In this document: positions 1-64,000 of the stretch, in pieces
How the letters are laid out: each line of letters starts with the position of its first letter
Numbering within the stretch: position 1 is the stretch's first letter
Assembly: GCA_963785635.1 (NCBI GenBank)
Contig: CAWAWB010000025.1
Span: forward strand, 4,729 to 68,728
Length of the DNA: 64,000 nt
Reading direction: 5' to 3'
Source: an uncultured Phycisphaerales bacterium
GTDB taxonomy: Bacteria > Planctomycetota > Phycisphaerae > SM23-33 > FEN-1343
Notes under the pieces: model-generated
What the model saw: only the letters and a program-made list of their open reading frames with translations
What the model was told of the DNA's origin: nothing
Database searches by the model: none
Made by a program: the position numbers and the translations under genes

Positions 1-948
1 TGCGCCCAGGCCCACGCCGAGCAAGTGGAGTTCGGCGAAGGCCATTGGTCCGCTGCCTCCGCCCCGGCCAAGGGCACGCCCGCCGCCCAGCTCGCGCAGA
101 TCCGCCAGGAACTGGCCAATCACCGGCCCAAACATGCCCTCAATCTGGCGGATAAATTCATCGAAAAGCACCCCCGCGACCCCGGCCTCGAAGAGGCCAT
201 GTATCTGCGCGGCCAGGCGGAGATGGACCGCGGCAGGTACTGGCAGGCCTACGACTACTTCGAAAAACAGATCACCCGCTTTGGCGGCGGCAATTTTGTG
301 CGCCGCGCGACGTATCGGGAGTACGACATCGCCAAGGCCTTTCTGGCCGGCAAGAAGCGGCTGGTGTGGGGCTTTCTGCCCCTGCCCGCCCAGAGCGAGG
401 GCCTGAAAATCCTGGAGCGGGTCGTCGCCCGCGTCAGCGGCACGCAACTGGCGGCCGAGAGCCTTACCACCATGGGCGAGTACTATTTCAAGCACAAGAA
501 GTGGAACGAGGCCGCCCTGACCTATGACCGGTACGTGGAAATGTTTGCCGGACAGTACGATACATCCTGGGCGGAATTCACGGCCGCGCTGGCACATTAC
601 CGCAGCTTCCGCGGCGTGCCGTATGAGGATACGCCGCTCTTGGAATCCCGGCAGCGTTTCAAGGCTTTCGTTTCCAAGTACTCCAACAACCCGCGGACGG
701 ATGAGGCGCTGAGTTACCTGACGAAGATCGAGGACTTGCTGGCCGAGAAGGATTACAGGACCGGCGAATTCTATGGCCGCATCGGCCGCCCGCGCCCTGC
801 CCAGTATTATTATAATTTCGTGGCCAGATTCTATCCCGACACCCCCTGGGCCCAGGCCGCCGCCAACAAGTCCGCGCAGATCAAGCCCACGCCTCCCCCC
901 GGCGAAGGCGATGTGCGGGAGTCGCCCGGTGTGGAGGTTATGCCATGA
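1..948 (+). CDS. BamD/YfiO-like TPR outer-membrane assembly lipoprotein, 5' end outside window
   Basis: Reading frame is open from nt 1; the listed ORF 25..948 starts at an internal GTG. No signal peptide is present, so the N-terminus is missing. TPR-like helical repeats and the C-terminal 'EKDYRTGEFYGRIGRPRPAQYYYNFVARFYPDTPWA' resemble BamD. ATGA start/stop overlap with the next gene at 945-948. Confidence 0.55.
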   Translation, partial: CAQAHAEQVEFGEGHWSAASAPAKGTPAAQLAQIRQELANHRPKHALNLADKFIEKHPRDPGLEEAMYLRGQAEMDRGRYWQAYDYFEKQITRFGGGNFVRRATYREYDIAKAFLAGKKRLVWGFLPLPAQSEGLKILERVVARVSGTQLAAESLTTMGEYYFKHKKWNEAALTYDRYVEMFAGQYDTSWAEFTAALAHYRSFRGVPYEDTPLLESRQRFKAFVSKYSNNPRTDEALSYLTKIEDLLAEKDYRTGEFYGRIGRPRPAQYYYNFVARFYPDTPWAQAAANKSAQIKPTPPPGEGDVRESPGVEVMP

Positions 949-1481
949 GGTTGGTCGGCAAAACCATTGCAGCCTGGGCCGTGCTTGTAAGTGCCATCGC
1001 CGCCAGCGGCTGCGCATGCGATGGCTCGCGCGGCTATAGCTTCGAATCCCTCTACCCCGACAACATATCCACCGTAGCGGTGCCCATCTGGAAGCGAGGC
1101 TCCTCCGTCTATCGCCGCAATGCGGAGCGCCAGTTGACCGAGGCCATAATCAAGCGCATCGAGGCGGATACGCCCTACAAGGTCACCGACAAGGCCCACG
1201 CCGATACGCTCTTGGAAGGCATGCTTGTAAACATTCAGCAGCGGGTGATGAGCTTTAACCCGGCCAACGGGCTGCCTCGCGACGTGGAATTGACCTATTT
1301 CGTCGATTTTACGTGGACAGATCTTGGCACGGGGCAAATTTTAGTTCGGCGAGAAAAATTCAGGGCCACTGGTGTATACTATCCGACAGACCCGTTCCAC
1401 GAAGGCGACGATGTGGGGCTGGAAGATACCTCCAACGAAGCTGCTCGACGCATCGTGGAGACGTTGGAAAAGCCGATCTAA
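945..1481 (+). CDS. Small lipoprotein, LptE-like
   Basis: Signal peptide with lipobox 'IAASGC'. 178 aa. Translationally coupled to the BamD-like gene. Size and pattern are compatible with an LPS-assembly lipoprotein. No strong motif, so the family call is tentative. Confidence 0.45.
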   Translation: MRLVGKTIAAWAVLVSAIAASGCACDGSRGYSFESLYPDNISTVAVPIWKRGSSVYRRNAERQLTEAIIKRIEADTPYKVTDKAHADTLLEGMLVNIQQRVMSFNPANGLPRDVELTYFVDFTWTDLGTGQILVRREKFRATGVYYPTDPFHEGDDVGLEDTSNEAARRIVETLEKPI

Positions 1482-1548
1482 GGCGGGGCAGCAGTTTGTC
1501 ACGCATCGGCACGGGTATTGTCGTTGATTATTGGACATAGCACCATAA

Positions 1549-3557
<2,009 letters not shown>

Positions 3558-3562
3558 CGAAC

Positions 3563-3640
3563 CAGGGTACAGTGAACAGGGTACAGGGAACAGGAACGGC
3601 CGGACCTCCGGCACCTCTGTTCTCTGTACCCTGTTTTTTA
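3563..3640 (+). terminator. Rho-independent terminator after ftsH, built from a GTACAGG-type quasi-periodic inverted repeat
   Basis: Left arm 'cagggtacagtgaacagggtacagggaacagg' pairs imperfectly with right arm 'cctctgttctctgtaccctg'. An inner hairpin 'gccggacctccggc' lies between them. The right arm is followed by 'tttttta'. Confidence 0.6.
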
Positions 3641-3679
3641 TACGATTAACCTTAGGCGGTGTGTGACAAGTCGCTTTTT

Positions 3680-3709
3680 CTGTACCCTGTGCCCTGTAAC
3701 CTGTACCCT
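3680..3709. repeat. Extra direct copy of the CTGTACCCTG-type arm, 7 nt upstream of the folP start
   Basis: 'ctgtaccctgtgccctgtaacctgtaccct'. It has the same orientation and word as the right arms at 3614-3633 and 18681-18711. Confidence 0.7.
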
Positions 3710-3715
3710 TATCTC

Positions 3716-4569
3716 ATGGCCCGGAGCATCGATGAAATCTTGAGCAGCCATCTCACCGGCCGCCCCGTCGTGATGGGCATTTTGAACATCACGCCGGACA
3801 GCTTTTCAGATGGTGGTGAATTCCTGGCCCCCGCGCGGCCATCGACCATGCCAGCCAGATGATCGCCCAGGGGGCGGACATCATCGATGTCGGCGCAGAA
3901 TCCACCCGGCCCGGCAGCCTCTCCGTGCCGGCCGACCAGCAGCAAGAGCGCCTGGCGGAAATCCTGCCAGGCATCTCCAAGCTGGGCGTGCCGGTGAGCA
4001 TCGATACCAGTTCCGCCACATTGGCCCGCTGGGCGCTGGATGTGGGGGCGTCAATTATCAACGACATCTCCGCCGGCCGCGCCGACCCCGCCCTGCTGCC
4101 CCTGGCGGCCAAGGCTCGTGCTCCCATCGTGCTCATGCACATGCAGGGCGAGCCGCGCACGATGCAGGCTGCGCCCACCTATGTCGATGTGGTGGAGGAA
4201 GTGTACGAGTTTCTCGCCGAGCGGCTGGAGGCCGCCGAGCAGACCGGGCATCGACCGCCGGCGTTGCATCGTCGATCCGGGCATCGGCTTCGGCAAGACC
4301 ATGGAGCACAACCTGTCGCTCCTGGCGGGGGTGGGCGCGTTTACCAAACTGGGCGTACCCGTGCTGATTGGGGCCTCGCGCAAGCGCTTCATCGGCACGA
4401 TCACCGGCGTGGCCGAGCCCTCAGGGCGCTGGGCGGCTCCCTGGCCGCGGCCTGCGCCGCCTACATGGAAGGCGCCACCATCTTTCGCGTCCACGATGTC
4501 GCCGCCACGCGGCAGGCCCTGGATGTGCTGGATGTGCTGGGCAAGGCCGGCCGGCAGAAAAAACCATAA
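3716..4569 (+). CDS. folP: Dihydropteroate synthase, three apparent homopolymer frameshifts (~3830, ~4245, ~4425)
   Basis: The pieces 'MARSIDEILSSHLTGRPVVMGILNITPDSFSDGGEFL', 'MIAQGADIIDVGAESTRPGS...VSIDT...IINDIS...VLMHMQGEPRTM', 'CIVDPGIGFGKT...LIGASRKRFIG' and 'ATIFRVHDV' lie in three frames. 'gcgcggccatc' lacks one g relative to the in-frame reading. 'accgggcatc' has one extra g. Confidence 0.85.
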
Positions 4570-5051
4570 CGAGTCGGTAAAAACGATCCTAAGTTTATGT
4601 TCGCGACAGATACGTTGATGGACACACAGTCTCTTAGGCCCGATCACGGGCCTTTGCCCTGCGAAGCCTTGGCGAAGCGGGGTGTAGGCCAGGCATTTTA
4701 GGCCTGGAGAAGGTGGGTGGATAAACTCCTCTTTCCAGCCCGCTTCAGCGGGCTTGCCAAATGCGGGGCTTTAGCCAGAAGTTTTTTTCTGCACATTGGC
4801 GAGATGAAATTTCTCAAAAAAATCGTTTTTATTGAAACTAACGCCACCCAGTTGCGTTTGTCTAATAGAGCAGTGTCCCCGGATCGCGGAACTTCTGCGC
4901 GCGGCGTGTTGCTCCAGGCCGTCTCATTCGATAATCTGGAGTGATCAAGGCTCAGGCTCGGTGGAATATGGGTGCCGTGGCGGCGACCCCTCTCCCTTGG
5001 GAGAGGGTGGCCGAAGGCCGGGCTTGCCCTGCGAAGCTTTAGCGAAGTAGG

Positions 5052-5942
5052 GTGAGGGCGTGCAGCCACGTTGTGCTGGCAGGAAAGACATACTTGGACA
5101 GGATTTTGCGATATTTCGACCGCCTGCGGGACTACAGCCCCGGACAAGTACTGCTCGAACTGATCCTGATCGGCCTGGTCGTGTGGTGGATCCTGCGGTT
5201 CCTGCGCGGCACTCGCGGCGCCAGGCTGGTCAAGGGCGCAGCGCTCATCCTGGTGCTGCTGTACCTGCTCATCCGGCTGCTGCCCGAGGGCGAGCAGTGG
5301 GGCAGAATCGAGTTTCTGCTCAGCCGGTTTCTCTTCTTCCTGTTTTTGGCCTTGGTGGTGGTGTTCCAGCCGGAATTGCGGCGAGCCCTCATCCAGCTTG
5401 GCCAGGCGCGGCTATTCCGCGCCCAGGCCGGCCAGGTGGAGGCCATGATCCACCAGCTTTATCGCAGCGCGGACTACCTCAGCCGCAACAAGATCGGCGC
5501 CCTGGTCGCCATCGAGCGGCAGGTGGGGCTTGGCGCCTGGGTGGATATGGGCGTGCCCGTAAACGCCACGCTCACGGCCGAGCTGCTGAACACGATTTTC
5601 TACCCCGGCAGCATCCTGCACGACATGGGGGTGGTCATCCAGCGCGGGCGGGTGACCGCCGCGGCGGTGCAGTTCCCGCTGGCCGAAAGTAACATTGCCG
5701 ACCCCTCCCTGGGCTCGCGCCACCGCGCGGCCCTGGGACTCTCCGAAGAATGTGATGCGGTCGTTGTGGTCGTGAGCGAGGAAACGGGCCGGATCAGCCT
5801 GGCCTACGATGGGCAGCTTTCCGTCGGTGTGCCGCTGGACCAGCTCCAGGAGCTTTTGCGTGCTCTCTTAACGCCGCGGGCGACCGTGGCGGTCAAGGAA
5901 GATCAGGATAGTGATTCTGAAAGCCAAACCCAGGTCTCCTAG
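5052..5942 (+). CDS. cdaA: Diadenylate cyclase CdaA (DisA_N domain, membrane-anchored)
   Basis: Three N-terminal TM helices, then 'IGALVAIERQVGL...TIFYPGSILHDMGVVIQ...LGSRHRAALGLSEECDAVVVVVSEETGRISLAYDG', typical of the DAC domain. GTG start. Confidence 0.85.
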   Translation: MRACSHVVLAGKTYLDRILRYFDRLRDYSPGQVLLELILIGLVVWWILRFLRGTRGARLVKGAALILVLLYLLIRLLPEGEQWGRIEFLLSRFLFFLFLALVVVFQPELRRALIQLGQARLFRAQAGQVEAMIHQLYRSADYLSRNKIGALVAIERQVGLGAWVDMGVPVNATLTAELLNTIFYPGSILHDMGVVIQRGRVTAAAVQFPLAESNIADPSLGSRHRAALGLSEECDAVVVVVSEETGRISLAYDGQLSVGVPLDQLQELLRALLTPRATVAVKEDQDSDSESQTQVS

Positions 5943-7125
5943 CGCGGTGGATGGATGGAAGCCGCGTTTGTGGCGCGTGCGCCTGCTGTCCGGCGTGCGC
6001 ACACTGGCCACGGTGGCGGTGGTTTCTGTGCTGCTGTGGCTGTGGGCGGACCTCGAACGCGAATCCCGCGAGGATGTGACGGTGGCCATCAAGGTCGTGC
6101 CGCCCGCCGGCAGCGACCTGCGCATCATCACGCCGGTAGATCCGGTGAAGGTGAATTTCCGCCTCACCGGCCCGCGCGAGCATCTGGCCGAGGTGGTGCG
6201 GCGTCTGACTGCCGGCGCCGACGCCGGCCAGCAGAATGTGTACGAGGTCCAGGCCAAACCCGAATGGCTGGGGCAGTCGGAAAATGCCATCAGCGTCGAA
6301 GGCGTGCTGCGCCAATGGGACCAGGCCAAGGGCCTGACGCCCAGCGATTGCCGCCCGGCGACCATCCCCGTGAAACTGGACAGGTGGGTCGAGCGCACCG
6401 CCAAGGTCGAACTGTGGACTACAGATAACGCCGCCGTGCGCGACGCCGCGGTGACTCCCGAGCAGGTCAAGGTGCGCGTCCCCTCAAGCCGCCTGGTGGA
6501 TATCGGCCCTGCCCCGATCATCCGCACGCAGCAGCTCAAGCTGGATGGCTACGCCCCCGGCCAGCAGATCAACCGCACCGTGCCTTTGTCGGACACCATA
6601 ATGACTGCGGCCAACGGGCTTCCCGTGCCCGCGCGGCCGGCCGACCCCAAAGAAGTGGCCGTGTCCTTCCGCCTGGGCAGCCCGACGGAGACGCGGGAGT
6701 TCACCGTAAACGTGGAAGTCGTCGCGCCCCCCGAGCTGCTGGAGAAAATTGCCCGCGACGGGCTGCTGCTGGAGCGGCAGGATGGTTCGCCCCTGGGCGA
6801 GTGGCACCTCACGCTGCACGTGCGCGGCTCCAAGGAAGCCCTCCAGAAGGCCAGCGCCGACCCCGGCTCCATACGTGCACTGGTGAAGATCAGCGATTCC
6901 GATTTCCTCCAGACGGCCACGTTCCCGGCCAAGCCGGTCAATGTCATCCTGCCGGCCGGCTTGGAACTGGAAACACCCGCTTCGCCCACGGTTTCCTTCC
7001 GCTTTGTGCCCGCGCACCCCGGCTCCCCGAGCCTGCCGCCGTCGATGCCTGCCCCTTCCGCGATGACGCCAATGCCGTCCGCCGTACCGTCCTCGCCGCT
7101 TACGGAGCCCGGCGGCGGGCAGTGA
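5911..7125 (+). CDS. YbbR/CdaR-like regulator of CdaA (tentative)
   Basis: Overlaps the cdaA 3' end. N-terminal TM followed by repeated beta-rich modules (for example 'VTVAIKVVPPAGSDLRIITPVDPVKVNFRLTGPREHL') that resemble YbbR repeats. Pro-rich tail. The call rests on position after cdaA plus repeat pattern only. Confidence 0.5.
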   Translation: MILKAKPRSPSAVDGWKPRLWRVRLLSGVRTLATVAVVSVLLWLWADLERESREDVTVAIKVVPPAGSDLRIITPVDPVKVNFRLTGPREHLAEVVRRLTAGADAGQQNVYEVQAKPEWLGQSENAISVEGVLRQWDQAKGLTPSDCRPATIPVKLDRWVERTAKVELWTTDNAAVRDAAVTPEQVKVRVPSSRLVDIGPAPIIRTQQLKLDGYAPGQQINRTVPLSDTIMTAANGLPVPARPADPKEVAVSFRLGSPTETREFTVNVEVVAPPELLEKIARDGLLLERQDGSPLGEWHLTLHVRGSKEALQKASADPGSIRALVKISDSDFLQTATFPAKPVNVILPAGLELETPASPTVSFRFVPAHPGSPSLPPSMPAPSAMTPMPSAVPSSPLTEPGGGQ

Positions 7126-7133
7126 GGGTTCTC

Positions 7134-8240
7134 AACCCCTCCCCCTCCTACGGGGGAGGATGGCCCGAAGGGCCAGGTGGGGGTTCTGTTCTCCGGCAGT
7201 TGCTCAAGTCGTAAGCCGCCTTTGAAGTTTGGGATTTGTAGTTTGGAATTTGGGATTTGGCCCGAAGGGCCCTATTTGACCACCGCGCGGTGCAGGTGCA
7301 GATACAAGCAGACATCCACGGCGACCATGATGGCGTTCAGTCCATATAGCCAAGTCACCCAGGGAATCGTTTTGCTCTGGGCGTGAGCCGCCAAACACTT
7401 GGCCACAATCCCGGCCAGGTAGCCCACCAGGATCAGCAGCAGGAAGATCAGGCTCTTGCCGCCAACCGTCCCGGCCCGCCAGGTCTTGAAGATGGAGACC
7501 GGCCAGGAGACCCCGAAGCACACGAGCATCGCCGCTTCGAACCAGTAGGAAAGTTCAATCATCACCTGTCCCGCCAATCAAAGATACAGACTGCGAAGGA
7601 ATCGCCAGACTAAGGGCTGCCATGCGGATTCTAACCCCTCTCCCTTGGGAGAGGGTAGGGTGAGGGTGCAAAACCCCTCCCCCTCCTACGGGGGAGGATG
7701 GCCTTTAGGCCAGGTGGGGGTTCTGTTCTGTCCGTCTTCCCAGGTAGAGCGAGCAACCCTGAGCGCAGTCGAAGGGCTCGCGCAATTCGGCCGTTAACCC
7801 CTCCCCCTCGTACGGGGGAGGATGGCCTTTAGGCCAGGTGGGGGTTCTTGCCCGGCATGTGGCACAGCCGCCCTCGGCTGTGCTCGCAACAGTAGGGCGA
7901 GCAACCCTGAGCGCAGTCGAAGGGCTCGCGCAATCCGGCCGTTAACCCCTCCCCCTCTTACGGGGGAGGATGGCCTTTAGGCCAGGTGGGGGTTCTGTTC
8001 TCCGCGGCAGGCGGTAAGGTATGCAGCAAGGGTGCCATGGCTGCTTTTTTTGCAGCCACGTTCTAATGTGGCACAGCCGCCCCCGGCTGTGCTCCCAAGC
8101 CCTCGCAGAGGGCGTTTGACCATTAGCCCGTGGCGCCGGGTCCTGAGCGAGCGCAGCGAATCGAAGGGCGAGCCCGGGGAAAGGAGCGTTCCCTTTAGAA
8201 TTCTAATTCCGACAGTCCCGCGAACCGAAGGTTCGCGCCT
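7134..8240. repeat. Cluster of composite GC-rich hairpin repeats (REP-like); interrupted by the 7272..7577 gene
   Basis: Motif A 'aacccctccccctc-tacgggggaggatggcc...ggccaggtgggggttct' occurs at 7134-7192, 7672-7728, 7795-7848 and 7943-8002. Motif B 'agggcgagcaaccctgagcgcagtcgaagggctcgcgcaat' occurs at 7745-7794 and 7893-7942, with a degenerate copy at 8141-8180. Motif C 'atgtggcacagccgcc-ctcggctgtgct' occurs at 7857-7885 and 8077-8105. A hairpin 'cgcgaaccgaaggttcgcg' lies at ~8218-8238. Confidence 0.85.
7272..7577 (-). CDS. Small 3-TM membrane protein, PQ-loop/SemiSWEET-like (tentative)
   Basis: About 95-101 aa with three hydrophobic helices. 'SWPVSIFKTWRAGTVGGKSL' resembles the PQ-loop motif region of SemiSWEET-type proteins. 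Confidence 0.4.
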   Translation of the reverse strand: MAGQVMIELSYWFEAAMLVCFGVSWPVSIFKTWRAGTVGGKSLIFLLLILVGYLAGIVAKCLAAHAQSKTIPWVTWLYGLNAIMVAVDVCLYLHLHRAVVK

Positions 8241-8306
8241 ATAAGAATACCTCTGGGAAGCTATTACATAAAACAATAGCAGCCGAATGGGACTAGCACA
8301 AGACGA

Positions 8307-8681
8307 TCATAAAAGTCGAATGCGTTTATTCTTTGCACGATACCGTTCGATAACGTCTCGTTTCTCAAGAGCGCCAACAGCGCGTAGCACTCTTTTCTCA
8401 AATTCGATCCGAGGAGCACCTCGTGTTAGGACCCCCACCGCCTTTAGTACCCGGGATGCCAATGAATCCAAGGTGCAGGAACGGTTTGGACAGCGCGACA
8501 GAGCCTGGATAATGGCATCTTGAATTTCAGCAGCAGTGATTTCTTCAGCTCGGAGACCAGAGGAACGAAAACCAACCTCTGGATCATGGAACAAGCCATC
8601 CTCATCATCTCTTTCAATTTCCTCTGTAACATCATCACCTTCATCACAATCCCCCTCCGCGACATTGGTCTTGGATGCCAT
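8307..8681 (-). CDS. 124-aa protein with acidic N-terminus, coupled to the helicase-nuclease gene
   Basis: Its ATG (8679-8681) lies 1 nt after the TGA of the upstream gene (8683-8685). Same low GC as that gene. The N-terminal 40 aa are rich in D/E ('EGDCDEGDDVTEEIERDDEDG'). The C-terminal ~75 aa are basic and helical ('EIQDAIIQALSRCPNRSCTLDSLASRVLKAVGV...'), which is winged-helix-like by pattern only. Confidence 0.6.
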   Translation of the reverse strand: MASKTNVAEGDCDEGDDVTEEIERDDEDGLFHDPEVGFRSSGLRAEEITAAEIQDAIIQALSRCPNRSCTLDSLASRVLKAVGVLTRGAPRIEFEKRVLRAVGALEKRDVIERYRAKNKRIRLL

Positions 8682-8682
8682 A

Positions 8683-11600
8683 TCATCGCGAAATGCTTGG
8701 ATGAATTCTTCTTTCCTCCAGCGCCAACCAGAGTCCCTTCAAGGCCTCGTCCTCGTTTGCGTAAAAGGCTGACTCTCTGACCCGAAAGAACTCGCATCCG
8801 CAACGTTCCAACTGCCTCTGCCGCTGCATGTCAGCTTCGTAGTGATCGGCCCCATGCCACTTGTCACCATCACATTCGACCGCCAGCCTCGCCTGCCCGC
8901 CCACAACCACGAGATCTATGCGTTTTCCAGCAATTTCGTATTGAGCACGCACTTCAAAACCTTTTCGGAGTAGCCTCAAAGCAACATCGACCTCAAACCA
9001 GCTTTCAAAAGGATCTGGCGGACTCACAATCATCCGATTTTCCTGAAAGGCTCGCCGCTCCAACTCGTCTCGATTGAGCCCCTCAATTTCTGGTTGTTCC
9101 GTATTCTCGAAAAACTCAAGAATTCTTCGCCTGAGACACGAAGTGCTTAGATCATTTGGACTGACGGAATGAAAGAGGATCATTTGATCTCTCGCGCGGC
9201 TCGCCGCGACATTAAAACGTCGAACGTCTGCTGGCTTGGCGAGAGGACCTATTCTCTCATTGCTGGCCGCAACGAGTGACAGCAAAATGATATCACGCTC
9301 ATCGCCTTGAAAACTGTAGGGATTTCCGCAGACTAAACGCCGCCTCTCCATTTCCTCTGCACCCAATCGTTCAAGTAACCTATGTTCAATTACAGCCGCT
9401 TGCGCATCTCCCTGCAGAACAATCACACCCATGGTCTTACCGTCGTATTTGCCATCGCCGCACATCTCAAGAATCTTTTGGACAACGGCTTCGGCTTCCG
9501 GCAGATTTATCGCGCGACTGCCGGTGCCTTCTTTATTGCCCCCGCTTACAAAAATATGCTCCAGCGGGGCTAATCGAGCCCGCCCAAATTGTCGCAAGGG
9601 AATCAATGGCGTTTCAGAATAGCATAAGTCGTTGCTAAAACGGATAATCTCCGGCATACAACGAAAGTGCTCGCGTAACACAATTTGATTGGAGCTATAT
9701 CTTAGTTCGCCATGATCAAAAAGACTCCGATTAATGCCAAATGATGCTTTGAGCTCAAAGTCGTACAGGAATTGATTAATTAACTGGGTAACCCCGTTTA
9801 GAGTGATGCCCTCGGCGTCTGGACTTATCTGTTTGTCGTCACCAACGATTAGAATCTTCTTGGCCATATAAAATAATGGCAGAGCCTCAAAACCGCATTG
9901 TGAGGCTTCGTCAACGATAATCACGTCAAACATTCCTGGTTGTGGGTCTACAGTGTCCCAAACTCGATGCAAAGGCATTACCCAGGCAGGTATCGCCTCA
10001 CGACATTTGGCGAGATTCTTTTGTGCCTCTTTGCGATGAAAGAAATCTTGTTTACCCGTGCCGGACTTCGTAATCTTGCCTACATTCTGTTGCCATGCCT
10101 TCATATTTCTGCGATGATCTTCTGTGAGCCGGGAAAAACAGAATCCCCAGGCATGAAGAGAGGCCAGTTTCGCTATAATCTTCCCAACCTCCTCTTCAAA
10201 TTGATTTGCTCGCCTTATGAGGGCTTGGAAATTGTCTTCCTTAATATATTCCTCGACCCAATATTTGGCTTGTGCCCAATGCCAAGCTTCCACAATACGC
10301 GGCAGTCGCTCACCCCAATATGGATCCGCAAATCCTTGTCTTAAGTCCTTGGTGAGAACTGGAAGTAGGCGATACAACTGTGAGAGATAATCTTCAATCT
10401 TCTGTAGGTAGTGACGCTCCCTATCCAAATCCCGGATTCTGCTCGCAATCTTGATATATCCGTCAATGTCTCGGTTGCGAATTGCCTGCAGCAATTCTTG
10501 CGCGGCGGGGCTTGCGTTTGTCTTGGCTGCGACTAACAATATTGAAGCTTCGACTCTATGTATCTCTTCCGTTGCGCTTCGTTTCAGATTTCGAGCTAAA
10601 GCGAGACGGCAAGATGCGATTAATCTTTCAACCTGAGATTCATCCGACCAAACGGGCTCATATACAGACGGGCACTTGTTCAGGATTTCACGGCATTTCT
10701 CGATAAGGTTCCCAAGCGATAAGACCTCTTCGATGGCATCACACAGAGATTTGAGAGTCGTCAATTGCAGAGAATAGGGACCTTCAGCTTTATCGCATTT
10801 TCCCAACCAGAATGCCCATGCCTTCCCAAGAACGATTCGAACGCGCAGCACATCGTAAAGAACCGAGAAATGGTCCGCAGTCTTGCAAGGGCGGCCGTCA
10901 ACATGCACGCATTGTGTTATATACAGACGATCCTTGACTACTTTAGACCGAAATGGCCATCGGTCTAGCTTGCCACCCTCCTGCAAATGATCTCTTAATA
11001 TGGATGCATCTTCCTGAAGTACTTTGACATCTACGGCAGCAGGAAAACTAACAGTAACATTGTCGGCAACCGTTACCAATGCCTCGACAGCGGCAATTTC
11101 ATTTCTGGTGACACGACATAACTCTCGCCAAACGAACGAATTGCCTTGCAAGACATCACGAAGAGCTTCACTCATCCAGCGGTGTGGTGCCGCCGCGCAG
11201 GTTTTTCGGATTTTTTGGAGATCGCAAGCAGTCCTACAAATCGACTCAACAACTGCCGAGTCGCTCCTGGACAAGAAATCGGCGACGCGTTCATCAGCGC
11301 CATCCTTAGAATTGAGTTCCTCCTCATTAGCCCTCGCCTCATTTTGAACCAGAAGTGCAGAAGTTTCATCAGTCGGCAAGTTTTCAGGACAGACTAGTCT
11401 CAATTCCGCTTGGATTTCTGGCGTGAAATGCCTAAGGGCGGCAAGAACACGCATCAAATCGTTTGGAGAAATCTGACACGTCTTATCCAAGGGGACTTTA
11501 TCTTTAAACCAGCGGTAGGTTTCCTCGTCTCGTTTTACGGCTTCTGCAATGCGGGCTGCTGTCCCTCGATAGGTTCCCTCTGCAATTGATTGTGAATGAA

Positions 11601-13176
11601 TTTCCGATTCTCGGATATCGCGAAGCCGGCGGATAAGTTTAGCTTTCTCTTCCCTAAGCGCCCTGAGATGCTCTTCCAGTTCTCTGAGTTGGTATTGAGC
11701 GTCGTCCTCAATCCACTCATCTTTCTGACGAAGAATACCGCCAACGCTAGATTCCAACGACTGCCTTTCGTCAAGACCATGCCCAAGTAAATTGACGCAA
11801 AGAGGGCGCAATTCAGTCGGAACCAGATCTTCAAGAACACGAAGAGCACGCGGCGTTTTAGCCGTTATGAGAGTCCTTTGACCCGTGGCCAGCAGATGAC
11901 AAATCAGGTTCGCGATAGTGTGGGATTTCCCCGTGCCCGGGGGGCCTTGCACCAGTACCCCATTGGCGGTTCTCATCTTTTCAACGATTCTGCGCTGTTC
12001 CTGGTTCCAAGGTTTTGGGAAAAACACCTCGCCATCGTGTTTTGCATCCGTCTCCTCAAAACCATCATCAGCGGGTATGCCACCACCGGTAGGATGTTCA
12101 ATTAAATCGGCAAACTCGCTAGGAATCTCTTGGCTCTCTGTGATCCGGTCCTTTATCCGTTTGAGGACTTCTGTGAGTCCCTTGCTCGAGCGTTTTCTTA
12201 AGATCAGGGCAGGAGCAAACTCAACGATTGGCGCTCTTGACGGGTGAGCCCTTGAATCCAAGTAACTTTCATACAAGCCTGGTGGATTTATTGAATGTAC
12301 GAGAGCCCTAAGAACGTCCTCAATGCAACCCGACTTCCAAGGATCATCTTCGGCGGCCGCAAGTGAAGATTTTGCGGCCTCTTCCGCTCGCGGTGGTTGT
12401 TCCTCAACATCCAACATGTCAAACTCGGGGCGAACTTTAGCCCCGTCTGTATGAGGGCGGACAATAAACTTCCCCAATCTCGCTTCAAACTCCAAGGTTG
12501 CATCGGCCACAACCAGGTGTCGCCGGATACGCTGCCCGCTTGCAGTCTGCCAACTAAGCAGGCCTATGCCAAGAACTAGTTCATATTCTTCCCCTAGCCT
12601 GAGCTGGTCTTGATGTATAGCAAACAGTCCGGAATAAACGTTGTGAACCTTTTCCCACGCGTCATGCGCCTCCGCCCACGGAAGCCATTTGTCTTGCACA
12701 AAACTATCCCAGGCTGTTTGAATTTCGGGGTATTCGTCGAGTCGCTCAATGTGCGCGATGAATTCCGGTTGATCGGATCCCTCTCGCCATGCAGGGTTCT
12801 TGATTTGTCTAGTAATTTCAAGGAGAAGGTTGGGCAAGTCGGTTTTAATACGAAGAGATGACAGATGAACCCAATCTTGGCACCCAGCCGGAATCGCGGG
12901 CAAACTAGGCTCTCGCCGATTTTGAACCTCTAGCCATTCGTCTTGGTCATGTTCTTCATCAGGTCCCCACGCCTGAGTAAAACATGCTGGGTCATGTGGA
13001 ATGTCCGAAAACCAAAGGACTTTTTGATACTCTTCAATAGAACGAATCAGCTTCGAGCGCAGAGATGCCAGCCGCAGGAGATACTCAATCAGCCGAACTG
13101 CTTTGTCCGCCTGCGTAGGATTGCCTTTGCTTTCCATGATCCATGTGCCCTCGCCCACGCCAAAGACTTGTTCCAA
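8683..13176 (-). CDS. Giant fusion of a DUF4011-like N-domain, an Upf1-like SF1 helicase and a C-terminal PD-(D/E)xK (DUF559/Vsr-like) nuclease
   Basis: Helicase motifs: I 'GPPGTGKS', II 'IIVDEASQ', III 'VGDDKQISP', '[16 protein letters not shown]', '[11 protein letters not shown]', VI '[16 protein letters not shown]'. C-terminus '[26 protein letters not shown]...[11 protein letters not shown]'. N-terminal '[32 protein letters not shown]'. An alternative start is the ATG at 13137 (MESKGNP). Confidence 0.85.
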   Translation of the reverse strand: [1497 protein letters not shown]

Positions 13177-13264
13177 TCAACTTTCAGACGGTTCGGGCCT
13201 CAAAAGCAAACCATAGGCCTCATTCGTCAAGGCTCCAATGGTTGTCCCCCGAACGCGAGAATAC

Positions 13265-13293
13265 ATTTCACGGTCGTCGCGAGTATTTGTCAA
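13265..13293 (-). promoter_or_regulatory. Candidate sigma70-type promoter for the helicase-nuclease operon
   Basis: On the minus strand: TTGACA (13288-13293), a 17-nt spacer, then TGAAAT (13265-13270). It lies ~90 nt upstream of the first possible start. Pattern match only. Confidence 0.3.
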
Positions 13294-13679
13294 GTTTTGT
13301 CAGCTTTCCGCCTCCTCAAGCCCGGCGAACCGGTGCCCTTTCAATCCCATTCCTACAGTCGCGAGCGGCTGCCTCAGGCCCGTTTACGGGCCTTCGCCCG
13401 CCGCTATCCGGGTATAGACCAGGGCCTTTGGCCCTGGGTAAGAGGTTCCCGTATTAACTCCCATTCCGGCAGTCGCGCGGACCGGCTCGTCCTGCGTAGC
13501 TTTAGCGAAGCGGGGAGGTCCGCGCCCATAGAAATATCTCCCGCCGTTGTTCCGCCATTGTTCTTTCCCCTTCCCCCCAATCCCGCGACCTCGGCGACCA
13601 ATGGCTTGCCAGATTATTCCCACCGCCGCCCCCAATTCCCTTATAATCTCCTCGTTTTGAGGCCCCCGGGAGAACGGTT

Positions 13680-14936
13680 ATGGACGCGGTTGAAACTGTA
13701 AGAAACATCGCCACCGCCGCGCGGCGGGCGGCCAGGAAACTCGCTGTCGCCACCGGTCAGCAGCGCAATCAGGCCCTTTTGCTGGCCGCGGCCCTCATCC
13801 GCAAATCCGCCGGCGACCTCAAGGCCGCCAACGCCATCGACGTCGAGGCCGCCACGAAGGCCGGCCTCTCCTCCGCCATGATCGATCGCCTGCGCCTCAC
13901 CGACAAAGTTATCGAATCCATGGCCAAAGCCCTGGAGCAGATCGCCGCGCAGACCGATCCCGTGGGCCAGACCATCAAGGCGGAGAATCGTCCCGATGGC
14001 CTGCGCATCGAAAAACGCCGCGTGCCCCTCGGCGTCGTGGGCATCATCTATGAGAGCCGGCCCAACGTCACCGCCGATGCGGCGGGCCTGTGCCTCAAGG
14101 CCTCCAGCAGTTGCATCCTGCGGGGCGGCTCCGAGGCCCTCCACTCCAACGTGGCCATCGCCAAGCTGCTCCGCGAGGGAGCGGTTCAGGCGGGCCTGCC
14201 CGCGGATTCCATCACCATGATCGACGTTTCAGACCGGGCCATCGTTCCCGCCATGGCCACCGCCGAAGGGCTCATCGACCTTATTATTCCCCGCGGCGGG
14301 GAGGGCCTGATCCGCGCCGTCGTCCAGGCCGCGACCATTCCCGTGATCAAACATTACACCGGCGTGTGCCACGTGTACGTACACAGCGCGGCCGACCTGG
14401 AAATGGCCCGATCTATCGTCATCAACGCCAAGTGCCAGCGGCCCGGCGTCTGTAACGCGGCGGAAAAACTGCTTGTGGACGAAGCAATCGCCCAAAAGTT
14501 CCTGCCTATGGTCTGCAAAGAACTCAAGGCCAAAGGCGTGGAACTGCGCGGCTGTGAAAAAGCCCGCCAAATCTTCCCCGAAATGTCCGCCGCCACCGAT
14601 GCGGACTGGAACACCGAGTACCTGGAGCTGATTCTCACGGTGGGGGTGGTCAAGGACCTCGACGCGGCCATCGACCACATCAACACCCACAGCAGCAACC
14701 ACACCGATGCCATCGTGACCAGCGATCTGGCCGCGGCGGAGAAATTCGTGGCCGCGGTGGATTCCTCCAGCGTCATGGTCAACGCCTCCACGCGCCTCTC
14801 CGATGGGGGCGTGTATGGTCTGGGGGCCGAGGTGGGCATTTCTACCGACAAGCTCCACGCCCGCGGCCCCATGGGCGCCGAAGACCTGACGACCTATAAG
14901 TGGGTGGTCACGGGTCAGGGTCACTTGCGCGAGTAA
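13680..14936 (+). CDS. proA: Gamma-glutamyl phosphate reductase
   Basis: Full-length aldehyde-dehydrogenase-fold protein. Contains 'RVPLGVVGIIYESRPNVTADAAGLCLKASSSCILRGGSEA' and 'NAKCQRPGVCNAAEKLLV', as in ProA. Confidence 0.9.
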   Translation: MDAVETVRNIATAARRAARKLAVATGQQRNQALLLAAALIRKSAGDLKAANAIDVEAATKAGLSSAMIDRLRLTDKVIESMAKALEQIAAQTDPVGQTIKAENRPDGLRIEKRRVPLGVVGIIYESRPNVTADAAGLCLKASSSCILRGGSEALHSNVAIAKLLREGAVQAGLPADSITMIDVSDRAIVPAMATAEGLIDLIIPRGGEGLIRAVVQAATIPVIKHYTGVCHVYVHSAADLEMARSIVINAKCQRPGVCNAAEKLLVDEAIAQKFLPMVCKELKAKGVELRGCEKARQIFPEMSAATDADWNTEYLELILTVGVVKDLDAAIDHINTHSSNHTDAIVTSDLAAAEKFVAAVDSSSVMVNASTRLSDGGVYGLGAEVGISTDKLHARGPMGAEDLTTYKWVVTGQGHLRE

Positions 14937-15158
14937 TTAGGCGGCGCGGAACCTGCCCGCTCTCGAAAATCATATCCGCCGTGCATAAGCAGCCTTGCGA
15001 CAACTTTCAATTCTTGAACAAGTTAGCTTTTTGACCTGCTCATCAGGCCTGTTTTTTACGCATCCGACTTCCCGCCCATAATGACTCTCCGCTTCAGGCA
15101 GGCATAGAATCGAATATGGTGGTCTATTTAGGATTGCCGCCATGCCAAGGAGCCAGCC

Positions 15159-15619
15159 ATGAAAGCCGATCAATATCTGCGAGAGCAAAACGTATCGTTC
15201 GAGCACCACACGCACACCCCCGTGTACACGGCCCAGGAGCTGGCAGCCGAAGAGCACATCTCCGGGCGGGACGTGGCCAAGGTGGTCATTGTGCAGGCGG
15301 AGCAGCAGGGTTATGTCATGTGCGTCCTGCCGGCCAGCCGCAAGCTCGACCTGAACAAGGTCTGCATGGCCATCGGGTCGCGCCGCTGCCGCCTGGCGGA
15401 TGAATCGGAGATGGGCGAGCTGTTCCCGATTCGGAAGTCGGGGCCGAGGCGCCCTTTGGCAACCTGTACGACATGACCACGCTGGTCGATTCGCGCCTGG
15501 CCGAGGATGCCAGAATCCTCTTCAATGCCGGCAGCCATCGCGATGCCATCGAGATGAGCTACGAGGACTATGCCCGCCTGGCCTCGCCGCAAGTCGTTGA
15601 CATAACTGTCGAAGCATAA
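15159..15619 (+). CDS. YbaK/EbsC-type aminoacyl-tRNA deacylase domain protein, apparent 1-nt deletion ~15428
   Basis: 'MKADQYLREQNVSFEHHTHTPVYTAQELAAEEHISGRDVAKVVIV' continues after a frame switch as 'EVGAEAPFGNLYDMTTLVDSRLAEDARILFNAGSHRDAIEM'. 'ttcccgattcg' would need 'ttcccggattcg' to stay in frame. Confidence 0.7.
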
Positions 15620-15650
15620 AGATGTTATCGACAGCTGACAAAAATGGCCG

Positions 15651-15724
15651 CAACTGAGGAAGTTCCTCAGTTGCCTGTATAAGCGTTACAAACTCCGAAA
15701 CTTTCGGAGTTTGTAACGCTTATA
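15651..15724. terminator. Two consecutive perfect hairpins in the gap between the YbaK-like and glycosyltransferase genes
   Basis: 15651-15673 'caactgagga-agt-tcctcagttg' has a 10-bp stem. 15678-15724 'tataagcgttacaaactccgaaa-c-tttcggagtttgtaacgcttata' has 23-bp perfect arms. No clear T-run follows. Confidence 0.5.
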
Positions 15725-15795
15725 CTTAAATCCTCGCCTCGGTTCCCAATCCCTGCCGATAAATCCGCAGGTCCCTCGTCTTTGCGGAGATACCA

Positions 15796-17284
15796 ATGCC
15801 GTCCGCCGCCCCTCGCATTAACCGATGGATCCTGGCGATTCTGCTGCTCGGTCTGTCACTCAGGCTGGTGCTTTTCTTAGCCGGTCCTGTATCGCATCTT
15901 GATCGCGCCTTGGATGGCGATTCCTCCCGGTACATGGTCCTCGCCGATACCTGGCTTGGGACCGGTACGTTTGGGCTGGAGCAGGAGGAGCGGAACGAAT
16001 CCTCGCCGGTCAAACCGTTTCATGAGCTGCGGCTGGAGCGGGGTGAAGTGCCGCCGCGGATAAACGGCCTCCTGCCCGAACTCTTTCGCACGCCCGGGTA
16101 CCCGGCCTTTCTGACCATCTTTAGAGCGGCCCATGCGCCCTGGCAGGCGGCGCTGGTTGTGCAAATACTGCTAAGCATCGCGGCGGCCGGACTGGTTTTC
16201 ATCCTGGCCCAGCGCTGGCTGACAGACACTCGCGCGGCGATGATCGCCTCGGCCCTCATGGCCCTGACACCCGCCGACATCATCGCCTCCAACATGCTGC
16301 TCACCGAGTCGCTGTATAGCGCGCTCTTCATTGCCGCGATGGCATTCTTATTCTCTTCTCGCAACGGCCGGATAACCTGGCCCATAGCGGCAGTGGCGGC
16401 CGTCGCATTGGGCGCCGCCGCGCTGGTGCGGCCGGTGGGACTTCTAATTGGACCGGCCATAGGCGCCTGGCTGATTCTCTCCCGCCGCACGCGCACCGGC
16501 TTCGCCGCCGGCGCGGCCGTGGCCGCGGTCTCCATGCTGCTGCCCGCGGCGTGGATGTGCCGCAACGCCGCCGAAGGCGGCGGCTTCCACTTCACTAATG
16601 TCTCGACGGTGCACCTGGCCAAGACGGCCGCCATGATGGAGATGCGCCTCTCCGGCCAGACGCGCTACCCGCAGGACTTCACGCCCCACTACACGGCTTT
16701 CATCCAACAGGTCGCCGCGGAAATTCGCCCCGACGAAACTGTGGATGCGCGCCACAGCGCGAGTCTTTCGCCAGCGTGTCCGCGAGCAGCCCAAGGCTTA
16801 TCTCTCGGTGCTGGCCAATAGCGCCGCAAAACTCATGCTCGATCACTCCACACCCCAGCTCTACGCCATGCTGGGGCGGCCCTACACGCCCACCAACCTG
16901 CGCGACCAATTCTTAAGCGGTCACTTTTCCCTTCAAGGGAAAGATCTCTGCGCCGTGGCGCTGCCCGCCGCGTGGACATTACTCAATTTCGCGCTGGCCA
17001 TCCTGATGATCATCGGCCTTCTTCGCCTGTGCCTGCGCGGCCATGCCTGGCCGGCGCTGTTGATGGCGGGCTGCTTCGTCTATTTCGTCCTGGCCACGCA
17101 ATACCACGGGGATGAGCGCATGCGGCTGCCCGTGCTATGGGTAGAGGCAATCGCGGCGGGGTGGGCGTTTGCGCCGCGGCAGAAGATCCACTTATTCCAA
17201 CAGACACCGCAGGCGGCGCCTGCGGCGGCGCAGGAGCCAAACGGCCACGACCATCGGTATCACAAACGCGACGCCGTCAATTAG
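15796..17284 (+). CDS. GT-C fold membrane glycosyltransferase (ArnT/PMT, GT39-like), apparent frameshift ~16740-16800
   Basis: ORFs 15796..16821 and 16745..17284 overlap in different frames. Many TM helices. 'DGDSSRYMVLADTWL...LFRTPGYPAFL' is typical of the first loop of PMT_2/ArnT-like enzymes. Confidence 0.6.
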
Positions 17285-17620
17285 CAGCAGCCACGAGCGT
17301 ATCGCGCTGGGGCGGGCCTTGAAGGTGAAGATGAGCATATCCGTGCAGTTCACAGCCAGACCTACGAGCACGTACACCCAACCGATCAGATCGGCCCAGG
17401 CATAGCCGCGCAGATAGGCGATACCTGCCCACAGGAGCAGAATCCCCAGCACAATGCCCATGGCCGAGGACAGCATCGCCCACTCCAGGGACAGGCCCAT
17501 GGCCTGCGGGCCATGCGCGGCAAAGTCGCTCGCGCCCGCCGGGTTTTCGTGGGCGATGACACGCAGCGTGTTGATCACGTATGGCACGCCGCCCGTCACC
17601 AGGCCGATCACGCCGGCCAT
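17192..17620 (-). CDS. Hypothetical 4-TM membrane protein
   Basis: Hydrophobic helices with an Arg-rich tail. The 3' end overlaps the glycosyltransferase gene by ~90 nt, so the boundaries are uncertain. Confidence 0.35.
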   Translation of the reverse strand: MAGVIGLVTGGVPYVINTLRVIAHENPAGASDFAAHGPQAMGLSLEWAMLSSAMGIVLGILLLWAGIAYLRGYAWADLIGWVYVLVGLAVNCTDMLIFTFKARPSAIRSWLLLIDGVAFVIPMVVAVWLLRRRRRRLRCLLE

Positions 17621-17711
17621 GATGAACAGGATCCCGGCAGGCTCTGCTTTTGTGGTTGATCTGGTCTGTTGCCATAACCGCAGTCTCGCATCTTACACGA
17701 ATCTCGGGGGT

Positions 17712-17912
17712 GAAGAGGAACACGAAGGTCACAAAGAACACAAAGGACACAAAGAAAGACAATGCAAGTGATAATGGTCCCGAGAAGAAGAGGCTTCAGT
17801 CTCTCTTGCCCTATGCGATCTCTGTTCTTTGAAGTTAATTTATGTCACTCTTTTGACTCTTAATTCTTTGTGCTCTTTGTGACCTTTGTGGTCTTTGTGT
17901 TGCTCTTCTTCC
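17712..17912. repeat. Inverted pair of the CACAAAG / CTTTGTG quasi-periodic (9-nt unit) repeat
   Basis: Left arm 17712-17757 'gaagaggaacacgaaggtcacaaagaacacaaaggacacaaagaaag'. Right arm 17866-17912 'ctttgtgctctttgtgacctttgtggtctttgtgttgctcttcttcc'. A ~108-nt AT-richer spacer separates them. Confidence 0.85.
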
Positions 17913-17999
17913 CAAGCAGGACGCTGCCCCGGTTTGAAATGTTTTGTCAGATGTGACTTTCCACGCTGCACATTGTCAAAGGCCCGCTTTTTTCTTAGG

Positions 18000-18614
18000 A
18001 TGTCCCGCGTGAGCGACAATATGCAAAACGAATTATTATCTCCGCAGGAGCAGGCGGCCGTACCGGTGAGCCTGAAGGGCGACATCGAACGCATCTTGAT
18101 CCCGCGCCGGCGGATCGCCGCGCGCATTCGCGCGCTGGCCGGGCGCATCGGGGCCGATTTCGGCGATCGGCCCATGATGCTGGCGGCCGTCATGACGGGC
18201 TCTCTCATCTTCGTGGCCGATCTCATCCGCCATTTGCCCATGAAGATGCGCATACACCTTTTAGGCCTATCCAGCTATCCCGGCAAGGCCACCAAGAGCC
18301 AGGCCATCACCAATAACGGCGAGCGCGGCAACCTGTCCGGCGCGCACGTCCTGGTCATCGACGACATCCTCGATACCGGCCGCACGCTGGCCGTTACGGT
18401 CGAGCGCTGCCGCGAGGCGGGGGCTAGCGCCGTCAGCACGTGCGTGCTGCTGCGTAAACCGCCAGCCAGGCGCGCCAAGGATGGCCTGGCGCAGGTGGAT
18501 TACGTGGGCTTCGATGTGCCGGATGTTTTTGTCGTCGGCTACGGCCTGGATTATGACGATTATTATCGCAACCTGCCGGATATCGCGGTGCTGAAGAGTA
18601 AGCCTCAAAGTTGA
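18000..18614 (+). CDS. hpt: Hypoxanthine-guanine phosphoribosyltransferase
   Basis: PRPP-binding 'HVLVIDDILDTGRTL' and 'FVVGYGLDYDDYYRNLPDI'. The ATG at 18000 (MSRVSD) was chosen over the upstream alternative start at 17886, which lies inside the repeat. Confidence 0.85.
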   Translation: MSRVSDNMQNELLSPQEQAAVPVSLKGDIERILIPRRRIAARIRALAGRIGADFGDRPMMLAAVMTGSLIFVADLIRHLPMKMRIHLLGLSSYPGKATKSQAITNNGERGNLSGAHVLVIDDILDTGRTLAVTVERCREAGASAVSTCVLLRKPPARRAKDGLAQVDYVGFDVPDVFVVGYGLDYDDYYRNLPDIAVLKSKPQS

Positions 18615-18628
18615 GTCTTGGCAAGAAA

Positions 18629-18711
18629 GGGTACAGGTTACAGGTTACAGCCTACAGACACAAAAATCTGCACCCCGGGCCTGTACCCTGTACCCTGTAC
18701 CCTGTAACCTG
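18629..18711. repeat. GTACAGG / CCTGTAC quasi-periodic inverted repeat after hpt
   Basis: Left arm 'gggtacaggttacaggttacagcctacag'. Right arm 'ctgtaccctgtaccctgtaccctgtaacctg'. It uses the same word as the ftsH terminator. The right arm ends 9 nt before the next start codon. Confidence 0.8.
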
Positions 18712-18719
18712 AGACTGCT

Positions 18720-19292
18720 ATGGCCAAGGCCGAAAATCCCGGCGAGGTGAAACTGCCCGCGACCGGCCCGGCGGCGATCCCGCAGGGCCTGATTCGTCCG
18801 GATGAGCAGGTGATCCTGGCCATCAAACCCTCGCTGGCCTTCATCCTCTTGCAAAGTTTGCTCTTCATCGATTTGGTGGTCCTGGCCCTGGCCGCCTGCT
18901 GGATCCTCCATCACGCGCGGCTGTTTGTACTGCCCGTCTGGCATGTCGCGGGGGCCGCGCTGGTGGCCCTTTTCATCCGCCTGCTTGTTGCATTTGTGCA
19001 ATGGCTGGCGCGGACGTATATCCTGACGGATAAACGCATCATCCGCATCAAGGGGGTGTTCTGGGTGCAGATTTTTGAGAGCGGCATTGAACGCGTGCAG
19101 AACGTCACGCTCTCCGTGCCGCTGTTACAGCGAGCCGTGGGCGTGGGCACGATCCTCTTCGCCACGGCCGGTACGGCCGGGCTGGATGTGGCCTGGCTGA
19201 TGGTGGCGCATCCCGCCCAGGTTCTGCAAAAGGTCGCGGACATCCTCCGCCGCGCAGATGACATCAGGGCTGGGGCTATGAGTTATTTGTAG
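18720..19292 (+). CDS. Membrane protein with bacterial PH domain (bPH_2 / YdbS-YdbT-like)
   Basis: Two TM helices, then 'YILTDKRIIRIKGVFWVQIFESGIERVQNVTLSVPLLQRAVGVGTILF', which is the typical bPH_2 pattern. Confidence 0.7.
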   Translation: MAKAENPGEVKLPATGPAAIPQGLIRPDEQVILAIKPSLAFILLQSLLFIDLVVLALAACWILHHARLFVLPVWHVAGAALVALFIRLLVAFVQWLARTYILTDKRIIRIKGVFWVQIFESGIERVQNVTLSVPLLQRAVGVGTILFATAGTAGLDVAWLMVAHPAQVLQKVADILRRADDIRAGAMSYL

Positions 19293-19305
19293 GTCCTTCA
19301 CCGCT

Positions 19306-20964
19306 CTAATCATTAGCATACATGGCCTCGAGGCGCGTGTGCGCCATGGCGAGCCCCGCCGGCAAGTCCATCCTGCCTCCGACGACTTCGATATAGCAGG
19401 CCGATTCGCCCGCGGCGGCCCTGGCCAACGCATCATCAAGCCCCCCGAGCGTCGTGACTTTCGCCGTGAACCAACCGCTACAGCCCAGAGCGGCGGGCAG
19501 GTCGTGATAATTCCAGGGAGCAAGATCGTTATAAACCCAATCCGGATTCTCCTCCAGCGCCCGCTCCACCATGTAGCCCTGGTTGTTGAGAACAAAAATG
19601 ATGGGCCTCAGGCCGTGGCGCCCAATCGTGCCGATGTCGGCGGCAGTCAACTGGTGAGAGCCTTCCCCGGTGAGCAGCACAGTCCGCCGCGATGGGTCGG
19701 CCAACGCAACACCCAGCGTTGCACCAGTGGCCCACCCGATTGACCCCCAGAGGGTCTGGCTGTGCACCTGTGCGCCATCGGGCAGAGGGAGCGGGACGAA
19801 CCCCGAGGTCGTGCTGCCGCTCTCAATGACAATCTGATCCATCGGCCTGAGAAACTCTCGATATCGGGCGTACATCTCAGGCGCGGTAATCGGATCATTT
19901 GGCGAGCCGGCTGGCTGGGACCCAGTCTCCCTGGGCGGCGAGCGGAATCCAAAGTTCTTTCTAACCGACCTGGCCAGCATTTCAAAGACATCGCCCATGC
20001 CAACCGGATTAAAAATCCGGTCTCCCATGCGAACGTAATCGACGTCTATGGTCACGAGCTTCTCGGGCGAAAGCTTCTGTGAGTACGCGGACGTGTTGAT
20101 GTCGTGGAAGCAGACGCCCCCGGCATCAATGACCAGATCCGCGCCCTCGACCGCCTCCAGGACGGCGCGGGACGATGCGGCCCCCGAATACATCCCAACG
20201 AACTGGGGATGAGTCTCGCTCAGCACTCCCTTGTCCATCGCCATCGTGGCGAAGGGGCAGCCCAGCCGCTCGATCAACGCCTGGAGCTTGTCCCGGAGCC
20301 CAAACCGCGTGACCGTGTATGCCGGGAGTACGGCCATCGACCGGGCCGCCTCGATCCGCGCGGCGATTGCCTCCACGGCCTTGGGCAGGTCCGGGCCGCT
20401 GGCGGGCTTTGGGTAGGGGACGGCCTGGCCAGGCGTGATCGGGGTGATGGCGTAATCGGAGGCGACGAGTATATAGGCCGGCTAATTTTGGGCCCGCGCC
20501 GTGCCGATCAGCCGCTCCATTTCGTGGGTGCAGTTGTCGGGAGTGATCACCGCCCAGGCGCACGCCGCCTGTGCGGAGATATTGGCGAAGTTCTGGAACT
20601 CCCCATCGCCGAGCGTGTGGTGGGCCATCTTGTGAACTCGCTGGTGGCGCATCGACGGCATGCCGACGAGGTGAAAGATGCATGACCGTTCGGCCTTGGC
20701 CCCCATCACGCCGTTAAGCGCGGATAGCTCGCCCACGGCATATGTGGTCATCAGCATCGAACAGCCGCGCACGCGGGCGTAGCCATCGGCCGCGTACGCC
20801 GCATCCAGCTCGTTGGAACATCCGATCCAGCGGATCGTTTCGCTGCGCACAATGGCGTCGGAGAGATTGAATGCGTAATCCCCCGGGACGCCGAAGCAGT
20901 CGGTAACTCCCTCGCGAGCAAGACGTTGCACGATGTAATCCGCGACAGTGGTTTGCTCAGCCAT
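19306..20964 (-). CDS. Thiamine-diphosphate-dependent alpha-keto-acid decarboxylase (indolepyruvate/phenylpyruvate decarboxylase family), apparent frameshift ~20440-20485
   Basis: N-terminal piece 'VADYIVQRLAREGVTDCFGVPGDYAFNL...CSNELDAAYAADGYAR'. C-terminal piece contains the TPP motif 'LTGEGSHQLTAADIGTIGRHGLRPIIFVLNNQGY'. The two ORFs are contiguous in different frames. Confidence 0.8.
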
Positions 20965-21235
20965 CGTTGGTTCTCCGCATAGTGGAGCATAGTGAATTCA
21001 GATACCCCTGGCGGCCATGGACTCAGACCGTCGGTTTCATTTGGAATGCTATGCGACTGGCGGGCCGATTCAACCAGCGCCGCCGGCAAGGTGGGTGCGG
21101 AGAACGCGGCCGGGCAAATATCCAAATCAGGTTGTTCTCCGAATAGACCTCATCCGCCACGCTGATTCCGAGTGCATAGAATTCGTTATGTCCGTCGTTT
21201 AGTTTTTTGGGCAAATAAATGAAAGGCAGTCCAAC

Positions 21236-21659
21236 ATGAGTGAGCAAATTGACGCGCTTTGCGACAATCTGAAGGACCGGCTCGATGCCATCGATGCTAA
21301 TCTTCAGCGCGCGAAAGCGAACCTCTCGGCCGCTCCGGTCAAGGCGGGACAGGCGCTACAGAGCAAACTGGACGAGGCGAAGGCCCGCGTCGAAGCGCGC
21401 TCCGCGGAGATGAAGGATGCCCGGATGCGCCAGGAGCAAACTGAAGCTAGACGTGGAAGCGGCAAAAAGCAAGATTGACGCCTGGAAAGCCAACCGCGAG
21501 CTCGACAGGCTTGAGCAATATGCCGAAGACGCCGAGCAATTCGCCGAAGACATGCTCATGGACGCCTCCGACGCCGTTGAGGATGCCGATGTCGCGGTCA
21601 TGGAAGCGATTATCGCTCGAGTGGAAGCGGACTCCGCCGCGGCGTCGAAGGCCGCATGA
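21236..21659 (+). CDS. Coiled-coil hypothetical protein, apparent frameshift ~21425
   Basis: ORFs 21236..21478 and 21417..21659 are both helical and charged ('LQRAKANLSAAPVKAGQALQSKLDEAKARVEA', 'KLDVEAAKSKIDAWKANRELDRLEQYAEDAEQFAEDM'). Confidence 0.45.
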
Positions 21660-21774
21660 GTGATTAGGTTGGAAGCGCGCCGCCCGGAAGGCGCGGGCGG
21701 CCCATAGTGTTTCCCGCGCGGCCGCCGAACAAGTGCGGTCGAAAGTGGTCACGGGGATGTCAGCCGAATAATCC

Positions 21775-22812
21775 GTGATGGAAAACCGCGAAAGGTCATA
21801 CCCGATACTGCGGATCCTGCTGGCAGGGGCGGCCCTGGTCGTGATTATCGCAGGCCTGCGCGCCGCTCGCGAACTTGTGGTGCCATTCCTGCTGGCCGTG
21901 TTCATTGCCGTCCTGTGCCTGTCGATCCTGGGCTGGCTGCGCCGCAAGGGTCTGCCTCACTGGCTGGCGGTGCTCCTGATCATGCTGACTTTTCTCCTGC
22001 TTGGGTCGGTCCTGGCCCTCTTCGTAGGGGTCTCAGTAAACTCGTTTATTCAGGCTTTACCGGACTACGTATCTCGAATGGATGTGCAAATAACGGCTTT
22101 TCTGGACTGGCTCAAAACCCGGCATATCAACTTGTCGATCCAGGCTCTTGCGGATTTTATTAACCCCGGCAAGGCCATGACGATTATCCAAACGGTGGTC
22201 TCCGCGTTGCTCGGAATCATCAGCGACGGGCTGGTCGTCTTGCTCATCGTGTTGTTTGGGCTGGTCGAGGTTCCCAGTTTCCCGGGCAAGTTGCGCGCGG
22301 CCGCGAAAAATCCGGAAAAGACTTTGGCGGCCATCGCGCAATTCCGCCGGACCGCGCAACAGTACGTGCTTACCAAGACGATCACCAGCGCGACCACGGC
22401 CGTGGCGATCTACATCTTCCTGATGATCCTGGGCGTCAATTACGCCTTGTTGTGGAGCCTGCTGGCATTTCTATTGAACTTTGTGCCCTATATAGGGTCC
22501 TTTCTCGCCGCCATTCCCGCGGTTCTGCTCGCCCTTGCTCAATTCGGGGCAGGATATGCCGCGCTGACGGTTCTGGGATACGTGTGCATCAATACGGGGG
22601 TAGGAATTCTGGAGCCGAGGCTCATGGCCCGCCGGATCCAAGGCCTTTCGGCGCTGGTGGTGTTTCTTTCGCTGATATTCTGGGGATGGATCCTTGGCCC
22701 CGTGGGCGCCTTGTTGTCGGTTCCTTTGACGACCGTTGTCAAGATTGCCCTGCAAAGCTATCACGACTCTCGCTGGGCCGCCGCCTTGCTCGGGCCAGTG
22801 CCTTCGGATTGA
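21775..22812 (+). CDS. AI-2E family transporter (PerM/UPF0118)
   Basis: Polytopic membrane protein with 'LLNFVPYIGSFLAAIPAVLLAL' and 'LSALVVFLSLIFWGWILGPVGALLSVPLT', as in AI-2E permeases. Confidence 0.8.
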   Translation: MMENRERSYPILRILLAGAALVVIIAGLRAARELVVPFLLAVFIAVLCLSILGWLRRKGLPHWLAVLLIMLTFLLLGSVLALFVGVSVNSFIQALPDYVSRMDVQITAFLDWLKTRHINLSIQALADFINPGKAMTIIQTVVSALLGIISDGLVVLLIVLFGLVEVPSFPGKLRAAAKNPEKTLAAIAQFRRTAQQYVLTKTITSATTAVAIYIFLMILGVNYALLWSLLAFLLNFVPYIGSFLAAIPAVLLALAQFGAGYAALTVLGYVCINTGVGILEPRLMARRIQGLSALVVFLSLIFWGWILGPVGALLSVPLTTVVKIALQSYHDSRWAAALLGPVPSD

Positions 22813-22875
22813 CCCGGATGGGAGTGCGGACGGCTCTGCCGCACGTGAATTGATGTTTTGGTGGCGCCACGATTC

Positions 22876-23032
22876 GGTGCCACGGGTGCGTTGTGTGCAG
22901 CCGTGCGCAAGACCACCATGAAAACCAAAAGGTCGAAAGGGAGCAGATGAAGCTTTCCTCTGCTTGCCTTTCGAGCCATTGGGCCAATTGATGATTCTGG
23001 CGCACGGCTGCACACAACGCAGCCGTGGCACC
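22876..23032. repeat. 33-bp inverted repeats (32/33 match) around a 91-nt spacer; MITE-like or long stem-loop
   Basis: 22876-22908 'ggtgccacgggtgcgttgtgtgcagccgtgcgc' against 23000-23032 'gcgcacggctgcacacaacgcagccgtggcacc'. Confidence 0.75.
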
Positions 23033-23058
23033 ATCTGATCGTCGACGAGAGGCTGCCT

Positions 23059-23451
23059 TTAGACCGGCGTCTTCAAGCGCGTCAGGGCTTCCTTGCGGGC
23101 CTTGGGATGCGCCGTGCGGTAGGCCATGAGGACCTCCGTCTCGTCCGGCGACAGCTTGCCGATGTCGCTCGCCAGGATCGGCGGCACCTCCAGCACGTTC
23201 TCCCGTATGAACTTGGCGAAGGTCTGCTGCATCGCGTCCCGCACATCGGAGCGGACCCAGAGATACATCAGCATCGCGCAAGCATGGTGGCAACGGCCAG
23301 GGATCAGTCCTGATTCCACGTAGTCGTCCCAGGGCTTGTACACCTCGGGCTCTACGCGGTACGCAACCTGTACGCTTGCTCTTCGGTTTTCTTCCATAGG
23401 TTCCCTTGTTCTCGGTCTTCCTCTAGGCATGTCTTCATTTTGGATACTCAA
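23059..23451 (-). CDS. Hypothetical protein, divergent from the excisionase-like operon
   Basis: 130-aa ORF with protein-like composition and no recognisable motif. Start uncertain (TTG at 23451 or ATG at 23430). Confidence 0.45.
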   Translation of the reverse strand: MSIQNEDMPRGRPRTREPMEENRRASVQVAYRVEPEVYKPWDDYVESGLIPGRCHHACAMLMYLWVRSDVRDAMQQTFAKFIRENVLEVPPILASDIGKLSPDETEVLMAYRTAHPKARKEALTRLKTPV

Positions 23452-23537
23452 AATTAGATTGTCAAGCCTTTTTTTGGTCTACCTCCCCCGGCTTTTGTCA
23501 CTAGTCGGAAAATCCAGCTAAATCCATAAATTTACCC

Positions 23538-23566
23538 TTGACAGAATCTTCATCTACCGTTACTAT
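23538..23566 (+). promoter_or_regulatory. Near-consensus sigma70 promoter with an overlapping inverted repeat
   Basis: TTGACA (23538-23543), a 17-nt spacer, then TACTAT (23561-23566). The inverted repeat 'ctaccgt-tactatcc-acggtag' spans the -10 element. The region is AT-rich. Confidence 0.45.
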
Positions 23567-23628
23567 CCACGGTAGAAATTCAATATCACGGTCTGAACTT
23601 GATGTTCTGGCTGAAAGAGAGGGTTGAT

Positions 23629-23952
23629 ATGATGGCTTTTGAGGATGCGTGTGTAGATGCAACTCTTTATGCACAATGGCTTAAGGAATTGACATCGGTG
23701 CAGGCCCTGGCCGCCAGGGCCGCCTCCATCATGGGGTGCGTGGGGCTTTTGCTGCCGGGGGAATTTGCTATTTGCCTTGATCTGCTGCCGGCCGATGAGC
23801 TGGCGGCATTTACCGCGGCCAATTACCCCTTCGCCACGGATGATGAGACCTGGCGGGCGCACTGCCTGGCACTATACGAGCGGCCGGATCATCCCAGCCT
23901 GACGGCCGAGCAGCGAAACGGCCGCCGCGCAAGTTGGGGAGGTGGCAAATGA
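23629..23952 (+). CDS. Hypothetical protein (first gene of a 3-gene mini-operon)
   Basis: ATG at 23629 is preceded by 'gagaggg'. Alternative starts lie at 23599 and 23602. ATGA overlap with the next gene at 23949-23952. Confidence 0.45.
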   Translation: MMAFEDACVDATLYAQWLKELTSVQALAARAASIMGCVGLLLPGEFAICLDLLPADELAAFTAANYPFATDDETWRAHCLALYERPDHPSLTAEQRNGRRASWGGGK

Positions 23953-24299
23953 TCGCCAGTTTATCCAGGCCCATCTCCCGCCGCGCCGCCGGGAAAACAC
24001 TCGTTTTATCCGGTATCTCGCAAAGACAGCGGAGGGCCACGGCTCGAGGCAGGATTCTGACCTACAGTCGAAAAGAACTTGCATCCAAAATGGGTCTGGC
24101 CCCCCGCCGCCTGGAGCGAATCGAGTGCATGGCCAAGCTGCACCTGCTTGAGGGGCTGGCAAGATCGGCGCCGCACGTGCTCAAGGAGCTGGGGGCAAGT
24201 CCGGAGCAGATGAACTTTCTGATGGCCGCGCGGTTTTCCCCGGCGGGCGCCCGCAGGTCTTGGCGCCGGTGGTGTCGGCTTGGCGGCTTCCAATCGTAA
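23949..24299 (+). CDS. Hypothetical basic protein with possible HTH
   Basis: ATG at 23949 is preceded by GGAGG. 'YSRKELASKMGLAPRRLERIE' looks like a helix-turn-helix segment. Translationally coupled to the upstream gene. Confidence 0.4.
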   Translation: MIASLSRPISRRAAGKTLVLSGISQRQRRATARGRILTYSRKELASKMGLAPRRLERIECMAKLHLLEGLARSAPHVLKELGASPEQMNFLMAARFSPAGARRSWRRWCRLGGFQS

Positions 24300-24322
24300 G
24301 CAGCGAGAGAGGAGTTGGCGGA

Positions 24323-24550
24323 ATGCTTAGTGCAACCAGATCGCGCATACTGAGGACTCATCCCCTGACGGCGCGGCAGGCGGCGGACTATCTGCAATTT
24401 TCCCAGGGGCACCTGTACAACCTTATCAGCCGCGGCCTGGCACCGCCGCACATCAAGTATTCGGGCCAGCACCGGTTTAAACTGAGGGATCTGAACCGAT
24501 GGGTGGCATCGACCAGCCGCGCGGCAGCGGATCGGGACTGGTCCGATTAA
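24323..24550 (+). CDS. Excisionase/AlpA-type (MerR-superfamily HTH_17-like) DNA-binding protein
   Basis: 'LTARQAADYLQFSQGHLYNLISRGLAPPHIKYSGQHRFKLRDLNRWV' matches the usual excisionase-family pattern. AGGAG lies upstream of the ATG. Confidence 0.6.
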   Translation: MLSATRSRILRTHPLTARQAADYLQFSQGHLYNLISRGLAPPHIKYSGQHRFKLRDLNRWVASTSRAAADRDWSD

Positions 24551-24558
24551 AAAAAGAT

Positions 24559-24698
24559 AACCACAAAGACCACAAAGATCACAGAGGGCACAAAGAAAAG
24601 AGAGGCCAAAAGCGTGGAATCAGCGTTCATGAGTCTTGACGTTAGCCCTGAGTGTCTTCTTTGTGTTCTTCGTGGTCTTTGTGATCTTTGTGGTTTGC
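24559..24698. repeat. Inverted pair of the CACAAAG / CTTTGTG repeat, upstream of pncB
   Basis: Left arm 'aaccacaaagaccacaaagatcacagagggcacaaagaaaagagagg'. Right arm 'gtcttctttgtgttcttcgtggtctttgtgatctttgtggtttgc'. The right arm ends 41 nt before the pncB ATG. Confidence 0.85.
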
Positions 24699-24738
24699 TT
24701 TTCTTGTCTTAAGTCTTTCGGCGTGCAAGGATAAACTG

Positions 24739-26206
24739 ATGGGCGCAGAAGACAAAAACCGTTGCCCGCCGGCGCTGTTGACGGACCTGTACCAGTTCAC
24801 CATGGCCTACGGCTATTGGAAGGCGGGCCTGGCGGACAGGCAGGCGGCCTTTCACATCTTCTTTCGCCGCCATCCCTTTGGCGGCGGGTATACGCTGGCC
24901 TGCGGCCTGGAAGGGGCAATCAAATTCGTCGAACATTTTGGCTTCAGCGCGGATGACCTGTCCTATCTGGGCGAGCAAAAGGGTGTAACGGGCCGGCCGC
25001 TTTTTGAGCGAGCGTTCCTGGACTATCTCGGGGCCCTCAAGCTGGAAGTGGAGATGGACGCTGTGCCCGAAGGCACTGTGGTCTTTCCTCACGAGCCTTT
25101 AGTCCGCGTGGTGGGCAAGGTGCTGCAATGCCAGTTGCTCGAAACGGCTCTTTTGAATCAGATCAATTTTCCCACACTCATCGCCACCAAGGCCGCGCGA
25201 GTTTGCCTGGCGGCGCAGGGGCAGGGCGTGGTGGAATTCGGCATGCGGCGAGCGCCCAACGTGGATGGATGTCTGGCCGCCAGCCGCGCGGCGTATATCG
25301 GCGGCTGCATCGGCACATCCAACACGCTGGCGGGCAAGCTGTACGGAATTCCCATCTCGGGTACGCTGGCGCATAGCTGGGTAATGATCTTTGAGGATGA
25401 GCTTAAAGCCTTCGAGGCTTACGCCGCGGCCATGCCGGATAATTGCCTGCTCCTGGTGGATACATACAACAGCTTGGCTGGAGTGGCCAATGCGGTCAAA
25501 GCAGGCAAAAAACTCCAGCAGCAGGGCCACAGGTTCATCGGCATTCGGTTGGATAGCGGGGACCTGGCGTACCTCTCCATCCAAGCGCGACACAATGCTT
25601 GATGAAGCCGGTTTGATGGAGGCAAAAATCTTCGCCAGCGGCGATCTGGATGAGTACATCATCGAAAGCCTGCGCGGCCAGGGCGCCCGCATCGATATGT
25701 GGGGCGTGGGCACGCGCCTGTCCACCGGCCAGGATGGATCGCTCAATGGCGTGTATAAGCTCTCGGCCGTGCGCGATGGGGAAGGCCAATGGCAGTACAA
25801 GCTGAAGCTCTCCGAGCAGGTGGACAAGATAACCTCGCCGGGCATCCTCCAGGTCCGCCGTTTCCGTGGCGATCATGAATTTATGGCGGACATGATCTAC
25901 GATGAGCTTTTGGGCGTGCCATCGGAACGGGTCGTGGTCGATCCGGCGGACCCGACGCGGCGCAAGGTGATTGGGACGGAGGTGGCCCACGAGGACCTGT
26001 TGGTAAAAATCTTCCACCAGGGCCGCCGCGTGTACGATCCGCCGCCCCTGGCCGACACGCGAAAACGCGCGGCCGCGCAACTAGAGTCCCTGCACCCGGC
26101 CATACGGCGCCTGGTCAATCCGCACGAGTACCCGGCCGGCCTGGAAAAGAATCTGCACGAGCTGAAGACCAGGCTCATCCTGAAGATGAGGGGGCTGGAG
26201 AAATGA
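24739..26206 (+). CDS. pncB: Nicotinate phosphoribosyltransferase, apparent 1-nt insertion ~25590
   Basis: '[18 protein letters not shown]...[12 protein letters not shown]' continues after a frame switch as '[13 protein letters not shown]...[11 protein letters not shown]'. The junction 'tccatccaagcgc' contains an extra c. Confidence 0.85.
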
Positions 26207-26844
26207 GTAATGTCAGAGATCGGATTGACCCTTCAATAACGCGGGGTAGGCAAAAAACGCTCATTGTGACCGATATTCAGAATGATTTTCTGCCCGGCGG
26301 CGCCCTGCCCGTGCCGTATGGGGATGAGGTCGTCGATGTGGCCAATAAACTAATGAAGGAGTTTGACCTGGTCGTGGCCACGCAGGATTATCATCCACCC
26401 GATCATGCCAGCTTTGCCAGCCGGCACCCGGGGCATAAGGTGGGGGATGTGATCGACCTGGAAGGCAGGCCGCAGATCCTCTGGCCCGATCACTGCGTGC
26501 GGGAAACGGTGGGCGCGGATTTCGCCCCTGGCTTGGATCGAAGAGAAATCGACCACATCGTGCGCAAGGCCACGGATCGCAACATCGACAGCTACAGCGC
26601 CTTTTTCGATAACGGCCACCTGCGCGCCACGGGCATGCACGACTGGTTGCAGGCCCAGGGCGTGAAGGAGATCTATATCCTGGGGTTGGCCACCGACTAT
26701 TGCATCAAGTACACCGTCCTGGATGGGGCTCGGCTGGGCTACAAGATCGATGTCGTGCTGGATGGCTGCCGCGGCATCGAAAAGCAGCCGGGCGATATCG
26801 ACCGCGCGATCGAGGAGATGCGCGCGGCGGGCGCAAAATGGTGA
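26203..26844 (+). CDS. pncA: Nicotinamidase (isochorismatase family)
   Basis: 'TLIVTDIQNDFLPGGALPV', 'VATQDYHPPDHASF' and 'ILGLATDYCIKYT' carry the catalytic D, K and C context. Overlaps the pncB stop. Confidence 0.85.
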   Translation: MSNVRDRIDPSITRGRQKTLIVTDIQNDFLPGGALPVPYGDEVVDVANKLMKEFDLVVATQDYHPPDHASFASRHPGHKVGDVIDLEGRPQILWPDHCVRETVGADFAPGLDRREIDHIVRKATDRNIDSYSAFFDNGHLRATGMHDWLQAQGVKEIYILGLATDYCIKYTVLDGARLGYKIDVVLDGCRGIEKQPGDIDRAIEEMRAAGAKW

Positions 26845-27116
26845 GGTCAGTAGTTTAGGCTGTTTGAGGGCTGTTTGGTGCGGCCGGAGAAGAAACAGGG
26901 TCAATAATCTCAGTGCCAGGTAGCCTGAGTGTCGAAGATCCAAAGAGTCAGAAAATAGCGAAGACTGATAAGATGGATAAGATAGCCGAGAATCCGGATA
27001 CACAAATTCGAGTAAGCCGTTCAGGTTTTACAAGGACTTACGTTACTCAATACCGAGTACCGCGTAATACGTGAGAAAACCCGGTCGCCAGTCAGAGTGC
27101 CAAAAAGAGAGGTCCA

Positions 27117-27710
27117 ATGGGGAAAAAGGCGAACAACGAACACGTTCAAAATGCCGGAGATTTTGACACAGGCGAGCCGCGGCCGCTGGGCGTGGTGGTC
27201 TGGGCCGGAAGGCACCTGGAGGTGGAGATCCGCGAGGACTGGGAATTCGTCCGCCGCAAGAATATCTCCGGGATTGTGGGCATCGTAGCCGTGACGGATG
27301 AGGGCAAGCTGGTCCTGGTGGAGCAGTACCGCGTGCCGGCCGGCAAGTACGTGATCGAGCTGCCTGCCGGCCTGGCTGGGGATACTGTCGATGGCGAGGG
27401 GGAGGATTTGGAGATGGCCGCGCGAAGGGAGCTGCTGGAGGAGACCGGCTACAAGGCCGGCTCAATGCAGCAACTCTTTGAGGGGCTGTCTTCCGCGGGC
27501 CTGACGGATGAAAAGATCACCTTCTTCCTGGCCAAGAAGCTGCACAAGGCGGGCAAGGGCGGCGGGGAGGGCAACGAAAGGATCATTGTACACGAGGTCC
27601 CCATCAAGGAAGTTCCCCTGTGGCTCGGCCGGCAGGAGCAGCGCGGCGCGGCAGTGGACCTGAAAGTGTATTCAGCACTGGCTGTCGCGGCGGGACTTGT
27701 CACGGCGTAG
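27117..27710 (+). CDS. NUDIX hydrolase (ADP-ribose pyrophosphatase-like)
   Basis: Nudix box '[28 protein letters not shown]' within 'ELPAGLAGD...'. Located next to pncB-pncA. Confidence 0.8.
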
Positions 27711-27858
27711 CCTGCCTAGGCGAAGCCGGAGCGGTGGCTGGAGGTGATCGATCTTCGAGCAAAAATGGGGACAAAAAACGCGGACCAGACGGTTGGCCTT
27801 TCAGGGCCAAAGCCTTCTGGTCCGCGCTGCTGCTGACAAAACGTCAGGTTTAGTGAGT

Positions 27859-28191
27859 TTAGTGACGGTAACCGCCGCCGCCACCGCCACCGCCGCCATA
27901 GCCCCCGCGGCCGCCGCGCCCGCCACCGCCGCCGCCGCCGCCTTCTTCCTTGCGGGGGCGAGCTTCGTTTACTTCCACGGTCCGTCCATCGATCTGCTTG
28001 CCGGTCATCTCGGACATCGCCTTCTTCGCCTCGGAATCATTGGGCATGGTCACGAACGCGAAGCCGCGCGGCCGTCCGGTGGTGCGATCGGTGGGAACGT
28101 GGACATCTTCCACTTCGCCAAACTGACGGAACAGATCTTCCAGCGTCTTGGGGGTGACAGAGTAACTCAGGTTGCCGACGTAGAGCTTCAT
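27859..28191 (-). CDS. RRM-type RNA-binding protein with Gly-rich tail
   Basis: RNP2 'KLYVGNL', RNP1 'RGFAFVTM' and a C-terminal 'GGGGGGGGRGGRGGYGGGGGGGGGY'. ATG at 28191. Confidence 0.85.
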   Translation of the reverse strand: MKLYVGNLSYSVTPKTLEDLFRQFGEVEDVHVPTDRTTGRPRGFAFVTMPNDSEAKKAMSEMTGKQIDGRTVEVNEARPRKEEGGGGGGGGRGGRGGYGGGGGGGGGYRH

Positions 28192-28390
28192 CAACACTCT
28201 CCTGTAAGTGAAGCTCACGGGCATCACCAAAGCCGGCGGGCATCACTGGTCCAAATTCGGTTGGGCGCACGGGGCCCAACCATCCATTAAAGATTCTAGC
28301 AGGCACAAGCCCGCTTCGCCAGCGGGAGATTGCGGACCGGCGGGTCCGGCAACTGCCAGGTGCGATCATGGGCTTTTGCCCTTTTGGGCC

Positions 28391-29341
28391 TCAGATAGCT
28401 CTAATTCTTGGAGCGGTGAGCAGACCCTCCTCCTGAAGGTGGTTCAACAGCATGAAGAAATACAGAATTCCGCCGTAGCGCCGCCAATCCCCCAGGGCCT
28501 TGTGCACGCCCGCATAATCCAGCCGCCGGCGCAGGTGCATCCAGCGCGTCAGTTTATCCTGGAAGCCCACATCATCGGCCGGAAAGACGTTAATTCTCCG
28601 CAGGCCGCGCAGGAGCACGTACTGCGCCGACCAGCGGCCGATGCCCTTAAGGCCCGTAAGAAAATCCACGGCCTGCTGATCATCCAGCGTCTCGATTTCT
28701 TCCAATTTGAGCCGGCCGCGGCTGATCGCCCGGGCCAGTTCGATGATTGTGGAGGCCTTGTGCAGGCTGTAGCCGATTTTTCTCAGCTCGGCCGCGCGGG
28801 CGCCGGCCACATCTTCAGGTCGGGGAAAGGCGTGGGCGGAACTGATGGAGGAAGGTCCGAATTGCCGGGCCAGGCGATTCATCAAAATGATTCCGACCGT
28901 AAGCGACAATTGCTGGCATGAAATCGCGTTTACGAGCGCCTCCCAAATGCTGGGAAAGCGCGGCGGTTTGACACCTGAAAACTGCCGCGCGAGGTTTGCG
29001 AATTGAGGGTGCTTCTGGGCGAAGCGGTAAAAAGGGGAGAGATCCAGCCTCAGCCCCAGCATGCTATCCAGACTGTCCGCCACTTTCTTTCGCAGGCGCC
29101 GCACGGGCCGCGATGACTCCGCGGATATCGAAACGAGAGGGTTTTTCCCGGCGGCGGTTTGTGTGGCCGAAACATCGACAGGGGCGCCATCAATGAGCAG
29201 CGCGCGGCGATACGTGTTATCCTCCCAGCGGTCGATTTCATTTCGAGGGTTTCGGCGGAGAGTCCAGGCCGTCAATTCCAGGCTGAAAGGAGGCACAGGC
29301 CGTAACGAGAATCTCACCTTCACCTGTTTTTGTCCGCACAA
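28391..29341 (-). CDS. DNA-3-methyladenine glycosylase II-like (AlkA, HhH-GPD)
   Basis: 'FPSIWEALVNAISCQQLSLTVG' and the HhH 'LTGLKGIGRWSAQYVLLRGL...VFPADDVG'. Confidence 0.75.
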   Translation of the reverse strand: MCGQKQVKVRFSLRPVPPFSLELTAWTLRRNPRNEIDRWEDNTYRRALLIDGAPVDVSATQTAAGKNPLVSISAESSRPVRRLRKKVADSLDSMLGLRLDLSPFYRFAQKHPQFANLARQFSGVKPPRFPSIWEALVNAISCQQLSLTVGIILMNRLARQFGPSSISSAHAFPRPEDVAGARAAELRKIGYSLHKASTIIELARAISRGRLKLEEIETLDDQQAVDFLTGLKGIGRWSAQYVLLRGLRRINVFPADDVGFQDKLTRWMHLRRRLDYAGVHKALGDWRRYGGILYFFMLLNHLQEEGLLTAPRIRAI

Positions 29342-29429
29342 GTGTTGCGCGCTTAAAAATCAGCGCCAACCAATTATATATGCGCGGCGGCGGCGCGGCG
29401 TTTGCGGCGCTTCTCGATGGCCCGCAGGA

Positions 29430-30881
29430 TCACCTGCGCATGAGGGCCGGCACGCGGGGGACCAGGAACAGCAACTCGCGGGAGCCGGCGAACTTCAGGC
29501 GGCGCATGGTCAGACCCATCCGGAGGAACTGGAGGGGTGTGTAGAATCGCCGGCGAATGAGTTTCTTGATCCTGCGCATCCGTTCGCGGGGGATCTGCTG
29601 CGAATACACGTGGCCGTTCTCGCTGAGGTAGTAGCCCGGCGTATTGGCGACTTGCTCGATGATCGGCGAGAACGTGCGGGCCTGGAGCTGCTGGAAGGAA
29701 ATGGAGTGGGCGCCGATTTCTCGTGCAAAGCGAGGGATCTGCAGCATCTCCTCCTCGCTTTCGCCGATGTTGCCGAAGATGAAATAGCAGTGATAAAAGA
29801 AGGGATAGCCGCGCAGCACGGAAAAGGCCTGGCGGACCTCGGCCGTATCAAATCCCTTGCTCATCTGCTTGAGGATTCGATCGGTGGGCGATTCGACTCC
29901 GATAAGGAAGAATTTAAAACCTGCCGCGGCCATCTTGGCGAGCAGTTCGGGGTACTTATAGATCTCCAGCCGCACCTGGGCGATGTAGTGCTTGCGGATG
30001 CCGCGCTCCAGCAGAAGATCGCAGATGCGGCCGATCCGCCGGGGTTCCACGACCAGGTTGTCATCTACGAAAAAGACCACCTCCGCCTCGACGGTGGCGA
30101 TTTCCTCCACCACCGATTCCGGGCTGCGAGCCGACCAGGTGCGCTTCTGGCCCAGCGGGTTGACGGACAAGGTGCAGAACTTGCAATTGTAGGGGCATCC
30201 ACGGGCGGTGAGCACTGTGTCGAACCTTTTGGAATACATCCGCACGCCGCGCCAGCGCGGGTAGTACGGCCGGCGCCGCAGCGCACGGTTGGGGAAGGGC
30301 AGCTGCTCGACGGGCGGCAACGGACGGTTCGGATTGTGAACGATGCTTCCATTCCTGCGATACGAGATCCCCAGGATATTCTCCAGCTCAAGGTCCTGGA
30401 CGATCTGGCGGATGGTTTCTTCGCCTTCGCCGCGCACGATGATTTTGATGGAGGGACAGCGGGCGAATAATTGCTCAATGTGGTCCGAGGCGTACTGGCC
30501 GCCGACAATCACGTCGATATCGCCGGGCAGAGTGTTAATCACTTCGCACACCTGGTCGACCTGAAAGACCCAGTTCATGCTCACGCAGACCAGGTCGGCG
30601 TTATCGGATACATACTGCCGCAGACGGCCCAGGTCAGCCAGCTCCTGCTCCACCCGCAGGTCAACGAGCATCACGCGGCCGACAAAACCCTCCAGCGCGG
30701 CGGCGATGTACTCCAGCCCTGTCGGAGGGAAAAATCCCATGGCCGCGGAGGACTCGCGCACGTACGGGTACAGACACAGCGCGGAGCGGTATTTGATTTG
30801 AGAAGGATTAGCCGCAGCGGGCTGCGCCGCATGACTCACTTGCGATGACTCGATAAGAGACATGGATAGCGTCCTCTGCAA
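29430..30881 (-). CDS. B12-binding-domain radical SAM enzyme
   Basis: N-terminal Rossmann-like B12 domain ('DLVCVSMNWVFQ', 'VIVGGQYASD') and the radical SAM cluster 'ARGCPYNCKFCT'. Confidence 0.8.
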   Translation of the reverse strand: MQRTLSMSLIESSQVSHAAQPAAANPSQIKYRSALCLYPYVRESSAAMGFFPPTGLEYIAAALEGFVGRVMLVDLRVEQELADLGRLRQYVSDNADLVCVSMNWVFQVDQVCEVINTLPGDIDVIVGGQYASDHIEQLFARCPSIKIIVRGEGEETIRQIVQDLELENILGISYRRNGSIVHNPNRPLPPVEQLPFPNRALRRRPYYPRWRGVRMYSKRFDTVLTARGCPYNCKFCTLSVNPLGQKRTWSARSPESVVEEIATVEAEVVFFVDDNLVVEPRRIGRICDLLLERGIRKHYIAQVRLEIYKYPELLAKMAAAGFKFFLIGVESPTDRILKQMSKGFDTAEVRQAFSVLRGYPFFYHCYFIFGNIGESEEEMLQIPRFAREIGAHSISFQQLQARTFSPIIEQVANTPGYYLSENGHVYSQQIPRERMRRIKKLIRRRFYTPLQFLRMGLTMRRLKFAGSRELLFLVPRVPALMRR

Positions 30882-31104
30882 TTAACACCGGCCAAATAAT
30901 CCAAGTGTCGCGGGGCAAAAGAGATGCAGCCGAAAAAACCCAACGAATCTGATACCACCCATTCCCGCGATATACGCCGGGTCCAAAGACTACCTCACCT
31001 CGAGGCGCAGGTCAATAGCTGACGTGATGAGTGAGAGGTTCGGGGGTGGAGGAAAATAGGTGACTCTCCCGCATTTCCGCATGCGGTATCTGATACATTT
31101 CGCG

Positions 31105-31202
31105 GTAAGATTATCACCAAAAGTAAGATTATCACGAGAATATACCCTCGTGATCATCTTACATTTCCTTTTACGACAAGGAGTTATCGATAAGATTATC
31201 AC
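31105..31202. promoter_or_regulatory. Array of four copies of a 13-mer GTAAGATTATCAC (three direct, one inverted)
   Basis: Direct copies at 31105-31117, 31123-31135 and 31190-31202 (first base a). An inverted copy lies at 31150-31162 (1 mismatch). Copies 2 and 3 form a 16-bp-arm palindrome at 31123-31162. The array sits in an AT-rich ~600-nt gap upstream of the radical SAM gene. Confidence 0.55.
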
Positions 31203-31493
31203 GAATTTCGTCTCTGCCGCCTTTTTCCCGTCCTTGTGCTCAGGCAGGGTCCAGAACATCCAACTTCACGCCCTCCTCGTAAGGTGTAGCCGAAGCGTAA
31301 AGCAGGCGCGAGGCCGTGGAAAGGCGCCCCCTATAAGAAAGAGCCCGCCAAGGCGATTGAACCGCCGAGCCGTTACGTTCTTTCGCATTTCGAAGATTCA
31401 ATCGCCCACAAGTCCCTGCCTTCTCCAAAGCTTCGCAGGACAGGCTTTGACGCTTCTTGATGATTCATGACGCGTCCTGAGGTCATCTTTCCA

Positions 31494-32683
31494 TTAAGGG
31501 GTGGTGCTGTCGGGTGGCGGCATTTTACGGCGCATGAAGCCGGCCACGAGGTCGATGACAAACAGACGGCATTCGAGGGCGCCATTTTTCAGCGGGAAGC
31601 GGCGACGAGGTTTGAGACCCAGGCCCTTGGTTAACTCAAGGTCAGCGGTCAAGAACGCGGCCGTCCAACCGGCGAACTGCTGTTTGAGCGTACGACCCCA
31701 TTGGGGGTATTCGGCGCGTAATTCCTCTTGTTGCGATAGACGGACGCCGTAGGGCGGGTTCGTGACCAGCAGACCTTTGGGGGCAGGGGCGGTGCGGCCA
31801 ATGAAATTGGCCTGCTCCAATGTGACAGCCTCTGATAGGCCAACCTGTTCCAGGTGGCGACGGGTCGCCGCAATGGCGCCGCCGTGTACGTCGCTGGCAA
31901 ATAGAGTATTTGGCGGCAGGGGGCGAATTTCGCCGCGCGCTGCCGCGCGTAATTGGGTCCAGAGAGCACGGTCAGCATCGAGCCAGCGCTCGCACGCGAA
32001 ACAGCGCTTCAGACCGGGCGCCGTCTGGCGCGCATACAGGCGGCTTCGATAGCAATGGTGCCACTGCCACACATGGGGTCCAGGAAGATTTCGTAAACCG
32101 GTTTGCCGCTCTCATCCAGATCGTTCCAGCCAGCCAGAGCAAGAATGCCGGCTGCCAGGTTTTCCTTGAGCGGTGCTGCACCGGCTGCACCCCGATAGCC
32201 GCGTTGCCAGAGCGGATCGCCCGAGCTGTCGATGTACAGGGTTGCGGTGCTTTCGCTTAAAAAGAGCTGGACACGCTGATCAGGTTGGTCCGTGTTGACG
32301 TCAGGGCGGTTGCCGCGCTCTGCGCGAAAACGGTCGCACAGTCCATCCTTGATGCGCAGCGTGGCGAAGTCCAGGCTACGTAGCGGCGACTTTACGGCCG
32401 TCGTTGAAACTTTGAAACTTTGGCTCACATCGAACCATTCGTGCCAGGCGACCTGGCGTGCCATTTGGTAAAGATCTTCTTCCTTCTGGTAACTACCGAC
32501 GGCGAGTTGGACAAGGATGCGCGAGGCGAAACGCGAGTGCAGATTGGCGCGGTACAGGCTTTCCTGTGTGGCGCATGCACGCACGCCGCCGGCCGCCTGC
32601 TGGACCTGGGTCAGGCCGCAGCGGGTGAACTCCGTAACGAGAAGTTCTTCCAGGCCGCGTGGGCAGGGGGCGAAAATATGCAT
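31494..32683 (-). CDS. THUMP-domain RNA (guanine-N2) methyltransferase, RlmL/RlmK-like, apparent frameshift ~32010-32070
   Basis: N-terminal piece 'MHIFAPCPRGLEELL...FLDPMCGSGTIAIEAA'. C-terminal piece contains 'LLVTNPPYGVRL'. The two ORFs overlap in different frames. Confidence 0.75.
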
Positions 32684-32828
32684 GTGAGGCTTTCTTTAGT
32701 TTTGTAGGGTGTGCAGCTCTGCTGCACACGAGATAATTCTTGGCGAGATTCTGTTGATCTGCCGGGAGTGCAACAAAGTCGCACACGCTAGTCACTGAGC
32801 CTACCTCTCCTACGCCGCAAAAAACAAG

Positions 32829-33160
32829 CGCGCACAAAATGGCGCACACTTTTTAGTCGCATCCTACTTCGCTCCCCGCTCCGCTAAAGCTACGCAGGGT
32901 CCAAAGCTACGTAGGACTTTGTCCTACTTCGCTCCCCGCTCCGCTAAAGCTACGCAGGGTCCAAAGCTACGTAGGACTTTGTCCCGCTTCGCTCCCCGCT
33001 CCGCTAAAGCTACGCAGGGTCCAAAGCTACGCAGGACAGGCTTTGACGCTTCTTGATGATTCATGAGTTGTCTTGATGTAGAAGGGGCGGGATTGAACGG
33101 GATTCGGCCGGGACCGCCAAGGCGGGCAAATTCTTCAAAACTGGGCCAACGTGTCGCGTC
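32829..33160. repeat. Copy A of a ~215-bp dispersed element (with an internal 3x60-bp expansion)
   Basis: Collinear with 35494-35708: 'gcgc-cacaaaatggcgca-actttttagtcgcatcctacttcgctccccgctccgctaaagctacgcagggtccaaagct-cgcaggacaggctttgacgcttcttgatgattc-tga...gaaggggcggga-tgaacgggattcggccgggacc...cttcaaaactgggccaacg-gtcgcgt'. A partial third copy lies at ~31425-31480. Confidence 0.85.
32863..33042. repeat. Tandem repeat, 3 units of exactly 60 bp
   Basis: The printed lines beginning at 32861, 32921 and 32981 are nearly identical column by column. The unit is present once in copy B. Confidence 0.9.
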
Positions 33161-33302
33161 CTGTCGCGTTGTGACGCGATCTGACGCTTCTTGACGCGAA
33201 TCTCGGGGGTGGGAGAACCCTAACGGATTTCGAAGCCCGCGATGGGCGTTTGGTTTATCTGCAGTACGCGACTTCGCGTATTTATGAAACCGGTTCCAGG
33301 TC

Positions 33303-35342
33303 CTACTTCCTTTCCGGCCACCAGCTGCGCTGGTCGTTCCATATGAACATTCCCCATGGTGTCACGATGCGTGTGCTTTCGACGCCGCGGCCGGTGCCAA
33401 CCCTGTGCGGCGTGTTTGTGCCCGGCCATCGGAGCTCGCCGATTCCCTCCGACACGATCGCATCGAATTCCCAACCGTCGAGCTTGTGTCGGCCGTTGGC
33501 CGAAAGGTCCAGGGCGGCAGGCCAGTTGGGCCGCCCTGCGTTGTAGTCCACCAGCTCCATTCTCATGGAGTGGCCTAAAACTGTCCGGTCCCACGTGCTC
33601 ATCTCAAGGATGCCGACACCTTTTTGCAGGATCGCCCACCCGCCGCGCCATTCGGGCCGCGGAATCGGGTGGCTTGGCGGCCCCGGCGGTCGTGCATAGC
33701 GCGCCGGCAGGGGACGCTTCAACGGAATGAACGGGTTTTGCTCAAAACAGAAAGCCCCAATCGTCAAAAACATTCCGCCTGGCCGGACGTCGCCCCTCGG
33801 CCCCTCGGCCGGCAGCGCCCGAAGATAGCCGCAGATCGCGATATCCTCGCTCACATCAACCGGATCCTCCGCATCGCGGAGGGCGGGGGCGAGTTTTTCC
33901 AGCAGCAACCGTGCCTGCTCGTCGACCAGCGCGGCTGCTTGCGATGCGCTCGGCTCGTGCGGCGGCGCCAGCACAAACCAGAACGTCGTTCCGGTCTGCA
34001 CGATCGCCAGACGCTGACCCGCGGGGGGCGCCGCCTCCTTCGCCGGTTTTGAAGAGGAAGTATCCTCCTCCACTGAAAACAGCCCCAGCCGTTCTGCGCC
34101 CGCCTCGGCCGAGCCGATGCAGGCCAGACAACATTGGCGCTCCTTTACTTCTCTCCCAATGTTCGTAATGGAGTACGTGAAGCTCGTATTGGCGTCGAAC
34201 GGCATATATGGCGACAACGCACACGAAGTGATTGCGGGTTGACTACCGGGTGGCGCAGGCACCGGAGGCATGCCCATGCCTGGCGGGTACGCTACGATCG
34301 GTGAATAGTTTTCATCCTTGAAATACTCGCTCGCCGGCAGCCAGCCGGAGGACCTCAGAGCTTCCCGCAGCATCACACCCCACGGCGTCACGGCCGCCTG
34401 CGTGTTAAAAACTCCAAAAGGCTGTGGCTCAGTATTCCCGGGCCAGCGCAGAGAGCCGCTCTTGTTGCCATCTGCCACAGTCAGCGTGTACTCCCACGGA
34501 CCTTGGCTGAACCTGCCACTGGTGGAGACATCAATCTTCGCCATCGCTTCGGCAGACTCTCGCCGCTCGAGACACAGCCGCATGATGCCGCCTTCTCCAG
34601 ACTGGCCGGTCTGAAGCTGCACGAGCCCCACATCCTTTTGCAGCTCGGCCTTGCCACTGCGCCGCCAACCGGGAAGGCCCATTGGGTCCGCAAAAGGATC
34701 GATATCGAAATCATTGGCTTGAAGTGTCAGGAATATGCCTTCGGGCGGCCCGAGCGGCTGGTTGTGGCCGCCTTGCACGGCCCGCAGATAGCCTACGATA
34801 TGCAAATATCCACCCGCGGAGTAGATATCGTTCGCATCCCGCAGCGCGGCCGCCAGCCCGCTTAAAAGCGTATCAGCCCGCCGTTGGCCATCATTACCGC
34901 TGCTCACCCATTCCCCCCGCTCATTCAGACGAGGCATTGCCGGCGGCAGCAGTACGAACCAGATGTTCAGCCCCGCCTGGACGATGGCCAGGCGCTGCCC
35001 GCGCGGCCGGTGAATTGTTCGCGGTGCCTCCCGCTCGGGCTTATTCAGTCGGTCGACCATCGGCGGGACCGGCCGCCAGTCTCCCTCTTCTTCCTCGATG
35101 GAGAACAAGCCCATGCGGTCGGAGCCGTTTGCGGCCGAGGCCATGCAGGCCAGGGTGTACTTGCGCGACAGATAGTCATGATAGATATAGATGCGGTACG
35201 TCATCTTCATGCCTTTCTCAAAAGGCATAAAGGCCGCCAGATCCTCGGGAGTGATCGCCGGTTGACTGGCCGCCGGCGCGCCCGGAGCAGATGCCAGGCT
35301 TGATGCTGCCAGAATGCAAACCATTACGGTCGATTTGATCAT
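33303..35342 (-). CDS. Secreted protein made of two ~320-aa tandem paralogous modules (no recognisable family)
   Basis: Signal peptide 'MIKSTVMVCILAASSLASAPGAPAA'. Both halves share 'SQPAIT', 'MPF', 'GQRLAIVQ-G--WFVL-PP', 'ALRDA-D', 'GYLRA', 'LQK-VG', 'LRWPG-T' and 'VTPWG' in the same order. Confidence 0.7.
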   Translation of the reverse strand: MIKSTVMVCILAASSLASAPGAPAASQPAITPEDLAAFMPFEKGMKMTYRIYIYHDYLSRKYTLACMASAANGSDRMGLFSIEEEEGDWRPVPPMVDRLNKPEREAPRTIHRPRGQRLAIVQAGLNIWFVLLPPAMPRLNERGEWVSSGNDGQRRADTLLSGLAAALRDANDIYSAGGYLHIVGYLRAVQGGHNQPLGPPEGIFLTLQANDFDIDPFADPMGLPGWRRSGKAELQKDVGLVQLQTGQSGEGGIMRLCLERRESAEAMAKIDVSTSGRFSQGPWEYTLTVADGNKSGSLRWPGNTEPQPFGVFNTQAAVTPWGVMLREALRSSGWLPASEYFKDENYSPIVAYPPGMGMPPVPAPPGSQPAITSCALSPYMPFDANTSFTYSITNIGREVKERQCCLACIGSAEAGAERLGLFSVEEDTSSSKPAKEAAPPAGQRLAIVQTGTTFWFVLAPPHEPSASQAAALVDEQARLLLEKLAPALRDAEDPVDVSEDIAICGYLRALPAEGPRGDVRPGGMFLTIGAFCFEQNPFIPLKRPLPARYARPPGPPSHPIPRPEWRGGWAILQKGVGILEMSTWDRTVLGHSMRMELVDYNAGRPNWPAALDLSANGRHKLDGWEFDAIVSEGIGELRWPGTNTPHRVGTGRGVESTRIVTPWGMFIWNDQRSWWPERK

Positions 35343-35493
35343 GCTGGATCTCCCATGCCATCGGCTGTGGCGCAACAATGACAAATCCGGCGCAGCAGCA
35401 TATTCTTAGATGCTTATCCGGGCCATTGGTTCCAGTAAAAATACTGTTCTGTTATTCGCATTGCTCCTACTAGGAGGCCGGGCAGTTAGCATT

Positions 35494-35708
35494 ATGCGCT
35501 CACAAAATGGCGCAGACTTTTTAGTCGCATCCTACTTCGCTCCCCGCTCCGCTAAAGCTACGCAGGGTCCAAAGCTTCGCAGGACAGGCTTTGACGCTTC
35601 TTGATGATTCGTGACGCATCCTGACGCGGAAGGGGCGGGAGTGAACGGGATTCGGCCGGGACCTCGAGGACGGGCAGAATCTTCAAAACTGGGCCAACGC
35701 GTCGCGTT
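35494..35708. repeat. Copy B of the ~215-bp dispersed element
   Basis: See copy A. Same orientation. The two copies bracket the 33303..35342 gene. Confidence 0.85.
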
Positions 35709-35712
35709 CTGA

Positions 35713-35955
35713 TTACCAGAAATGGCTGTTGGCAAAGGCGTGACCGGAACCTTCCTTTAAATATCGCTCAAATGCGTCTGCTTTGGCATCGTCTGAAAAA
35801 CGGACGGCGACAAGGCACTCCCACGGCACATGCTCGCTCGTGTGGGGACTCTTTCCAGCATTGTGCTCAGCGAGCCGTTGGTTCAGGTCAGATGTAAGCC
35901 CCACATATTTCTCGCGGGGATTCGATAACGAGCGAAGGAAGTAGACATATTTCAT
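35713..35955 (-). CDS. GIY-YIG nuclease superfamily protein (UPF0213/YhbQ-like)
   Basis: 'MKYVYFLRSLSNPREKYVGLTSDLNQRLAEHNAGKS' carries the GIY-(x)-YIG-type beta-hairpin and the conserved R/E/N context. 80 aa from the ATG at 35955. Confidence 0.8.
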   Translation of the reverse strand: MKYVYFLRSLSNPREKYVGLTSDLNQRLAEHNAGKSPHTSEHVPWECLVAVRFSDDAKADAFERYLKEGSGHAFANSHFW

Positions 35956-36076
35956 GGGTTCCCTCCTGATAGGATCATCCCGCCATATCGGCCCTACTTC
36001 GCTCGAGGAAAAAACGCTCGAGCTGACGAAGGGTGGCATCCCGCTTCGCTCAAGCCTTGGCTTGAGCGAAGCGGGA

Positions 36077-36161
36077 TGCCGGGGGTGGGAGTCGAACCCA
36101 CACGACCTTTTGGGTCACGGGATTTTGAATCCCGCGCGTCTGCCAATTCCGCCACTCCGGC
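36077..36161 (-). tRNA. tRNA-Leu (anticodon CAA)
   Basis: Hand-folded 85-nt class II tRNA: 'GCCGGAG..GCG-GAATTGGCAGA-CGC-G-CGGGA-TTCAAAA-TCCCG', a long variable arm (GACC/GGTC), then 'GTGGG-TTCGACT-CCCAC-CCCCGGC-A'. One A-C mismatch in the acceptor stem. Followed on its strand by a perfect 20-bp hairpin (36035-36080). Confidence 0.85.
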
Positions 36162-36443
36162 AAGATTGATGACTAGAGCCATAAGGCCAGTCACAATCAT
36201 CTACGAAGGCACGTAAGATAGTCTATGATCGCAAGACAGGCAAGGGAGGAGAATTGTGGCTCTTGTACCGAATGCACGGTCAAGGAGCGCAACAAGGGCG
36301 CAGCTGAGAGGGGCCGCGCTTCTTGTTAACTGTTTATTGTATAAGGACTTAATCTTCAAGGAGCCAAGAAGCGCAAGGAGCGCAGCATGTGCGTTTTGCG
36401 CGGCAGTCTGGGCAAGCTGCGCAGTTTACAGAAGTTGCGGTTA

Positions 36444-36488
36444 CAAAAATGCCGAAGGCCGCCAACGTTTTCACATTGGCGGCCTTCG
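36444..36488 (-). terminator. Rho-independent terminator downstream of the HDOD operon
   Basis: 13-bp stem 'cgaaggccgccaa'/'ttggcggccttcg' with a 10-nt loop. On the minus strand it is followed by 'cattttt'. An additional 13-bp-arm palindrome 'aagtgtatgggat/atcccatacactt' lies at 36496-36521. Confidence 0.55.
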
Positions 36489-36530
36489 AGGGCTTAAGTG
36501 TATGGGATATCCCATACACTTATGGGAAAT

Positions 36531-37493
36531 TCAGGATGGTTTATCGCTGTTGGCGCCGCCGCGGCGGCCCAGGATGGCCAGGCGTTCGCGGTACATCCTC
36601 GCTGAATCCTTGAGGACATCCACAAGTTGTTCAGGGGACCAGCCCAATAAATGCCTGGCCAGTTCCCGCGGGTCCTGCAAGGGTTGTCCAGCCTGAGGCT
36701 CTGCGCCGCTGGCATCGGATTTCCTGGATCCGCCAAAGGTGCCCTTCAGCAGGGGCAGCGCCAGCGACTGGGCTAATGAAAGGATGCGCCATAAAGCCGC
36801 GCAAGATGAGGGAAGCTCCTGCGGGGCATCCAGACAATGGTGATTGGCCACGGCATTGATCAAATCCGGCCCCAGCCGCCAGCTTTCAAAAAGCATCTTG
36901 GCCGCCAGGGCATGATTGAACCCAAAGGTTTTTTCTTCCAATTGGCCGAGCGCGGCGCTGTCACCAGGTTCCGCATGAAGCATTTGCCGGTAATGGCTGC
37001 CAAACGACATGGCCATGATGATGACGCCACTCTCGTGGAGCAGCCCCAGGCAGGCGGCCTCGGCCTTGCGGTTTTCATCCACGTAGCCGGCGATGACCTC
37101 GGCCAGCACGCTGGAACTGAGGGCGAAGCGAGGCAGATCGGGGTAAGGCAGACCGGGCAACTGCAACTTGCCGAATTCCTCGTTGAAGAAGAAGCCCAGC
37201 GCCAGCGTTCGAACCGTCCCAAAACCCAGCAGCGAAATCGCGCGGCGGACCGAAGTAACCTGCTCACGAATGCCGAAGAACGCTGAATTGGCCACCTGCA
37301 TCAGGCGGCCAGACAGCGCGATATCGCTTTCCACCAATTGCTGCATATCGGCCAGAGTGGTCTGCTGGGCCTCGGTAGCGCGTGTCACCGCCAGACACAC
37401 ATCCGAGGGGCTGGGGAGTTGCTTTATACTGCTCAATATCCGCTGAAACGCCCGGTCGGAAGCGGCCAGACCTGATGTCATTTGCCCGGACAT
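36531..37493 (-). CDS. HDOD domain protein
   Basis: 'LPSPSDVCLAVTRATEAQQTTLADMQQLVESDIALSGRLMQVANSAFFGIREQVTSVRRAISLLGFGTVRTLAL' and 'LHESGVIIM' match the HDOD pattern. ATG at 37493. Confidence 0.75.
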   Translation of the reverse strand: MSGQMTSGLAASDRAFQRILSSIKQLPSPSDVCLAVTRATEAQQTTLADMQQLVESDIALSGRLMQVANSAFFGIREQVTSVRRAISLLGFGTVRTLALGFFFNEEFGKLQLPGLPYPDLPRFALSSSVLAEVIAGYVDENRKAEAACLGLLHESGVIIMAMSFGSHYRQMLHAEPGDSAALGQLEEKTFGFNHALAAKMLFESWRLGPDLINAVANHHCLDAPQELPSSCAALWRILSLAQSLALPLLKGTFGGSRKSDASGAEPQAGQPLQDPRELARHLLGWSPEQLVDVLKDSARMYRERLAILGRRGGANSDKPS

Positions 37494-37512
37494 AGTTTTA
37501 CGCCCCTTTTCG

Positions 37513-39072
37513 TTATTTCCCCGATGCCAGCTCGACGAACACCAGTTGGTTGCCATTCTGCTGCTTGGCCTGATACATAAGCTGGTCCGCTGTGCTCAGC
37601 AACTTTGGCCAGTCCAACTGGTCCGTCAGAATATTGCACCACAGGCCGCCGATGCTGATGTGCAGCGGAATCGTGGTCGTGTCGTTAATGGCAAGGCCCT
37701 GACTGACCGCATCCACCAGACCCACGGCAAGCGCCTTGGCCTGGCGGCTGCTCGCCGCCTGCGACAGCAGGACCACGAACTCATCGCCCCCGAAGCGCCC
37801 CGCAATGGCCGAAGGTCCAAACGTTTCCATCAGCAATTTGCCAACGTGCCTGAGCACCTGATCGCCCACTTCGTGGCCGTACGTATCGTTAATACTCTTA
37901 AACTTATCCATATCCGCAAAGAGCACAGCCATCGTCTTGCCGTTCCTGATGGCCATTTCCACGGCATTCTGCCCTTCGCTGTCCAGGCCGCGCCGATTGA
38001 GAACGCCCGTCAGTGGATCTTGCTGCGAGGTTTCCCGCAGTTGCAGAGCCTCTACACTGGCGGCGGTCAATTGGCTGTCGCTCTCGACAGCGTTGGCCAT
38101 AAGAGCCTGGACGCGCCCTACCAGGGATATAGTGGTATCAGCCACTTCGCCCGTGGCCAGGCGCAACAGGCCGCGCAGGTCAACATCCCCATCTGCCGAG
38201 GGACGGAAACAGCCAATCACCTCCGCAAAACGTCGCTGAATCTGTACGAGCACATCATCCAGCGAATCGCGGCGATCGGAAAACCTTTCCTGGATAAGCT
38301 CGGTCAGACCCTGGGCCTCATGGCTGTCCCAGCCGCCGAAGGCGTGCGGGAACAGACCCGCAAAGCGCACAGCCTCGGCCAGCACCGGCCGATCATTCTG
38401 TTGGGTGAGGGCCTGGTGATCGTGATGAATGCGGAGCATCTGGCATAAGGCGGCCGGCAGCCCGTATCGTTCCGCGAGCACGGCCCCGGCCTCAGCATGA
38501 TCCATGCCAAATAGTTCGTGTTCCAGTCGGCATTGCTCGGCGGGGGACCAGACGGCCAGGTCGCGCTCGTACAGGTCCGGGCAAATCTCATGCATGATCA
38601 GCATGACCATGTCCTGCATGAGTCCCAGCAGGAAGGCTTCGTCGCTCGCGCGGCCGTCCAACTTGCAGGCGAGGCGCTCCGCCGCTACAGCCTTGATCAA
38701 ATTTGCCTGCCAATGACGGTCGAGGATGTTTTTGTCCAAATGCACATCTTCATGGGCCGCCGCCACGCAGTGCGCAACGGCCAGAAGGCGGACATTTACG
38801 GTGCCCAGCAAATTAACAGCCTGGTGGATATTCCGCACGTGGTGTCGAACGCCAAACCACGAACTGTTGACGGCGGCCAGCAGCCTTCCGGCCAGCGATG
38901 CGCTGGTGGTGATGATTTCGGCATAGTCGTTGGGTGAGGCATCCAGACGCCGGCCCAGTTCCATCAGCCGGCTGAAAACCAAAGGTGGAATGGGCAACTG
39001 GCGGTTTTCAGAAAGCCACGAACTCAACGCAGCCTGGGCCTGCACCGGGCGGATAGCAAGTGTTGAAGTCAT
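37513..39072 (-). CDS. HDOD-GGDEF diguanylate cyclase
   Basis: N-terminal HDOD ('LAGRLLAAVNSSWFGVRHHVRNIHQAVNLLG'). C-terminal GGDEF domain ('DPLTGVLNRRGL', 'AVLFADMDKFKSINDTYGHEVGDQVL', 'GRFGGDEFVVLL'). Confidence 0.85.
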   Translation of the reverse strand: MTSTLAIRPVQAQAALSSWLSENRQLPIPPLVFSRLMELGRRLDASPNDYAEIITTSASLAGRLLAAVNSSWFGVRHHVRNIHQAVNLLGTVNVRLLAVAHCVAAAHEDVHLDKNILDRHWQANLIKAVAAERLACKLDGRASDEAFLLGLMQDMVMLIMHEICPDLYERDLAVWSPAEQCRLEHELFGMDHAEAGAVLAERYGLPAALCQMLRIHHDHQALTQQNDRPVLAEAVRFAGLFPHAFGGWDSHEAQGLTELIQERFSDRRDSLDDVLVQIQRRFAEVIGCFRPSADGDVDLRGLLRLATGEVADTTISLVGRVQALMANAVESDSQLTAASVEALQLRETSQQDPLTGVLNRRGLDSEGQNAVEMAIRNGKTMAVLFADMDKFKSINDTYGHEVGDQVLRHVGKLLMETFGPSAIAGRFGGDEFVVLLSQAASSRQAKALAVGLVDAVSQGLAINDTTTIPLHISIGGLWCNILTDQLDWPKLLSTADQLMYQAKQQNGNQLVFVELASGK

Positions 39073-39359
39073 TTCTTTTTCCCGACTAAGGCAGCGCCGC
39101 CAAGCGAAAATGTGCTTATGGACGCGCCGTCATCATATTCATCGCCTTCTACAAAGGGCTCCTTTAACTGTATCTGCTCTGTTTTTGGGCCCTGGCGGCG
39201 CGTTTGCGCAAGTTTTGTGGCTAGAGTTATGGGATCAAGCCGTTAAAATGCCTGCGGGATGGCGGTATTGACATGCCTGGGGGGCCGTCCCTAGCATGAA
39301 AACCCCGGCTTTTTGCGGGAGCCTCAACTACTGTTCAACCCGCATGAGGATGCAGTGAC

Positions 39360-40136
39360 ATGGCGATTGCGGTTATCAGCGATATACACAGCAACCTGGA
39401 AGCCTTGCAGGCGGTCCTGGCGGATATAGATGGGCGCGATGTCAGCGAAATCATCTGCCTGGGCGATGTGGTTGGTTATGGTCCTCAGCCCGCCGAGTGC
39501 CTGGACCTGGTGATTTCGCGGTGCAGCGTTTCTCTGATGGGCAATCACGATTTTGCCGTGATGTACGAACCCAACAACTTCAACATCGGCGCCGAAACCG
39601 CGGCGCTGTGGACCCGTCAGCAGCTTGAGAGCGCCGGGCCGGCGGATGCACGTACACGACGCTGGGAATATCTCGGGCTGATGCCGGTGAAACATACGGT
39701 GCAGTCCGCCACCGCACGCCAGGGAGAAATGGTTTTCGTACACGCCTCGCCGCGGCGGCCTATCAACGAGTACATATTCCCGGACGATGTCTACACCAAC
39801 CCCGCGAAGATTCATTCGATTTTCGAGCGATTCGGCAAGCTATGTTTCGTTGGCCACACACATGTGCCTGGGGTGTTCTTCGATACGCCTGACTTTTACA
39901 GTCCGGATGAAGTCGATGGCGAATACGAGATCAGTGAGAATTACAAGGCCCTGATTAATGTCGGCTCCGTGGGACAGCCGCGCGACCGCGACATCCGCGC
40001 AAGTTATGTGTTGGTGGAAGACGACGTGGTGCAGTTCGTGCGCGTGGAGTACGATGTGGAAGCGGTGGTGCGGAAGATGAGTGCGATTCGCGACCTGGAT
40101 GAATACCTGGGCATGCGCCTGCGCGAGGGACGCTAG
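39360..40136 (+). CDS. Calcineurin-like metallophosphoesterase
   Basis: 'IAVISDIHSNLEAL', 'IICLGDVVGYGP', 'GNHD' and 'VGHTHVP' metal-binding motifs. Confidence 0.8.
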   Translation: MAIAVISDIHSNLEALQAVLADIDGRDVSEIICLGDVVGYGPQPAECLDLVISRCSVSLMGNHDFAVMYEPNNFNIGAETAALWTRQQLESAGPADARTRRWEYLGLMPVKHTVQSATARQGEMVFVHASPRRPINEYIFPDDVYTNPAKIHSIFERFGKLCFVGHTHVPGVFFDTPDFYSPDEVDGEYEISENYKALINVGSVGQPRDRDIRASYVLVEDDVVQFVRVEYDVEAVVRKMSAIRDLDEYLGMRLREGR

Positions 40137-40296
40137 GCGCCTGGCAGGCCGGACTTGACATGCACGTTTTGCCGCTGATTTGGCCCGCCGGAGCGAATTT
40201 ATTTCCTCGATTCGGCAGTGAGTGCTGAAACTGATAAAGGTTTTTTGGCTCGTTTTTTTTTGACCGAAAAAGTTCGTTGCCCAGCAGGAGCGAGGA

Positions 40297-42378
40297 TTGG
40301 ACAAAAAGCAACTTATATGGATTCTTTTGGTAGCGGCGGCAGCGGCACTTCTGCTGCCCCGCCTTTTCCCCGCCACAAAGCCGCAGCCTAAATCGGCGGT
40401 CAATCAACCCTCTACGGCGGCCGCTTCGCTTTCCCAGAGATGGAACTACGGCGGCGCGGCAATTACGCAGCAGGATTTCGGCGAGGGTCGTATCCCACGT
40501 ATGCTCCTGGGGTCGCTGGAGCCCAACGATGGCTACCGCTTCCAAGTGGAGATAGATCCGCGCGGGGCATCAGTTTATACCTGCAAATTAGCCGGTTACT
40601 TCAAGACGGTTGAAGAAAAGAAAGTAAAGAACAAGACCCCGCAGCAGCTGCAGGAGTGGTCGTATCCGCTGCTTAACCCGGTGGGGCAGGGTGATAATGC
40701 CTTTCTGCCTTGTGCAACCGAGCGGCTGAGGATAGAAGGACAGCCGCGCGAGGAGATTTCGACATTTGAAAGCCCGCTGGTTTCTGGGCAATCGGGTGAT
40801 GCGCAGGAGCGGATAGTCTGGTGGCCTGCGGGCGCCATGCAGGCTGCGGCTGATGGAACCGAATCGGTGAGCTATGGGCTGGAGCTTTATCCGAGCCAGC
40901 AGGCAAAAGAGCCGTCATACCGATTGACCAAGACGTACACGCTCAAAAAGGGCGACAGCAGCCTGAACATTTCTTTGAAGGTTGAGAATTTTTCCGGGCA
41001 GAGCCAGAAAATGTCGGTCTTGCAAAATGGGCCTGGGGGGCTGCCGCGCGATGACATCACGCAGGATTTTCGTTCTGTGCTAGCCGGGCGCTACATCGTT
41101 GAGCAGAAACGAATAGAAGTTCCTAAAGTCGTTCGGCGGGAAGAGGTCCGGGGGCAGGTGGAAAAGGGTACCTGGCCAGCCGATAACCGGGTGTCTTTGG
41201 GAGATAATAACAAGGGCAGTGTACAACCGGCAGTATGGTCGGGGCAGATCAACCGGTTCTTCTGTAGCCTGATGTATCCGATTCCACAGGGAATCGATCC
41301 GGCGGCGGTGGATGCCAATACGCCTGTTTCCTCGCTGGTCGTGCCCGCCGACCAATACACCTTCGCCTTCGATGCCCAGGCACAGCAGGAAGAACCAAAT
41401 TCGGTTGTGCCGGTCATGGTCATGGACAGCGGACCGGTGGAAGTGGCCGATCACTCCAGCCTGGTGATGAACTTCCTGGTGTATTGCGGCCCGCAGGACC
41501 GCGGGCTGTTCGATCGAATACCGCTGTTTAACAAGCTTAACTTCAAGGAAACGATTCAGTTCTACAGTTGCCAGTGGTGCCTGGTGAAGCCGCTGGCGCT
41601 GGCCGTGATGACGATTATTGAATGGGGCGGAAAGCTGATCGGCAACTATGGCATCGCCATCATTCTCCTTGTTCTGCTCATTCGCCTTCTACTGCACCCG
41701 ATTACCAAGCGATCGCAGGTCAGCATGATGCGCATGCAGAAGCTGGGTCCCAAGATGAAGGAGGTCCAGGAGAAGTACAAGGATGACAAGGCCGCGCAGC
41801 AGAAGGCCATGGGCGAAGTTTTCCGCCAGACGGGCGTCACCCCGATCCTGGGCTGCCTGCCGATGTTGCTCCAGATGCCGATCTGGATCGCCTTGTACGC
41901 AGGGCTGCAATCTTCAGTAATGCTGCGGCAACGGGGTCTGCTGCCTTTCTGGATTACGGACCTTTCGGCGCCGGATACCATACTGCACTGGACTCCTTTC
42001 AGGCTGCCTTTATTCGGTACTGAGGTTTCGGGACTGAACATTCTGCCCCTGCTGCTGACGGTATTCATGTTCTTGCAGCAGAAGCTGACGCCCATGCAGT
42101 CAGCGCCAACCACGAGCCCCGAACAGCAGAAGCAACAGAAAATCATGATGTACATGACCTCTGCCATCATGATGTTCATTTTCTACAATATGCCTTCGGG
42201 GTTGACGCTGTACATCATGGCATCGACCGCCGCGGGCGTGATTGAGTCGTACGTCATTCGCAAGCACATACAGGAGCGGCAGGCGGCGGAGGCGGCGGCG
42301 GAAACGAAGGTTTCGCTTCCAGGATGGACGCCGCGCGGCCAGCGGCCCAAAAAGCCAAAAGGGCCCTTTGGTTCGTAA
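40297..42378 (+). CDS. yidC: Membrane protein insertase YidC (long periplasmic domain)
   Basis: C-terminal 60-kDa IMP core 'GIAIILLVLLIRLLLHPITKRSQVSMMRMQKLGPKMKEVQEKYKDDKAAQQKAMGEVFRQTGVTPILGCLPMLLQMPIWIALY'. Confidence 0.9.
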   Translation: MDKKQLIWILLVAAAAALLLPRLFPATKPQPKSAVNQPSTAAASLSQRWNYGGAAITQQDFGEGRIPRMLLGSLEPNDGYRFQVEIDPRGASVYTCKLAGYFKTVEEKKVKNKTPQQLQEWSYPLLNPVGQGDNAFLPCATERLRIEGQPREEISTFESPLVSGQSGDAQERIVWWPAGAMQAAADGTESVSYGLELYPSQQAKEPSYRLTKTYTLKKGDSSLNISLKVENFSGQSQKMSVLQNGPGGLPRDDITQDFRSVLAGRYIVEQKRIEVPKVVRREEVRGQVEKGTWPADNRVSLGDNNKGSVQPAVWSGQINRFFCSLMYPIPQGIDPAAVDANTPVSSLVVPADQYTFAFDAQAQQEEPNSVVPVMVMDSGPVEVADHSSLVMNFLVYCGPQDRGLFDRIPLFNKLNFKETIQFYSCQWCLVKPLALAVMTIIEWGGKLIGNYGIAIILLVLLIRLLLHPITKRSQVSMMRMQKLGPKMKEVQEKYKDDKAAQQKAMGEVFRQTGVTPILGCLPMLLQMPIWIALYAGLQSSVMLRQRGLLPFWITDLSAPDTILHWTPFRLPLFGTEVSGLNILPLLLTVFMFLQQKLTPMQSAPTTSPEQQKQQKIMMYMTSAIMMFIFYNMPSGLTLYIMASTAAGVIESYVIRKHIQERQAAEAAAETKVSLPGWTPRGQRPKKPKGPFGS

Positions 42379-42423
42379 CTGATTGCCGTCAACGATTAAT
42401 TGTGAAAGTGGAGTTGAAGGAAG

Positions 42424-43527
42424 ATGAAAGCAATAGCGTTATTCTGCGCGACGGCGATGGCGATTGTGGGAATGGCCGCGGTGGGCAATGGTGACGAGGT
42501 GAAATCGCGCCTGAGCCAGGGCGTAACGGATCTGCGCGGCTGTGTGATGGCGCTGAATAGCGCCAAAATGGAAAGGCAAGGAAGTCAGCTCGAACAAATA
42601 GTAGACCACATTGCCGAGTGGACTATCGCTCACCAGACCGTAAGGCGCACGGATGTGGGGGCATTGCAGGACTTTGTCCAGAAGCTGCGCAGCAGCGCAT
42701 CAATGTATAGCAGTTCCAATATGGCATCCAAGGCAGCATTTCTCTCGACACAGGCGGATACCGTGGACCGCGTGTCTAAAGTATTTGCAACAGTCGCGGA
42801 GGATGTTCCGGATTCGGCAGCTTCAACTGCGCCAGGCGGCGCGGCAAGTTCACGCGGCGGCTTTTCACATTTGACGGTGCGCGTAAGTTTTGGAATGGTT
42901 GAGGCTAACCAAGCCCAGGGGCCCGCAGGAGATGCCGAGGCCGCCGGCGGGGCATATGGACCTGGACCGGGCAGACAATTTGGCATGGGGGCGGGCCCAA
43001 TGGCCGGCAGAGGGGGGCCTGGAGGGGCAGCCATGATGCCCGGCGGCGCGGTGGCGATGCGGCCGAGCCTGAAGATAACGCTAGTGGAAATGAACCAGTC
43101 GTTCAGCTCTCCCACAGCACTGCGGCAATACACGTCTCAGAACGTTGAGAAGCTCTCAAACACGGCGATTTCCTTTGAGATAGGTCCTGAAGTGATGTGG
43201 AAAGACGTCATGCAGGTGGTGAATGCCTTCTCGGGCGCCGAGTTTACGGGCGCTCTGGAATTCGTCGGTTTTGCTCCCCATGGCGGGACGGCCGCGAAAA
43301 TCACAGGGCCGGGCGCTGAAGCCGCCGTATCGGCCCCAGCAACTACAGTTCCAAAAGTTTTGGCTTTGCCTGCGGACACGCCGGCTGTCTCATCCGCTGG
43401 TCCGGCGGCTCCTTCGCCATCGACAGCGCCTGCCTCTGCGCCGGCTTCAACTGCGACCGCCGCGCCGGATACATCGGCGCATCTTAATATCACGCCGCTG
43501 GGGCCGGGGCAGACTGAAGGCCAATGA
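42424..43527 (+). CDS. Hypothetical secreted Ala/Gly/Pro-rich protein
   Basis: Signal-like N-terminus 'MKAIALFCATAMAIVGMAAVG', a helical N-domain, a G/A/P-rich linker, a small globular segment and an A/P/S-rich tail. No family recognised. Confidence 0.5.
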   Translation: MKAIALFCATAMAIVGMAAVGNGDEVKSRLSQGVTDLRGCVMALNSAKMERQGSQLEQIVDHIAEWTIAHQTVRRTDVGALQDFVQKLRSSASMYSSSNMASKAAFLSTQADTVDRVSKVFATVAEDVPDSAASTAPGGAASSRGGFSHLTVRVSFGMVEANQAQGPAGDAEAAGGAYGPGPGRQFGMGAGPMAGRGGPGGAAMMPGGAVAMRPSLKITLVEMNQSFSSPTALRQYTSQNVEKLSNTAISFEIGPEVMWKDVMQVVNAFSGAEFTGALEFVGFAPHGGTAAKITGPGAEAAVSAPATTVPKVLALPADTPAVSSAGPAAPSPSTAPASAPASTATAAPDTSAHLNITPLGPGQTEGQ

Positions 43528-43994
43528 AGCCGCGCGAATGATTTAATCGCTACGTGAATGTGACCACCCAGGCCACACTGGTCATATTATTCGGAAAAAT
43601 TGGGTATTTTTGAAGATTTTCCCGAATGTGACCACCCTCAGCCTGTGTAGACACATTCGGAGGAGAGGGTCTTGGAGGGCCGTTTTCCTTCAAACTCAGA
43701 AAAATCTGTGGAAGATGCGCAAGCCAGAAGGATTGCGCACCTTCAAAAACATCTAAAAAATGGGGGATTTTTGGCGAAGGTGCGCAAGATGCGCAAGGTG
43801 CGCAACAAACGAAGTGATGCTGTTGTGCGCGGCAGTCTGGGTAAATTGCACAGCTTCGGCAAATCAGGCGCTAAAGAGGCCAATTCCCGCAACTTCAGTG
43901 GTCGGCGTAGCCAAGCCTACTGCTGGACCGCCTATTCCCGGGTTGGCCGGGTGCGCCGGCCAACCGAGGATCAATTCCAGATTGCCAACTTGTT

Positions 43995-44025
43995 CTCCAG
44001 ATTGCCAAACGTTGGCAATCTGGAG
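43995..44025. repeat. Perfect 14-bp-arm palindrome CTCCAGATTGCCAA-acg-TTGGCAATCTGGAG within a cluster of AGATTGCCAA words
   Basis: Additional 'agattgccaa' copies lie at 43979-43988 and 44073-44082, and 'ggttgccaa' at ~44058. Confidence 0.8.
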
Positions 44026-44174
44026 AACCCCTCGTTTTATTGGCATTTCTCGATAAGGTTGCCAATATTTTCAGATTGCCAACAACACCTATCACAACCT
44101 GTTTTATTCGGAGTTTTCGGACTTTTCGTGTGTTTTCCTCCAGAACCAGGGCACCACATTCGACATTCGTTTGC

Positions 44175-44215
44175 AAAAAAAAGGGCCCCGCGCCGGTGGG
44201 GTCGGCCGACGCGGG
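44175..44215 (-). terminator. Orphan rho-independent terminator (minus strand)
   Basis: Stem 'ccccgcg'/'cgcgggg' (44186-44192 / 44209-44215). On the minus strand it is followed by 'ccc' and T8 (A-run 44175-44182). No annotated minus-strand gene lies immediately upstream. Confidence 0.45.
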
Positions 44216-44440
44216 GAAGGGTGAAGGATTTGCCGGCAGGGGCATACCGGCAAGACCGTTTTTGGCGGTCAAAATCAGCGTACAATTCGCCTGGATTAGA
44301 GGCAAATCGAGCTGCACTTTCATGTCGCTGTCGTTGGCCTACGCGCAAATGAATCGTAAGTTACACGTGTGTGGATAATCACGCTTGCGGTGAACCCTCG
44401 GGTTATCCTTCCAGGAATTCTCACAGCTTTGGAGAGATTT

Positions 44441-44734
44441 ATGAAACAGGTAACGCTTTCCGACGAGGTTTTTGAGCAACTGAAGAACTTCATCGTCGAT
44501 CCTTTTGATGAGACCATTGAAACGGTCATCAGCCGGCTGATCACGATCACGTGCAAGGCCCGCGACCGCTGGATGAGCTTGCCTAGTGCGGTCCCGGCAG
44601 CGGCTGCATCGGCGCAGGGGCAGTCCGAACCCCAGGTGGAACTGCCGTTGGCACAGGCACAGGCACAGGCTGATACAGCTACTGTGCGGCCATCATTTCA
44701 GGCCCGCAGGATTAGCGAACCCAGCGTACTGTAG
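44441..44734 (+). CDS. Small hypothetical protein (97 aa)
   Basis: ATG at 44441. The N-terminal 45 aa look globular ('MKQVTLSDEVFEQLKNFIVDPFDETIETVISRLI'). The C-terminal half is low-complexity A/Q/P. Confidence 0.45.
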   Translation: MKQVTLSDEVFEQLKNFIVDPFDETIETVISRLITITCKARDRWMSLPSAVPAAAASAQGQSEPQVELPLAQAQAQADTATVRPSFQARRISEPSVL

Positions 44735-44743
44735 AAATGGAAC

Positions 44744-44817
44744 TGGGCGTTGCAAGGCTCGAACTTGCGACCTCATCCTTGTAAGGGATGCGCTCTAGCC
44801 AACTGAGCTAAACGCCC
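44744..44817 (-). tRNA. tRNA-Val (anticodon TAC)
   Basis: Hand-folded 74-nt cloverleaf: acceptor GGGCGTT/AACGCCC, D arm GCTC-AGTTGGCTA-GAGC, anticodon arm CATCC-CTTACAA-GGATG, T arm GCAAG-TTCGAGC-CTTGC, discriminator A. CCA is not encoded. Confidence 0.9.
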
Positions 44818-45064
44818 AGGCACTTTTACCAGCGCCTGAGCCGAAAGTATATCGCGCTGCCGGAAAGCATTCCAGTAAACCCGTCGCCTTTGCCAAACAG
44901 GTGGACAGGTTGTGGCGTCGGGGAAGAACCCGATGCTTTAGCATTCTTGCATAATCCGTGCAAGGCTCTGAAACTGTCATTTCTTCTGCGGCTCGAGTGC
45001 TCTTCTTCCTGACGAGGCTGCGGCCATATTGACGGTCGAAGCTTGCGCACCTAGAGTGATTATC

Positions 45065-45664
45065 ATGCTGGCATGGATTTTGACGCTTGTGAGGTTGCCG
45101 CTCGCCGCGGCGTTTGCTTTGGTGCTGGGTGTGTACACGTATAGCCACCAGCCGTTGACTATTGCCCAAATCATTGCGCTGCTGGCGCTCGCCTTGGCCG
45201 CGGAAATCACAGATGCTATCGATGGATGGATAGCCCGCCGCAGCGGCAGTCAAAGCGAGCTTGGCGGCCTGGTGGATCCTCTCAGCGACAGTCTTGCACG
45301 TTTAACGATGTACTTCGCCCTGGCCTTGAGGGGCTGGGCGTGGATTGCAGTCCCCCTGGTCATGGCCGGCCGCGATTTAATCGTCGCGTACGTACGGGTG
45401 GTTGTGGGCAGCATCGGCGGAAAAACCTCAGCTCGCATCAGCGGCAAGGTCAAAGCCATTGTTCAAGGCGCGGGAATAGTTGCCCTGGTGCTTTTGGCAG
45501 GAGCGCCAACAAACGCCGGAACTTTGGAATACAGCCACGTTCACATGTATCGTCAAATAGTTGCCGCAGTGGTGCTAGTGATTACGATCTGGAGCCTTGT
45601 GGATTATGTTCGGGCCGGCTGGCCGGCAGTTGTTCAGATGGCTCGGCGGCCTTCAAGCCGCTGA
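45065..45664 (+). CDS. CDP-alcohol phosphatidyltransferase family protein
   Basis: Signature 'DAIDGWIARRSGSQSELGGLVDPLSD' in a polytopic membrane protein. ATG at 45065 preferred over the alternative start at 45029. Confidence 0.8.
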   Translation: MLAWILTLVRLPLAAAFALVLGVYTYSHQPLTIAQIIALLALALAAEITDAIDGWIARRSGSQSELGGLVDPLSDSLARLTMYFALALRGWAWIAVPLVMAGRDLIVAYVRVVVGSIGGKTSARISGKVKAIVQGAGIVALVLLAGAPTNAGTLEYSHVHMYRQIVAAVVLVITIWSLVDYVRAGWPAVVQMARRPSSR

Positions 45665-45729
45665 TGTCGATCTAGTCGCCGCGGCCTAACGGTGATATGC
45701 TGTTTTCAGACCTTGTCGAGATTCCTTGA

Positions 45730-46602
45730 GTGCTATTGCGGGAGGTTCGATTGGCGCGGCCGTTCAAAATCGGGGTAATTACGGATAGTTTTCGCCTGCC
45801 AGCCACGCAGGCGGTCGCCAAGGCGGCCGCGCTGGGAGCCCAAGGTGTGCAGGTGTACACGGTTTCGGGTGCGATGTCGCCTGAAAACCTTGATAGCACT
45901 GCACGCCGAAGCTTCAAGGATTTGTGCACGCGAAATAGTGTGGAAATCTCGGCCTTGTGCGGTGATATGGGCGGAGGCTTTCTAAACAAAGAAGCCAACG
46001 CCGAGAAGATACGCAAGACACGAGCCATAATCGACCTCGCGGTTGACCTAGGCACAACCGTCGTCACCACGCATATTGGCGTAATCCCTGCCGATTCCGC
46101 TGAGCCGGCCTATGGAGTTTTGCGTAAGGCCTGCGGAGAAATTGCTGAATTTGCGAGAGATCGCGGCATTACGATGGCCGTTGAAACAGGTCCTGAAAAG
46201 GCGGCTGTCTTGAAGCGTTTTCTAGACGATATCGGCTCTTCTGGATTGGGCGTCAATCTTGATCCTGCAAACCTGGTAATGGTGGTGGGCGATGACCCCG
46301 TAGCGGCCGCGCGTTTGCTGGGCCCGCGCATCGTCCACACGCACGCCAAGGATGGAAGACAGATCTCCCCATGTGATCCCCATGCGATTTATCACGGCAA
46401 AATAGAGCAGAAGGATTGGGGAAAATATTTCCAAGAGCTGCCTTTAGGTGAAGGTGATGTGCAATGGGATGCCTACCTTCAGGCGCTTCAGGAAGTTGGT
46501 TATGATGGGTACTTGACAATTGAGCGCGAGGTCGGCGACGATCCCGCATCTGATATCGCCGCGGCCATCACTTTCCTGCGTGAAAAGATCGTGCAGGGCT
46601 GA
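45730..46602 (+). CDS. Sugar phosphate isomerase/epimerase (xylose-isomerase-like TIM barrel)
   Basis: 'TTHIGVIP', 'MAVETGPE', 'LGVNLDPANL', 'HTHAKD' and 'TIEREV' follow the AP-endonuclease-2/TIM barrel pattern. Confidence 0.75.
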   Translation: MLLREVRLARPFKIGVITDSFRLPATQAVAKAAALGAQGVQVYTVSGAMSPENLDSTARRSFKDLCTRNSVEISALCGDMGGGFLNKEANAEKIRKTRAIIDLAVDLGTTVVTTHIGVIPADSAEPAYGVLRKACGEIAEFARDRGITMAVETGPEKAAVLKRFLDDIGSSGLGVNLDPANLVMVVGDDPVAAARLLGPRIVHTHAKDGRQISPCDPHAIYHGKIEQKDWGKYFQELPLGEGDVQWDAYLQALQEVGYDGYLTIEREVGDDPASDIAAAITFLREKIVQG

Positions 46603-46662
46603 CGGATGTGACTTCGGCGTATGACAAGCGCGGCCGCAATCTGATTTAACAAGGAGAAAGGC

Positions 46663-47694
46663 ATGCCGGTAAAGATAGGAGTGCTGGGCATTGGTTTCAT
46701 GGGTTCTGCGCATTTCAACTACCACCGCGAAAACCCCGCCGCGCAGGTGGTTGCCATAGGTGATATAGACAAGAAGAAGCTGTCCGGCGACTGGTCCGGC
46801 ATTGCGGGAAACGTTTCCGTGGGTGGCGGAAGGGTGAATCTTTCCGGCATCAAGACTTACGCCAGCGCCGATAAGATGATCGCCGACCCTGAGATCGACG
46901 TCATTGATATCACGCTCCCCACTTACATGCACGCGGAGTACGCGATCAAGGCCGTACAGGCGGGCAAGCATGTCTTTTGCGAAAAGCCGATGGCCCGCAC
47001 CTCCGCCGAAGCCCGTCAAATGCTGGCCGCGGCCAAGAAAGCACGGCGCAAACTGTTCATCGGCCATTGCATTCGCTTCTGGCCGGGCTGGTGGGAAGGC
47101 CACGACATCATTCAAAGCGGCAAATACGGCAAAGTGATCAGCGCCACCTATCGCCGCGTAAGCCAGTTGCCGACCTGGGGCTGGCAGAACTGGCTTCAGG
47201 ATGATGCCAAGAGCGGCCTGTGTGCGCTGGACATGCACATTCACGACGCTGACTATATTCTTTGGACATTCGGCGCTCCCAAGGCTGTCACCACGCATTA
47301 CGCGGGTTTTAAGAAGGGCCGGCTCGATCACGTCGTCGTTTCCTATCATTACCGCGACGGCATGCTGGTGACGGCCGAAGGCGCCTGGGAATATAAACCC
47401 ACCTTCGGCTTTAACTGTGCCTTTACCGTAGGCATGGAAAAGGCCACGATGGTCTTCCAGCTTGGCCAGGACACGATGCTGCACCTGGCCAATGGCAAAT
47501 CGCAGGCGCTGAAAGTGGTGGAGCATGATGGCTATTACAATGAACTGCACCACTATGTGGATTGCATCGCAAAGAACAAAAACTCGAATATGGTCACGCC
47601 CGCCTCGGCGGTCCAAACCGTGGAACTGATCGAGGCTGAGGCGAAATCCGCCCTCACCGGAAAGCGCGTTGCCTTCAATCCCAGGAAAGGATAA
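46663..47694 (+). CDS. Gfo/Idh/MocA family oxidoreductase
   Basis: N-terminal Rossmann 'VKIGVLGIGFMGSAH' and 'GKHVFCEKPMA'. Confidence 0.85.
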   Translation: MPVKIGVLGIGFMGSAHFNYHRENPAAQVVAIGDIDKKKLSGDWSGIAGNVSVGGGRVNLSGIKTYASADKMIADPEIDVIDITLPTYMHAEYAIKAVQAGKHVFCEKPMARTSAEARQMLAAAKKARRKLFIGHCIRFWPGWWEGHDIIQSGKYGKVISATYRRVSQLPTWGWQNWLQDDAKSGLCALDMHIHDADYILWTFGAPKAVTTHYAGFKKGRLDHVVVSYHYRDGMLVTAEGAWEYKPTFGFNCAFTVGMEKATMVFQLGQDTMLHLANGKSQALKVVEHDGYYNELHHYVDCIAKNKNSNMVTPASAVQTVELIEAEAKSALTGKRVAFNPRKG

Positions 47695-47699
47695 CTGAC

Positions 47700-48623
47700 A
47701 TGGCCAAGGCCAAGACAGCCAACACGATGCAGATCAACTACTGGACGCTGGGCGGCTTCGACGGCGCCAAGCCTCCCATCCAGGCACTCCGCGAAGCCAA
47801 GGAAATGGGCTATGAGGGCGTTGAACTCACCTTCGGCGCGGGCCAATTCGCCCCCGGCATCTCCAAGGCCGCCTGCCAGGAAATTCGCGCGGCGGCAAAT
47901 GAGATGGGCATGAAAATCGAAACGCTGGCCACCGGCAATTACTGGGGCCTTTCACTGTCCAGTAATGATGCAGCCACGCGGGCAAAGGCGATCGACTTTA
48001 CCAAGGAATACATCCAAGTCGCCCAATGGGTTGGCGCGAAGACGGTGCTCGTGGTGCCCGGCGCCGTGGCTGTGCTGTGGGATCCAACTCAGCCGGTCGT
48101 GCATTACGCACAAGCCTGGAAGAACGCCACCAACTCCATCAAGAAGCTGTTGCCGGTGGCGAACAAGCTGGGCGTTAATATAGGCATCGAGAATGTCTGG
48201 AACTGGTTCCTGGCCGATCCCATGGCCATGAGATTGTTCATCGACCAGTTCAAGTCACCGCGGCTGGGCGCGTATTTTGATGTGGCCAATCACATCATCA
48301 CCGGTTTGTCCGAAGACTGGGTAGAAATTCTGGGCCGTCGCATCAAGGCCATGCACTTCAAGAATTTCAAGCGCAGCGACATGGGCGGCGGCGCTCACGG
48401 TTTTGGCCCCGATCTGCTCGAAGGCGATGTGAACTGGCCGGCAGTCATGGCCGCACTCAAGAAGATCAAGTACACAGGACCTGTAACCGCGGAGATGATA
48501 CCTTTTGGGCACCCAGTACCTGATCTGGAACTGGCCCGCGCAACGGCGCCGAAGATGAAGCAGATTCTCCGCCGCGCAAAACAGCGCCATCAACAAATAA
48601 CAAGAAAACAGCCGCAGAGTTAA
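47700..48623 (+). CDS. Sugar phosphate isomerase/epimerase (TIM barrel)
   Basis: 'GYEGVEL', 'IGIENVWN', 'YFDVANH', 'MHFKN' and 'TAEM' follow the TIM barrel pattern. Adjacent to the oxidoreductase. Confidence 0.75.
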   Translation: MAKAKTANTMQINYWTLGGFDGAKPPIQALREAKEMGYEGVELTFGAGQFAPGISKAACQEIRAAANEMGMKIETLATGNYWGLSLSSNDAATRAKAIDFTKEYIQVAQWVGAKTVLVVPGAVAVLWDPTQPVVHYAQAWKNATNSIKKLLPVANKLGVNIGIENVWNWFLADPMAMRLFIDQFKSPRLGAYFDVANHIITGLSEDWVEILGRRIKAMHFKNFKRSDMGGGAHGFGPDLLEGDVNWPAVMAALKKIKYTGPVTAEMIPFGHPVPDLELARATAPKMKQILRRAKQRHQQITRKQPQS

Positions 48624-48698
48624 TCCCACGCGATTTGCTCTGCGGCTTTCTTGTTTACTTCACTTAATTCCTGTGCGCTGCCTTTGCCCCGGATTCTC

Positions 48699-49754
48699 CT
48701 ATTCTCCTTTAAATTCTTCTTGTTGCGACAGCGGGTAAACCTTGTCGTTTACACAGACCGCTGTTGCCCGAAGTGTCCGGCCGCTGGCAGTGGATACTGG
48801 TATTACCTGGACCTGCACATTGCTGCCGATGCGCATCTGATCGCGGTCAAACTCCGCCAGGGTCCCCAGGTCAAAGGTCATTTTGTTGCCCGCATCCAGG
48901 ACCACGGTAACCAGCACATGCTGACCGCCTTCGAGCATGTACATGCTTACGCCGATAATCCGGCCGCCGATGCGAGTTTGCTGGATGGCTGTTCCGTCGG
49001 GATTCACCATGGCGTACCGGCCGGGTTGGTCATAATAAGTGGTGCGCTCACGCCAGGTGCCCTCATTGGGCCAATCCTGGTGCAGCCAGTGCCGTTGCTG
49101 ATTCACGTACAGCCGCGTGGCCAGCAGAATTCGTCTGCCCCCAACGTGGATCGGCCGGGCCAGCACCTGCACCGTCGGGCCGCTGCGCAGCCACGACTGG
49201 CGAAGCGGTCCGCTGCGGCCAAGATCCACCGTTATTACCGTGCCGTCCGCCTGGCACAGGTGGATCAGCATATGCTGCTGGCCCAACGCACATACCCGCC
49301 GCGTGGAAACGATCTGGCCCTCCAGTCGCAGCGGCCGATCATTGAGCCACGGGCGGACGTAAGCCATCTGTCCATTTGAACGCACCGCAATTGCCACCAG
49401 CATTTCACGTTCGTTCATTACCGTGCGAATGCCGCGCACGGTCACGACGTTGCCGGCGGAAAGATCCAGGTTGCGCAATCCGCGCGGCGGTCCCAGGTCG
49501 ACGTGAATCGTCTGTCCTGAGCGGCTATCGAGCTTGCCCAGCATGTGCGGTTGACCGTTAATGGTGAAAATACGGACGTCGCGGATGCGGCCGGTAAATT
49601 CCAACTGATCCAGCTCGTCCGGCGTTTGCATTTCTGTCAGAACCACGGGAGGAGGACCGGGCGGCGCGGGAACTATGTCCTGCCCGGCGGCCGTCAGGCT
49701 TGTCGCCAGCATCGCCCATCCCATCGCTGCCAGCGATATCGTATATTTGTGCAT
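48699..49754 (-). CDS. Secreted protein with 3-4 repeats of a small beta-rich (OB-like) module
   Basis: Signal peptide 'MHKYTISLAAMGWAMLATSLTAAG'. A repeated pattern 'G-I----------H-L------G-----VDLG------L--G--V-V-G' occurs, for example 'FTGRIRDVRIFTINGQPHMLGKLDSRSGQTIHVDLGPPRGLRNLDLSAGNVVTVRG'. Confidence 0.6.
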   Translation of the reverse strand: MHKYTISLAAMGWAMLATSLTAAGQDIVPAPPGPPPVVLTEMQTPDELDQLEFTGRIRDVRIFTINGQPHMLGKLDSRSGQTIHVDLGPPRGLRNLDLSAGNVVTVRGIRTVMNEREMLVAIAVRSNGQMAYVRPWLNDRPLRLEGQIVSTRRVCALGQQHMLIHLCQADGTVITVDLGRSGPLRQSWLRSGPTVQVLARPIHVGGRRILLATRLYVNQQRHWLHQDWPNEGTWRERTTYYDQPGRYAMVNPDGTAIQQTRIGGRIIGVSMYMLEGGQHVLVTVVLDAGNKMTFDLGTLAEFDRDQMRIGSNVQVQVIPVSTASGRTLRATAVCVNDKVYPLSQQEEFKGE

Positions 49755-49807
49755 CTTGTTCTCCTTTGGGTGTGGTGAACGCATTAAAGAGAACTGTCGA
49801 GCTTTAC

Positions 49808-50295
49808 TCAGCTATCCCACCAGTCCACGAAGGCCTTTTCCTGATCGTATCTGTCCAGGTCGGTCCAGACGTCGCTGGGATACCAACTCTCGTGCGGCGG
49901 CACCTGGGTGAACTCGCCGGGCGGCCCGTATCCATATACTTGCCACGGCGGCCGGTCTTGCGGCCGATTCTCGGGCCCAGGGGCCATCGATTGCGGTCCC
50001 GGTGGCGGCATCGGCGGCGGCGCATACTCTGAGGATGGTGTCTCCCCCGGGGCGGCCGAGACCCAATTGGGATCCTCGCCCCCGGGGATTTCATCCCATT
50101 GCGACCCCTGCTGGCGGCCCGGCAGATCCAGGCTCTGCGGCTGGTCCGGCTGTATGTTGCTTTGGTCCGGCGCCGCCGGTGGCGCGACGGCGGCGCACAC
50201 GGTGGGGCCTTCGCATTCTGCGCCGATAGTCTTCCAGCCCCACTAGCGACAACTCCAGCCACCAGCGCCAGCAGCGCCAATCGTGGCCAATTCAT
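49808..50295 (-). CDS. Secreted Pro-rich protein, apparent frameshift ~50190-50240
   Basis: AAGGAG then ATG (50295). The signal peptide 'MNWPRLALLALVAGVVASGAG' is in one frame. The Pro-rich body with the Trp/Asp-rich tail '...YPSDVWTDLDRYDQEKAFVDWWDS' is in the frame of ORF 49808..50200. Confidence 0.45.
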
Positions 50296-50327
50296 AAGCA
50301 TCTCCTTAAAAGCAGCGTGTTGGGGAA

Positions 50328-51125
50328 ATGCCCCCTGCACTCGCCGCACCCTCAATGTATCCTATGCCTGGAACAGCTCCGCGTGCGACAAACATTGCCT
50401 TGCGAAGTGCGCTTGACTTACGGCTTTTCGGTCGTTACCTCTATGAGGACGGCGCTGCCGCTTCGGCAGCCGGTAAAGGACATATCTTGATATCACAGAA
50501 GACGATAGGGCGACTAAGCCTCTACCGCCGGCTGCTGACCAATCCGGCCGATGAGGGCCAGCGGTACATCTTTTCCCACCAATTGGCTGCCCTGGCCGCC
50601 TGCACGGCCGCGCAGGTCCGGCGAGACCTGATGACCCTCGGCTATACCGGCTCCACCGCCAAGGGCTACGACCGGGCCGAATTGGCCGCCGCCATAGGTC
50701 GCTTTTTGGATGATCCTAAGGGCACCCAGGTGGCCCTGGTGGGAATTGGCAACATTGGCAGGGCTATTCTGGCTTATTTCGCCGGAAGGCGGCCCAAGCT
50801 GGCAATCGTCGCCGCCTTCGATGTGGACCCGGCCAAAACCGGCCGCGTCATCCATGGTTGCCGGTGCTACTTGCTGGAAGAGCTGCCGCGCATCGCGGCG
50901 GAGCTGAAAATAACCGTGGGCATCGCCGCCGTGCCCGCTGCGGCCGCGCAATCGGTTGCCGATGCCCTGGTGGCAGCCGGCGTGACCGGCATTATGAATT
51001 TCGCCCCGCAGCGGCTGCGCGTGCCCCCGCACGTCTACGTGGAAGATGTGGACATGACCACCAGCCTGGAGAAGGCGGCGTATTTCTCCCAGCAGCATCG
51101 CGTGCGCAAGCCGCGCTCAAAATAG
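50328..51125 (+). CDS. rex: Redox-sensing transcriptional repressor Rex
   Basis: wHTH 'TIGRLSLYRRLL...FSHQLAALAACTAAQVRRDLMTLGYTG' and Rossmann 'VALVGIGNIGRAILAY...GIAAVPAAAAQSVADALVAAGVTGIMNFAP'. The true start is probably downstream of 50328. Confidence 0.8.
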   Translation: MPPALAAPSMYPMPGTAPRATNIALRSALDLRLFGRYLYEDGAAASAAGKGHILISQKTIGRLSLYRRLLTNPADEGQRYIFSHQLAALAACTAAQVRRDLMTLGYTGSTAKGYDRAELAAAIGRFLDDPKGTQVALVGIGNIGRAILAYFAGRRPKLAIVAAFDVDPAKTGRVIHGCRCYLLEELPRIAAELKITVGIAAVPAAAAQSVADALVAAGVTGIMNFAPQRLRVPPHVYVEDVDMTTSLEKAAYFSQQHRVRKPRSK

Positions 51126-51181
51126 TCCGGCAATTTGGAAAAACCAAGAGCCACACAAAGACCCTCAAAAACTCTTAACTT

Positions 51182-51232
51182 CTTTCTTTGTGTCCTTTGT
51201 GAACTTCGTGAACTTTGTGTTGCTCTTTGTTC
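51182..51232. repeat. CTTTGTG-family repeat copy
   Basis: 'ctttctttgtgtcctttgtgaacttcgtgaactttgtgttgctctttgttc'. A weak inverted partner 'aagagccacacaaagaccctc' lies at 51146-51166. Confidence 0.8.
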
Positions 51233-52839
51233 AATTCATCGCTTCTTTTTTATCGATGAACCCGCCATTGCACCCGCCGGTTTTCCCGTGCCCTTTTGAC
51301 TGGATTGATTTGGCGGTGCCGCCGGCGGTCCTGCTCTTGAACAGAACCACCCCAAACGCCCAGGCATATCCCAGGAGTGAAGCCGCCGTTGCCAGAATCT
51401 CCCACGGCCATTCATTCCGGCGGAACTGTGAGAACTCCTTCCAGCAGTTTTGCATTACTTCAGCATTGGAAAGCCGCTGCTCCTGCCGCCAGGATGCCAT
51501 TTGCTGCTGGTAATCCTGATAACGCCCACTGCACCATCGCGCGCGAACGCCGGCGCCGCCAACGTGTGTCAGATCCGTCTTGAGCCACATATTGCTGGTT
51601 TCCGCGGCCACTCCCAGAATCAGCAGGGCCACCAGCGCCGGCCAGTATTGTTTGATTCCCGCCGCCAGGATGATCACCAGCGGCATCGCCAGCACGATGT
51701 ACCGCTCGTGCACGCGCGTGGGCCACATGTACGTACCCCACAGCCACAGGCATGTCAGCAGCGTCACGGCCAGGCCCGGCCGCGTGCGCCACTTCCGCCA
51801 GCAGACAAACGCCGCCGCCAGCGAAGTGATGATCAGCAGGAACTTGCCCCAGGCATCTTTGCTCATGCCGCCCACGATCACCCTGGGGTCCAGGCCTCTT
51901 AGCGTGGTTGGGCTATCGGTGCTCATGGCATCCACATACCAGATGTTGAACGCTTTCATCGTCAAGGATGGAAACAGGCCCAGGAAATCCGTGTAGGACT
52001 TGGGAATCCAGGTAAACCCATCGGCGATGGTCCAGGGCAGCCCCACCAGTAGCACTGTCCCCGCCGCCGCGGCCGTGCCCACGCCCGTGCGTCTGCACAC
52101 TTCCCGCAGCGTCAACTTGCCTTGGGCCGGTGGCATGACCGCCGCGGCAAACAGCGCCACAGGCGCCATTAGTCCGCCTTGCGGCTTAAACAGCATCGCG
52201 ATTCCTACGAAAATCCCGGCCCACAGCCAGCGCCGCGTGCAGCATGAACAGCAGGGCAAACATCATCGGCGCCTGCGCCCAGGAGTCCATTTGGCCCCAG
52301 AACGAGGTGTTCATCATCAACGGCGGGTAAAACCAGGTCACCGTCGCGGCGATCCAGCCGGCTTTGACGCCAAAAAGCTCCTTAGCGATCAGCCAGGCTG
52401 CCACCGCCATAAGGGCGTCGCACACGATCGCCAGCGAGGAAAACACCAGCCGCTCAAGAAAGGTATTGGCCGCCAGGGAGGGATCAAAAAGTCCCAGCAG
52501 CTTCACGTGCAGCCACATCCCCGTCAGACCCAGGGGTGGGTACTTTACCTCGTGCGGGAAGTAATAGTCTGTGCCAAAAGCCTCCCTGAACTGTACAAAG
52601 CGTTCCCGTTCCCCGTTCCACACTGGTCCCGTGACCGGGATATATTTATCTCGGGTCAGTGAATAGGCCTTCAGCAGGCCCTCGGGCTGGGCGGTCAGAC
52701 CGTGGGCGACGTTGCCAAATGCATCAAAAACATAGGCATACCTGGGCGCCAGGGACGTCATCCACAGCCGCGCGGCCATCCCGATCACAACCGCTGCGGC
52801 GATGCACACAGCCGCCAGAGCCTTCTGTTTTCCAGTCAT
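51231..52839 (-). CDS. GT-C fold membrane glycosyltransferase (family uncertain), apparent frameshift ~52190-52260
   Basis: ORFs 52186..52839 and 51231..52259 overlap in different frames. At least 10 TM helices. The first loop 'YYFPHEVKYPPLGL' resembles the loop-1 motif region of GT-C enzymes. Confidence 0.5.
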
Positions 52840-53000
52840 GGGTGATCTCTCTTGTGGCTAATTAGTCTTAGATTCTACTTTTTGGCGAGTCCCATACCAA
52901 TAGAAAGGTCAGAAAGGTCGTTCTTGCAGGCTTTTGTCTTCTCCGCGTCTTCTGCGTCCTCTGCGGTTTATTCCCTCCCGCCTTTACTACGTCTTTTTTC

Positions 53001-53051
53001 CCTTTGTGCCCTTTGTGACCTTTGTGGTCTTTGTGTTGCTCTTGTTCTTGC
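53001..53051. repeat. CTTTGTG-family repeat copy
   Basis: 'cctttgtgccctttgtgacctttgtggtctttgtgttgctcttgttcttgc'. The core is nearly identical to 17875-17905. It is preceded by another quasi-periodic run 'cgtcttctgcgtcctctgcgg'. Confidence 0.85.
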
Positions 53052-53117
53052 AGCAGATATGGAAATCAGGCTAGCGCCCTCGCGGCCGCGCCAGCAGCGG
53101 GCACAGGATCATGCCCA

Positions 53118-53753
53118 TCAGAAATCCGCCCACGTGCGCCACCAGGCCGTGCCCGCCGCGGCGGTCGTGGCCAGGAAAGATTGCGTCCCCCCGAAGAGCT
53201 GAAGCGCGAACCAGACCACTATGAACGCCACCGCCGGAACGTGGATGAATAGCGGGTACACAAACACCGGTAGCAGCACCAGGACCCGGGCCGTCGGGTA
53301 CAGCAGCATATACGCGCCTAAAACCCCCGCGATCGCTCCCGATGCGCCCACCATGGGCGTAGTAATGCCTTTGCTGAAGGTTAGCTGGAGCATCGCCGCC
53401 GCGATTCCGCAGCCCAGGTAGAACACCAGGAAGAGCCCATGCCCGATCCGGTCCTCCACTCCGGGGCCAAAGATCCACAGGAACCACATGTTCGTGATGA
53501 TGTGCAGCCAGCCGGCGTGCAGGAAAATGTGAGTGATGAACGGCACAAAATACTCCAGCAGGCCAGGCGCCCCCTTATCCAGCGGCCCGTGCAGATAATT
53601 GACCGGAACAAGCGCGAATCGCGTGAAGAACAGCCGCTCCTCCAGCGGCGTCAGGCGCAGCTCCGCCGCGAACACCAGCACGTTCACCAGAATCAGCACG
53701 CCCATCACAATGGGCACGCGGCGGCTTCGTACATTGTCCCGCAGCGGAATCAT
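53118..53753 (-). CDS. Rhomboid family intramembrane serine protease
   Basis: 'HIFLHAGWLHIITNMWFLWIFG' and the catalytic 'GASGAIAGVLGAY' are followed by the His-containing TM. Confidence 0.85.
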   Translation of the reverse strand: MIPLRDNVRSRRVPIVMGVLILVNVLVFAAELRLTPLEERLFFTRFALVPVNYLHGPLDKGAPGLLEYFVPFITHIFLHAGWLHIITNMWFLWIFGPGVEDRIGHGLFLVFYLGCGIAAAMLQLTFSKGITTPMVGASGAIAGVLGAYMLLYPTARVLVLLPVFVYPLFIHVPAVAFIVVWFALQLFGGTQSFLATTAAAGTAWWRTWADF

Positions 53754-54087
53754 TAAATGCTCCCGCCATATATCTTAACCGTGAAGACCCGCTGGAAAGA
53801 GACAGCCCTGGAAAGAATGCCAGCATTCAGCCGCAAAGTTTGCCCAAGACGCAGAGCCTATAAGTTGCAAATGTAATAAGAATATAGAGACAATTGATTA
53901 ATGAAATACATCTGAAACGATTCAGGATGAACATGTGGAAAGGAGGTTGCAATTGGGACTCAAACCTTAAGCCGTAAGTCGTGAGCCGTAAGCCCCACGC
54001 CCAGGCAATTTCCCTGTATTGCAATATACTTGAGTTTAGTCTATAACTAATAACAACAGTGGCACGGGCCACCGCTTTTCGTCCCTA

Positions 54088-54588
54088 TTGTCCAAGTTAG
54101 GAAACTATAAAATGCCTAGAACCCGAACGCTTGCCCAGGTCGAAAAAGAACTCTTGCAGAAACTCTCCGATCTCCGCGCCCAGAAGGTGGCCGAGCTGGA
54201 GGCGCTGGATGCCCGCATCGCCGCCGTCACCGGCGGCGCAGTCGTCGCCGTTGCCGTTCTTCGCGGCCGTCGCGGTCGCCGCCCCGGTCGCAAGCCGGGC
54301 AGGCCAGCCGGCCGTCGTGGACGTCCCCGCGGTCGTCCCGCTGGTCGCCCCGTCGGTCGTCCTGCCGGTCGCCGCGGTGGCGCTCGCGGCGGCAAATCGC
54401 TTAAGCAGTACCTGGCCGAGGCCCTGGCCAGTGGCCAGTCCAAGCGCACCAATGAACTCACCCAGGCCGTTCTGGATGCCGGCTACAAGACCCTGGACCG
54501 CAATTTCCGCCAGACCGTCGCCAGCACCCTGGCCGGTAACAAACAATTCCGCCGCGTCCGCCGCGGGATTTACAAACTGGCCCAGTAA
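54088..54588 (+). CDS. Basic DNA-binding-type protein: coiled coil, RGRP (AT-hook-like) array and a C-terminal winged-helix-like domain
   Basis: 'RGRRGRRPGRKPGRPAGRRGRPRGRPAGRPVGRPAGRRGG' is flanked by 'LAQVEKELLQKLSDLRAQKVAELEALDARI' and 'KSLKQYLAEALASGQSKRTNELTQAVLDAGYKT...FRRVRRGIYKL'. Confidence 0.6.
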   Translation: MSKLGNYKMPRTRTLAQVEKELLQKLSDLRAQKVAELEALDARIAAVTGGAVVAVAVLRGRRGRRPGRKPGRPAGRRGRPRGRPAGRPVGRPAGRRGGARGGKSLKQYLAEALASGQSKRTNELTQAVLDAGYKTLDRNFRQTVASTLAGNKQFRRVRRGIYKLAQ

Positions 54589-54764
54589 AATACCTGTAGA
54601 TGTGGCAGGTCGGATCGGTTCTGGAAGGAAAGGTGGTTCAGTTCCGATTCGGCCTGCCGCACTTTGTAGGGCGTGCAGCAATTATCCTGCGTAGCCTTGG
54701 CGCAGCGGGATGCTGCACATGCGGTATTTCATGCAAACGCCTCCTGCCGACGGAACCACTTCTC

Positions 54765-54813
54765 CCAGGTCCCGTAGGGACCGTTAGAAAGTAGCCCAGC
54801 ACTTCAGTGCTTG
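54765..54813. repeat. ~48-nt double-hairpin element (copy 1)
   Basis: 'caggtcccgtagggaccgttagaaagtagcccagcacttcagtgcttg'. Hairpins ggtccc-gta-gggacc and agcac-ttca-gtgct. A second copy lies at 61819-61866. Confidence 0.8.
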
Positions 54814-54816
54814 TCC

Positions 54817-55722
54817 TTACCCACATTTTTCTTTGTTGGCCATGTCATAACCATGGGCGGTCCAGATCAGTTTGCGTAAACCACGCCAGATGGTCTGCCA
54901 GCCCGGATTGCCATCGCCTTTGCGGCCCGGGAATCCGCCAAAGCGGGCCACGGCGATCAGCGCCGTAGCGTTCGTCCAGCCCCCGGCGGGCCGGCCGTAC
55001 TCGGCCTCCAGGATCGCCAACGCCTCTGGGCCGATCGCCTCTGCGCTCACCGGCTCAGCCGCGCAGGTCCCGGCCAGCAGTTTCATATTCAGCAGCCGCA
55101 CCGCCACCACCGCCAGAATGCCCAGCAGGGAGGTGATCCGCTGCGCCGTGGTCAGTTGACTGTGTTCAATACCCGTGCCGGTCTTGAGCGCCTTGTGATA
55201 CTCTTCGATCAGCCAGCGCCGCGTGTACGCCTTGATCACGCGCATGGCCTGCTCGAAAGTCTCGACCGGCCAATCCGTCAGCAGCACCCAGTGAATCGGC
55301 TGCAGTCCCTCCGGCGGGTTTATTTCGCACGCCTCCACCACGTTGACAGTGCGCGGCGGCCGCCAGCCGCCGGGGCGATACGGGCCACGCAAGCTGATCG
55401 CGCAGGCGCGCACGGACAGCTGCGCCCGCCGCGCCGCCTGCCCTGGCCGGGCGCGTAAATCTATGAAAAACCTGCCCAATTCCGCACTTTCGGCCACGGC
55501 CGTGAATACCGAGCCGGCCTCATCGGCCAGGGCCCGCGCCTGGTTCGCGCGCAGGATAAAGTGCCAGTGATTATCCTGGCAGCGCTCGAATGTCTCATAA
55601 ATGTCGGATTCGCGGTCGGCCACAAAGGTCCAGCGCACCTCCGGCGGCGGAGCGTCCACTTGTTCCACCACCGCCGCCTCCATCCTGGCCGCGCTGGAAT
55701 TCTGCTTCGAGCCGGGCCCCAT
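54817..55722 (-). mobile_element. IS4-family (IS50/Tn5-like) DDE transposase, C-terminal ~2/3 only
   Basis: 'FVADRESDIY' (second D region) and the 'YTRRWLIEEYHKALKTGTGIE' YREK signature. The N-terminal DNA-binding and first-D region are absent. No terminal inverted repeats were identified. Confidence 0.8.
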
Positions 55723-56957
55723 TCACGGCCGCGTGCTTTCCGGCTCCGAAGACCAGGCCCGCACCCTGTACGAGTATTGGTCGCAGTGGTGCTGGCGGCT
55801 CCTGAACGATCGGCTCCTGGACAACCCCGGCCGCCTGGTCACGCGCCTCAACAACGGCGACTTTGAAATCCTGGCCGCCTCGGCCAAGAAAGTGCGCGGC
55901 CCGGGCGTGCAGCGCCTGTACTGGGATGAGTTCGACGAAATCGCCCCCGACATTTTTGGCGCATCCGTAGGCACGCTCAATAGCCTCCCCGGCGTCCCCG
56001 CTCGCACCGTCACCACCTCCACCTGGCATCATCCGCACGGGCCCATGGGCCGGCTCGTGGCTGGCGCCAAAGAACGCGGGCATCACCCTTCACAGGTGGA
56101 ACATCTGGGACATCATCCAGAAGTGCCCGCCCGATCGCCACGTCTTCGGCCGCGGGTGCAGGGATTGCCCGCTCTCGGAGGCCTGCCTCACCAAGGCCAT
56201 GCAGACCTTTCCCGGCGCCAACGTGGGCATCGCCGCGGGCAAAACCCACGGCCTCTTTTCCATCGACGACGCAATCCGCCAGTACCGCAACTGGTCTAAA
56301 GAGCAGTGGGAGACCGAGGCCGAGTGCCGCCGCCCCGTCTTAAAAGGCATGGTCTACCAGTCCTTCAACCAGGACCTCCACGTCGTAAACGATCTGGATT
56401 TCGACGACAACCTCCCCACGTACCGCGCCATCGACTGGGGCCTCAACAATTTCGTGTGCCTGTGGATCCAGCTCACCAAATACGACCAGGTCCGCGTGAT
56501 CGATGAATACTGGACCCAACAGGCCACCGTTCGCCAGGCCGCCCGGGACATCCTCGCGCACGATGGCCACCGCTGGGTCCTGGCTAATTACTGCGACCCC
56601 GCCGGCGCCAGCCGTAGCGACCAGACCGGCCTCAGCGACAAGCAAGTCTTCAGACAGGAAGGCATTCCCTGTACCAGCCGGCGCGGCAAAAAGGTTCAGG
56701 ACCTCAACTACGGCATCAATATCATCCGCGCATACCTGAATCCCAATTACGGCTCGCCGCGCTTGAAGATCGCCGGCCGCTGCACCGGCCTCATCCGCGC
56801 CTTCGAGAGCTACCGCCTGCGCGAAGTCAACGGCCAGCCCATAGATGAACCCATCAAGCCCCAGCCCTGCGACCACCCCATGGACGCCCTCCGCTACTTC
56901 TTCGTTAACCGCCTTCCGGTCAAGGATGAAGTGAAGCACATGGGATACTCGGGTTGA
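55694..56957 (+). pseudogene. Phage terminase large subunit, 5'-truncated at the IS junction, plus a frameshift ~56085
   Basis: Walker-B-like 'RLYWDEFDE' follows 'LEFCFEPGPIHGRVLSGSEDQARTLYEYW'; no Walker A is present. The nuclease half 'YRAIDWGLNNFVCLWIQ...VIDEY...NYCDPAG...DHPMDALRYF' is in the frame of ORF 56199..56957. Confidence 0.75.
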
Positions 56958-56966
56958 TTGCCCTAG

Positions 56967-57245
56967 GAATTGCGGATTGCGGATTTCGGATTGCGGATTG
57001 ACTCTGATTAACTGGAGATTAGTCTGCAGTATTGAATTGGGAATAAAACATGATGCATCTGATTAATTTAGCGGCTCAAGTTGCAATTTCATGTCTGTTA
57101 TTATGCGACCTGTTCCGCTGATCGTTGCTCTCACTCTTCAATCCGCAATCCGAAATCCGCATCCGCAATCAGTGAGCTCACGCGATTTCGGCTGGACGTA
57201 GTTTTTGCTTCTCAATCCGCAATCCGAAATCCGCAATCCGCAATC
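56967..57245. repeat. GATTGCG-word quasi-periodic inverted repeat (one left arm, two right arms)
   Basis: Left arm 56967-57000 'gaattgcggattgcggatttcggattgcggattg'. Right arms 57139-57170 and 57213-57245 'caatccgcaatccgaaatccgcaatccgcaatc'; the latter is an exact complement over 31 of 33 nt. An AT-rich spacer separates the arms. Confidence 0.9.
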
Positions 57246-57264
57246 ATATTAACTGGAAAGATCT

Positions 57265-58715
57265 ATGCCCGATACCTTCGATCCTTATCAAACAAACGCC
57301 CTCTTCGATCGTCACCGCGCCCGCTGGCAGCTCGGAGCTGGATGTCAGCGAGTTCACCCTCGATGTGGTGCGCTCGGGCGCCTATCTCGACCGCTTTTCC
57401 GAAAGCGAGCACGGAGCAGGACTATGCCTATCGCCTCTCCATGTCCTGCCCGCTGGATATGTGCCGCGACGGCGTCCGCATCCGCGTCGATAATCTCTGG
57501 CGCACCGCCCCGCAGCGGATCATTCGCGACGGCCGCTATGCCGGTCTGCTCCGCTTCCTGGTCGCCGACGCCGATGGCGAAGGCGCCAGTCTCGATGAAT
57601 TCATGCGCCAGGCCTGCTGGGATATGTACGTCACCGGCTGCGACATCGTCACCCAGGAAACCGCCGCCGATTCCTCCCGCATCTTCACCCGCGCCGATCA
57701 GCGCACGGCGGGCGTTCGCCCCTATTTCCTCCGCTTCAATCCTCTCCAGCGCCCCGACTGGGCGGTGACGGGTTCCGGGCATTTCGCCTGGGCCCGTTAC
57801 TGCCTGGGCGCCAAACCCGCCGCGGATGAGCGCGACGATGCTGCCGCCGCCGAGGTCCGCTTCCTCACCATCGCTGGCGATCGCTGGCGATTATGGTCCG
57901 CCAAAACCGCCTCGGCCGGCGTGCGCACCGTGCAATTAATCGCCCAGGGCGCTAATCCCCTCGGCCGACCGCCGATCACCAAGCTGTATTTCTCCGAAAG
58001 CCGCAAGGCGGGGCAGGGCGGCGTGCCGCTCTCGCTTTTGACGCGACCGGCACTCGTTGCCCGCGCGGCCCTCAATCTAAAAAGTCAGGCCGATGCCGAC
58101 CTCCTCGCCGCCGTGACGCGCTGGACGATCTCCGGCGCAGAAGGCGACGAGCTGCCCGATTGCTACGGCCCCGGCGTGGTCTGGAAGCTCTCTAATCCCG
58201 ATGCCCGCCTCCAGATCGCCCAGGGCGATGTGGCCCACATCGCCGAAAAACGCCAGTGGCTCGTGCTGTACCTGGCCGAGATCCTTCGCCTCCTCAAATT
58301 CCGCGGCGGCATGGCCGACATCGATGCCTCCGCCGGCTCCGGCCTGCGCCTCGCCCTGGAGCGCACCGATCTGGATAACGAACTGCGGGCCACCGCCGCG
58401 CAGCTTGAAGCCGCCGAACTGGAGATGATGCGCCAGGCCGTCAGCCTCTCCACCGGCCGCGTCATTCCCCCCGAGCGCGCCGCCGAGGAACTGGGCTATC
58501 AGGTCAATTACAACCGCGATTACGTCCTGGCCCCCGTCGCCGAAATGCTCGACAACATGGGCCGTTGGCTGCAAAACTGCTCCGCCATCGCCGGCGATGT
58601 GAAGGAAATCTCCCGCGAAATGGCCCGCCAACTCACCAACCTCCTCATGCGCGACGGCAGCGACGCCTATCGCATCGCCATGGACCAGATCGATGAAGCG
58701 CCGCTGGATCAGTGA
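57265..58715 (+). CDS. Phage portal protein (DUF4055-like), at least 2 apparent frameshifts (~57325, ~57405)
   Basis: 'MPDTFDPYQTNALFDRHRARWQL', 'ELDVSEFTLDVVRSGAYLDRF' and 'TEQDYAYRLSMSCPLDMCRDGVRIRVDNLWRTAPQRII...' lie in three frames. About 480 aa. Positioned between terminase and scaffold. Confidence 0.65.
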
Positions 58716-58802
58716 ATTACAAATTACAAAGTACAAGTGACAAATTAGAGAAGAGTCTCGAATAGGCCGTAATTTGTAACTTGTAATTTGTACTTTGTAA
58801 TT
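58716..58802. repeat. TTACAAA-word quasi-periodic inverted repeat
   Basis: 'aattacaaattacaaagtacaagtgacaaatta' ... 'taatttgtaacttgtaatttgtactttgtaatt'. Confidence 0.85.
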
Positions 58803-58817
58803 CCATGGAGTTATTTC

Positions 58818-59648
58818 ATGCCCAATGAAGATGTAAATACTAATTCCCCGGCCGGACGGTCAGATTTAGATTCAACCATAGATGCTGCCCCGGCCGCCGC
58901 GCCGGTTCAGCCCCCCGCACAAACGGATAGCCCGGACGGGCAATCAACCGCTTCGCGCGAGCTGGTCTCCCGCGAAGAATTGGACAAGGCCATCAAGGAA
59001 CGCCAGGCCGCCAAGCTCCGCGCACGCAATGCGGAGGCCAAACTGGCCCAGCTTCAAGAACAACTGAAACATGCCGCAGACCCTCAGCCCGTGGAATCTG
59101 AAGCCGCCGAATCAAGTGATTCTGTAACTGAAGCAGCAGCCGCCGCCGAATCGGATGACTCGGCTCAGCAGCAGTTGCAGCAAAAACTCTCTGCTACCCA
59201 GGAGCAACTGGCTCACCTGCTGCGTGACCGGGAACTACACGCCGCGGCGGTAGCCGCTGGCGCAATAAATCCCGAGCAAATAGTGGCCCTCCTGGCTCAC
59301 CGCGTGCGCATGGTCGAGCAGGAAGATGGGCAATTCTCGCCCCAATTCCTGGATGACCGCGGCCGCGCCGCCGTCGATGGGGCCGGAAAGCCCATCGACG
59401 CCGAAACCTTCGTACGTTCCTATTTGTCGCAGCCGCAAAATGCCAACCTTGTCCGCGCCACATCGGCCGGCGGGTCGGGCGCCCGCCTGGCAGGACTTCC
59501 CGGCCAGGTCTCAGGCCTTCCCCAGACCCTGGCCGATTTCAACTCCCTGCCGCCCTCCGAGCGCCGCCAGGCAGCCCTGCGCCTCTCACGCGCAGAGCGA
59601 CAGGCGCTCCTGGGCCTGCCTGGCGCCGACCGAGTAGGCTATCTGTAA
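58818..59648 (+). CDS. Phage scaffolding-type protein (coiled coil, acidic)
   Basis: Located between portal and capsid. Long helical charged segments ('ELDKAIKERQAAKLRARNAEAKLAQLQEQLK'). The call rests on position and composition. Confidence 0.5.
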   Translation: MPNEDVNTNSPAGRSDLDSTIDAAPAAAPVQPPAQTDSPDGQSTASRELVSREELDKAIKERQAAKLRARNAEAKLAQLQEQLKHAADPQPVESEAAESSDSVTEAAAAAESDDSAQQQLQQKLSATQEQLAHLLRDRELHAAAVAAGAINPEQIVALLAHRVRMVEQEDGQFSPQFLDDRGRAAVDGAGKPIDAETFVRSYLSQPQNANLVRATSAGGSGARLAGLPGQVSGLPQTLADFNSLPPSERRQAALRLSRAERQALLGLPGADRVGYL

Positions 59649-59651
59649 CTA

Positions 59652-59846
59652 GGCTGGAGGCCGGAGGCCGGAGACTGGAGCAGAGGCAACAATCCTTTCG
59701 GCGCCAGCGACACCGCTTCGGCTTAAAGCCGCATCTTACTTTCATTTTGAGGCCCAGAGGCAAAGATCGGGCGGTGAAACACCGGCAAATTCCCTCGTAA
59801 GTATTCGGGCTGTTTCTCCAGCCTCCGGTCTCCAGCCTCCAGCCTC
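59652..59846. repeat. CTGGAGG/CCGGAGG-word quasi-periodic inverted repeat
   Basis: Left arm 'ggctggaggccggaggccggagactggagcagagg'. Right arm 'tctccagcctccggtctccagcctccagcctc'. The right arm ends ~20 nt before the capsid ATG. Confidence 0.85.
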
Positions 59847-59867
59847 TTTCAAAGGAGTTTTCTTCAT

Positions 59868-60725
59868 ATGTCCCAAACCAACACCACCACTCTTCAATAC
59901 TCTCTTCCCACCGAGCACATCGTCGCCGCGGTCGTGCAGGAGGCGCGCCCCTACAACGTGTGCGCGCCCCTGGTGCTCAATGACATCCTGCCGCGCGGCG
60001 GCGGCAAGACCTGGCAGAAGGTGATCCTGCCCACCACCACCGCCGCGGCCGTGGGTGAAACGGCCGATATTTCCGCCGGCGCCCGCACCGTCACCCGCGC
60101 TTATACGGAAATCGGCGAAGTCGGCCTGTCCACCGAGCTGACCCGCCTGGCCGAGGAAACCAGCCAGCTCGCCAACCAGGTGCTCCTGTGGGCCGAGAGC
60201 CAGGGCCGCGCCATCGCCCAGAAGGTGACCGCGGACCTCTGCGCCCTCTTCCCCGATCTGGGCTCCGGCGCCATCGGCACCTCCGGCCAGAACATCACCG
60301 TCAATGATTTCGTCGAGGCCATGTACACGCTGGATAACGCCAATGCCCCGGGGCAGAAGCGCTGCGTCCTGCACCCGCGCCAGGTGGCCGATCTGTTCTC
60401 CGCCCTCTCCGGCGTCTACCAGAGCCTGCCTGAGCTCATTCGCTCGGGCATCCTGCCCGAGGGCCAGCCCGCGGCCGGCTTTGTGGGCCAGCTCTTCGGC
60501 GTCCCCATTTACCAGACCACCGAGGTGGACCTGGTCAATACCAACGCCGACCGCTGCGGCTGCATGTTCGTGCCCGAGGCCCTGGCCTTCATCCAGCTTC
60601 GGCCCATCACCGTCGAGTACGACTACGACGCCTCCAAGCGCGCCCGCGAGATCGTCGTCACCGCCGCCTACGGCGTGGCCGAGGTCGTCGGCTCCTACGG
60701 CGTGCCCATCGCCACGGACGCGTAG
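59868..60725 (+). CDS. Phage major capsid protein (HK97-fold type, family not resolved)
   Basis: 285 aa, immediately after the scaffold. Strong 'aaaggag' RBS. Composition and length are typical of small major capsid proteins. No cleavage or protease gene was seen. Confidence 0.7.
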   Translation: MSQTNTTTLQYSLPTEHIVAAVVQEARPYNVCAPLVLNDILPRGGGKTWQKVILPTTTAAAVGETADISAGARTVTRAYTEIGEVGLSTELTRLAEETSQLANQVLLWAESQGRAIAQKVTADLCALFPDLGSGAIGTSGQNITVNDFVEAMYTLDNANAPGQKRCVLHPRQVADLFSALSGVYQSLPELIRSGILPEGQPAAGFVGQLFGVPIYQTTEVDLVNTNADRCGCMFVPEALAFIQLRPITVEYDYDASKRAREIVVTAAYGVAEVVGSYGVPIATDA

Positions 60726-60794
60726 TTGTAAAACCTCTCCGCAGGCGGCGCCCGCGCTAGGGATTGCTATATGCGTCCCGGCGCGGGGCCGCCC

Positions 60795-60877
60795 AAATTT
60801 ACAATTTACAATTGACAATTTACAAATTGGGAGCGACGTCCTTCCTCTAATTGTCAATTGTAAATTGTAAATCAATT
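60795..60877. repeat. AATTTACA-word quasi-periodic inverted repeat
   Basis: 'aaatttacaatttacaattgacaatttacaaatt' ... 'taattgtcaattgtaaattgtaaatcaatt'. The central 24 nt are exactly complementary. Confidence 0.9.
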
Positions 60878-60906
60878 GATGTGGATACACCTCTATTGGA
60901 GTAATC

Positions 60907-61524
60907 ATGCCTGATAAACAGTATGAACTTATGCCGGCTGAGACTCAGCAGGTCGAGGAATTGAAATCCCGCATCGCCCGCCACGGCGGCCTGTTCGCCT
61001 GCGATGAGGCGGGGGAGCTGCTGCTGGATGTGGCCGGCCGGCCCTCGCCCCTGGAATACTTCATCCTGCGCACGCGGCGATTCCTCATCGACCACGCCGG
61101 CCAACTCTGGCGCCTCTTCGGCGAGGGCTCGCGCAAAAACCCCAGCGCCCCCGATGGCGGCGGGGCCCCCTGGCGCAACAATCGCATCGAAATGTGGAAC
61201 GGCCGCTGGCGAAAGGTGAAGGATCCGAACGGCCAGGTGAAATATGAAAAGGCCCTCACCAGCCGGCCCATCGATAAGCGGATCAACGGCCAGCCGGGCA
61301 TCTCCCAGATCGATTTCTACCGCAGCCGCGGCTATCGCCATCCCTTCGATGAGCCGCACCAGCCTTCGCCCCAGGAAGTCGCTGCCCTGAACGCGCCCAA
61401 ACAGCGGGGGGATTTCTCTTCGCCGCCGCAGCACCTCGCCGCCGAGTCGTTGCCATTGCAGCCGGCAAAAGCAAACAGTGGAAGCGCTCCCTCCAACGGG
61501 ACTAAACACACGCCCAAAGACTGA
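60907..61524 (+). CDS. Hypothetical phage protein
   Basis: 205-aa ORF after the capsid gene. 'ggag' lies upstream of the ATG. No motif recognised. Confidence 0.5.
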   Translation: MPDKQYELMPAETQQVEELKSRIARHGGLFACDEAGELLLDVAGRPSPLEYFILRTRRFLIDHAGQLWRLFGEGSRKNPSAPDGGGAPWRNNRIEMWNGRWRKVKDPNGQVKYEKALTSRPIDKRINGQPGISQIDFYRSRGYRHPFDEPHQPSPQEVAALNAPKQRGDFSSPPQHLAAESLPLQPAKANSGSAPSNGTKHTPKD

Positions 61525-61621
61525 TCAGCCGCATAGCGGCGAAAGATTCCAGGCCGGGGCGGCAGCCCCGGCAATCCATCGCATAAGATTTGGAGCCCCG
61601 GAGGGGCGGCACAACATTTCT

Positions 61622-61780
61622 ATGTCCCTTGATCGAAAAACAGTGGAGCGCACTGCCGGCCTGCACATCCGCCAGTTGCAACAGTTTCGCTCAGTCAGTG
61701 AAAAAGAGAAAACCGACATCCGCCGTGTGCACGAACGCGCGGCCATGAAGGTCCAACGCAAGGCCGAGAATCATGAATAG
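61622..61780 (+). CDS. Small hypothetical protein (52 aa)
   Basis: ATG at 61622 is preceded by 'ggagg'. Basic, helical sequence. Weak support. Confidence 0.3.
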   Translation: MSLDRKTVERTAGLHIRQLQQFRSVSEKEKTDIRRVHERAAMKVQRKAENHE

Positions 61781-61818
61781 AGAATTCCCATTGGCGCCGT
61801 ATCTGCGGCTCTTGTCTT

Positions 61819-61866
61819 CAGGTCCCGTAGGGACCGTAAAAATGTAGCCCAGCACTTCAGTGCTGG
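61819..61866. repeat. ~48-nt double-hairpin element (copy 2)
   Basis: 'caggtcccgtagggaccgtaaaaatgtagcccagcacttcagtgctgg'. About 44/48 identical to 54765-54813, in the same orientation. Confidence 0.8.
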
Positions 61867-61939
61867 ATAACATGTCCCCCGTATAATAGAGTGCCGTAGG
61901 CACGGCACAAAACGTGGGATTAACAAGACCTGAACTGTA

Positions 61940-61988
61940 TTTCTTTGTGACCTTCGTGCCTTTGTGGCCTTTGTGTTGCTCTTTCTCC
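61940..61988. repeat. CTTTGTG-family repeat copy inside the phage module
   Basis: 'tttctttgtgaccttcgtgcctttgtggcctttgtgttgctctttctcc'. It ends 28 nt before the ATG at 62016. Confidence 0.85.
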
Positions 61989-62015
61989 ACAGCAAAAAAA
62001 CCAACCGGAGTCCCC

Positions 62016-62312
62016 ATGATAGACACAGGAATTGACAACCCCGCCTGCGGCCGCGTGGCCATCACCACCAGCTCGCAAACCATCGACCTGGGCGCTCATC
62101 GCCGACAGGTCCGCGTCTGGCTCGATAAAGGCGCCGCCGATGTGTACATCTCGCTGGATCCTTCCAGCCCCTTTACGGTCGCCGCCTCGGACAGTTTTCC
62201 CAAAATCGACGATTCCGTGGCTTACGCGCGGGCCGTGGCATTCCCCGGCACGCACTACATCCACTTCATCGGCGTCGCCGCCACCGGCAAACTGAACTAC
62301 GAAGCCTGGTGA
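62016..62312 (+). CDS. Hypothetical phage protein (98 aa)
   Basis: ATG at 62016 (MIDTGIDNP...). Beta-rich composition. The upstream part of ORF 61914 lies in the repeat. Confidence 0.5.
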   Translation: MIDTGIDNPACGRVAITTSSQTIDLGAHRRQVRVWLDKGAADVYISLDPSSPFTVAASDSFPKIDDSVAYARAVAFPGTHYIHFIGVAATGKLNYEAW

Positions 62313-62393
62313 AGCCACATTTGTCTACCTCCCATTTCCGATTGATGTTTGGAATGCGGTTTGGATTTGGGTTCGCAATTTGGGATTTAAATT

Positions 62394-63632
62394 ATGCAAC
62401 GAGAATTCGAAACTTTAGCGCCCCTGTCGCCTCTGTCCGTCGCCTCCGCCGCGCGCTTGTCCGGCGGGCCTTTCAGCTTCGCCGATGCGGATCACACCCA
62501 TAAAACCGGCACGTTCCTCATGGCCGGCTACACCATGGCCACCAACTCCATGAAGGTCTTCCGGTCCTGCGACGGCATCAATTTTGGGTATTATAATTAC
62601 GACTGGTACGGCGCCGGCCCCGGCGAATTGGTGCGCGATCCCGACATCATCAAGCACAATGGCCGCTGGCTGCTCACCTTCACCTCCAATTTGGGCAATT
62701 CCACCAACGATATTCCCATCTTCTGGTCCAAGGATCTGCACGCGTGGACCCTGCTCACGCGCATTGCCCTGCCCGCCGGCAAGACCCGCTGCTGGGCGCC
62801 GCAGTGGTTCGTCGACAACGACGACTCGGTGCACATCATCGCCACGATGTCCGACGACAGCTTGACCCCGCAGGTCCCGTACGAAACGCACGCCTCGGAC
62901 ATGCGCCTTCTGGCCTGGTCCACCCCCGCGGCGATCACCGGCACGGGTTTTCCCACGCGCATGTATGATCCCTTCATCATCCGCTACGCAAACACCCATT
63001 ACATGTTTTACGTGCACTACAATGTGCCTGGCGATCCCCTGTACGGCACGTTGGAATATCAGGTGGAGCGGGCCACATCCCTGTCGCTCACTGGCGGCTA
63101 CACGGTAACCCACACCGGCGATTTTGCCGGCTGGGGCAAGGCCGAAGGCCCGTGCATCGTGCCCTACGATTTCGCGCACCCCACGTACTGGCGCGCCTAT
63201 TTCGATAAAACCTCCGACGGCGACACCCACTACAGTGAATCTACTGATTACGGCATCACCTGGACGCCACCCGTGCAGGTCAGCAGGCCTTCTCCCATGA
63301 ATCATGTCACGGTGCGAAACCTCCTGGCGCCTGACCATAATCTGGCGCTCGATGGCCAGGATGTGAACGCCGCGCCCACAGTCATCAACGGCAGCACCTC
63401 CGGCGCCATGACCTGCTCCATGCCCATTCAGGGGTCCGCCTTGAAGCGCGTAATGATTCGCCTGGCCGGTTTTCAAAGTACCGCCAAAACCTGGGTCTTT
63501 CCCACGCCGTTCTGCGCACCGCCCGTCGCCAGTTTTGGCGGCAATGAAAACGTAGCGGTCACACCCACCCAAGTCACCGTTACCTCCAGCGCCGCGCCCA
63601 CGGATGATTTCATCTGTCTGGACGGATTCTAA
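62394..63632 (+). CDS. Five-bladed beta-propeller glycoside hydrolase-like protein (GH43-like); putative tail/depolymerase
   Basis: Blade motifs 'VRDPDIIKHNGRWLLTF', 'CWAPQWFVDNDDSVHII', 'MYDPFIIRYANTHYMFYV' and 'AEGPCIV' give the D / D / E pattern of GH43-type propellers. A ~110-aa C-terminal extension follows. Confidence 0.55.
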   Translation: MQREFETLAPLSPLSVASAARLSGGPFSFADADHTHKTGTFLMAGYTMATNSMKVFRSCDGINFGYYNYDWYGAGPGELVRDPDIIKHNGRWLLTFTSNLGNSTNDIPIFWSKDLHAWTLLTRIALPAGKTRCWAPQWFVDNDDSVHIIATMSDDSLTPQVPYETHASDMRLLAWSTPAAITGTGFPTRMYDPFIIRYANTHYMFYVHYNVPGDPLYGTLEYQVERATSLSLTGGYTVTHTGDFAGWGKAEGPCIVPYDFAHPTYWRAYFDKTSDGDTHYSESTDYGITWTPPVQVSRPSPMNHVTVRNLLAPDHNLALDGQDVNAAPTVINGSTSGAMTCSMPIQGSALKRVMIRLAGFQSTAKTWVFPTPFCAPPVASFGGNENVAVTPTQVTVTSSAAPTDDFICLDGF

Positions 63633-63655
63633 GCCGGCCGGGAGGCCGGCGAAAT

Positions 63656-63753
63656 GGCTATTTGGTGTTTTGACTTTTTGCCTGTTTGGAAAAGAAGCTG
63701 GAGGATCTGCCTCCAAACACCAAATAGTCAAATAGCCAAAACACCAAACAGCC
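63656..63753. repeat. TTTGGTG-word quasi-periodic inverted repeat
   Basis: 'ggctatttggtgttttgactttttgcctgtttgg' ... 'ccaaacaccaaatagtcaaatagccaaaacaccaaacagcc'. It is preceded by the small hairpin 'gccggccgggaggccggc'. Confidence 0.85.
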
Positions 63754-63778
63754 AAAAGCGAGCGAAGCGAGCTATCTA

Positions 63779-64000
63779 ATGAGATTATCCCAAACCTCCA
63801 CAACCTGCTGCCTCATCCTCCGCGAGCCGGCCGCGCTTGCCCCCGTAACCGGCCTGGCCAGCGCCGACGCCTCCATCGGATACGTCCGCCCAGGCGCCGC
63901 GGCCGCCTGGAATAACGCCGCCGCGCTCGCCTCGCCCACCGATGCGTTTACCGCCAATGGTTTTATCGAAGTGGATGCGGCCAATCTCCCCGGTGTGTAT
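63779..64000 (+). CDS. Hypothetical phage protein, 3' end outside window
   Basis: ATG at 63779. The frame stays open to the window end (MRLSQTSTTCCLILREPAALAPVTGLASADASIGYVRPGAAAAWNNAAA...). It is not in the ORF track because no stop lies within the window. Confidence 0.4.
   Translation, partial: MRLSQTSTTCCLILREPAALAPVTGLASADASIGYVRPGAAAAWNNAAALASPTDAFTANGFIEVDAANLPGVY

Follow-up and report, generated by a model that had tools for sequence, protein, structure and literature searches.

The low-GC islet in the window, the stretch of 64,000 nucleotides analysed here, most probably holds a single gene: an orphan, decaying copy of a giant helicase-nuclease that is carried by mobile elements and belongs to a conflict-type family, its C-terminal tail having been cut off by a +1 frameshift. 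We give this reading roughly six chances in ten. The annotation of the window is thereby corrected, since the apparent new two-gene defence module, as the earlier note on this DNA had described it, becomes one broken gene. At 50% identity, the family to which it belongs falls into more than 1,400 clusters; it is found in most bacterial phyla as well as in phages and plasmids, and no named defence model captures it.

A helicase-nuclease gene and its detached tail

The helicase-nuclease gene is read at 8683..13137(-), with an ATG at 13137, a TGA stop at 8683-8685, and a product of 1484 aa. In translation, the longer frame at 8683..13176(-) gives 1497 aa from a TTG at 13176; however, the ATG is the likely true start judging from the alignments, since those of homologues start at residues 10-25 and 1484 aa is also the call of the source record. 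The full Upf1-like SF1 motif set previously attributed to the longer frame was found in its translation, every quoted motif included, and helicase motifs I, II, III, IV, V, and VI are all intact and invariant in the family (30 members aligned).

The N-terminal domain (aa 1-350 of the 1484-aa form; 12088..13137(-)) is family-specific and holds the LVLGIGLLSWQT... motif. Its structure is predicted with an AF2 pLDDT of 84.7, and it returned no PDB fold match by Foldseek (best E 0.44, TM<0.12), no family in the Pfam search, and a single weak match in BFVD, to a phage 'AAA domain protein' (E 4.9e-3, TM 0.26). The resemblance to DUF4011 once proposed for this region was not borne out: PF13195 was absent from the window protein at E<=0.1, from 30 family members at E<=0.01, and from the precomputed Pfam annotation of 120 relatives of the domain, and the whole-protein models of Hhe and ProA align to the C-terminal helicase/nuclease part only.

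The SF1B Upf1-like helicase opens with the first part of RecA1 (AAA_11; 11554..12006(-)), which carries the Walker A motif GPPGTGKS at 11923-11946, and is then interrupted by a mostly helical insertion of ~520 aa (9991..11553(-)) that appears as a Pfam gap between AAA_11 stretches. This insertion is the least conserved region in the conservation profile (53% vs 76-79% in the catalytic domains), and its search against PDB sequences matched nothing meaningful. The second part of RecA1 (9733..9990(-)) contains Walker B/motif II, DEASQ, at 9898-9912 and motif III, VGDDKQISP, and RecA2 (AAA_12; 9172..9732(-)) supplies motifs IV-VI (LREHFRCMPEI, QGDERD, and RFNVAASRARD). In the PDB profile search the solved relatives were Upf1, Sen1, IGHMBP2, DNA2, and Aquarius only. 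The C-terminal nuclease was recognized correctly at the outset from its RIDLVV... / CGCEFFRV motif, which is present in the translation; it is an MTES_1575 / Vsr-DUF559-type PD-(D/E)xK endonuclease domain (8719..8997(-)) with a Pfam E of 1.6e-26, the DUF559 match lying slightly over its cut-off (22.3 bits vs 20.6). By residue, the Pfam matches are AAA_11 391-541, resuming at ~1063, AAA_12 1149-1335, and MTES_1575 REase 1394-1486. At the sequence level, D1408, E1421, D1423, D1425, and H1428 are invariant columns among 30 family members, and the protein appears to have the conserved acidic catalytic layout D ... E-x-D of Vsr/MTES_1575 PD-(D/E)xK endonucleases.

As had been noticed, a 124-aa ORF (8307..8681(-), stop codon 8307-8309) begins 1 nt past the TGA of the large ORF, in another frame. 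Its description as a small acidic protein suits residues 1-44, a disordered linker (8550..8681(-), pI 4.05) whose counterpart in full-length homologues is D/E-rich, but not residues 45-124 (8310..8549(-)), a basic winged-helix domain (pI 10.3) predicted by AF2 at pLDDT 80-90. All top 50 Foldseek PDB matches of this tail domain were winged-helix, with target-normalised TM up to 0.84 and E>=5.8e-3. Furthermore, the ORF shows 55-72% identity to the last ~90-125 aa of homologues ~1620 aa long; most homologues have this length, their extra ~133 aa being C-terminal, and the two frames of the window sum to 1621 (1497+124). Of the 36 loci with the tail domain, ~33 have it in one ORF with the helicase-nuclease; the exceptions are the window and loci L015 and L062, in the last two of which in-frame stops interrupt the linker. 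The 124-aa gene is thus not kept as a separate gene beside homologues, and the two-gene module does not stand. By these sequence comparisons, the 124-aa ORF is the detached C-terminus (linker plus winged helix) of the large protein and no partner gene, and the 1484-aa protein is a truncated form of a putative ancestral protein of ~1610 aa.

The lesion zone (8682..8700(-)) contains the +1 frame change between '...LEERRIHPS' and 'MASKTNV...' (TCG CGA TGA t ATG GCA). It coincides with the start of the acidic linker, and removal of one base there would restore a protein of ~1610 aa with the common family architecture. Programmed frameshifting was set aside, because CGA-TGA-T has no slippery sequence. 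The split could also be functional through termination-reinitiation at TGAtATG, which would yield a tail-less helicase-nuclease and a linker-winged-helix protein acting in trans, in effect the two-gene arrangement of the earlier note. The ATG lies 1 nt past the stop, a spacing that would permit translational coupling, the winged-helix frame is intact with zero private substitutions at conserved positions, and the linker has been broken independently in two other lineages; natural tail-less variants were also taken as showing that the core can function with no tail fused to it. We nevertheless consider such an arrangement very unlikely, since three of the ~36 domain-bearing loci show the split form, two of them through in-frame stops with no obvious restart, no Shine-Dalgarno sequence is visible ahead of the ATG, the 124-aa ORF is uncalled in the source record, and stand-alone versions of the tail were found solely as frame-shifted or fragmentary calls among 5.8 billion proteins searched.

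Probable decay of the copy and possible error of the assembly

The same lesion could instead be an error in the consensus sequence of a draft or metagenome assembly, the organism itself having an unbroken gene whose ~1610-aa product includes the winged helix. The window derives from a draft contig of 70,395 nt, and two more genes are broken in the same 64 kb: ftsH, normally essential, by a frameshift, and a TPP enzyme by an in-frame TAG. In addition, the detached domain is conserved like the rest of the protein (66-77% vs 65-68% identity). Against an artefact, which we hold possible though doubtful, the lesion lies outside a homopolymer, nonsense and IS interruptions are common elsewhere in the family, and an independent assembly of this strain from short reads shows a further lesion elsewhere in the gene, a 2-nt deletion in the N-terminal domain, which suggests real population-level decay. 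Taking together the lesions in ftsH and the TPP enzyme and this 2-nt deletion, decay of the window copy is likely and assembly error possible, and several disabling lesions on one contig call for read-level checks.

Relaxed selection was considered as further evidence of decay, the window protein having 22 private changes at otherwise invariant columns vs 2-12 in other members, and was rejected because this protein is the outgroup of the set (mean identity 65% vs 71-80%). Moreover, since ~20% of full-length representatives have no tail at all, the truncated 1484-aa protein may still be active, and 'decaying' is not proven.

A mobile family and its possible role in conflict

Relatives occur in at least 586 species genomes, patchily over phyla, and the N-terminal domain defines 1439 clusters (50% identity, E<=1e-30), in which its position is always N-terminal. 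Copies 63-68% identical were found in Acidobacteriota, Armatimonadota, Planctomycetota, Pseudomonadota, Bacillota, Hydrogenedentes, and others, and their neighbours differ each time. At the window locus, the low-GC islet reported earlier was confirmed, with GC of 0.46-0.51 over 8501-13000 vs 0.62-0.68 in the flanks; a GC dip was likewise seen at L002 and L095-L102. Horizontal acquisition of the window gene is supported by this dip and by the similar copies across phyla in differing surroundings, so that, from the proposal of a horizontally acquired two-gene surveillance module, the horizontal part survives and the two-gene part does not.

Ten IMG/VR contigs encode the helicase-nuclease, and its close relatives occupy a fixed temperate-phage slot between a large D12-methyltransferase gene and Mu-F/portal/terminase genes, the same phage backbone or its remnants being present in at least 12 loci. 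Over 31 loci there were ~250 different neighbour families and no conserved housekeeping context. By plain counts, most chromosomal copies lie among housekeeping genes, and known defence neighbours occur in a minority of loci. Defence genes do lie near distant relatives, as the earlier note had thought worth checking, and such relatives are found on plasmids and within defence islands: one adjoins BREX-1 on plasmid p3ABAYE, and others adjoin R-M, SoFic, and Avs4 genes, or TIGR02679/TIGR02680 genes, which we take to be Wadjet genes. The commonest neighbour in the close clade (>=60% identity) is a small overlapping upstream HTH_17 gene (16 of 26 loci), with which the helicase-nuclease forms an accessory cassette, and the window, unlike these loci, contains neither this gene nor a remnant of it at E<5.

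The C-terminal modules of the family are swappable and include wHTH, GreA/B-C, sigma70, sigma region 1.1, alpha-CTD, and DUF3320 (the last in 11 of 68 tails of other members), and tails have been exchanged between alleles at one prophage site. By hhalign, the winged helix of the window gave no convincing match to 'SHWAK' or DUF3320-type tails (probability 14.5% for the latter). Truncated fragments, seen in complete genomes, and genes broken by IS elements are numerous among family members.

The window protein fell short of the curated cut-off in each named defence model. Hhe (PADLOC PDLC02194; NCBIfam NF042953, 'DUF4011 domain-containing anti-phage protein Hhe') is likewise a giant single protein with Upf1-like AAA_11/AAA_12 followed by a Vsr/DUF559-type endonuclease and a wHTH-type tail; the HMM match is collinear over the helicase C-half and nuclease, and the DUF3320 tail also occurs on some members of our family. 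Hhe is reported to be a nuclease-dependent anti-phage protein active against lambda, T3, T7, and PhiV-1 (Gao et al., 2020). However, the window protein reached 103.1 bits, and longer relatives 115-173 bits, vs a cut-off of 2000 for NF042953. Its N-terminal ~380 aa have no DUF4011 by Pfam and Hhe models, the latter aligning from ~1063; RecA1 has the ~520-aa insertion; the window clade shows a single wHTH tail by predicted structure, without a Pfam match to DUF3320; and in the close clade the gene is carried by phages beside an HTH_17 partner.

The best-scoring defence models were ProA (NF058533, 'anti-phage protein ProA') and the PADLOC candidate PDC-S37. Longer relatives align with ProA over query 380-1726 on model 638-1903, which spans helicase, insertion, nuclease, and tail, but they score 204-258 bits vs a cut-off of 1500, the window protein scores 172.3 bits over 1077-1488 only, and the N-terminal ~640 positions of the model are unmatched. 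PDC-S37 matched residues 1076-1490 at E 1.3e-50; this match, of 170 bits, has its best stretch at positions 931-1342 of a 1550-position model and is not full-length. A literature search for PDC-S37, PLuB, and ProA in its defence sense yielded no paper; the 'ProA' of an Acinetobacter BREX paper is a strain genotype.

MTES_1575-type proteins share the REase family PF18741 and the order helicase, REase, wHTH tail with the window protein, and a role in genomic conflict was predicted by comparative genomics for the SF-I helicase with Vsr REase and two wHTH (Anantharaman et al., 2013, PMC3710099). That prototype has HEPN and transglutaminase domains and two wHTH, whereas the window protein has neither domain, a single wHTH of another sequence family, and a distinct N-terminal domain. 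Mokosh (MkoA/MkoC) and Nhi also combine an Upf1-like/COG1112 helicase core and a nuclease in anti-phage defence; nevertheless, MkoC (2.2e-37) and MkoA (6.4e-33) match over the helicase C-half only, the Mokosh nuclease is of the PLD type, a domain absent by Pfam from the window protein with its PD-(D/E)xK MTES_1575 nuclease, and in Nhi the nuclease is N-terminal and the model match only E 0.03. The eukaryotic/archaeal SF1B helicases Sen1, Upf1, IGHMBP2, DNA2, and Aquarius have the same motifs and likewise carry accessory insertions in RecA1, and DNA2 also couples a PD-(D/E)xK nuclease to its helicase; these proteins differ in their housekeeping RNA/DNA processing, in having accessory domains of other kinds, and in their location off mobile elements. 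On these sequence grounds, the window gene is best classed as an unnamed variant among single-protein helicase-nuclease conflict genes, and the window copy as an orphan.

A conflict or defence role of the family is plausible because close relatives are cargo of a temperate phage and distant ones adjoin BREX, R-M/SoFic, Avs4, and Wadjet genes, although a phage-encoded copy could serve the phage otherwise than by defence. The ancestral protein would have been ordered as N-terminal domain, SF1B helicase with its ~520-aa insertion, PD-(D/E)xK endonuclease, acidic linker, and basic winged helix. For intact members we infer that picking or sensing the target would fall to the N-terminal domain together with the exchangeable C-terminal module, that the helicase would move 5'-3' on single-stranded nucleic acid with ATP, and that the nuclease would then cut foreign DNA; competing phages or plasmids would thereby be kept out, the outcome reported for Hhe. 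In the window copy, the +1 frameshift at the linker start would end the main protein after the nuclease and leave the 124-aa frame downstream, and the phage backbone and HTH_17 gene would have been lost as lesions accumulated.

An unlikely alternative is maintenance of cellular or phage nucleic acids, for instance by a Sen1-like resolver of R-loops or transcription-replication conflicts, or by a DNA-repair helicase-nuclease. The nearest solved helicases (Sen1, Upf1, and DNA2), the RNA-polymerase-binding tails (GreA/B-C, sigma70, sigma region 1.1, and alpha-CTD), the housekeeping genes that flank most chromosomal copies, and the DUF4011 helicase that is a core gene in P. aeruginosa would all suit it. 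Patchiness across phyla at ~65% identity, deviant composition, phage and plasmid carriage, frequent pseudogenisation, the lack of a conserved chromosomal context, and tail swaps between alleles at one phage site argue instead for an accessory, conflict-type gene.

Within that preferred conflict-type reading, a more speculative and improbable idea is that intact members are transcription-coupled immune nucleases, their terminal modules (the GreA/B C-terminal domain, a full sigma70, sigma region 1.1, alpha-CTD, and basic winged helices) docking the Sen1/Upf1-like 5'-3' helicase-nuclease on promoter DNA or on RNA polymerase. On invading DNA, the enzyme would track either the nascent RNA or the non-template strand before cutting, the N-terminal domain, which has no structural match, would be the sensor, and the exchange of tails at a single phage locus would be the trace of an arms race over the hijacking of RNA polymerase. 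To our knowledge, no described defence system is a transcription-coupled immune nuclease of this type. The family is of interest in combining a confidently predicted N-terminal domain without a solved relative and exchangeable, partly RNA-polymerase-binding C-terminal modules. Should an intact cassette prove protective, a widespread single-protein system would be added to the Hhe-like group, with a direct route to how such helicase-nucleases choose their targets.

Borders and signals of the islet

The hairpin repeats earlier placed beside the islet are indeed there, as a hairpin-forming direct-repeat family at 7122-8004 with a further pair at 7857/8066. A tRNA-Arg called by ARAGORN at 7648-7741 was rejected, as it sits in a hairpin repeat and was unconfirmed by Rfam. 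A single tyrosine-integrase query found no integrase in the window, as had been stated, and the island borders showed no flanking direct repeats; the window flanks have no similarity to flanks elsewhere.

Upstream of the gene lies a low-GC leader (13177..13340(-)), in which TTGACA (13293-13288) and TGAAAT (13270-13265), separated by a 17-nt spacer, were picked out by eye; the promoter/terminator scan gave nothing convincing upstream on the strand of the gene. Past the ORF, at the low-GC edge, a perfect 8-bp hairpin, CGCGAACC-ttc-GGTTCGCG (8219..8237(-)), was read from the sequence; it has no U-tract, is absent from the terminator-scan output, and is a possible transcript end. A similar ftsH-linked copy was observed in a Pirellulales MAG, the FtsH of which is only 51% identical.

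The small ORF as the tail of the helicase-nuclease

The islet of the window holds an interrupted orphan copy from an unnamed family, a variant within the group of single-protein helicase-nucleases. Two frames are open on the reverse strand, a helicase-nuclease ORF of 1497 aa (8683..13176) and an ORF of 124 aa (8307..8681) starting in a different frame 1 nt past the TGA of the former, which the earlier note had taken for a two-gene module with a separate partner. This two-gene interpretation is wrong, and the 124-aa ORF is the helicase-nuclease's own C-terminus. The best 120 homologues (63-68% identity, many phyla) are mostly ~1620 aa long, matching the sum of both ORFs (1497 + 124 = 1621); their extra ~133 aa are located at the C-terminus, and the 124-aa ORF aligns exactly to this extra tail (55-72% identity, E down to 1e-41). 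Full-length relatives read continuously from '...LEERGIFP' through a ~50-aa acidic linker into 'SGRRAEEITAAEIQDAI...KAKNRRIRL', whereas in the window the first frame stops at '...LEERRIHPSISR*' and the second goes on as 'MASKTNVAEGDCDEGDD...SGLRAEEITAAEIQDAI...', so that the two are separated by a +1 frame change within ~15 nt at the linker start. As for the beginning of the large ORF, homologue alignments start no earlier than residues 10-25 and the source record annotates a 1484-aa product, so the true start is probably the ATG at 13137.

When a tail HMM was built and run against 92 related loci, tail domain and helicase were found in one ORF in ~33 loci. The tail formed an ORF of its own only in the window and in L015 and L062, two related loci with in-frame TAA/TAG codons within the linker, so that conservation of the small ORF as a separate downstream gene was not seen. 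Moreover, stand-alone matches to the 124-aa ORF were frame-shifted or fragmentary gene calls, the source record does not annotate it as a gene, and it had zero matches in Pfam, PADLOC and NCBIfam. An AlphaFold2 model (25 input sequences) predicted a disordered acidic segment (residues 1-44) followed by a helix-strand-helix-helix-hairpin domain (residues 45-124, pLDDT 80-90), and the top Foldseek PDB matches of the tail were all winged-helix proteins (cullin WHB, PadR/LmrR, Z-alpha, E2F/DP, MukE/F, MarR/Fur), with target-normalised TM up to 0.75-0.84 and modest E-values. The description of a small acidic protein fits the linker alone (pI 4.05), since the winged helix is basic (pI 10.3).

The window was cut from a 70-kb contig on which two other genes are also broken, making it possible that the split is an assembly artefact. 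The forward-strand ftsH (1549-3557) appears to change frame at a junction near ~1885-1900, with TM1 and FtsH_ext (Pfam E 1.5e-5) in one frame (ORF 1549-2040) and TM2, AAA and Peptidase_M41 in a different one (1785-3554); in the reverse-strand thiamine-pyrophosphate (TPP) enzyme (19309-20997), one in-frame TAG (20482-20484) breaks a conserved motif, with TPP_enzyme_N before it and TPP_enzyme_M and C after it. Against an artefact stands L111 (Logan ERR11596056), an independent short-read assembly of the same strain, which shares the proA neighbour of the window and is 99.88% identical over window positions 11808-14313 (~2.5 kb). L111 has an additional 2-nt GC deletion relative to window 12231-12232, a frameshift in the N-terminal domain that the window lacks, and the helicase-nuclease gene is thus polymorphic for disabling lesions. 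Damaged copies are also frequent in the rest of the family, with truncated fragments in complete genomes (Prosthecochloris, Nitrosococcus) and, on plasmids of Deinococcus and Rhizorhabdus, genes interrupted by IS elements; together with L111, they favor real decay as the origin of the split. A relaxed-constraint test on the window protein was dropped, this protein being the outgroup of the set. Since ~20% of full-length representatives end naturally straight after the nuclease, the truncated 1484-aa product could still be active.

Composition, domains and known systems

The sequence observation of the earlier note was largely correct as to ORFs, motifs and GC dip. GC is 0.46-0.51 over 8501-13000 against 0.62-0.68 in both flanks, and the gene (GC1/2/3 of 0.61/0.40/0.47) is free of the host GC3 bias, which reaches ~0.8 in adjacent genes; the dip and the 63-68% identical copies in many phyla bear out horizontal acquisition. 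All quoted helicase and nuclease motifs were found in the translation, in which the SF1B helicase motifs, Walker A/B and arginine finger included, and the PD-(D/E)xK center are intact. Pfam placed AAA_11 in two pieces of the 1497-aa protein (391-541, picking up again near 1063), AAA_12 at 1149-1335 and the Vsr-like REase MTES_1575 at 1394-1486 (E 1.6e-26), with DUF559 only slightly over threshold. Residues 1-390 and 541-1063 had no match in Pfam, PADLOC or NCBIfam HMM searches, and the proposed DUF4011 likeness of the N-terminus was backed by no HMM.

The hairpin-repeat cluster noticed beside the islet is a REP-like intergenic family at 7122-8004, with four copies of a ~61-nt unit in which a CCCCTCCCCC...GGGGGAGG hairpin is combined with a GGCC...GGCC one; another hairpin repeat, of 33 nt, occurs within 7857-8098. 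The 94-nt 'tRNA-Arg(cct)' called by ARAGORN at 7648-7741 sits on one repeat copy and was rejected, Rfam giving no support.

Among defense systems, the closest tested analogue is Hhe, a single helicase and Vsr-nuclease protein reported to be active against lambda, T3, T7 and PhiV-1, whose anti-phage activity is removed by mutation of the nuclease active site and for which a counteracting phage gene has been reported. The window protein matched PDC-S37 (E 1.3e-50), ProA (172 bits, cut-off 1500), Hhe (103 bits, cut-off 2000) and MkoA/C only over the helicase C-half and nuclease. Longer relatives align to ProA across helicase, insertion, nuclease and tail, at <260 bits and never over its N-terminal 640 positions. 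With partial matches and scores below the cut-offs of these models, the window protein would work like an Hhe/ProA-type protein yet falls outside both families, from which its own family differs in N-terminal domain, tail repertoire, HTH_17 partner and phage slot. An 'SF-I helicase + Vsr REase + wHTH' order, with a wHTH pair that overlaps DUF3320, was already described for MTES_1575 (Anantharaman et al., 2013; PMC3710099).

N-terminal domain, core and exchangeable tails of the family

The N-terminal ~350 aa gave a confident model (pLDDT 84.7), for which the PDB offered no relative by structure (best E 0.44, TM<0.12) and BFVD only a weak match, a phage 'AAA domain protein'. An exhaustive profile search with this domain retrieved 1,439 clusters at 50% identity (E<=1e-30); in every one of the best 150 hits it was N-terminal, and the full-length proteins among these had 1,450-2,030 aa. 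Relatives at 29-66% identity are spread over the bacterial phyla, in no fewer than 586 species-representative genomes, and one archaeal MAG has a relative as well. Helicase and nuclease catalytic centers are invariant in the family, the ~520-aa RecA1 insertion is the least conserved part of the protein, and solved relatives by sequence profile are Upf1-like SF1B helicases only (Sen1, Upf1, IGHMBP2, DNA2, Aquarius).

Behind the nuclease the proteins are modular: of the 86 representatives at full length, ~17 are tail-less and 16 have the winged helix of the window. Pfam, run on 68 tails and 3 N-terminal extensions, detected DUF3320 (11), the GreA/B C-terminal domain (3), alpha-CTD of RNA polymerase, sigma70 regions 2-4 and sigma region 1.1 (one each), and, once each, Mrr_N, Rok-WH, PC4, SeqA-C and a Top1 zinc ribbon. 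GreA/B-type tails form the second major allele of the close clade, with 15 of the retrieved loci; P0044 is an example of a GreA/B-tailed allele. One member, P0250 (1987 aa), has a complete sigma70 (regions 2-4) joined behind the nuclease, with RpoD models up to 258 bits, and is also MzaA-like; another, P0286 (2028 aa), has sigma region 1.1 N-terminally and DUF3320 C-terminally. Furthermore, an ~80-aa C-terminal module, 'ALSHWAK..(x)..W.R.L.Y..G....T.KQA', recurs in six members (P0288, P0290, P0328, P0352, P0357, P0377), with no Pfam match and, by hhalign, no likeness to wHTH or DUF3320-type tails.

Intact helicase motifs, an intact nuclease center, a basic winged helix and mobile-element carriage are present in the family or window, and a conflict role of the gene is plausible. 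In such a role, the helicase would translocate 5'-3' along single-stranded nucleic acid at the expense of ATP, and this movement would be coupled to cleavage of foreign DNA by the endonuclease; the N-terminal domain and exchangeable tail may serve target choice or sensing, and HTH_17 may regulate the cassette. Taken alone, the copy in the window is ordinary or degenerate. The interest lies in a large, unnamed family whose N-terminal fold is without match and whose tails include a remarkable number related to RNA polymerase, which leaves a new transcription-coupled mode of immunity conceivable, if unlikely.

Genomic context

A conserved chromosomal neighborhood was absent from 31 loci of the clade at >=50% identity, where 232 flanking ORFs gave ~250 Pfam families, mainly housekeeping. 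PADLOC neighbors (type IIG R-M with SoFic, Avs4, HEC-02, MzaA, mad genes) were found in a minority of loci, as raw occurrence and not enrichment. Directly next to the helicase-nuclease gene, loci of the close clade most often have a small HTH_17 gene, the end of which overlaps the helicase-nuclease start (16/26 loci at >=60% identity, 0/12 at 45-60%, 2/48 below 45%). The cassette also occupies a fixed temperate-phage slot, [1286-aa D12-methyltransferase protein]-[HTH_17][helicase-nuclease]-[Mu-F][portal][TerL]...[integrase], on a backbone that recurs in ten contigs of IMG/VR and in several from metagenomes; alleles with a GreA/B tail and alleles with a wHTH tail alternate at this single site, and three chromosomal copies (L010, L013, L033) are flanked by backbone remnants (MTase or Mu-F fragments). 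GenBank phages hold practically no family members. The 1286-aa D12-class adenine methyltransferase protein adjoining the cassette near the head genes (L107 3692-7552, reverse strand; L095-L101; fragments in L010-L012) may serve the phage as a large modification or anti-restriction protein; the cassette of L107 is intact, with HTH_17 and a 1611-aa gene. In the window, HTH_17, phage remnants and flanks resembling those of other loci are all missing; its copy is an orphan.

Distant full-length relatives (26-36% identity) are plasmid-borne. One, a 1576-aa member (L093; NC_010404.1 49045-53775) annotated just as 'AAA domain-containing protein', lies on A. baumannii p3ABAYE, a plasmid of a widespread clinical Acinetobacter type. 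The BREX-1 genes pglX, pglZ and brxL stand immediately before it, and behind it come genes for an AAA ATPase and for the toxin-antitoxin proteins Phd/YefM and RelE/ParE. A Streptomyces plasmid relative lies near TIGR02679/TIGR02680 genes, known as Wadjet JetD/JetC.

Many gene-bearing metagenomic contigs are just ~5-6 kb long and end <=1 kb from the gene, as expected if the gene is common to several genomes or strains of a community and breaks assemblies. In a Pirellulales MAG (L002, JAFGPV010000043.1), a tail-less 1503-aa copy, with no wHTH trace in the 900 nt downstream, is likewise separated from ftsH by a few genes, in the orientation opposite to that of the window; since the FtsH proteins are only 51% identical, this shared proximity is probably a coincidence.

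Follow-up and report, generated by a model that had tools for sequence, protein, structure and literature searches.

Genes and inverted repeats of the phage module

The window (the whole 64,000-nt stretch of DNA analysed, from a Phycisphaerales genome, Planctomycetota) comprises a host part and a prophage module in which gaps between head genes carry long hairpins. The module genes described here lie on the + strand. The large terminase gene (TerL; 55664..56957), located beside a transposase fragment, is without about 58 N-terminal residues and contains one frameshift, and the portal gene (57265..58715) shows two apparent frameshifts near its 5′ end. They are followed by a probable scaffold gene (58818..59648), a homologue of the gene in the same position of locus L001, whose distant counterpart in L210 gave a faint match to the Phage_scaffold Pfam family; by the major capsid gene (59868..60725), of the N4-gp56-like family; and by a tail protein gene (62394..63632) with weak similarity to glycoside hydrolase family 43. 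Frameshifts were also seen in essential host genes, namely folP, pncB and a gene for a TPP enzyme.

The first-pass annotation had described inverted repeats built from degenerate tandem words in five gaps of this module. The analysis showed that they are present (56965–57247, 58712–58805, 59649–59847, 60794–60874 and 63655–63757) and exceed chance expectation in both shuffling and RNAfold tests. In each arm, 24–35 nt long, a word of 7 or 8 nt stands four to five times in tandem, and another word is used in each gap: GATTGCG, AATTACA, CTGGAGG, AATTTAC and YTNTTTGR for hairpins 1 to 5. A word length of 7 nt was found for the arms of hairpins 1–4, the fourth word being corrected to the 7-nt AATTTAC, and the fifth word proved to have period 8. 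No strand is assigned to any of the hairpins.

Hairpin 1 lies in the TerL/portal gap and has, as annotated, one left and two right arms. Its left arm (56965..57001) contains about five GATTGCG units, the third of which reads GATTTCG, and pairs at 33 of 33 positions, variant unit included, with the outer right arm (57212..57247); the best ungapped arms (56969–57001 and 57212–57244) are thus 33 nt long and 100% complementary. The inner right arm (57138..57172), made of CAATCCG units of which one has a one-base deletion, is a near-copy of the outer one. In the portal/scaffold gap, hairpin 2 pairs AATTACA units (58712..58747, overlapping the portal stop codon) with TGTAATT units (58770..58805), the best ungapped arms (58714–58747 and 58770–58803) being 34 nt long with three mismatches. 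Hairpin 3, in the scaffold/major capsid gap, pairs CTGGAGG/CCGGAGG units (59649..59682) with CCTCCAG units (59814..59847), with best ungapped arms of 30 nt and three mismatches (59651–59680 and 59816–59845). Hairpin 4, 3′ of the major capsid gene, has a left arm of AATTTAC units (60794..60825) and a right arm at 60847..60874; its core pairs 24/24, so that the best ungapped arms (60797–60820 and 60849–60872) are 24 nt long and 100% complementary. Hairpin 5, 3′ of the tail gene, has period 8 in both arms (YTNTTTGR at 63655..63689, and 63720..63757), and its best ungapped arms (63655–63689 and 63720–63754) are 35 nt long with five mismatches. In hairpins 1 and 4, the imperfect units of one arm are mirrored exactly by the opposite arm.

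All five stems (24–35 bp) separate the stop codon of one gene from the ribosome-binding site of the next, which stays unpaired. The right arms end 17, 14, 21, 34 and 22 nt before the next ATG (57265 of the portal gene, 58818, 59868 of the capsid gene, 60907 and 63779, respectively); the annotation had given 15–30 nt as the usual spacing. The loops measure 21–210 nt. Their GC content (0.44–0.57) is below that of the genome (about 0.60), in agreement with the description of the spacers as AT-rich, although in three of the five the arms are at least as AT-rich as the spacer.

Statistical support and other repeats in the window

Stems of equal quality were found in none of 100 dinucleotide-preserving shuffles of 56900–64000, and the RNAfold z-scores of hairpins 1–5 were −8.6, −6.6, −5.3, −8.9 and −5.7. 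Tandem Repeats Finder (TRF) reported period 7 in the arms of hairpins 1–4 and period 8 at 63720–63756; the arrays have periods of 7–9 and 3.3–4.9 copies. The whole window contains 13 period-7 runs compared to 0.4 in shuffles, and the density of period-7 arrays is 8.4 per 10 kb in intergenic and 0.4 per 10 kb in coding sequence, according to crude gene calls. An inverted partner within 350 nt was found for 13 of 14 arrays, and a direct partner for two.

The claim that every major gap of the phage module carries such a hairpin was overstated, since eight gaps reach 60 nt and only five of them do so. The host part has two hairpin-bearing gaps among 38, which amounts to a roughly tenfold enrichment per gap in the phage module (Fisher p about 0.0008, with crude gene calls). 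The three remaining gaps of the module are 61525–61622, 61781–62015 and 62313–62393. The first two contain other repeats, namely Acido-Lenti-1-like hairpins and a 9-mer array. In the third, the annotated single-arm TTTGGRA run (62330..62392, + strand) does exist and has no inverted partner, but it is weak and irregular, scores too low for TRF to report and shows no folding signal (z = 0.2, RNAfold). A second single run, annotated at 7220–7260, is a genuine TTTGGRA heptamer array (7221..7261, + strand) located between convergent host genes, again with no partner.

Two host gaps of the window, behind ftsH and behind hpt, contain hairpins of like architecture. The hairpin in the ftsH/folP gap (3563..3710) has a left arm of CAGGGTA units (3563–3597), an inner right arm (3617–3636) followed by TTTTTT, which makes it terminator-like, and an outer right arm (3679–3710); like hairpin 1, it therefore combines one left arm with two right arms. 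The hairpin directly 3′ of hpt (18624..18716) is built from AGGTTAC and CCTGTAC units. A different behaviour was seen for a 9-nt family, CTTTGTGNN, which is conserved in sequence, with a fixed word and a fixed unit number. It is found as single arrays, such as that in the phage module (61943..61990, + strand; CTTTGTGNN units with a TTGCTCTT tail), and as inverted pairs with unrelated spacers, such as the host hairpins upstream of hpt (17712..17908; CACAAAGNN ... CTTTGTGNN) and upstream of pncB (24552..24702). Two copies share 26 identical bases, and the family has 20 pattern matches in the 64 kb and is present in at least 120 metagenome contigs.

Once composition was accounted for, both strands of the hairpins folded equally well. 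Arm mismatches showed no G·U excess on the sense strand (eight G·U-type and 12 A·C-type mismatches, a small sample). A T-run 3′ of the stem was found in none of the five phage-module hairpins, the sole case being the host hairpin at 3575–3645 (TTTTTT). The suggested terminator role, in the ordinary intrinsic form with its short, GC-rich stem and small loop, was not supported for the phage module, where the loops are also 21–210 nt long. A search of Rfam 15 returned no family at the gathering score and only far-below-threshold generic microRNA-precursor matches to the hairpins. Neither GTAG nor CGTC tags at the palindrome end were found in the hairpin arms, and no target-site duplications were seen flanking the hairpins.

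Distribution and turnover among relatives

Hairpins of this kind, built from different words, were also found in further Phycisphaerae genomes and in several related viral contigs. Across 56 Phycisphaerae loci outside the window, the density of period-7 arrays is 2.3 per 10 kb in intergenic and 0.27 in coding sequence, and about one third of them have an inverted partner; in loci from other phyla the density is 0.38 per 10 kb. The hairpins, first described as a feature of the phage module, are thus a trait of the Phycisphaerales lineage and of some of its phages, and not of one prophage alone.

The annotated contrast between a conserved architecture and a non-conserved word was upheld in the window and in about 2 Mb of related sequence. 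A given heptamer word appears no more than twice in the 64-kb window, and 48 distinct words were counted among 56 period-7 arrays in 622 kb of related metagenome contigs, so that the heptamer hairpins do not derive by copying from a small number of conserved REP or MITE families. Two pairs of hairpins in the window share a word (58712 and 60794; 3563 and 18624). Their loops are unrelated and the order of their variant units differs, which implies that they are not copies of one master. Some words, however, recur across genomes (GATTGCG-like, GGGATTT-like and CTGGAGG), so word choice may be constrained.

The hairpin in the TerL/portal gap is orthologous in the window, L001 and L003, and its word differs among the three, as a comparison of orthologous gaps had been proposed to reveal. 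The units (GATTGCG, AATTGCA and GATTGCC) have a common core, ATTGC, and have changed together, throughout every unit of both arms. Whole units in one arm distinguish the orthologous hairpins of L215 and L219. These two observations fit the slippage-type generating mechanism raised as an alternative in the annotation.

Gains or losses of hairpins distinguish close relatives. Relatives with 78–87% capsid identity have either no hairpins or unrelated REP-like elements in the corresponding gaps; in those with 78–81% identity, hairpins are absent and the gene junctions overlap or measure 25 nt. In viral contigs with only 55–57% capsid identity, hairpins recur around the portal, scaffold and capsid genes, with other words. 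For the 9-nt family, the closest relative, L005, is without the hairpin upstream of hpt (17712..17908).

Relation to known repeats and possible origin

The first-pass annotation did not recognize a described class of element, which was too strong a statement: comparable repeats have been reported in Xanthomonas (PMC4692102), Geobacter (PMC2700814), and cyanobacteria and Beggiatoaceae (PMC4679880). Heptamers are the commonest units among the longer bacterial simple-sequence repeats, whose units measure 5–11 nt, and a proposed explanation for this is slippage of the polymerase (Mrazek 2007, as summarised in PMC4679880); they have been reported as short tandemly repeated heptamers in cyanobacteria and also in Beggiatoaceae (PMC4679880). 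The arrays described here resemble these long simple-sequence repeats in having short tandem 7-nt units, a strongly intergenic location, a patchy distribution over lineages, several words per genome, a putative function and slippage as the proposed origin (Mrazek et al. 2007 via PMC4679880). In the window, tandem units within the 5–11-nt range occur beyond chance, and units that are not a multiple of three lie mainly in non-coding sequence (crude gene calls). The arrays differ from long simple-sequence repeats (PMC4679880) in being short (four to five units) and mostly arranged as inverted pairs with 24–35-bp stems, and Phycisphaerae and their phages are not among the lineages described for heptamer repeats in the literature that we found.

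In Xanthomonas, 70–75 cases of the GGGAATC repeats per genome consist of two close convergent arrays able to form stem-loops, and whether a repeat is single or an inverted pair is largely the same from species to species, although its length changes (Rehm et al. 2015, PMC4692102). Frequent convergent pairs are common to these repeats and the window arrays. However, the Xanthomonas repeats and those of Nostoc, GGGGA(T/C)T (Rehm et al. 2015, PMC4692102), use one G-rich word per genome and have been studied as quadruplex formers, whereas the present hairpins seldom share a word and quadruplexes could not form from most of the words; among the heptamer words of the window, a G3 tract is found only in TTTGGGA runs, and no single G-rich word with G3–4 tracts prevails. 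Geobacter metallireducens has tandem heptanucleotide elements regarded as putative global regulator sites (PMC2700814), with four or five units at many intergenic sites as here, but these form sequence-conserved families (GGACCGG, MTYCTGA) and not many words. REP/REPIN elements are intergenic singlets or inverted doublets that form hairpins between co-directional genes, and roles in mRNA stability and termination have been proposed for them (Bertels and Rainey 2011; Di Nocera et al. 2013, PMC3733652). REPs are conserved high-copy families that bear a GTAG or CGTC tag and have an associated tyrosine transposase, whereas the heptamer hairpins have no tag and no sequence in common; in the window, REP-like behaviour is seen only in the 9-nt CTTTGTGNN family. 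A high-copy conserved REP/REPIN family was rejected for the heptamer hairpins on their word counts in the 64-kb window and the related metagenome contigs, and MITEs were rejected on the unrelated loops of word-sharing hairpins and the lack of visible flanking duplication. The RNase III hairpins of phage T7 are intercistronic stems of at least about 20 bp just upstream of the next ribosome-binding site; they are conserved, contain internal loops and have proven cleavage. The present stems likewise lie between cistrons of a phage operon, but they are predicted to form 24–35 bp and are absent from close relatives. Taken together, these comparisons identify the hairpins as a lineage-wide form, in Phycisphaerales and some of their phages, of the known intergenic heptamer repeats, with a putative function.

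Four other explanations were weighed. The hairpins could be selected RNA elements of the late operon, in which RNase-cut or exonuclease-blocking intercistronic stems would set portal, scaffold and capsid mRNA levels, only the shape would matter and the words would drift. RNase III sites lie between phage T7 genes, and REP sequences block 3′ exonucleases in E. coli operons. The exact placement of the stems relative to stop codon and unpaired ribosome-binding site, the enrichment in the phage module, the recurrence around the same genes at 55–57% capsid identity and the retention of complementarity while the word changes all point this way. Selection for structure, which the annotation had favoured, was nevertheless weakened by the equal folding of both strands and the lack of G·U bias, and the absence or replacement of the hairpins in relatives with 78–87% capsid identity indicates that they are dispensable; we regard this explanation as possible but on balance doubtful. 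It is improbable that they are non-autonomous mobile elements of the REP/REPIN or MITE type, in which the arm would be a transposase recognition sequence inserted singly or as an inverted pair and the words would represent many small families. The 9-nt family, with its single arrays, inverted pairs and unrelated spacers, fits this description, and the two loci with one left and two right arms, the hairpin pairs with a common word and different loops, and the variable presence between relatives are consistent with it. It does not account for 48 words in 56 arrays, for the differing order of variant units, for unconserved spacers lacking target-site duplications, or for a TerL/portal hairpin that is vertically inherited and changes in place, and no REP-associated tyrosine transposase was found among about 28 scanned window proteins (a weak test).

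Inverted sets of sites for a regulator or nucleoid protein, on DNA or RNA, are still less probable. For Beggiatoaceae and Nostoc, it has been proposed that heptamer repeats close to start codons serve as regulator sites (PMC4679880; bioRxiv 10.1101/2022.06.06.494920), and the fixed word and unit number of the 9-nt family would suit such a role, but the heptamer words differ at nearly every site, so that a separate binding protein would be needed for each. Assembly artefacts of low-complexity sequence are effectively refuted. The frameshifts in folP, pncB, the TPP enzyme gene, terL and the portal gene do point to an indel-prone assembly; however, like hairpins, including the orthologous TerL/portal one, are present in independent assemblies from other samples, some with contig names (k141_, NODE_) that suggest short-read assemblers, and indel errors cannot make 33-nt perfect inverted repeats.

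The reading that we prefer, at about even confidence, is that the hairpins are paired long simple-sequence repeats that grow and turn over in place by unit slippage while their arms are kept complementary, and that they may punctuate the mRNA. Each consists of a short array of about four to five units over 24–36 nt, its word measuring 7 nt or, in some cases, 8 or 9 nt, and of an inverted copy placed 20–210 nt away. Unit-sized slippage would add, remove and homogenize units in place. Slippage alone leaves the mirroring of the arms unexplained. One arm may be copied from the other by template switching within a strand, as quasi-palindromes of E. coli are known to undergo, or selection on pairing may keep the arms complementary. 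The stem would tolerate slippage because a repeated word can re-pair after the gain or loss of whole units. Hairpins may survive only where they are harmless, between a stop codon and the next ribosome-binding site, which would lead to the constant geometry. If transcribed, a 24–35-bp stem would stand between cistrons, and its likeliest effect would be punctuation of the polycistronic late mRNA, either as a barrier to 3′ exonucleases or as a substrate of a double-strand-specific RNase. The enrichment in the phage module and the recurrence around portal, scaffold and capsid genes in distant relatives hint at a use in phage gene expression that pure neutrality does not predict.

A further idea, which we consider unlikely, goes beyond this slippage reading: the hairpins might form a shape-selected, sequence-free intercistronic class that Phycisphaerae and their phages use as an RNase-processing or stability signal, the repeated word allowing the stem to survive slippage and regrow. 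If so, a long double-stranded stem would always be found at operon junctions while its sequence turns over quickly, and the clustering around portal, scaffold and capsid genes would reflect control of head-protein ratios.

Heptamer repeats in intergenic DNA have been known from scattered bacteria for decades, with no consensus on what they do or how they arise. The present lineage is an unusually clean case, as nearly all arrays are paired, the words are site-specific and one junction can be traced through related phages; two open questions therefore become testable, namely whether such repeats are mutational by-products or structural signals, and how two arms remain complementary. For annotation, the hairpins and REP-like elements inflate the intergenic gaps of Phycisphaerae prophages, and the hairpins could be mistaken for terminators, small RNAs or CRISPR-like repeats.

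Hairpins of the phage head and tail module

The results showed that all five hairpins described by the first-pass annotation are present in the sequence, at 56965-57247, 58712-58805, 59649-59847, 60794-60874 and 63655-63757 (hairpins 1 to 5). The ungapped arms of hairpins 1 (33 nt) and 4 (24 nt) are 100% complementary; those of hairpins 2, 3 and 5 show 3 mismatches in 34 nt, 3 in 30 nt and 5 in 35 nt, respectively. The spacers measure 21-210 nt, and hairpin 1 has two right arms for one left arm. Tandem Repeats Finder gave an arm period of 7 in hairpins 1-4, built from the words GATTGCG, AATTACA, CTGGAGG/CCGGAGG and AATTTAC, and of 8 in hairpin 5 (YTNTTTGR). Stems of such quality occurred in none of 100 dinucleotide-preserving shuffles of 56900-64000, and RNAfold z-scores ranged from -5.3 to -8.9. 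The claim that every major gap carries a hairpin was too broad, as hairpins were present in only five of the eight gaps that are 60 nt or longer. The single-arm TTTGGRA run at 62330-62392 is indeed partnerless, but it is weak and does not fold, and the spacers are AT-richer relative to the genome but, in three of the five hairpins, not relative to the arms. A 23-codon ORF that would specify a hydrophobic peptide (MMHLINLAAQVAISCLLLCDLFR), spotted by eye in the hairpin 1 spacer (57050-57121, + strand), may well be due to chance.

The region 56960-63760 lies within a + strand module of head and tail genes that belongs to a prophage-like element. PHROG/Pfam scans and homology to related contigs identified, all on this strand, genes for the large terminase (55664-56957), portal (57265-58715), probable scaffold (58818-59648), major capsid protein of the N4-gp56-like family (59868-60725) and a tail protein (62394-63632), with several small genes between the last two. 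Among cultured phages, Pelagibacter podophages come closest (capsid identity ~34%), and an exact-protein look-up returned no identical record for the capsid protein. A Tn5-like DDE transposase fragment (54817-55722, - strand) adjoins the terminase gene, which is without approximately its first 58 residues, implying that the prophage may be defective. Host chromosome makes up the remainder of the window and includes ftsH, folP, a DisA-type cyclase gene, hpt, pncB and three tRNA calls; its best genome match is a Phycisphaerales MAG (HPRT identity 74%), and the other good matches are all Phycisphaerae. An island of low GC content at 8000-13200 (47-53% compared to ~60%), which includes a single minus-strand ORF of 1497 residues (third-position GC just 0.47), is probably foreign DNA.

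Apparent frameshifts were found in folP (3716-4569), a TPP-dependent enzyme gene (19306-20964) and pncB (24739-26206) as well as in the large terminase (55664-56957) and portal (57265-58715) genes. Because essential host genes are affected too, these are likely due to an indel-prone assembly rather than gene decay, and exact unit counts are therefore perhaps unreliable; in hairpin 1, for instance, the one-base deletion of the inner right arm may be such an unreliable detail. The hairpins themselves are not assembly artefacts, an origin that the first-pass annotation had considered: the same elements recur in assemblies made independently from other samples, so their existence is not in doubt.

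Occurrence in the host chromosome, related phages and other genomes

The hairpins are not specific to the phage module: host DNA of the window shows the same architecture at two sites, the ftsH/folP gap (3563-3710; word CAGGGTA, one left and two right arms) and directly after hpt (18624-18716; word AGGTTAC). Hairpin-bearing gaps make up five of eight in the phage module and two of 38 in the host part (Fisher p ~0.0008), a figure that is approximate because the comparison rests on crude gene calls. A fixed hairpin position beside hpt across Phycisphaerae was rejected, as a long stem adjoins hpt in only 5 of 56 loci. Long inverted repeats whose arms lack a periodic word also occur in the window: at 15677-15725 a perfect 23-bp palindrome (3-nt loop), at 22876-23032 a pair of 37-nt arms with 83 nt between them, and at 36035-36080 a perfect 21-bp stem beside tRNA-Leu.

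Comparison with related phages showed that the phage L001 (capsid identity 85%) also has a hairpin at the TerL/portal junction, with the unit AATTGCA, and holds other arrays in its other gaps. The differences between GATTGCG in the window and AATTGCA in L001 are positionally identical in almost every unit, in the left and right arms alike, indicating that the TerL/portal hairpin was inherited and changed in concert. In L003 (78%) this hairpin is short and degenerate and starts with GATTGCC. In L207 (87%) the scaffold/capsid gap is filled instead by REP-like GTCCCGTAGGGAC palindromes, and six further relatives (L004, L085, L086, L208, L209 and L210; 79-81%) have no hairpins, their junctions overlapping or spanning ~25 nt. 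Four more distant viral contigs (L214, L215, L216 and L219; 55-57% identity) carry hairpins around the portal, scaffold and capsid genes, with words of 7 or 8 nt that differ from those of the window; L215 and L219 differ by whole units in one arm. No hairpins were found in 17 low-GC relatives.

The wider distribution of period-7 arrays was determined in 56 hpt neighbourhoods of other Phycisphaerae (800 kb), which hold 2.3 arrays per 10 kb of intergenic sequence compared to 0.27 per 10 kb of coding sequence. The intergenic density was 8.4 per 10 kb in the window and 0.38 in loci from other phyla. An inverted partner within 350 nt accompanies 13 of the 14 window arrays and about one-third of the arrays elsewhere; direct partners are rare. 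A metagenome set gathered by probing with the 9-nt family of the window (at least 120 contigs, 622 kb) yielded 56 period-7 arrays with 48 distinct words. Thus, across the sequence surveyed, which is short of a whole genome, the heptamer hairpins are not copies of a few sequence-conserved families, the outcome that would have spoken against the first-pass annotation; the 9-nt family, unlike them, would answer to that description. A constant arm of ~35 nt whatever the period was also considered and dropped, as stems at all loci span 20-73 nt, mostly 23-36 nt. In another Phycisphaeraceae MAG (L033, 2900-5900), a 1423-residue ORF contains heptamer arrays of two words, GGATTGC (that of hairpin 1) and GTCCTGA; three heptamer units would there encode a 7-residue peptide repeat.

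Strand symmetry and the origin of the hairpins

Maintenance of the stems for the sense mRNA would predict a bias towards G·U among sense-strand mismatches and better folding of the sense strand. Neither signature was seen: arm mismatches of known orientation comprised 8 of the G·U type and 12 of the A·C type (manual count), and minimum free energies were alike on both strands. A mild preference for antisense folding among 13 phage hairpins was discarded, as composition-preserving shuffles of the same sequences match it. The hairpins are therefore symmetric Watson-Crick palindromes, a symmetry that agrees with their having been generated or corrected as DNA, or with a very recent origin, and that does not decide for or against a role in RNA. 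No T-run follows the right arm in any of the five hairpins, the only one lying after the inner host hairpin at 3575-3645. No terminator-like sites coincide with the long arms, promoter-like sites do not exceed chance level, and no Rfam family matches the hairpins meaningfully.

Similar repeats are known from other bacteria. Heptamers are given as the commonest unit of longer bacterial simple repeats, with slippage as the proposed cause (Mrazek 2007, as relayed in PMC4679880). Xanthomonas genomes each contain 70-75 convergent pairs of GGGAATC arrays, which are potential stem-loops (PMC4692102), and in Geobacter metallireducens tandem heptanucleotide elements are spread over many intergenic sites, and the putative global-regulator sites are reportedly mostly paired (PMC2700814). 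In reporter assays, heptamer repeats of Nostoc influence expression (bioRxiv 10.1101/2022.06.06.494920). The literature searched contains no description of such hairpins for Planctomycetes. The novelty here lies in the lineage, in the predominance of the hairpin form and in a diversity of nearly one word per site, phage gene modules included.

The best-supported explanation is that the hairpins are paired long simple-sequence repeats evolving in place. Strong intergenic enrichment, inverted pairing and word diversity all point to this, as do the concerted change at an orthologous junction, the whole-unit differences between relatives and the gain or loss between close relatives. Units would turn over by slippage, imperfect units could be mirrored through templated copying from arm to arm, and purifying selection acting on the stop codons and the ribosome-binding sites may account for the constant placement. 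A functional reading, in which the hairpins would be stems punctuating the late mRNA, with a putative effect on transcripts, appears rather unlikely, and is kept alive by the higher hairpin frequency in the phage module and by the presence of hairpins around the head genes of distant relatives as well. A mobile-element origin suits the 9-nt family better than the heptamer hairpins.

The 9-nt family and other repeats of the window

The second, sequence-conserved family of the window consists of four 9-nt units CTTTGTGNN followed by TTGCTCTT, a pattern with 20 matches in the window and 0 expected. It forms hairpins upstream of hpt (17712-17908; array 17864-17910, + strand, inverted partner 17721-17757) and upstream of pncB (24552-24702; array 24653-24700, + strand, inverted partner 24557-24600), both with + strand folding favoured by 6-7 kcal/mol, and single + strand arrays at 51186-51228, 52992-53045 and, inside the phage module, 61943-61990. 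In L005, the closest host-side relative, the gap upstream of hpt is 110 nt long compared to 380 nt, with the 9-mer hairpin, in the window. The family was absent from 86 related loci, but at least 120 metagenome contigs, which vary in GC content, contain (CTTTGTGNN)3; in them, copies mostly end in GTTAAA and inverted pairs are frequent; none of these contigs shows synteny with the window. In its behaviour the family resembles a dispersed REP-like element or a binding array.

A repeat of ~65 nt (aacccctccccctcctacgggggaggatggcc...gccaggtgggggttctgttct) occurs in two copies (7125-7195 and 7665-7735), and a similar element is found in L001. ARAGORN called a 94-nt tRNA-Arg(cct) at 7648-7741, overlapping the second copy; the call is probably false, because it is not reproduced by the Rfam tRNA model. 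A 60-nt unit is repeated in tandem at 32862-33037 (2.9 copies, 97% matches, TRF score 331). Two sub-threshold matches to the Acido-Lenti-1 RNA family (RF01687; 35.9 and 32.2 bits, gathering score 37) lie at 61527-61572 and 61821-61867, both on the - strand and in phage-module gaps without heptamer hairpins, and the second site includes the GTCCCGTAGGGAC palindrome that also fills gaps in L001 and L207.
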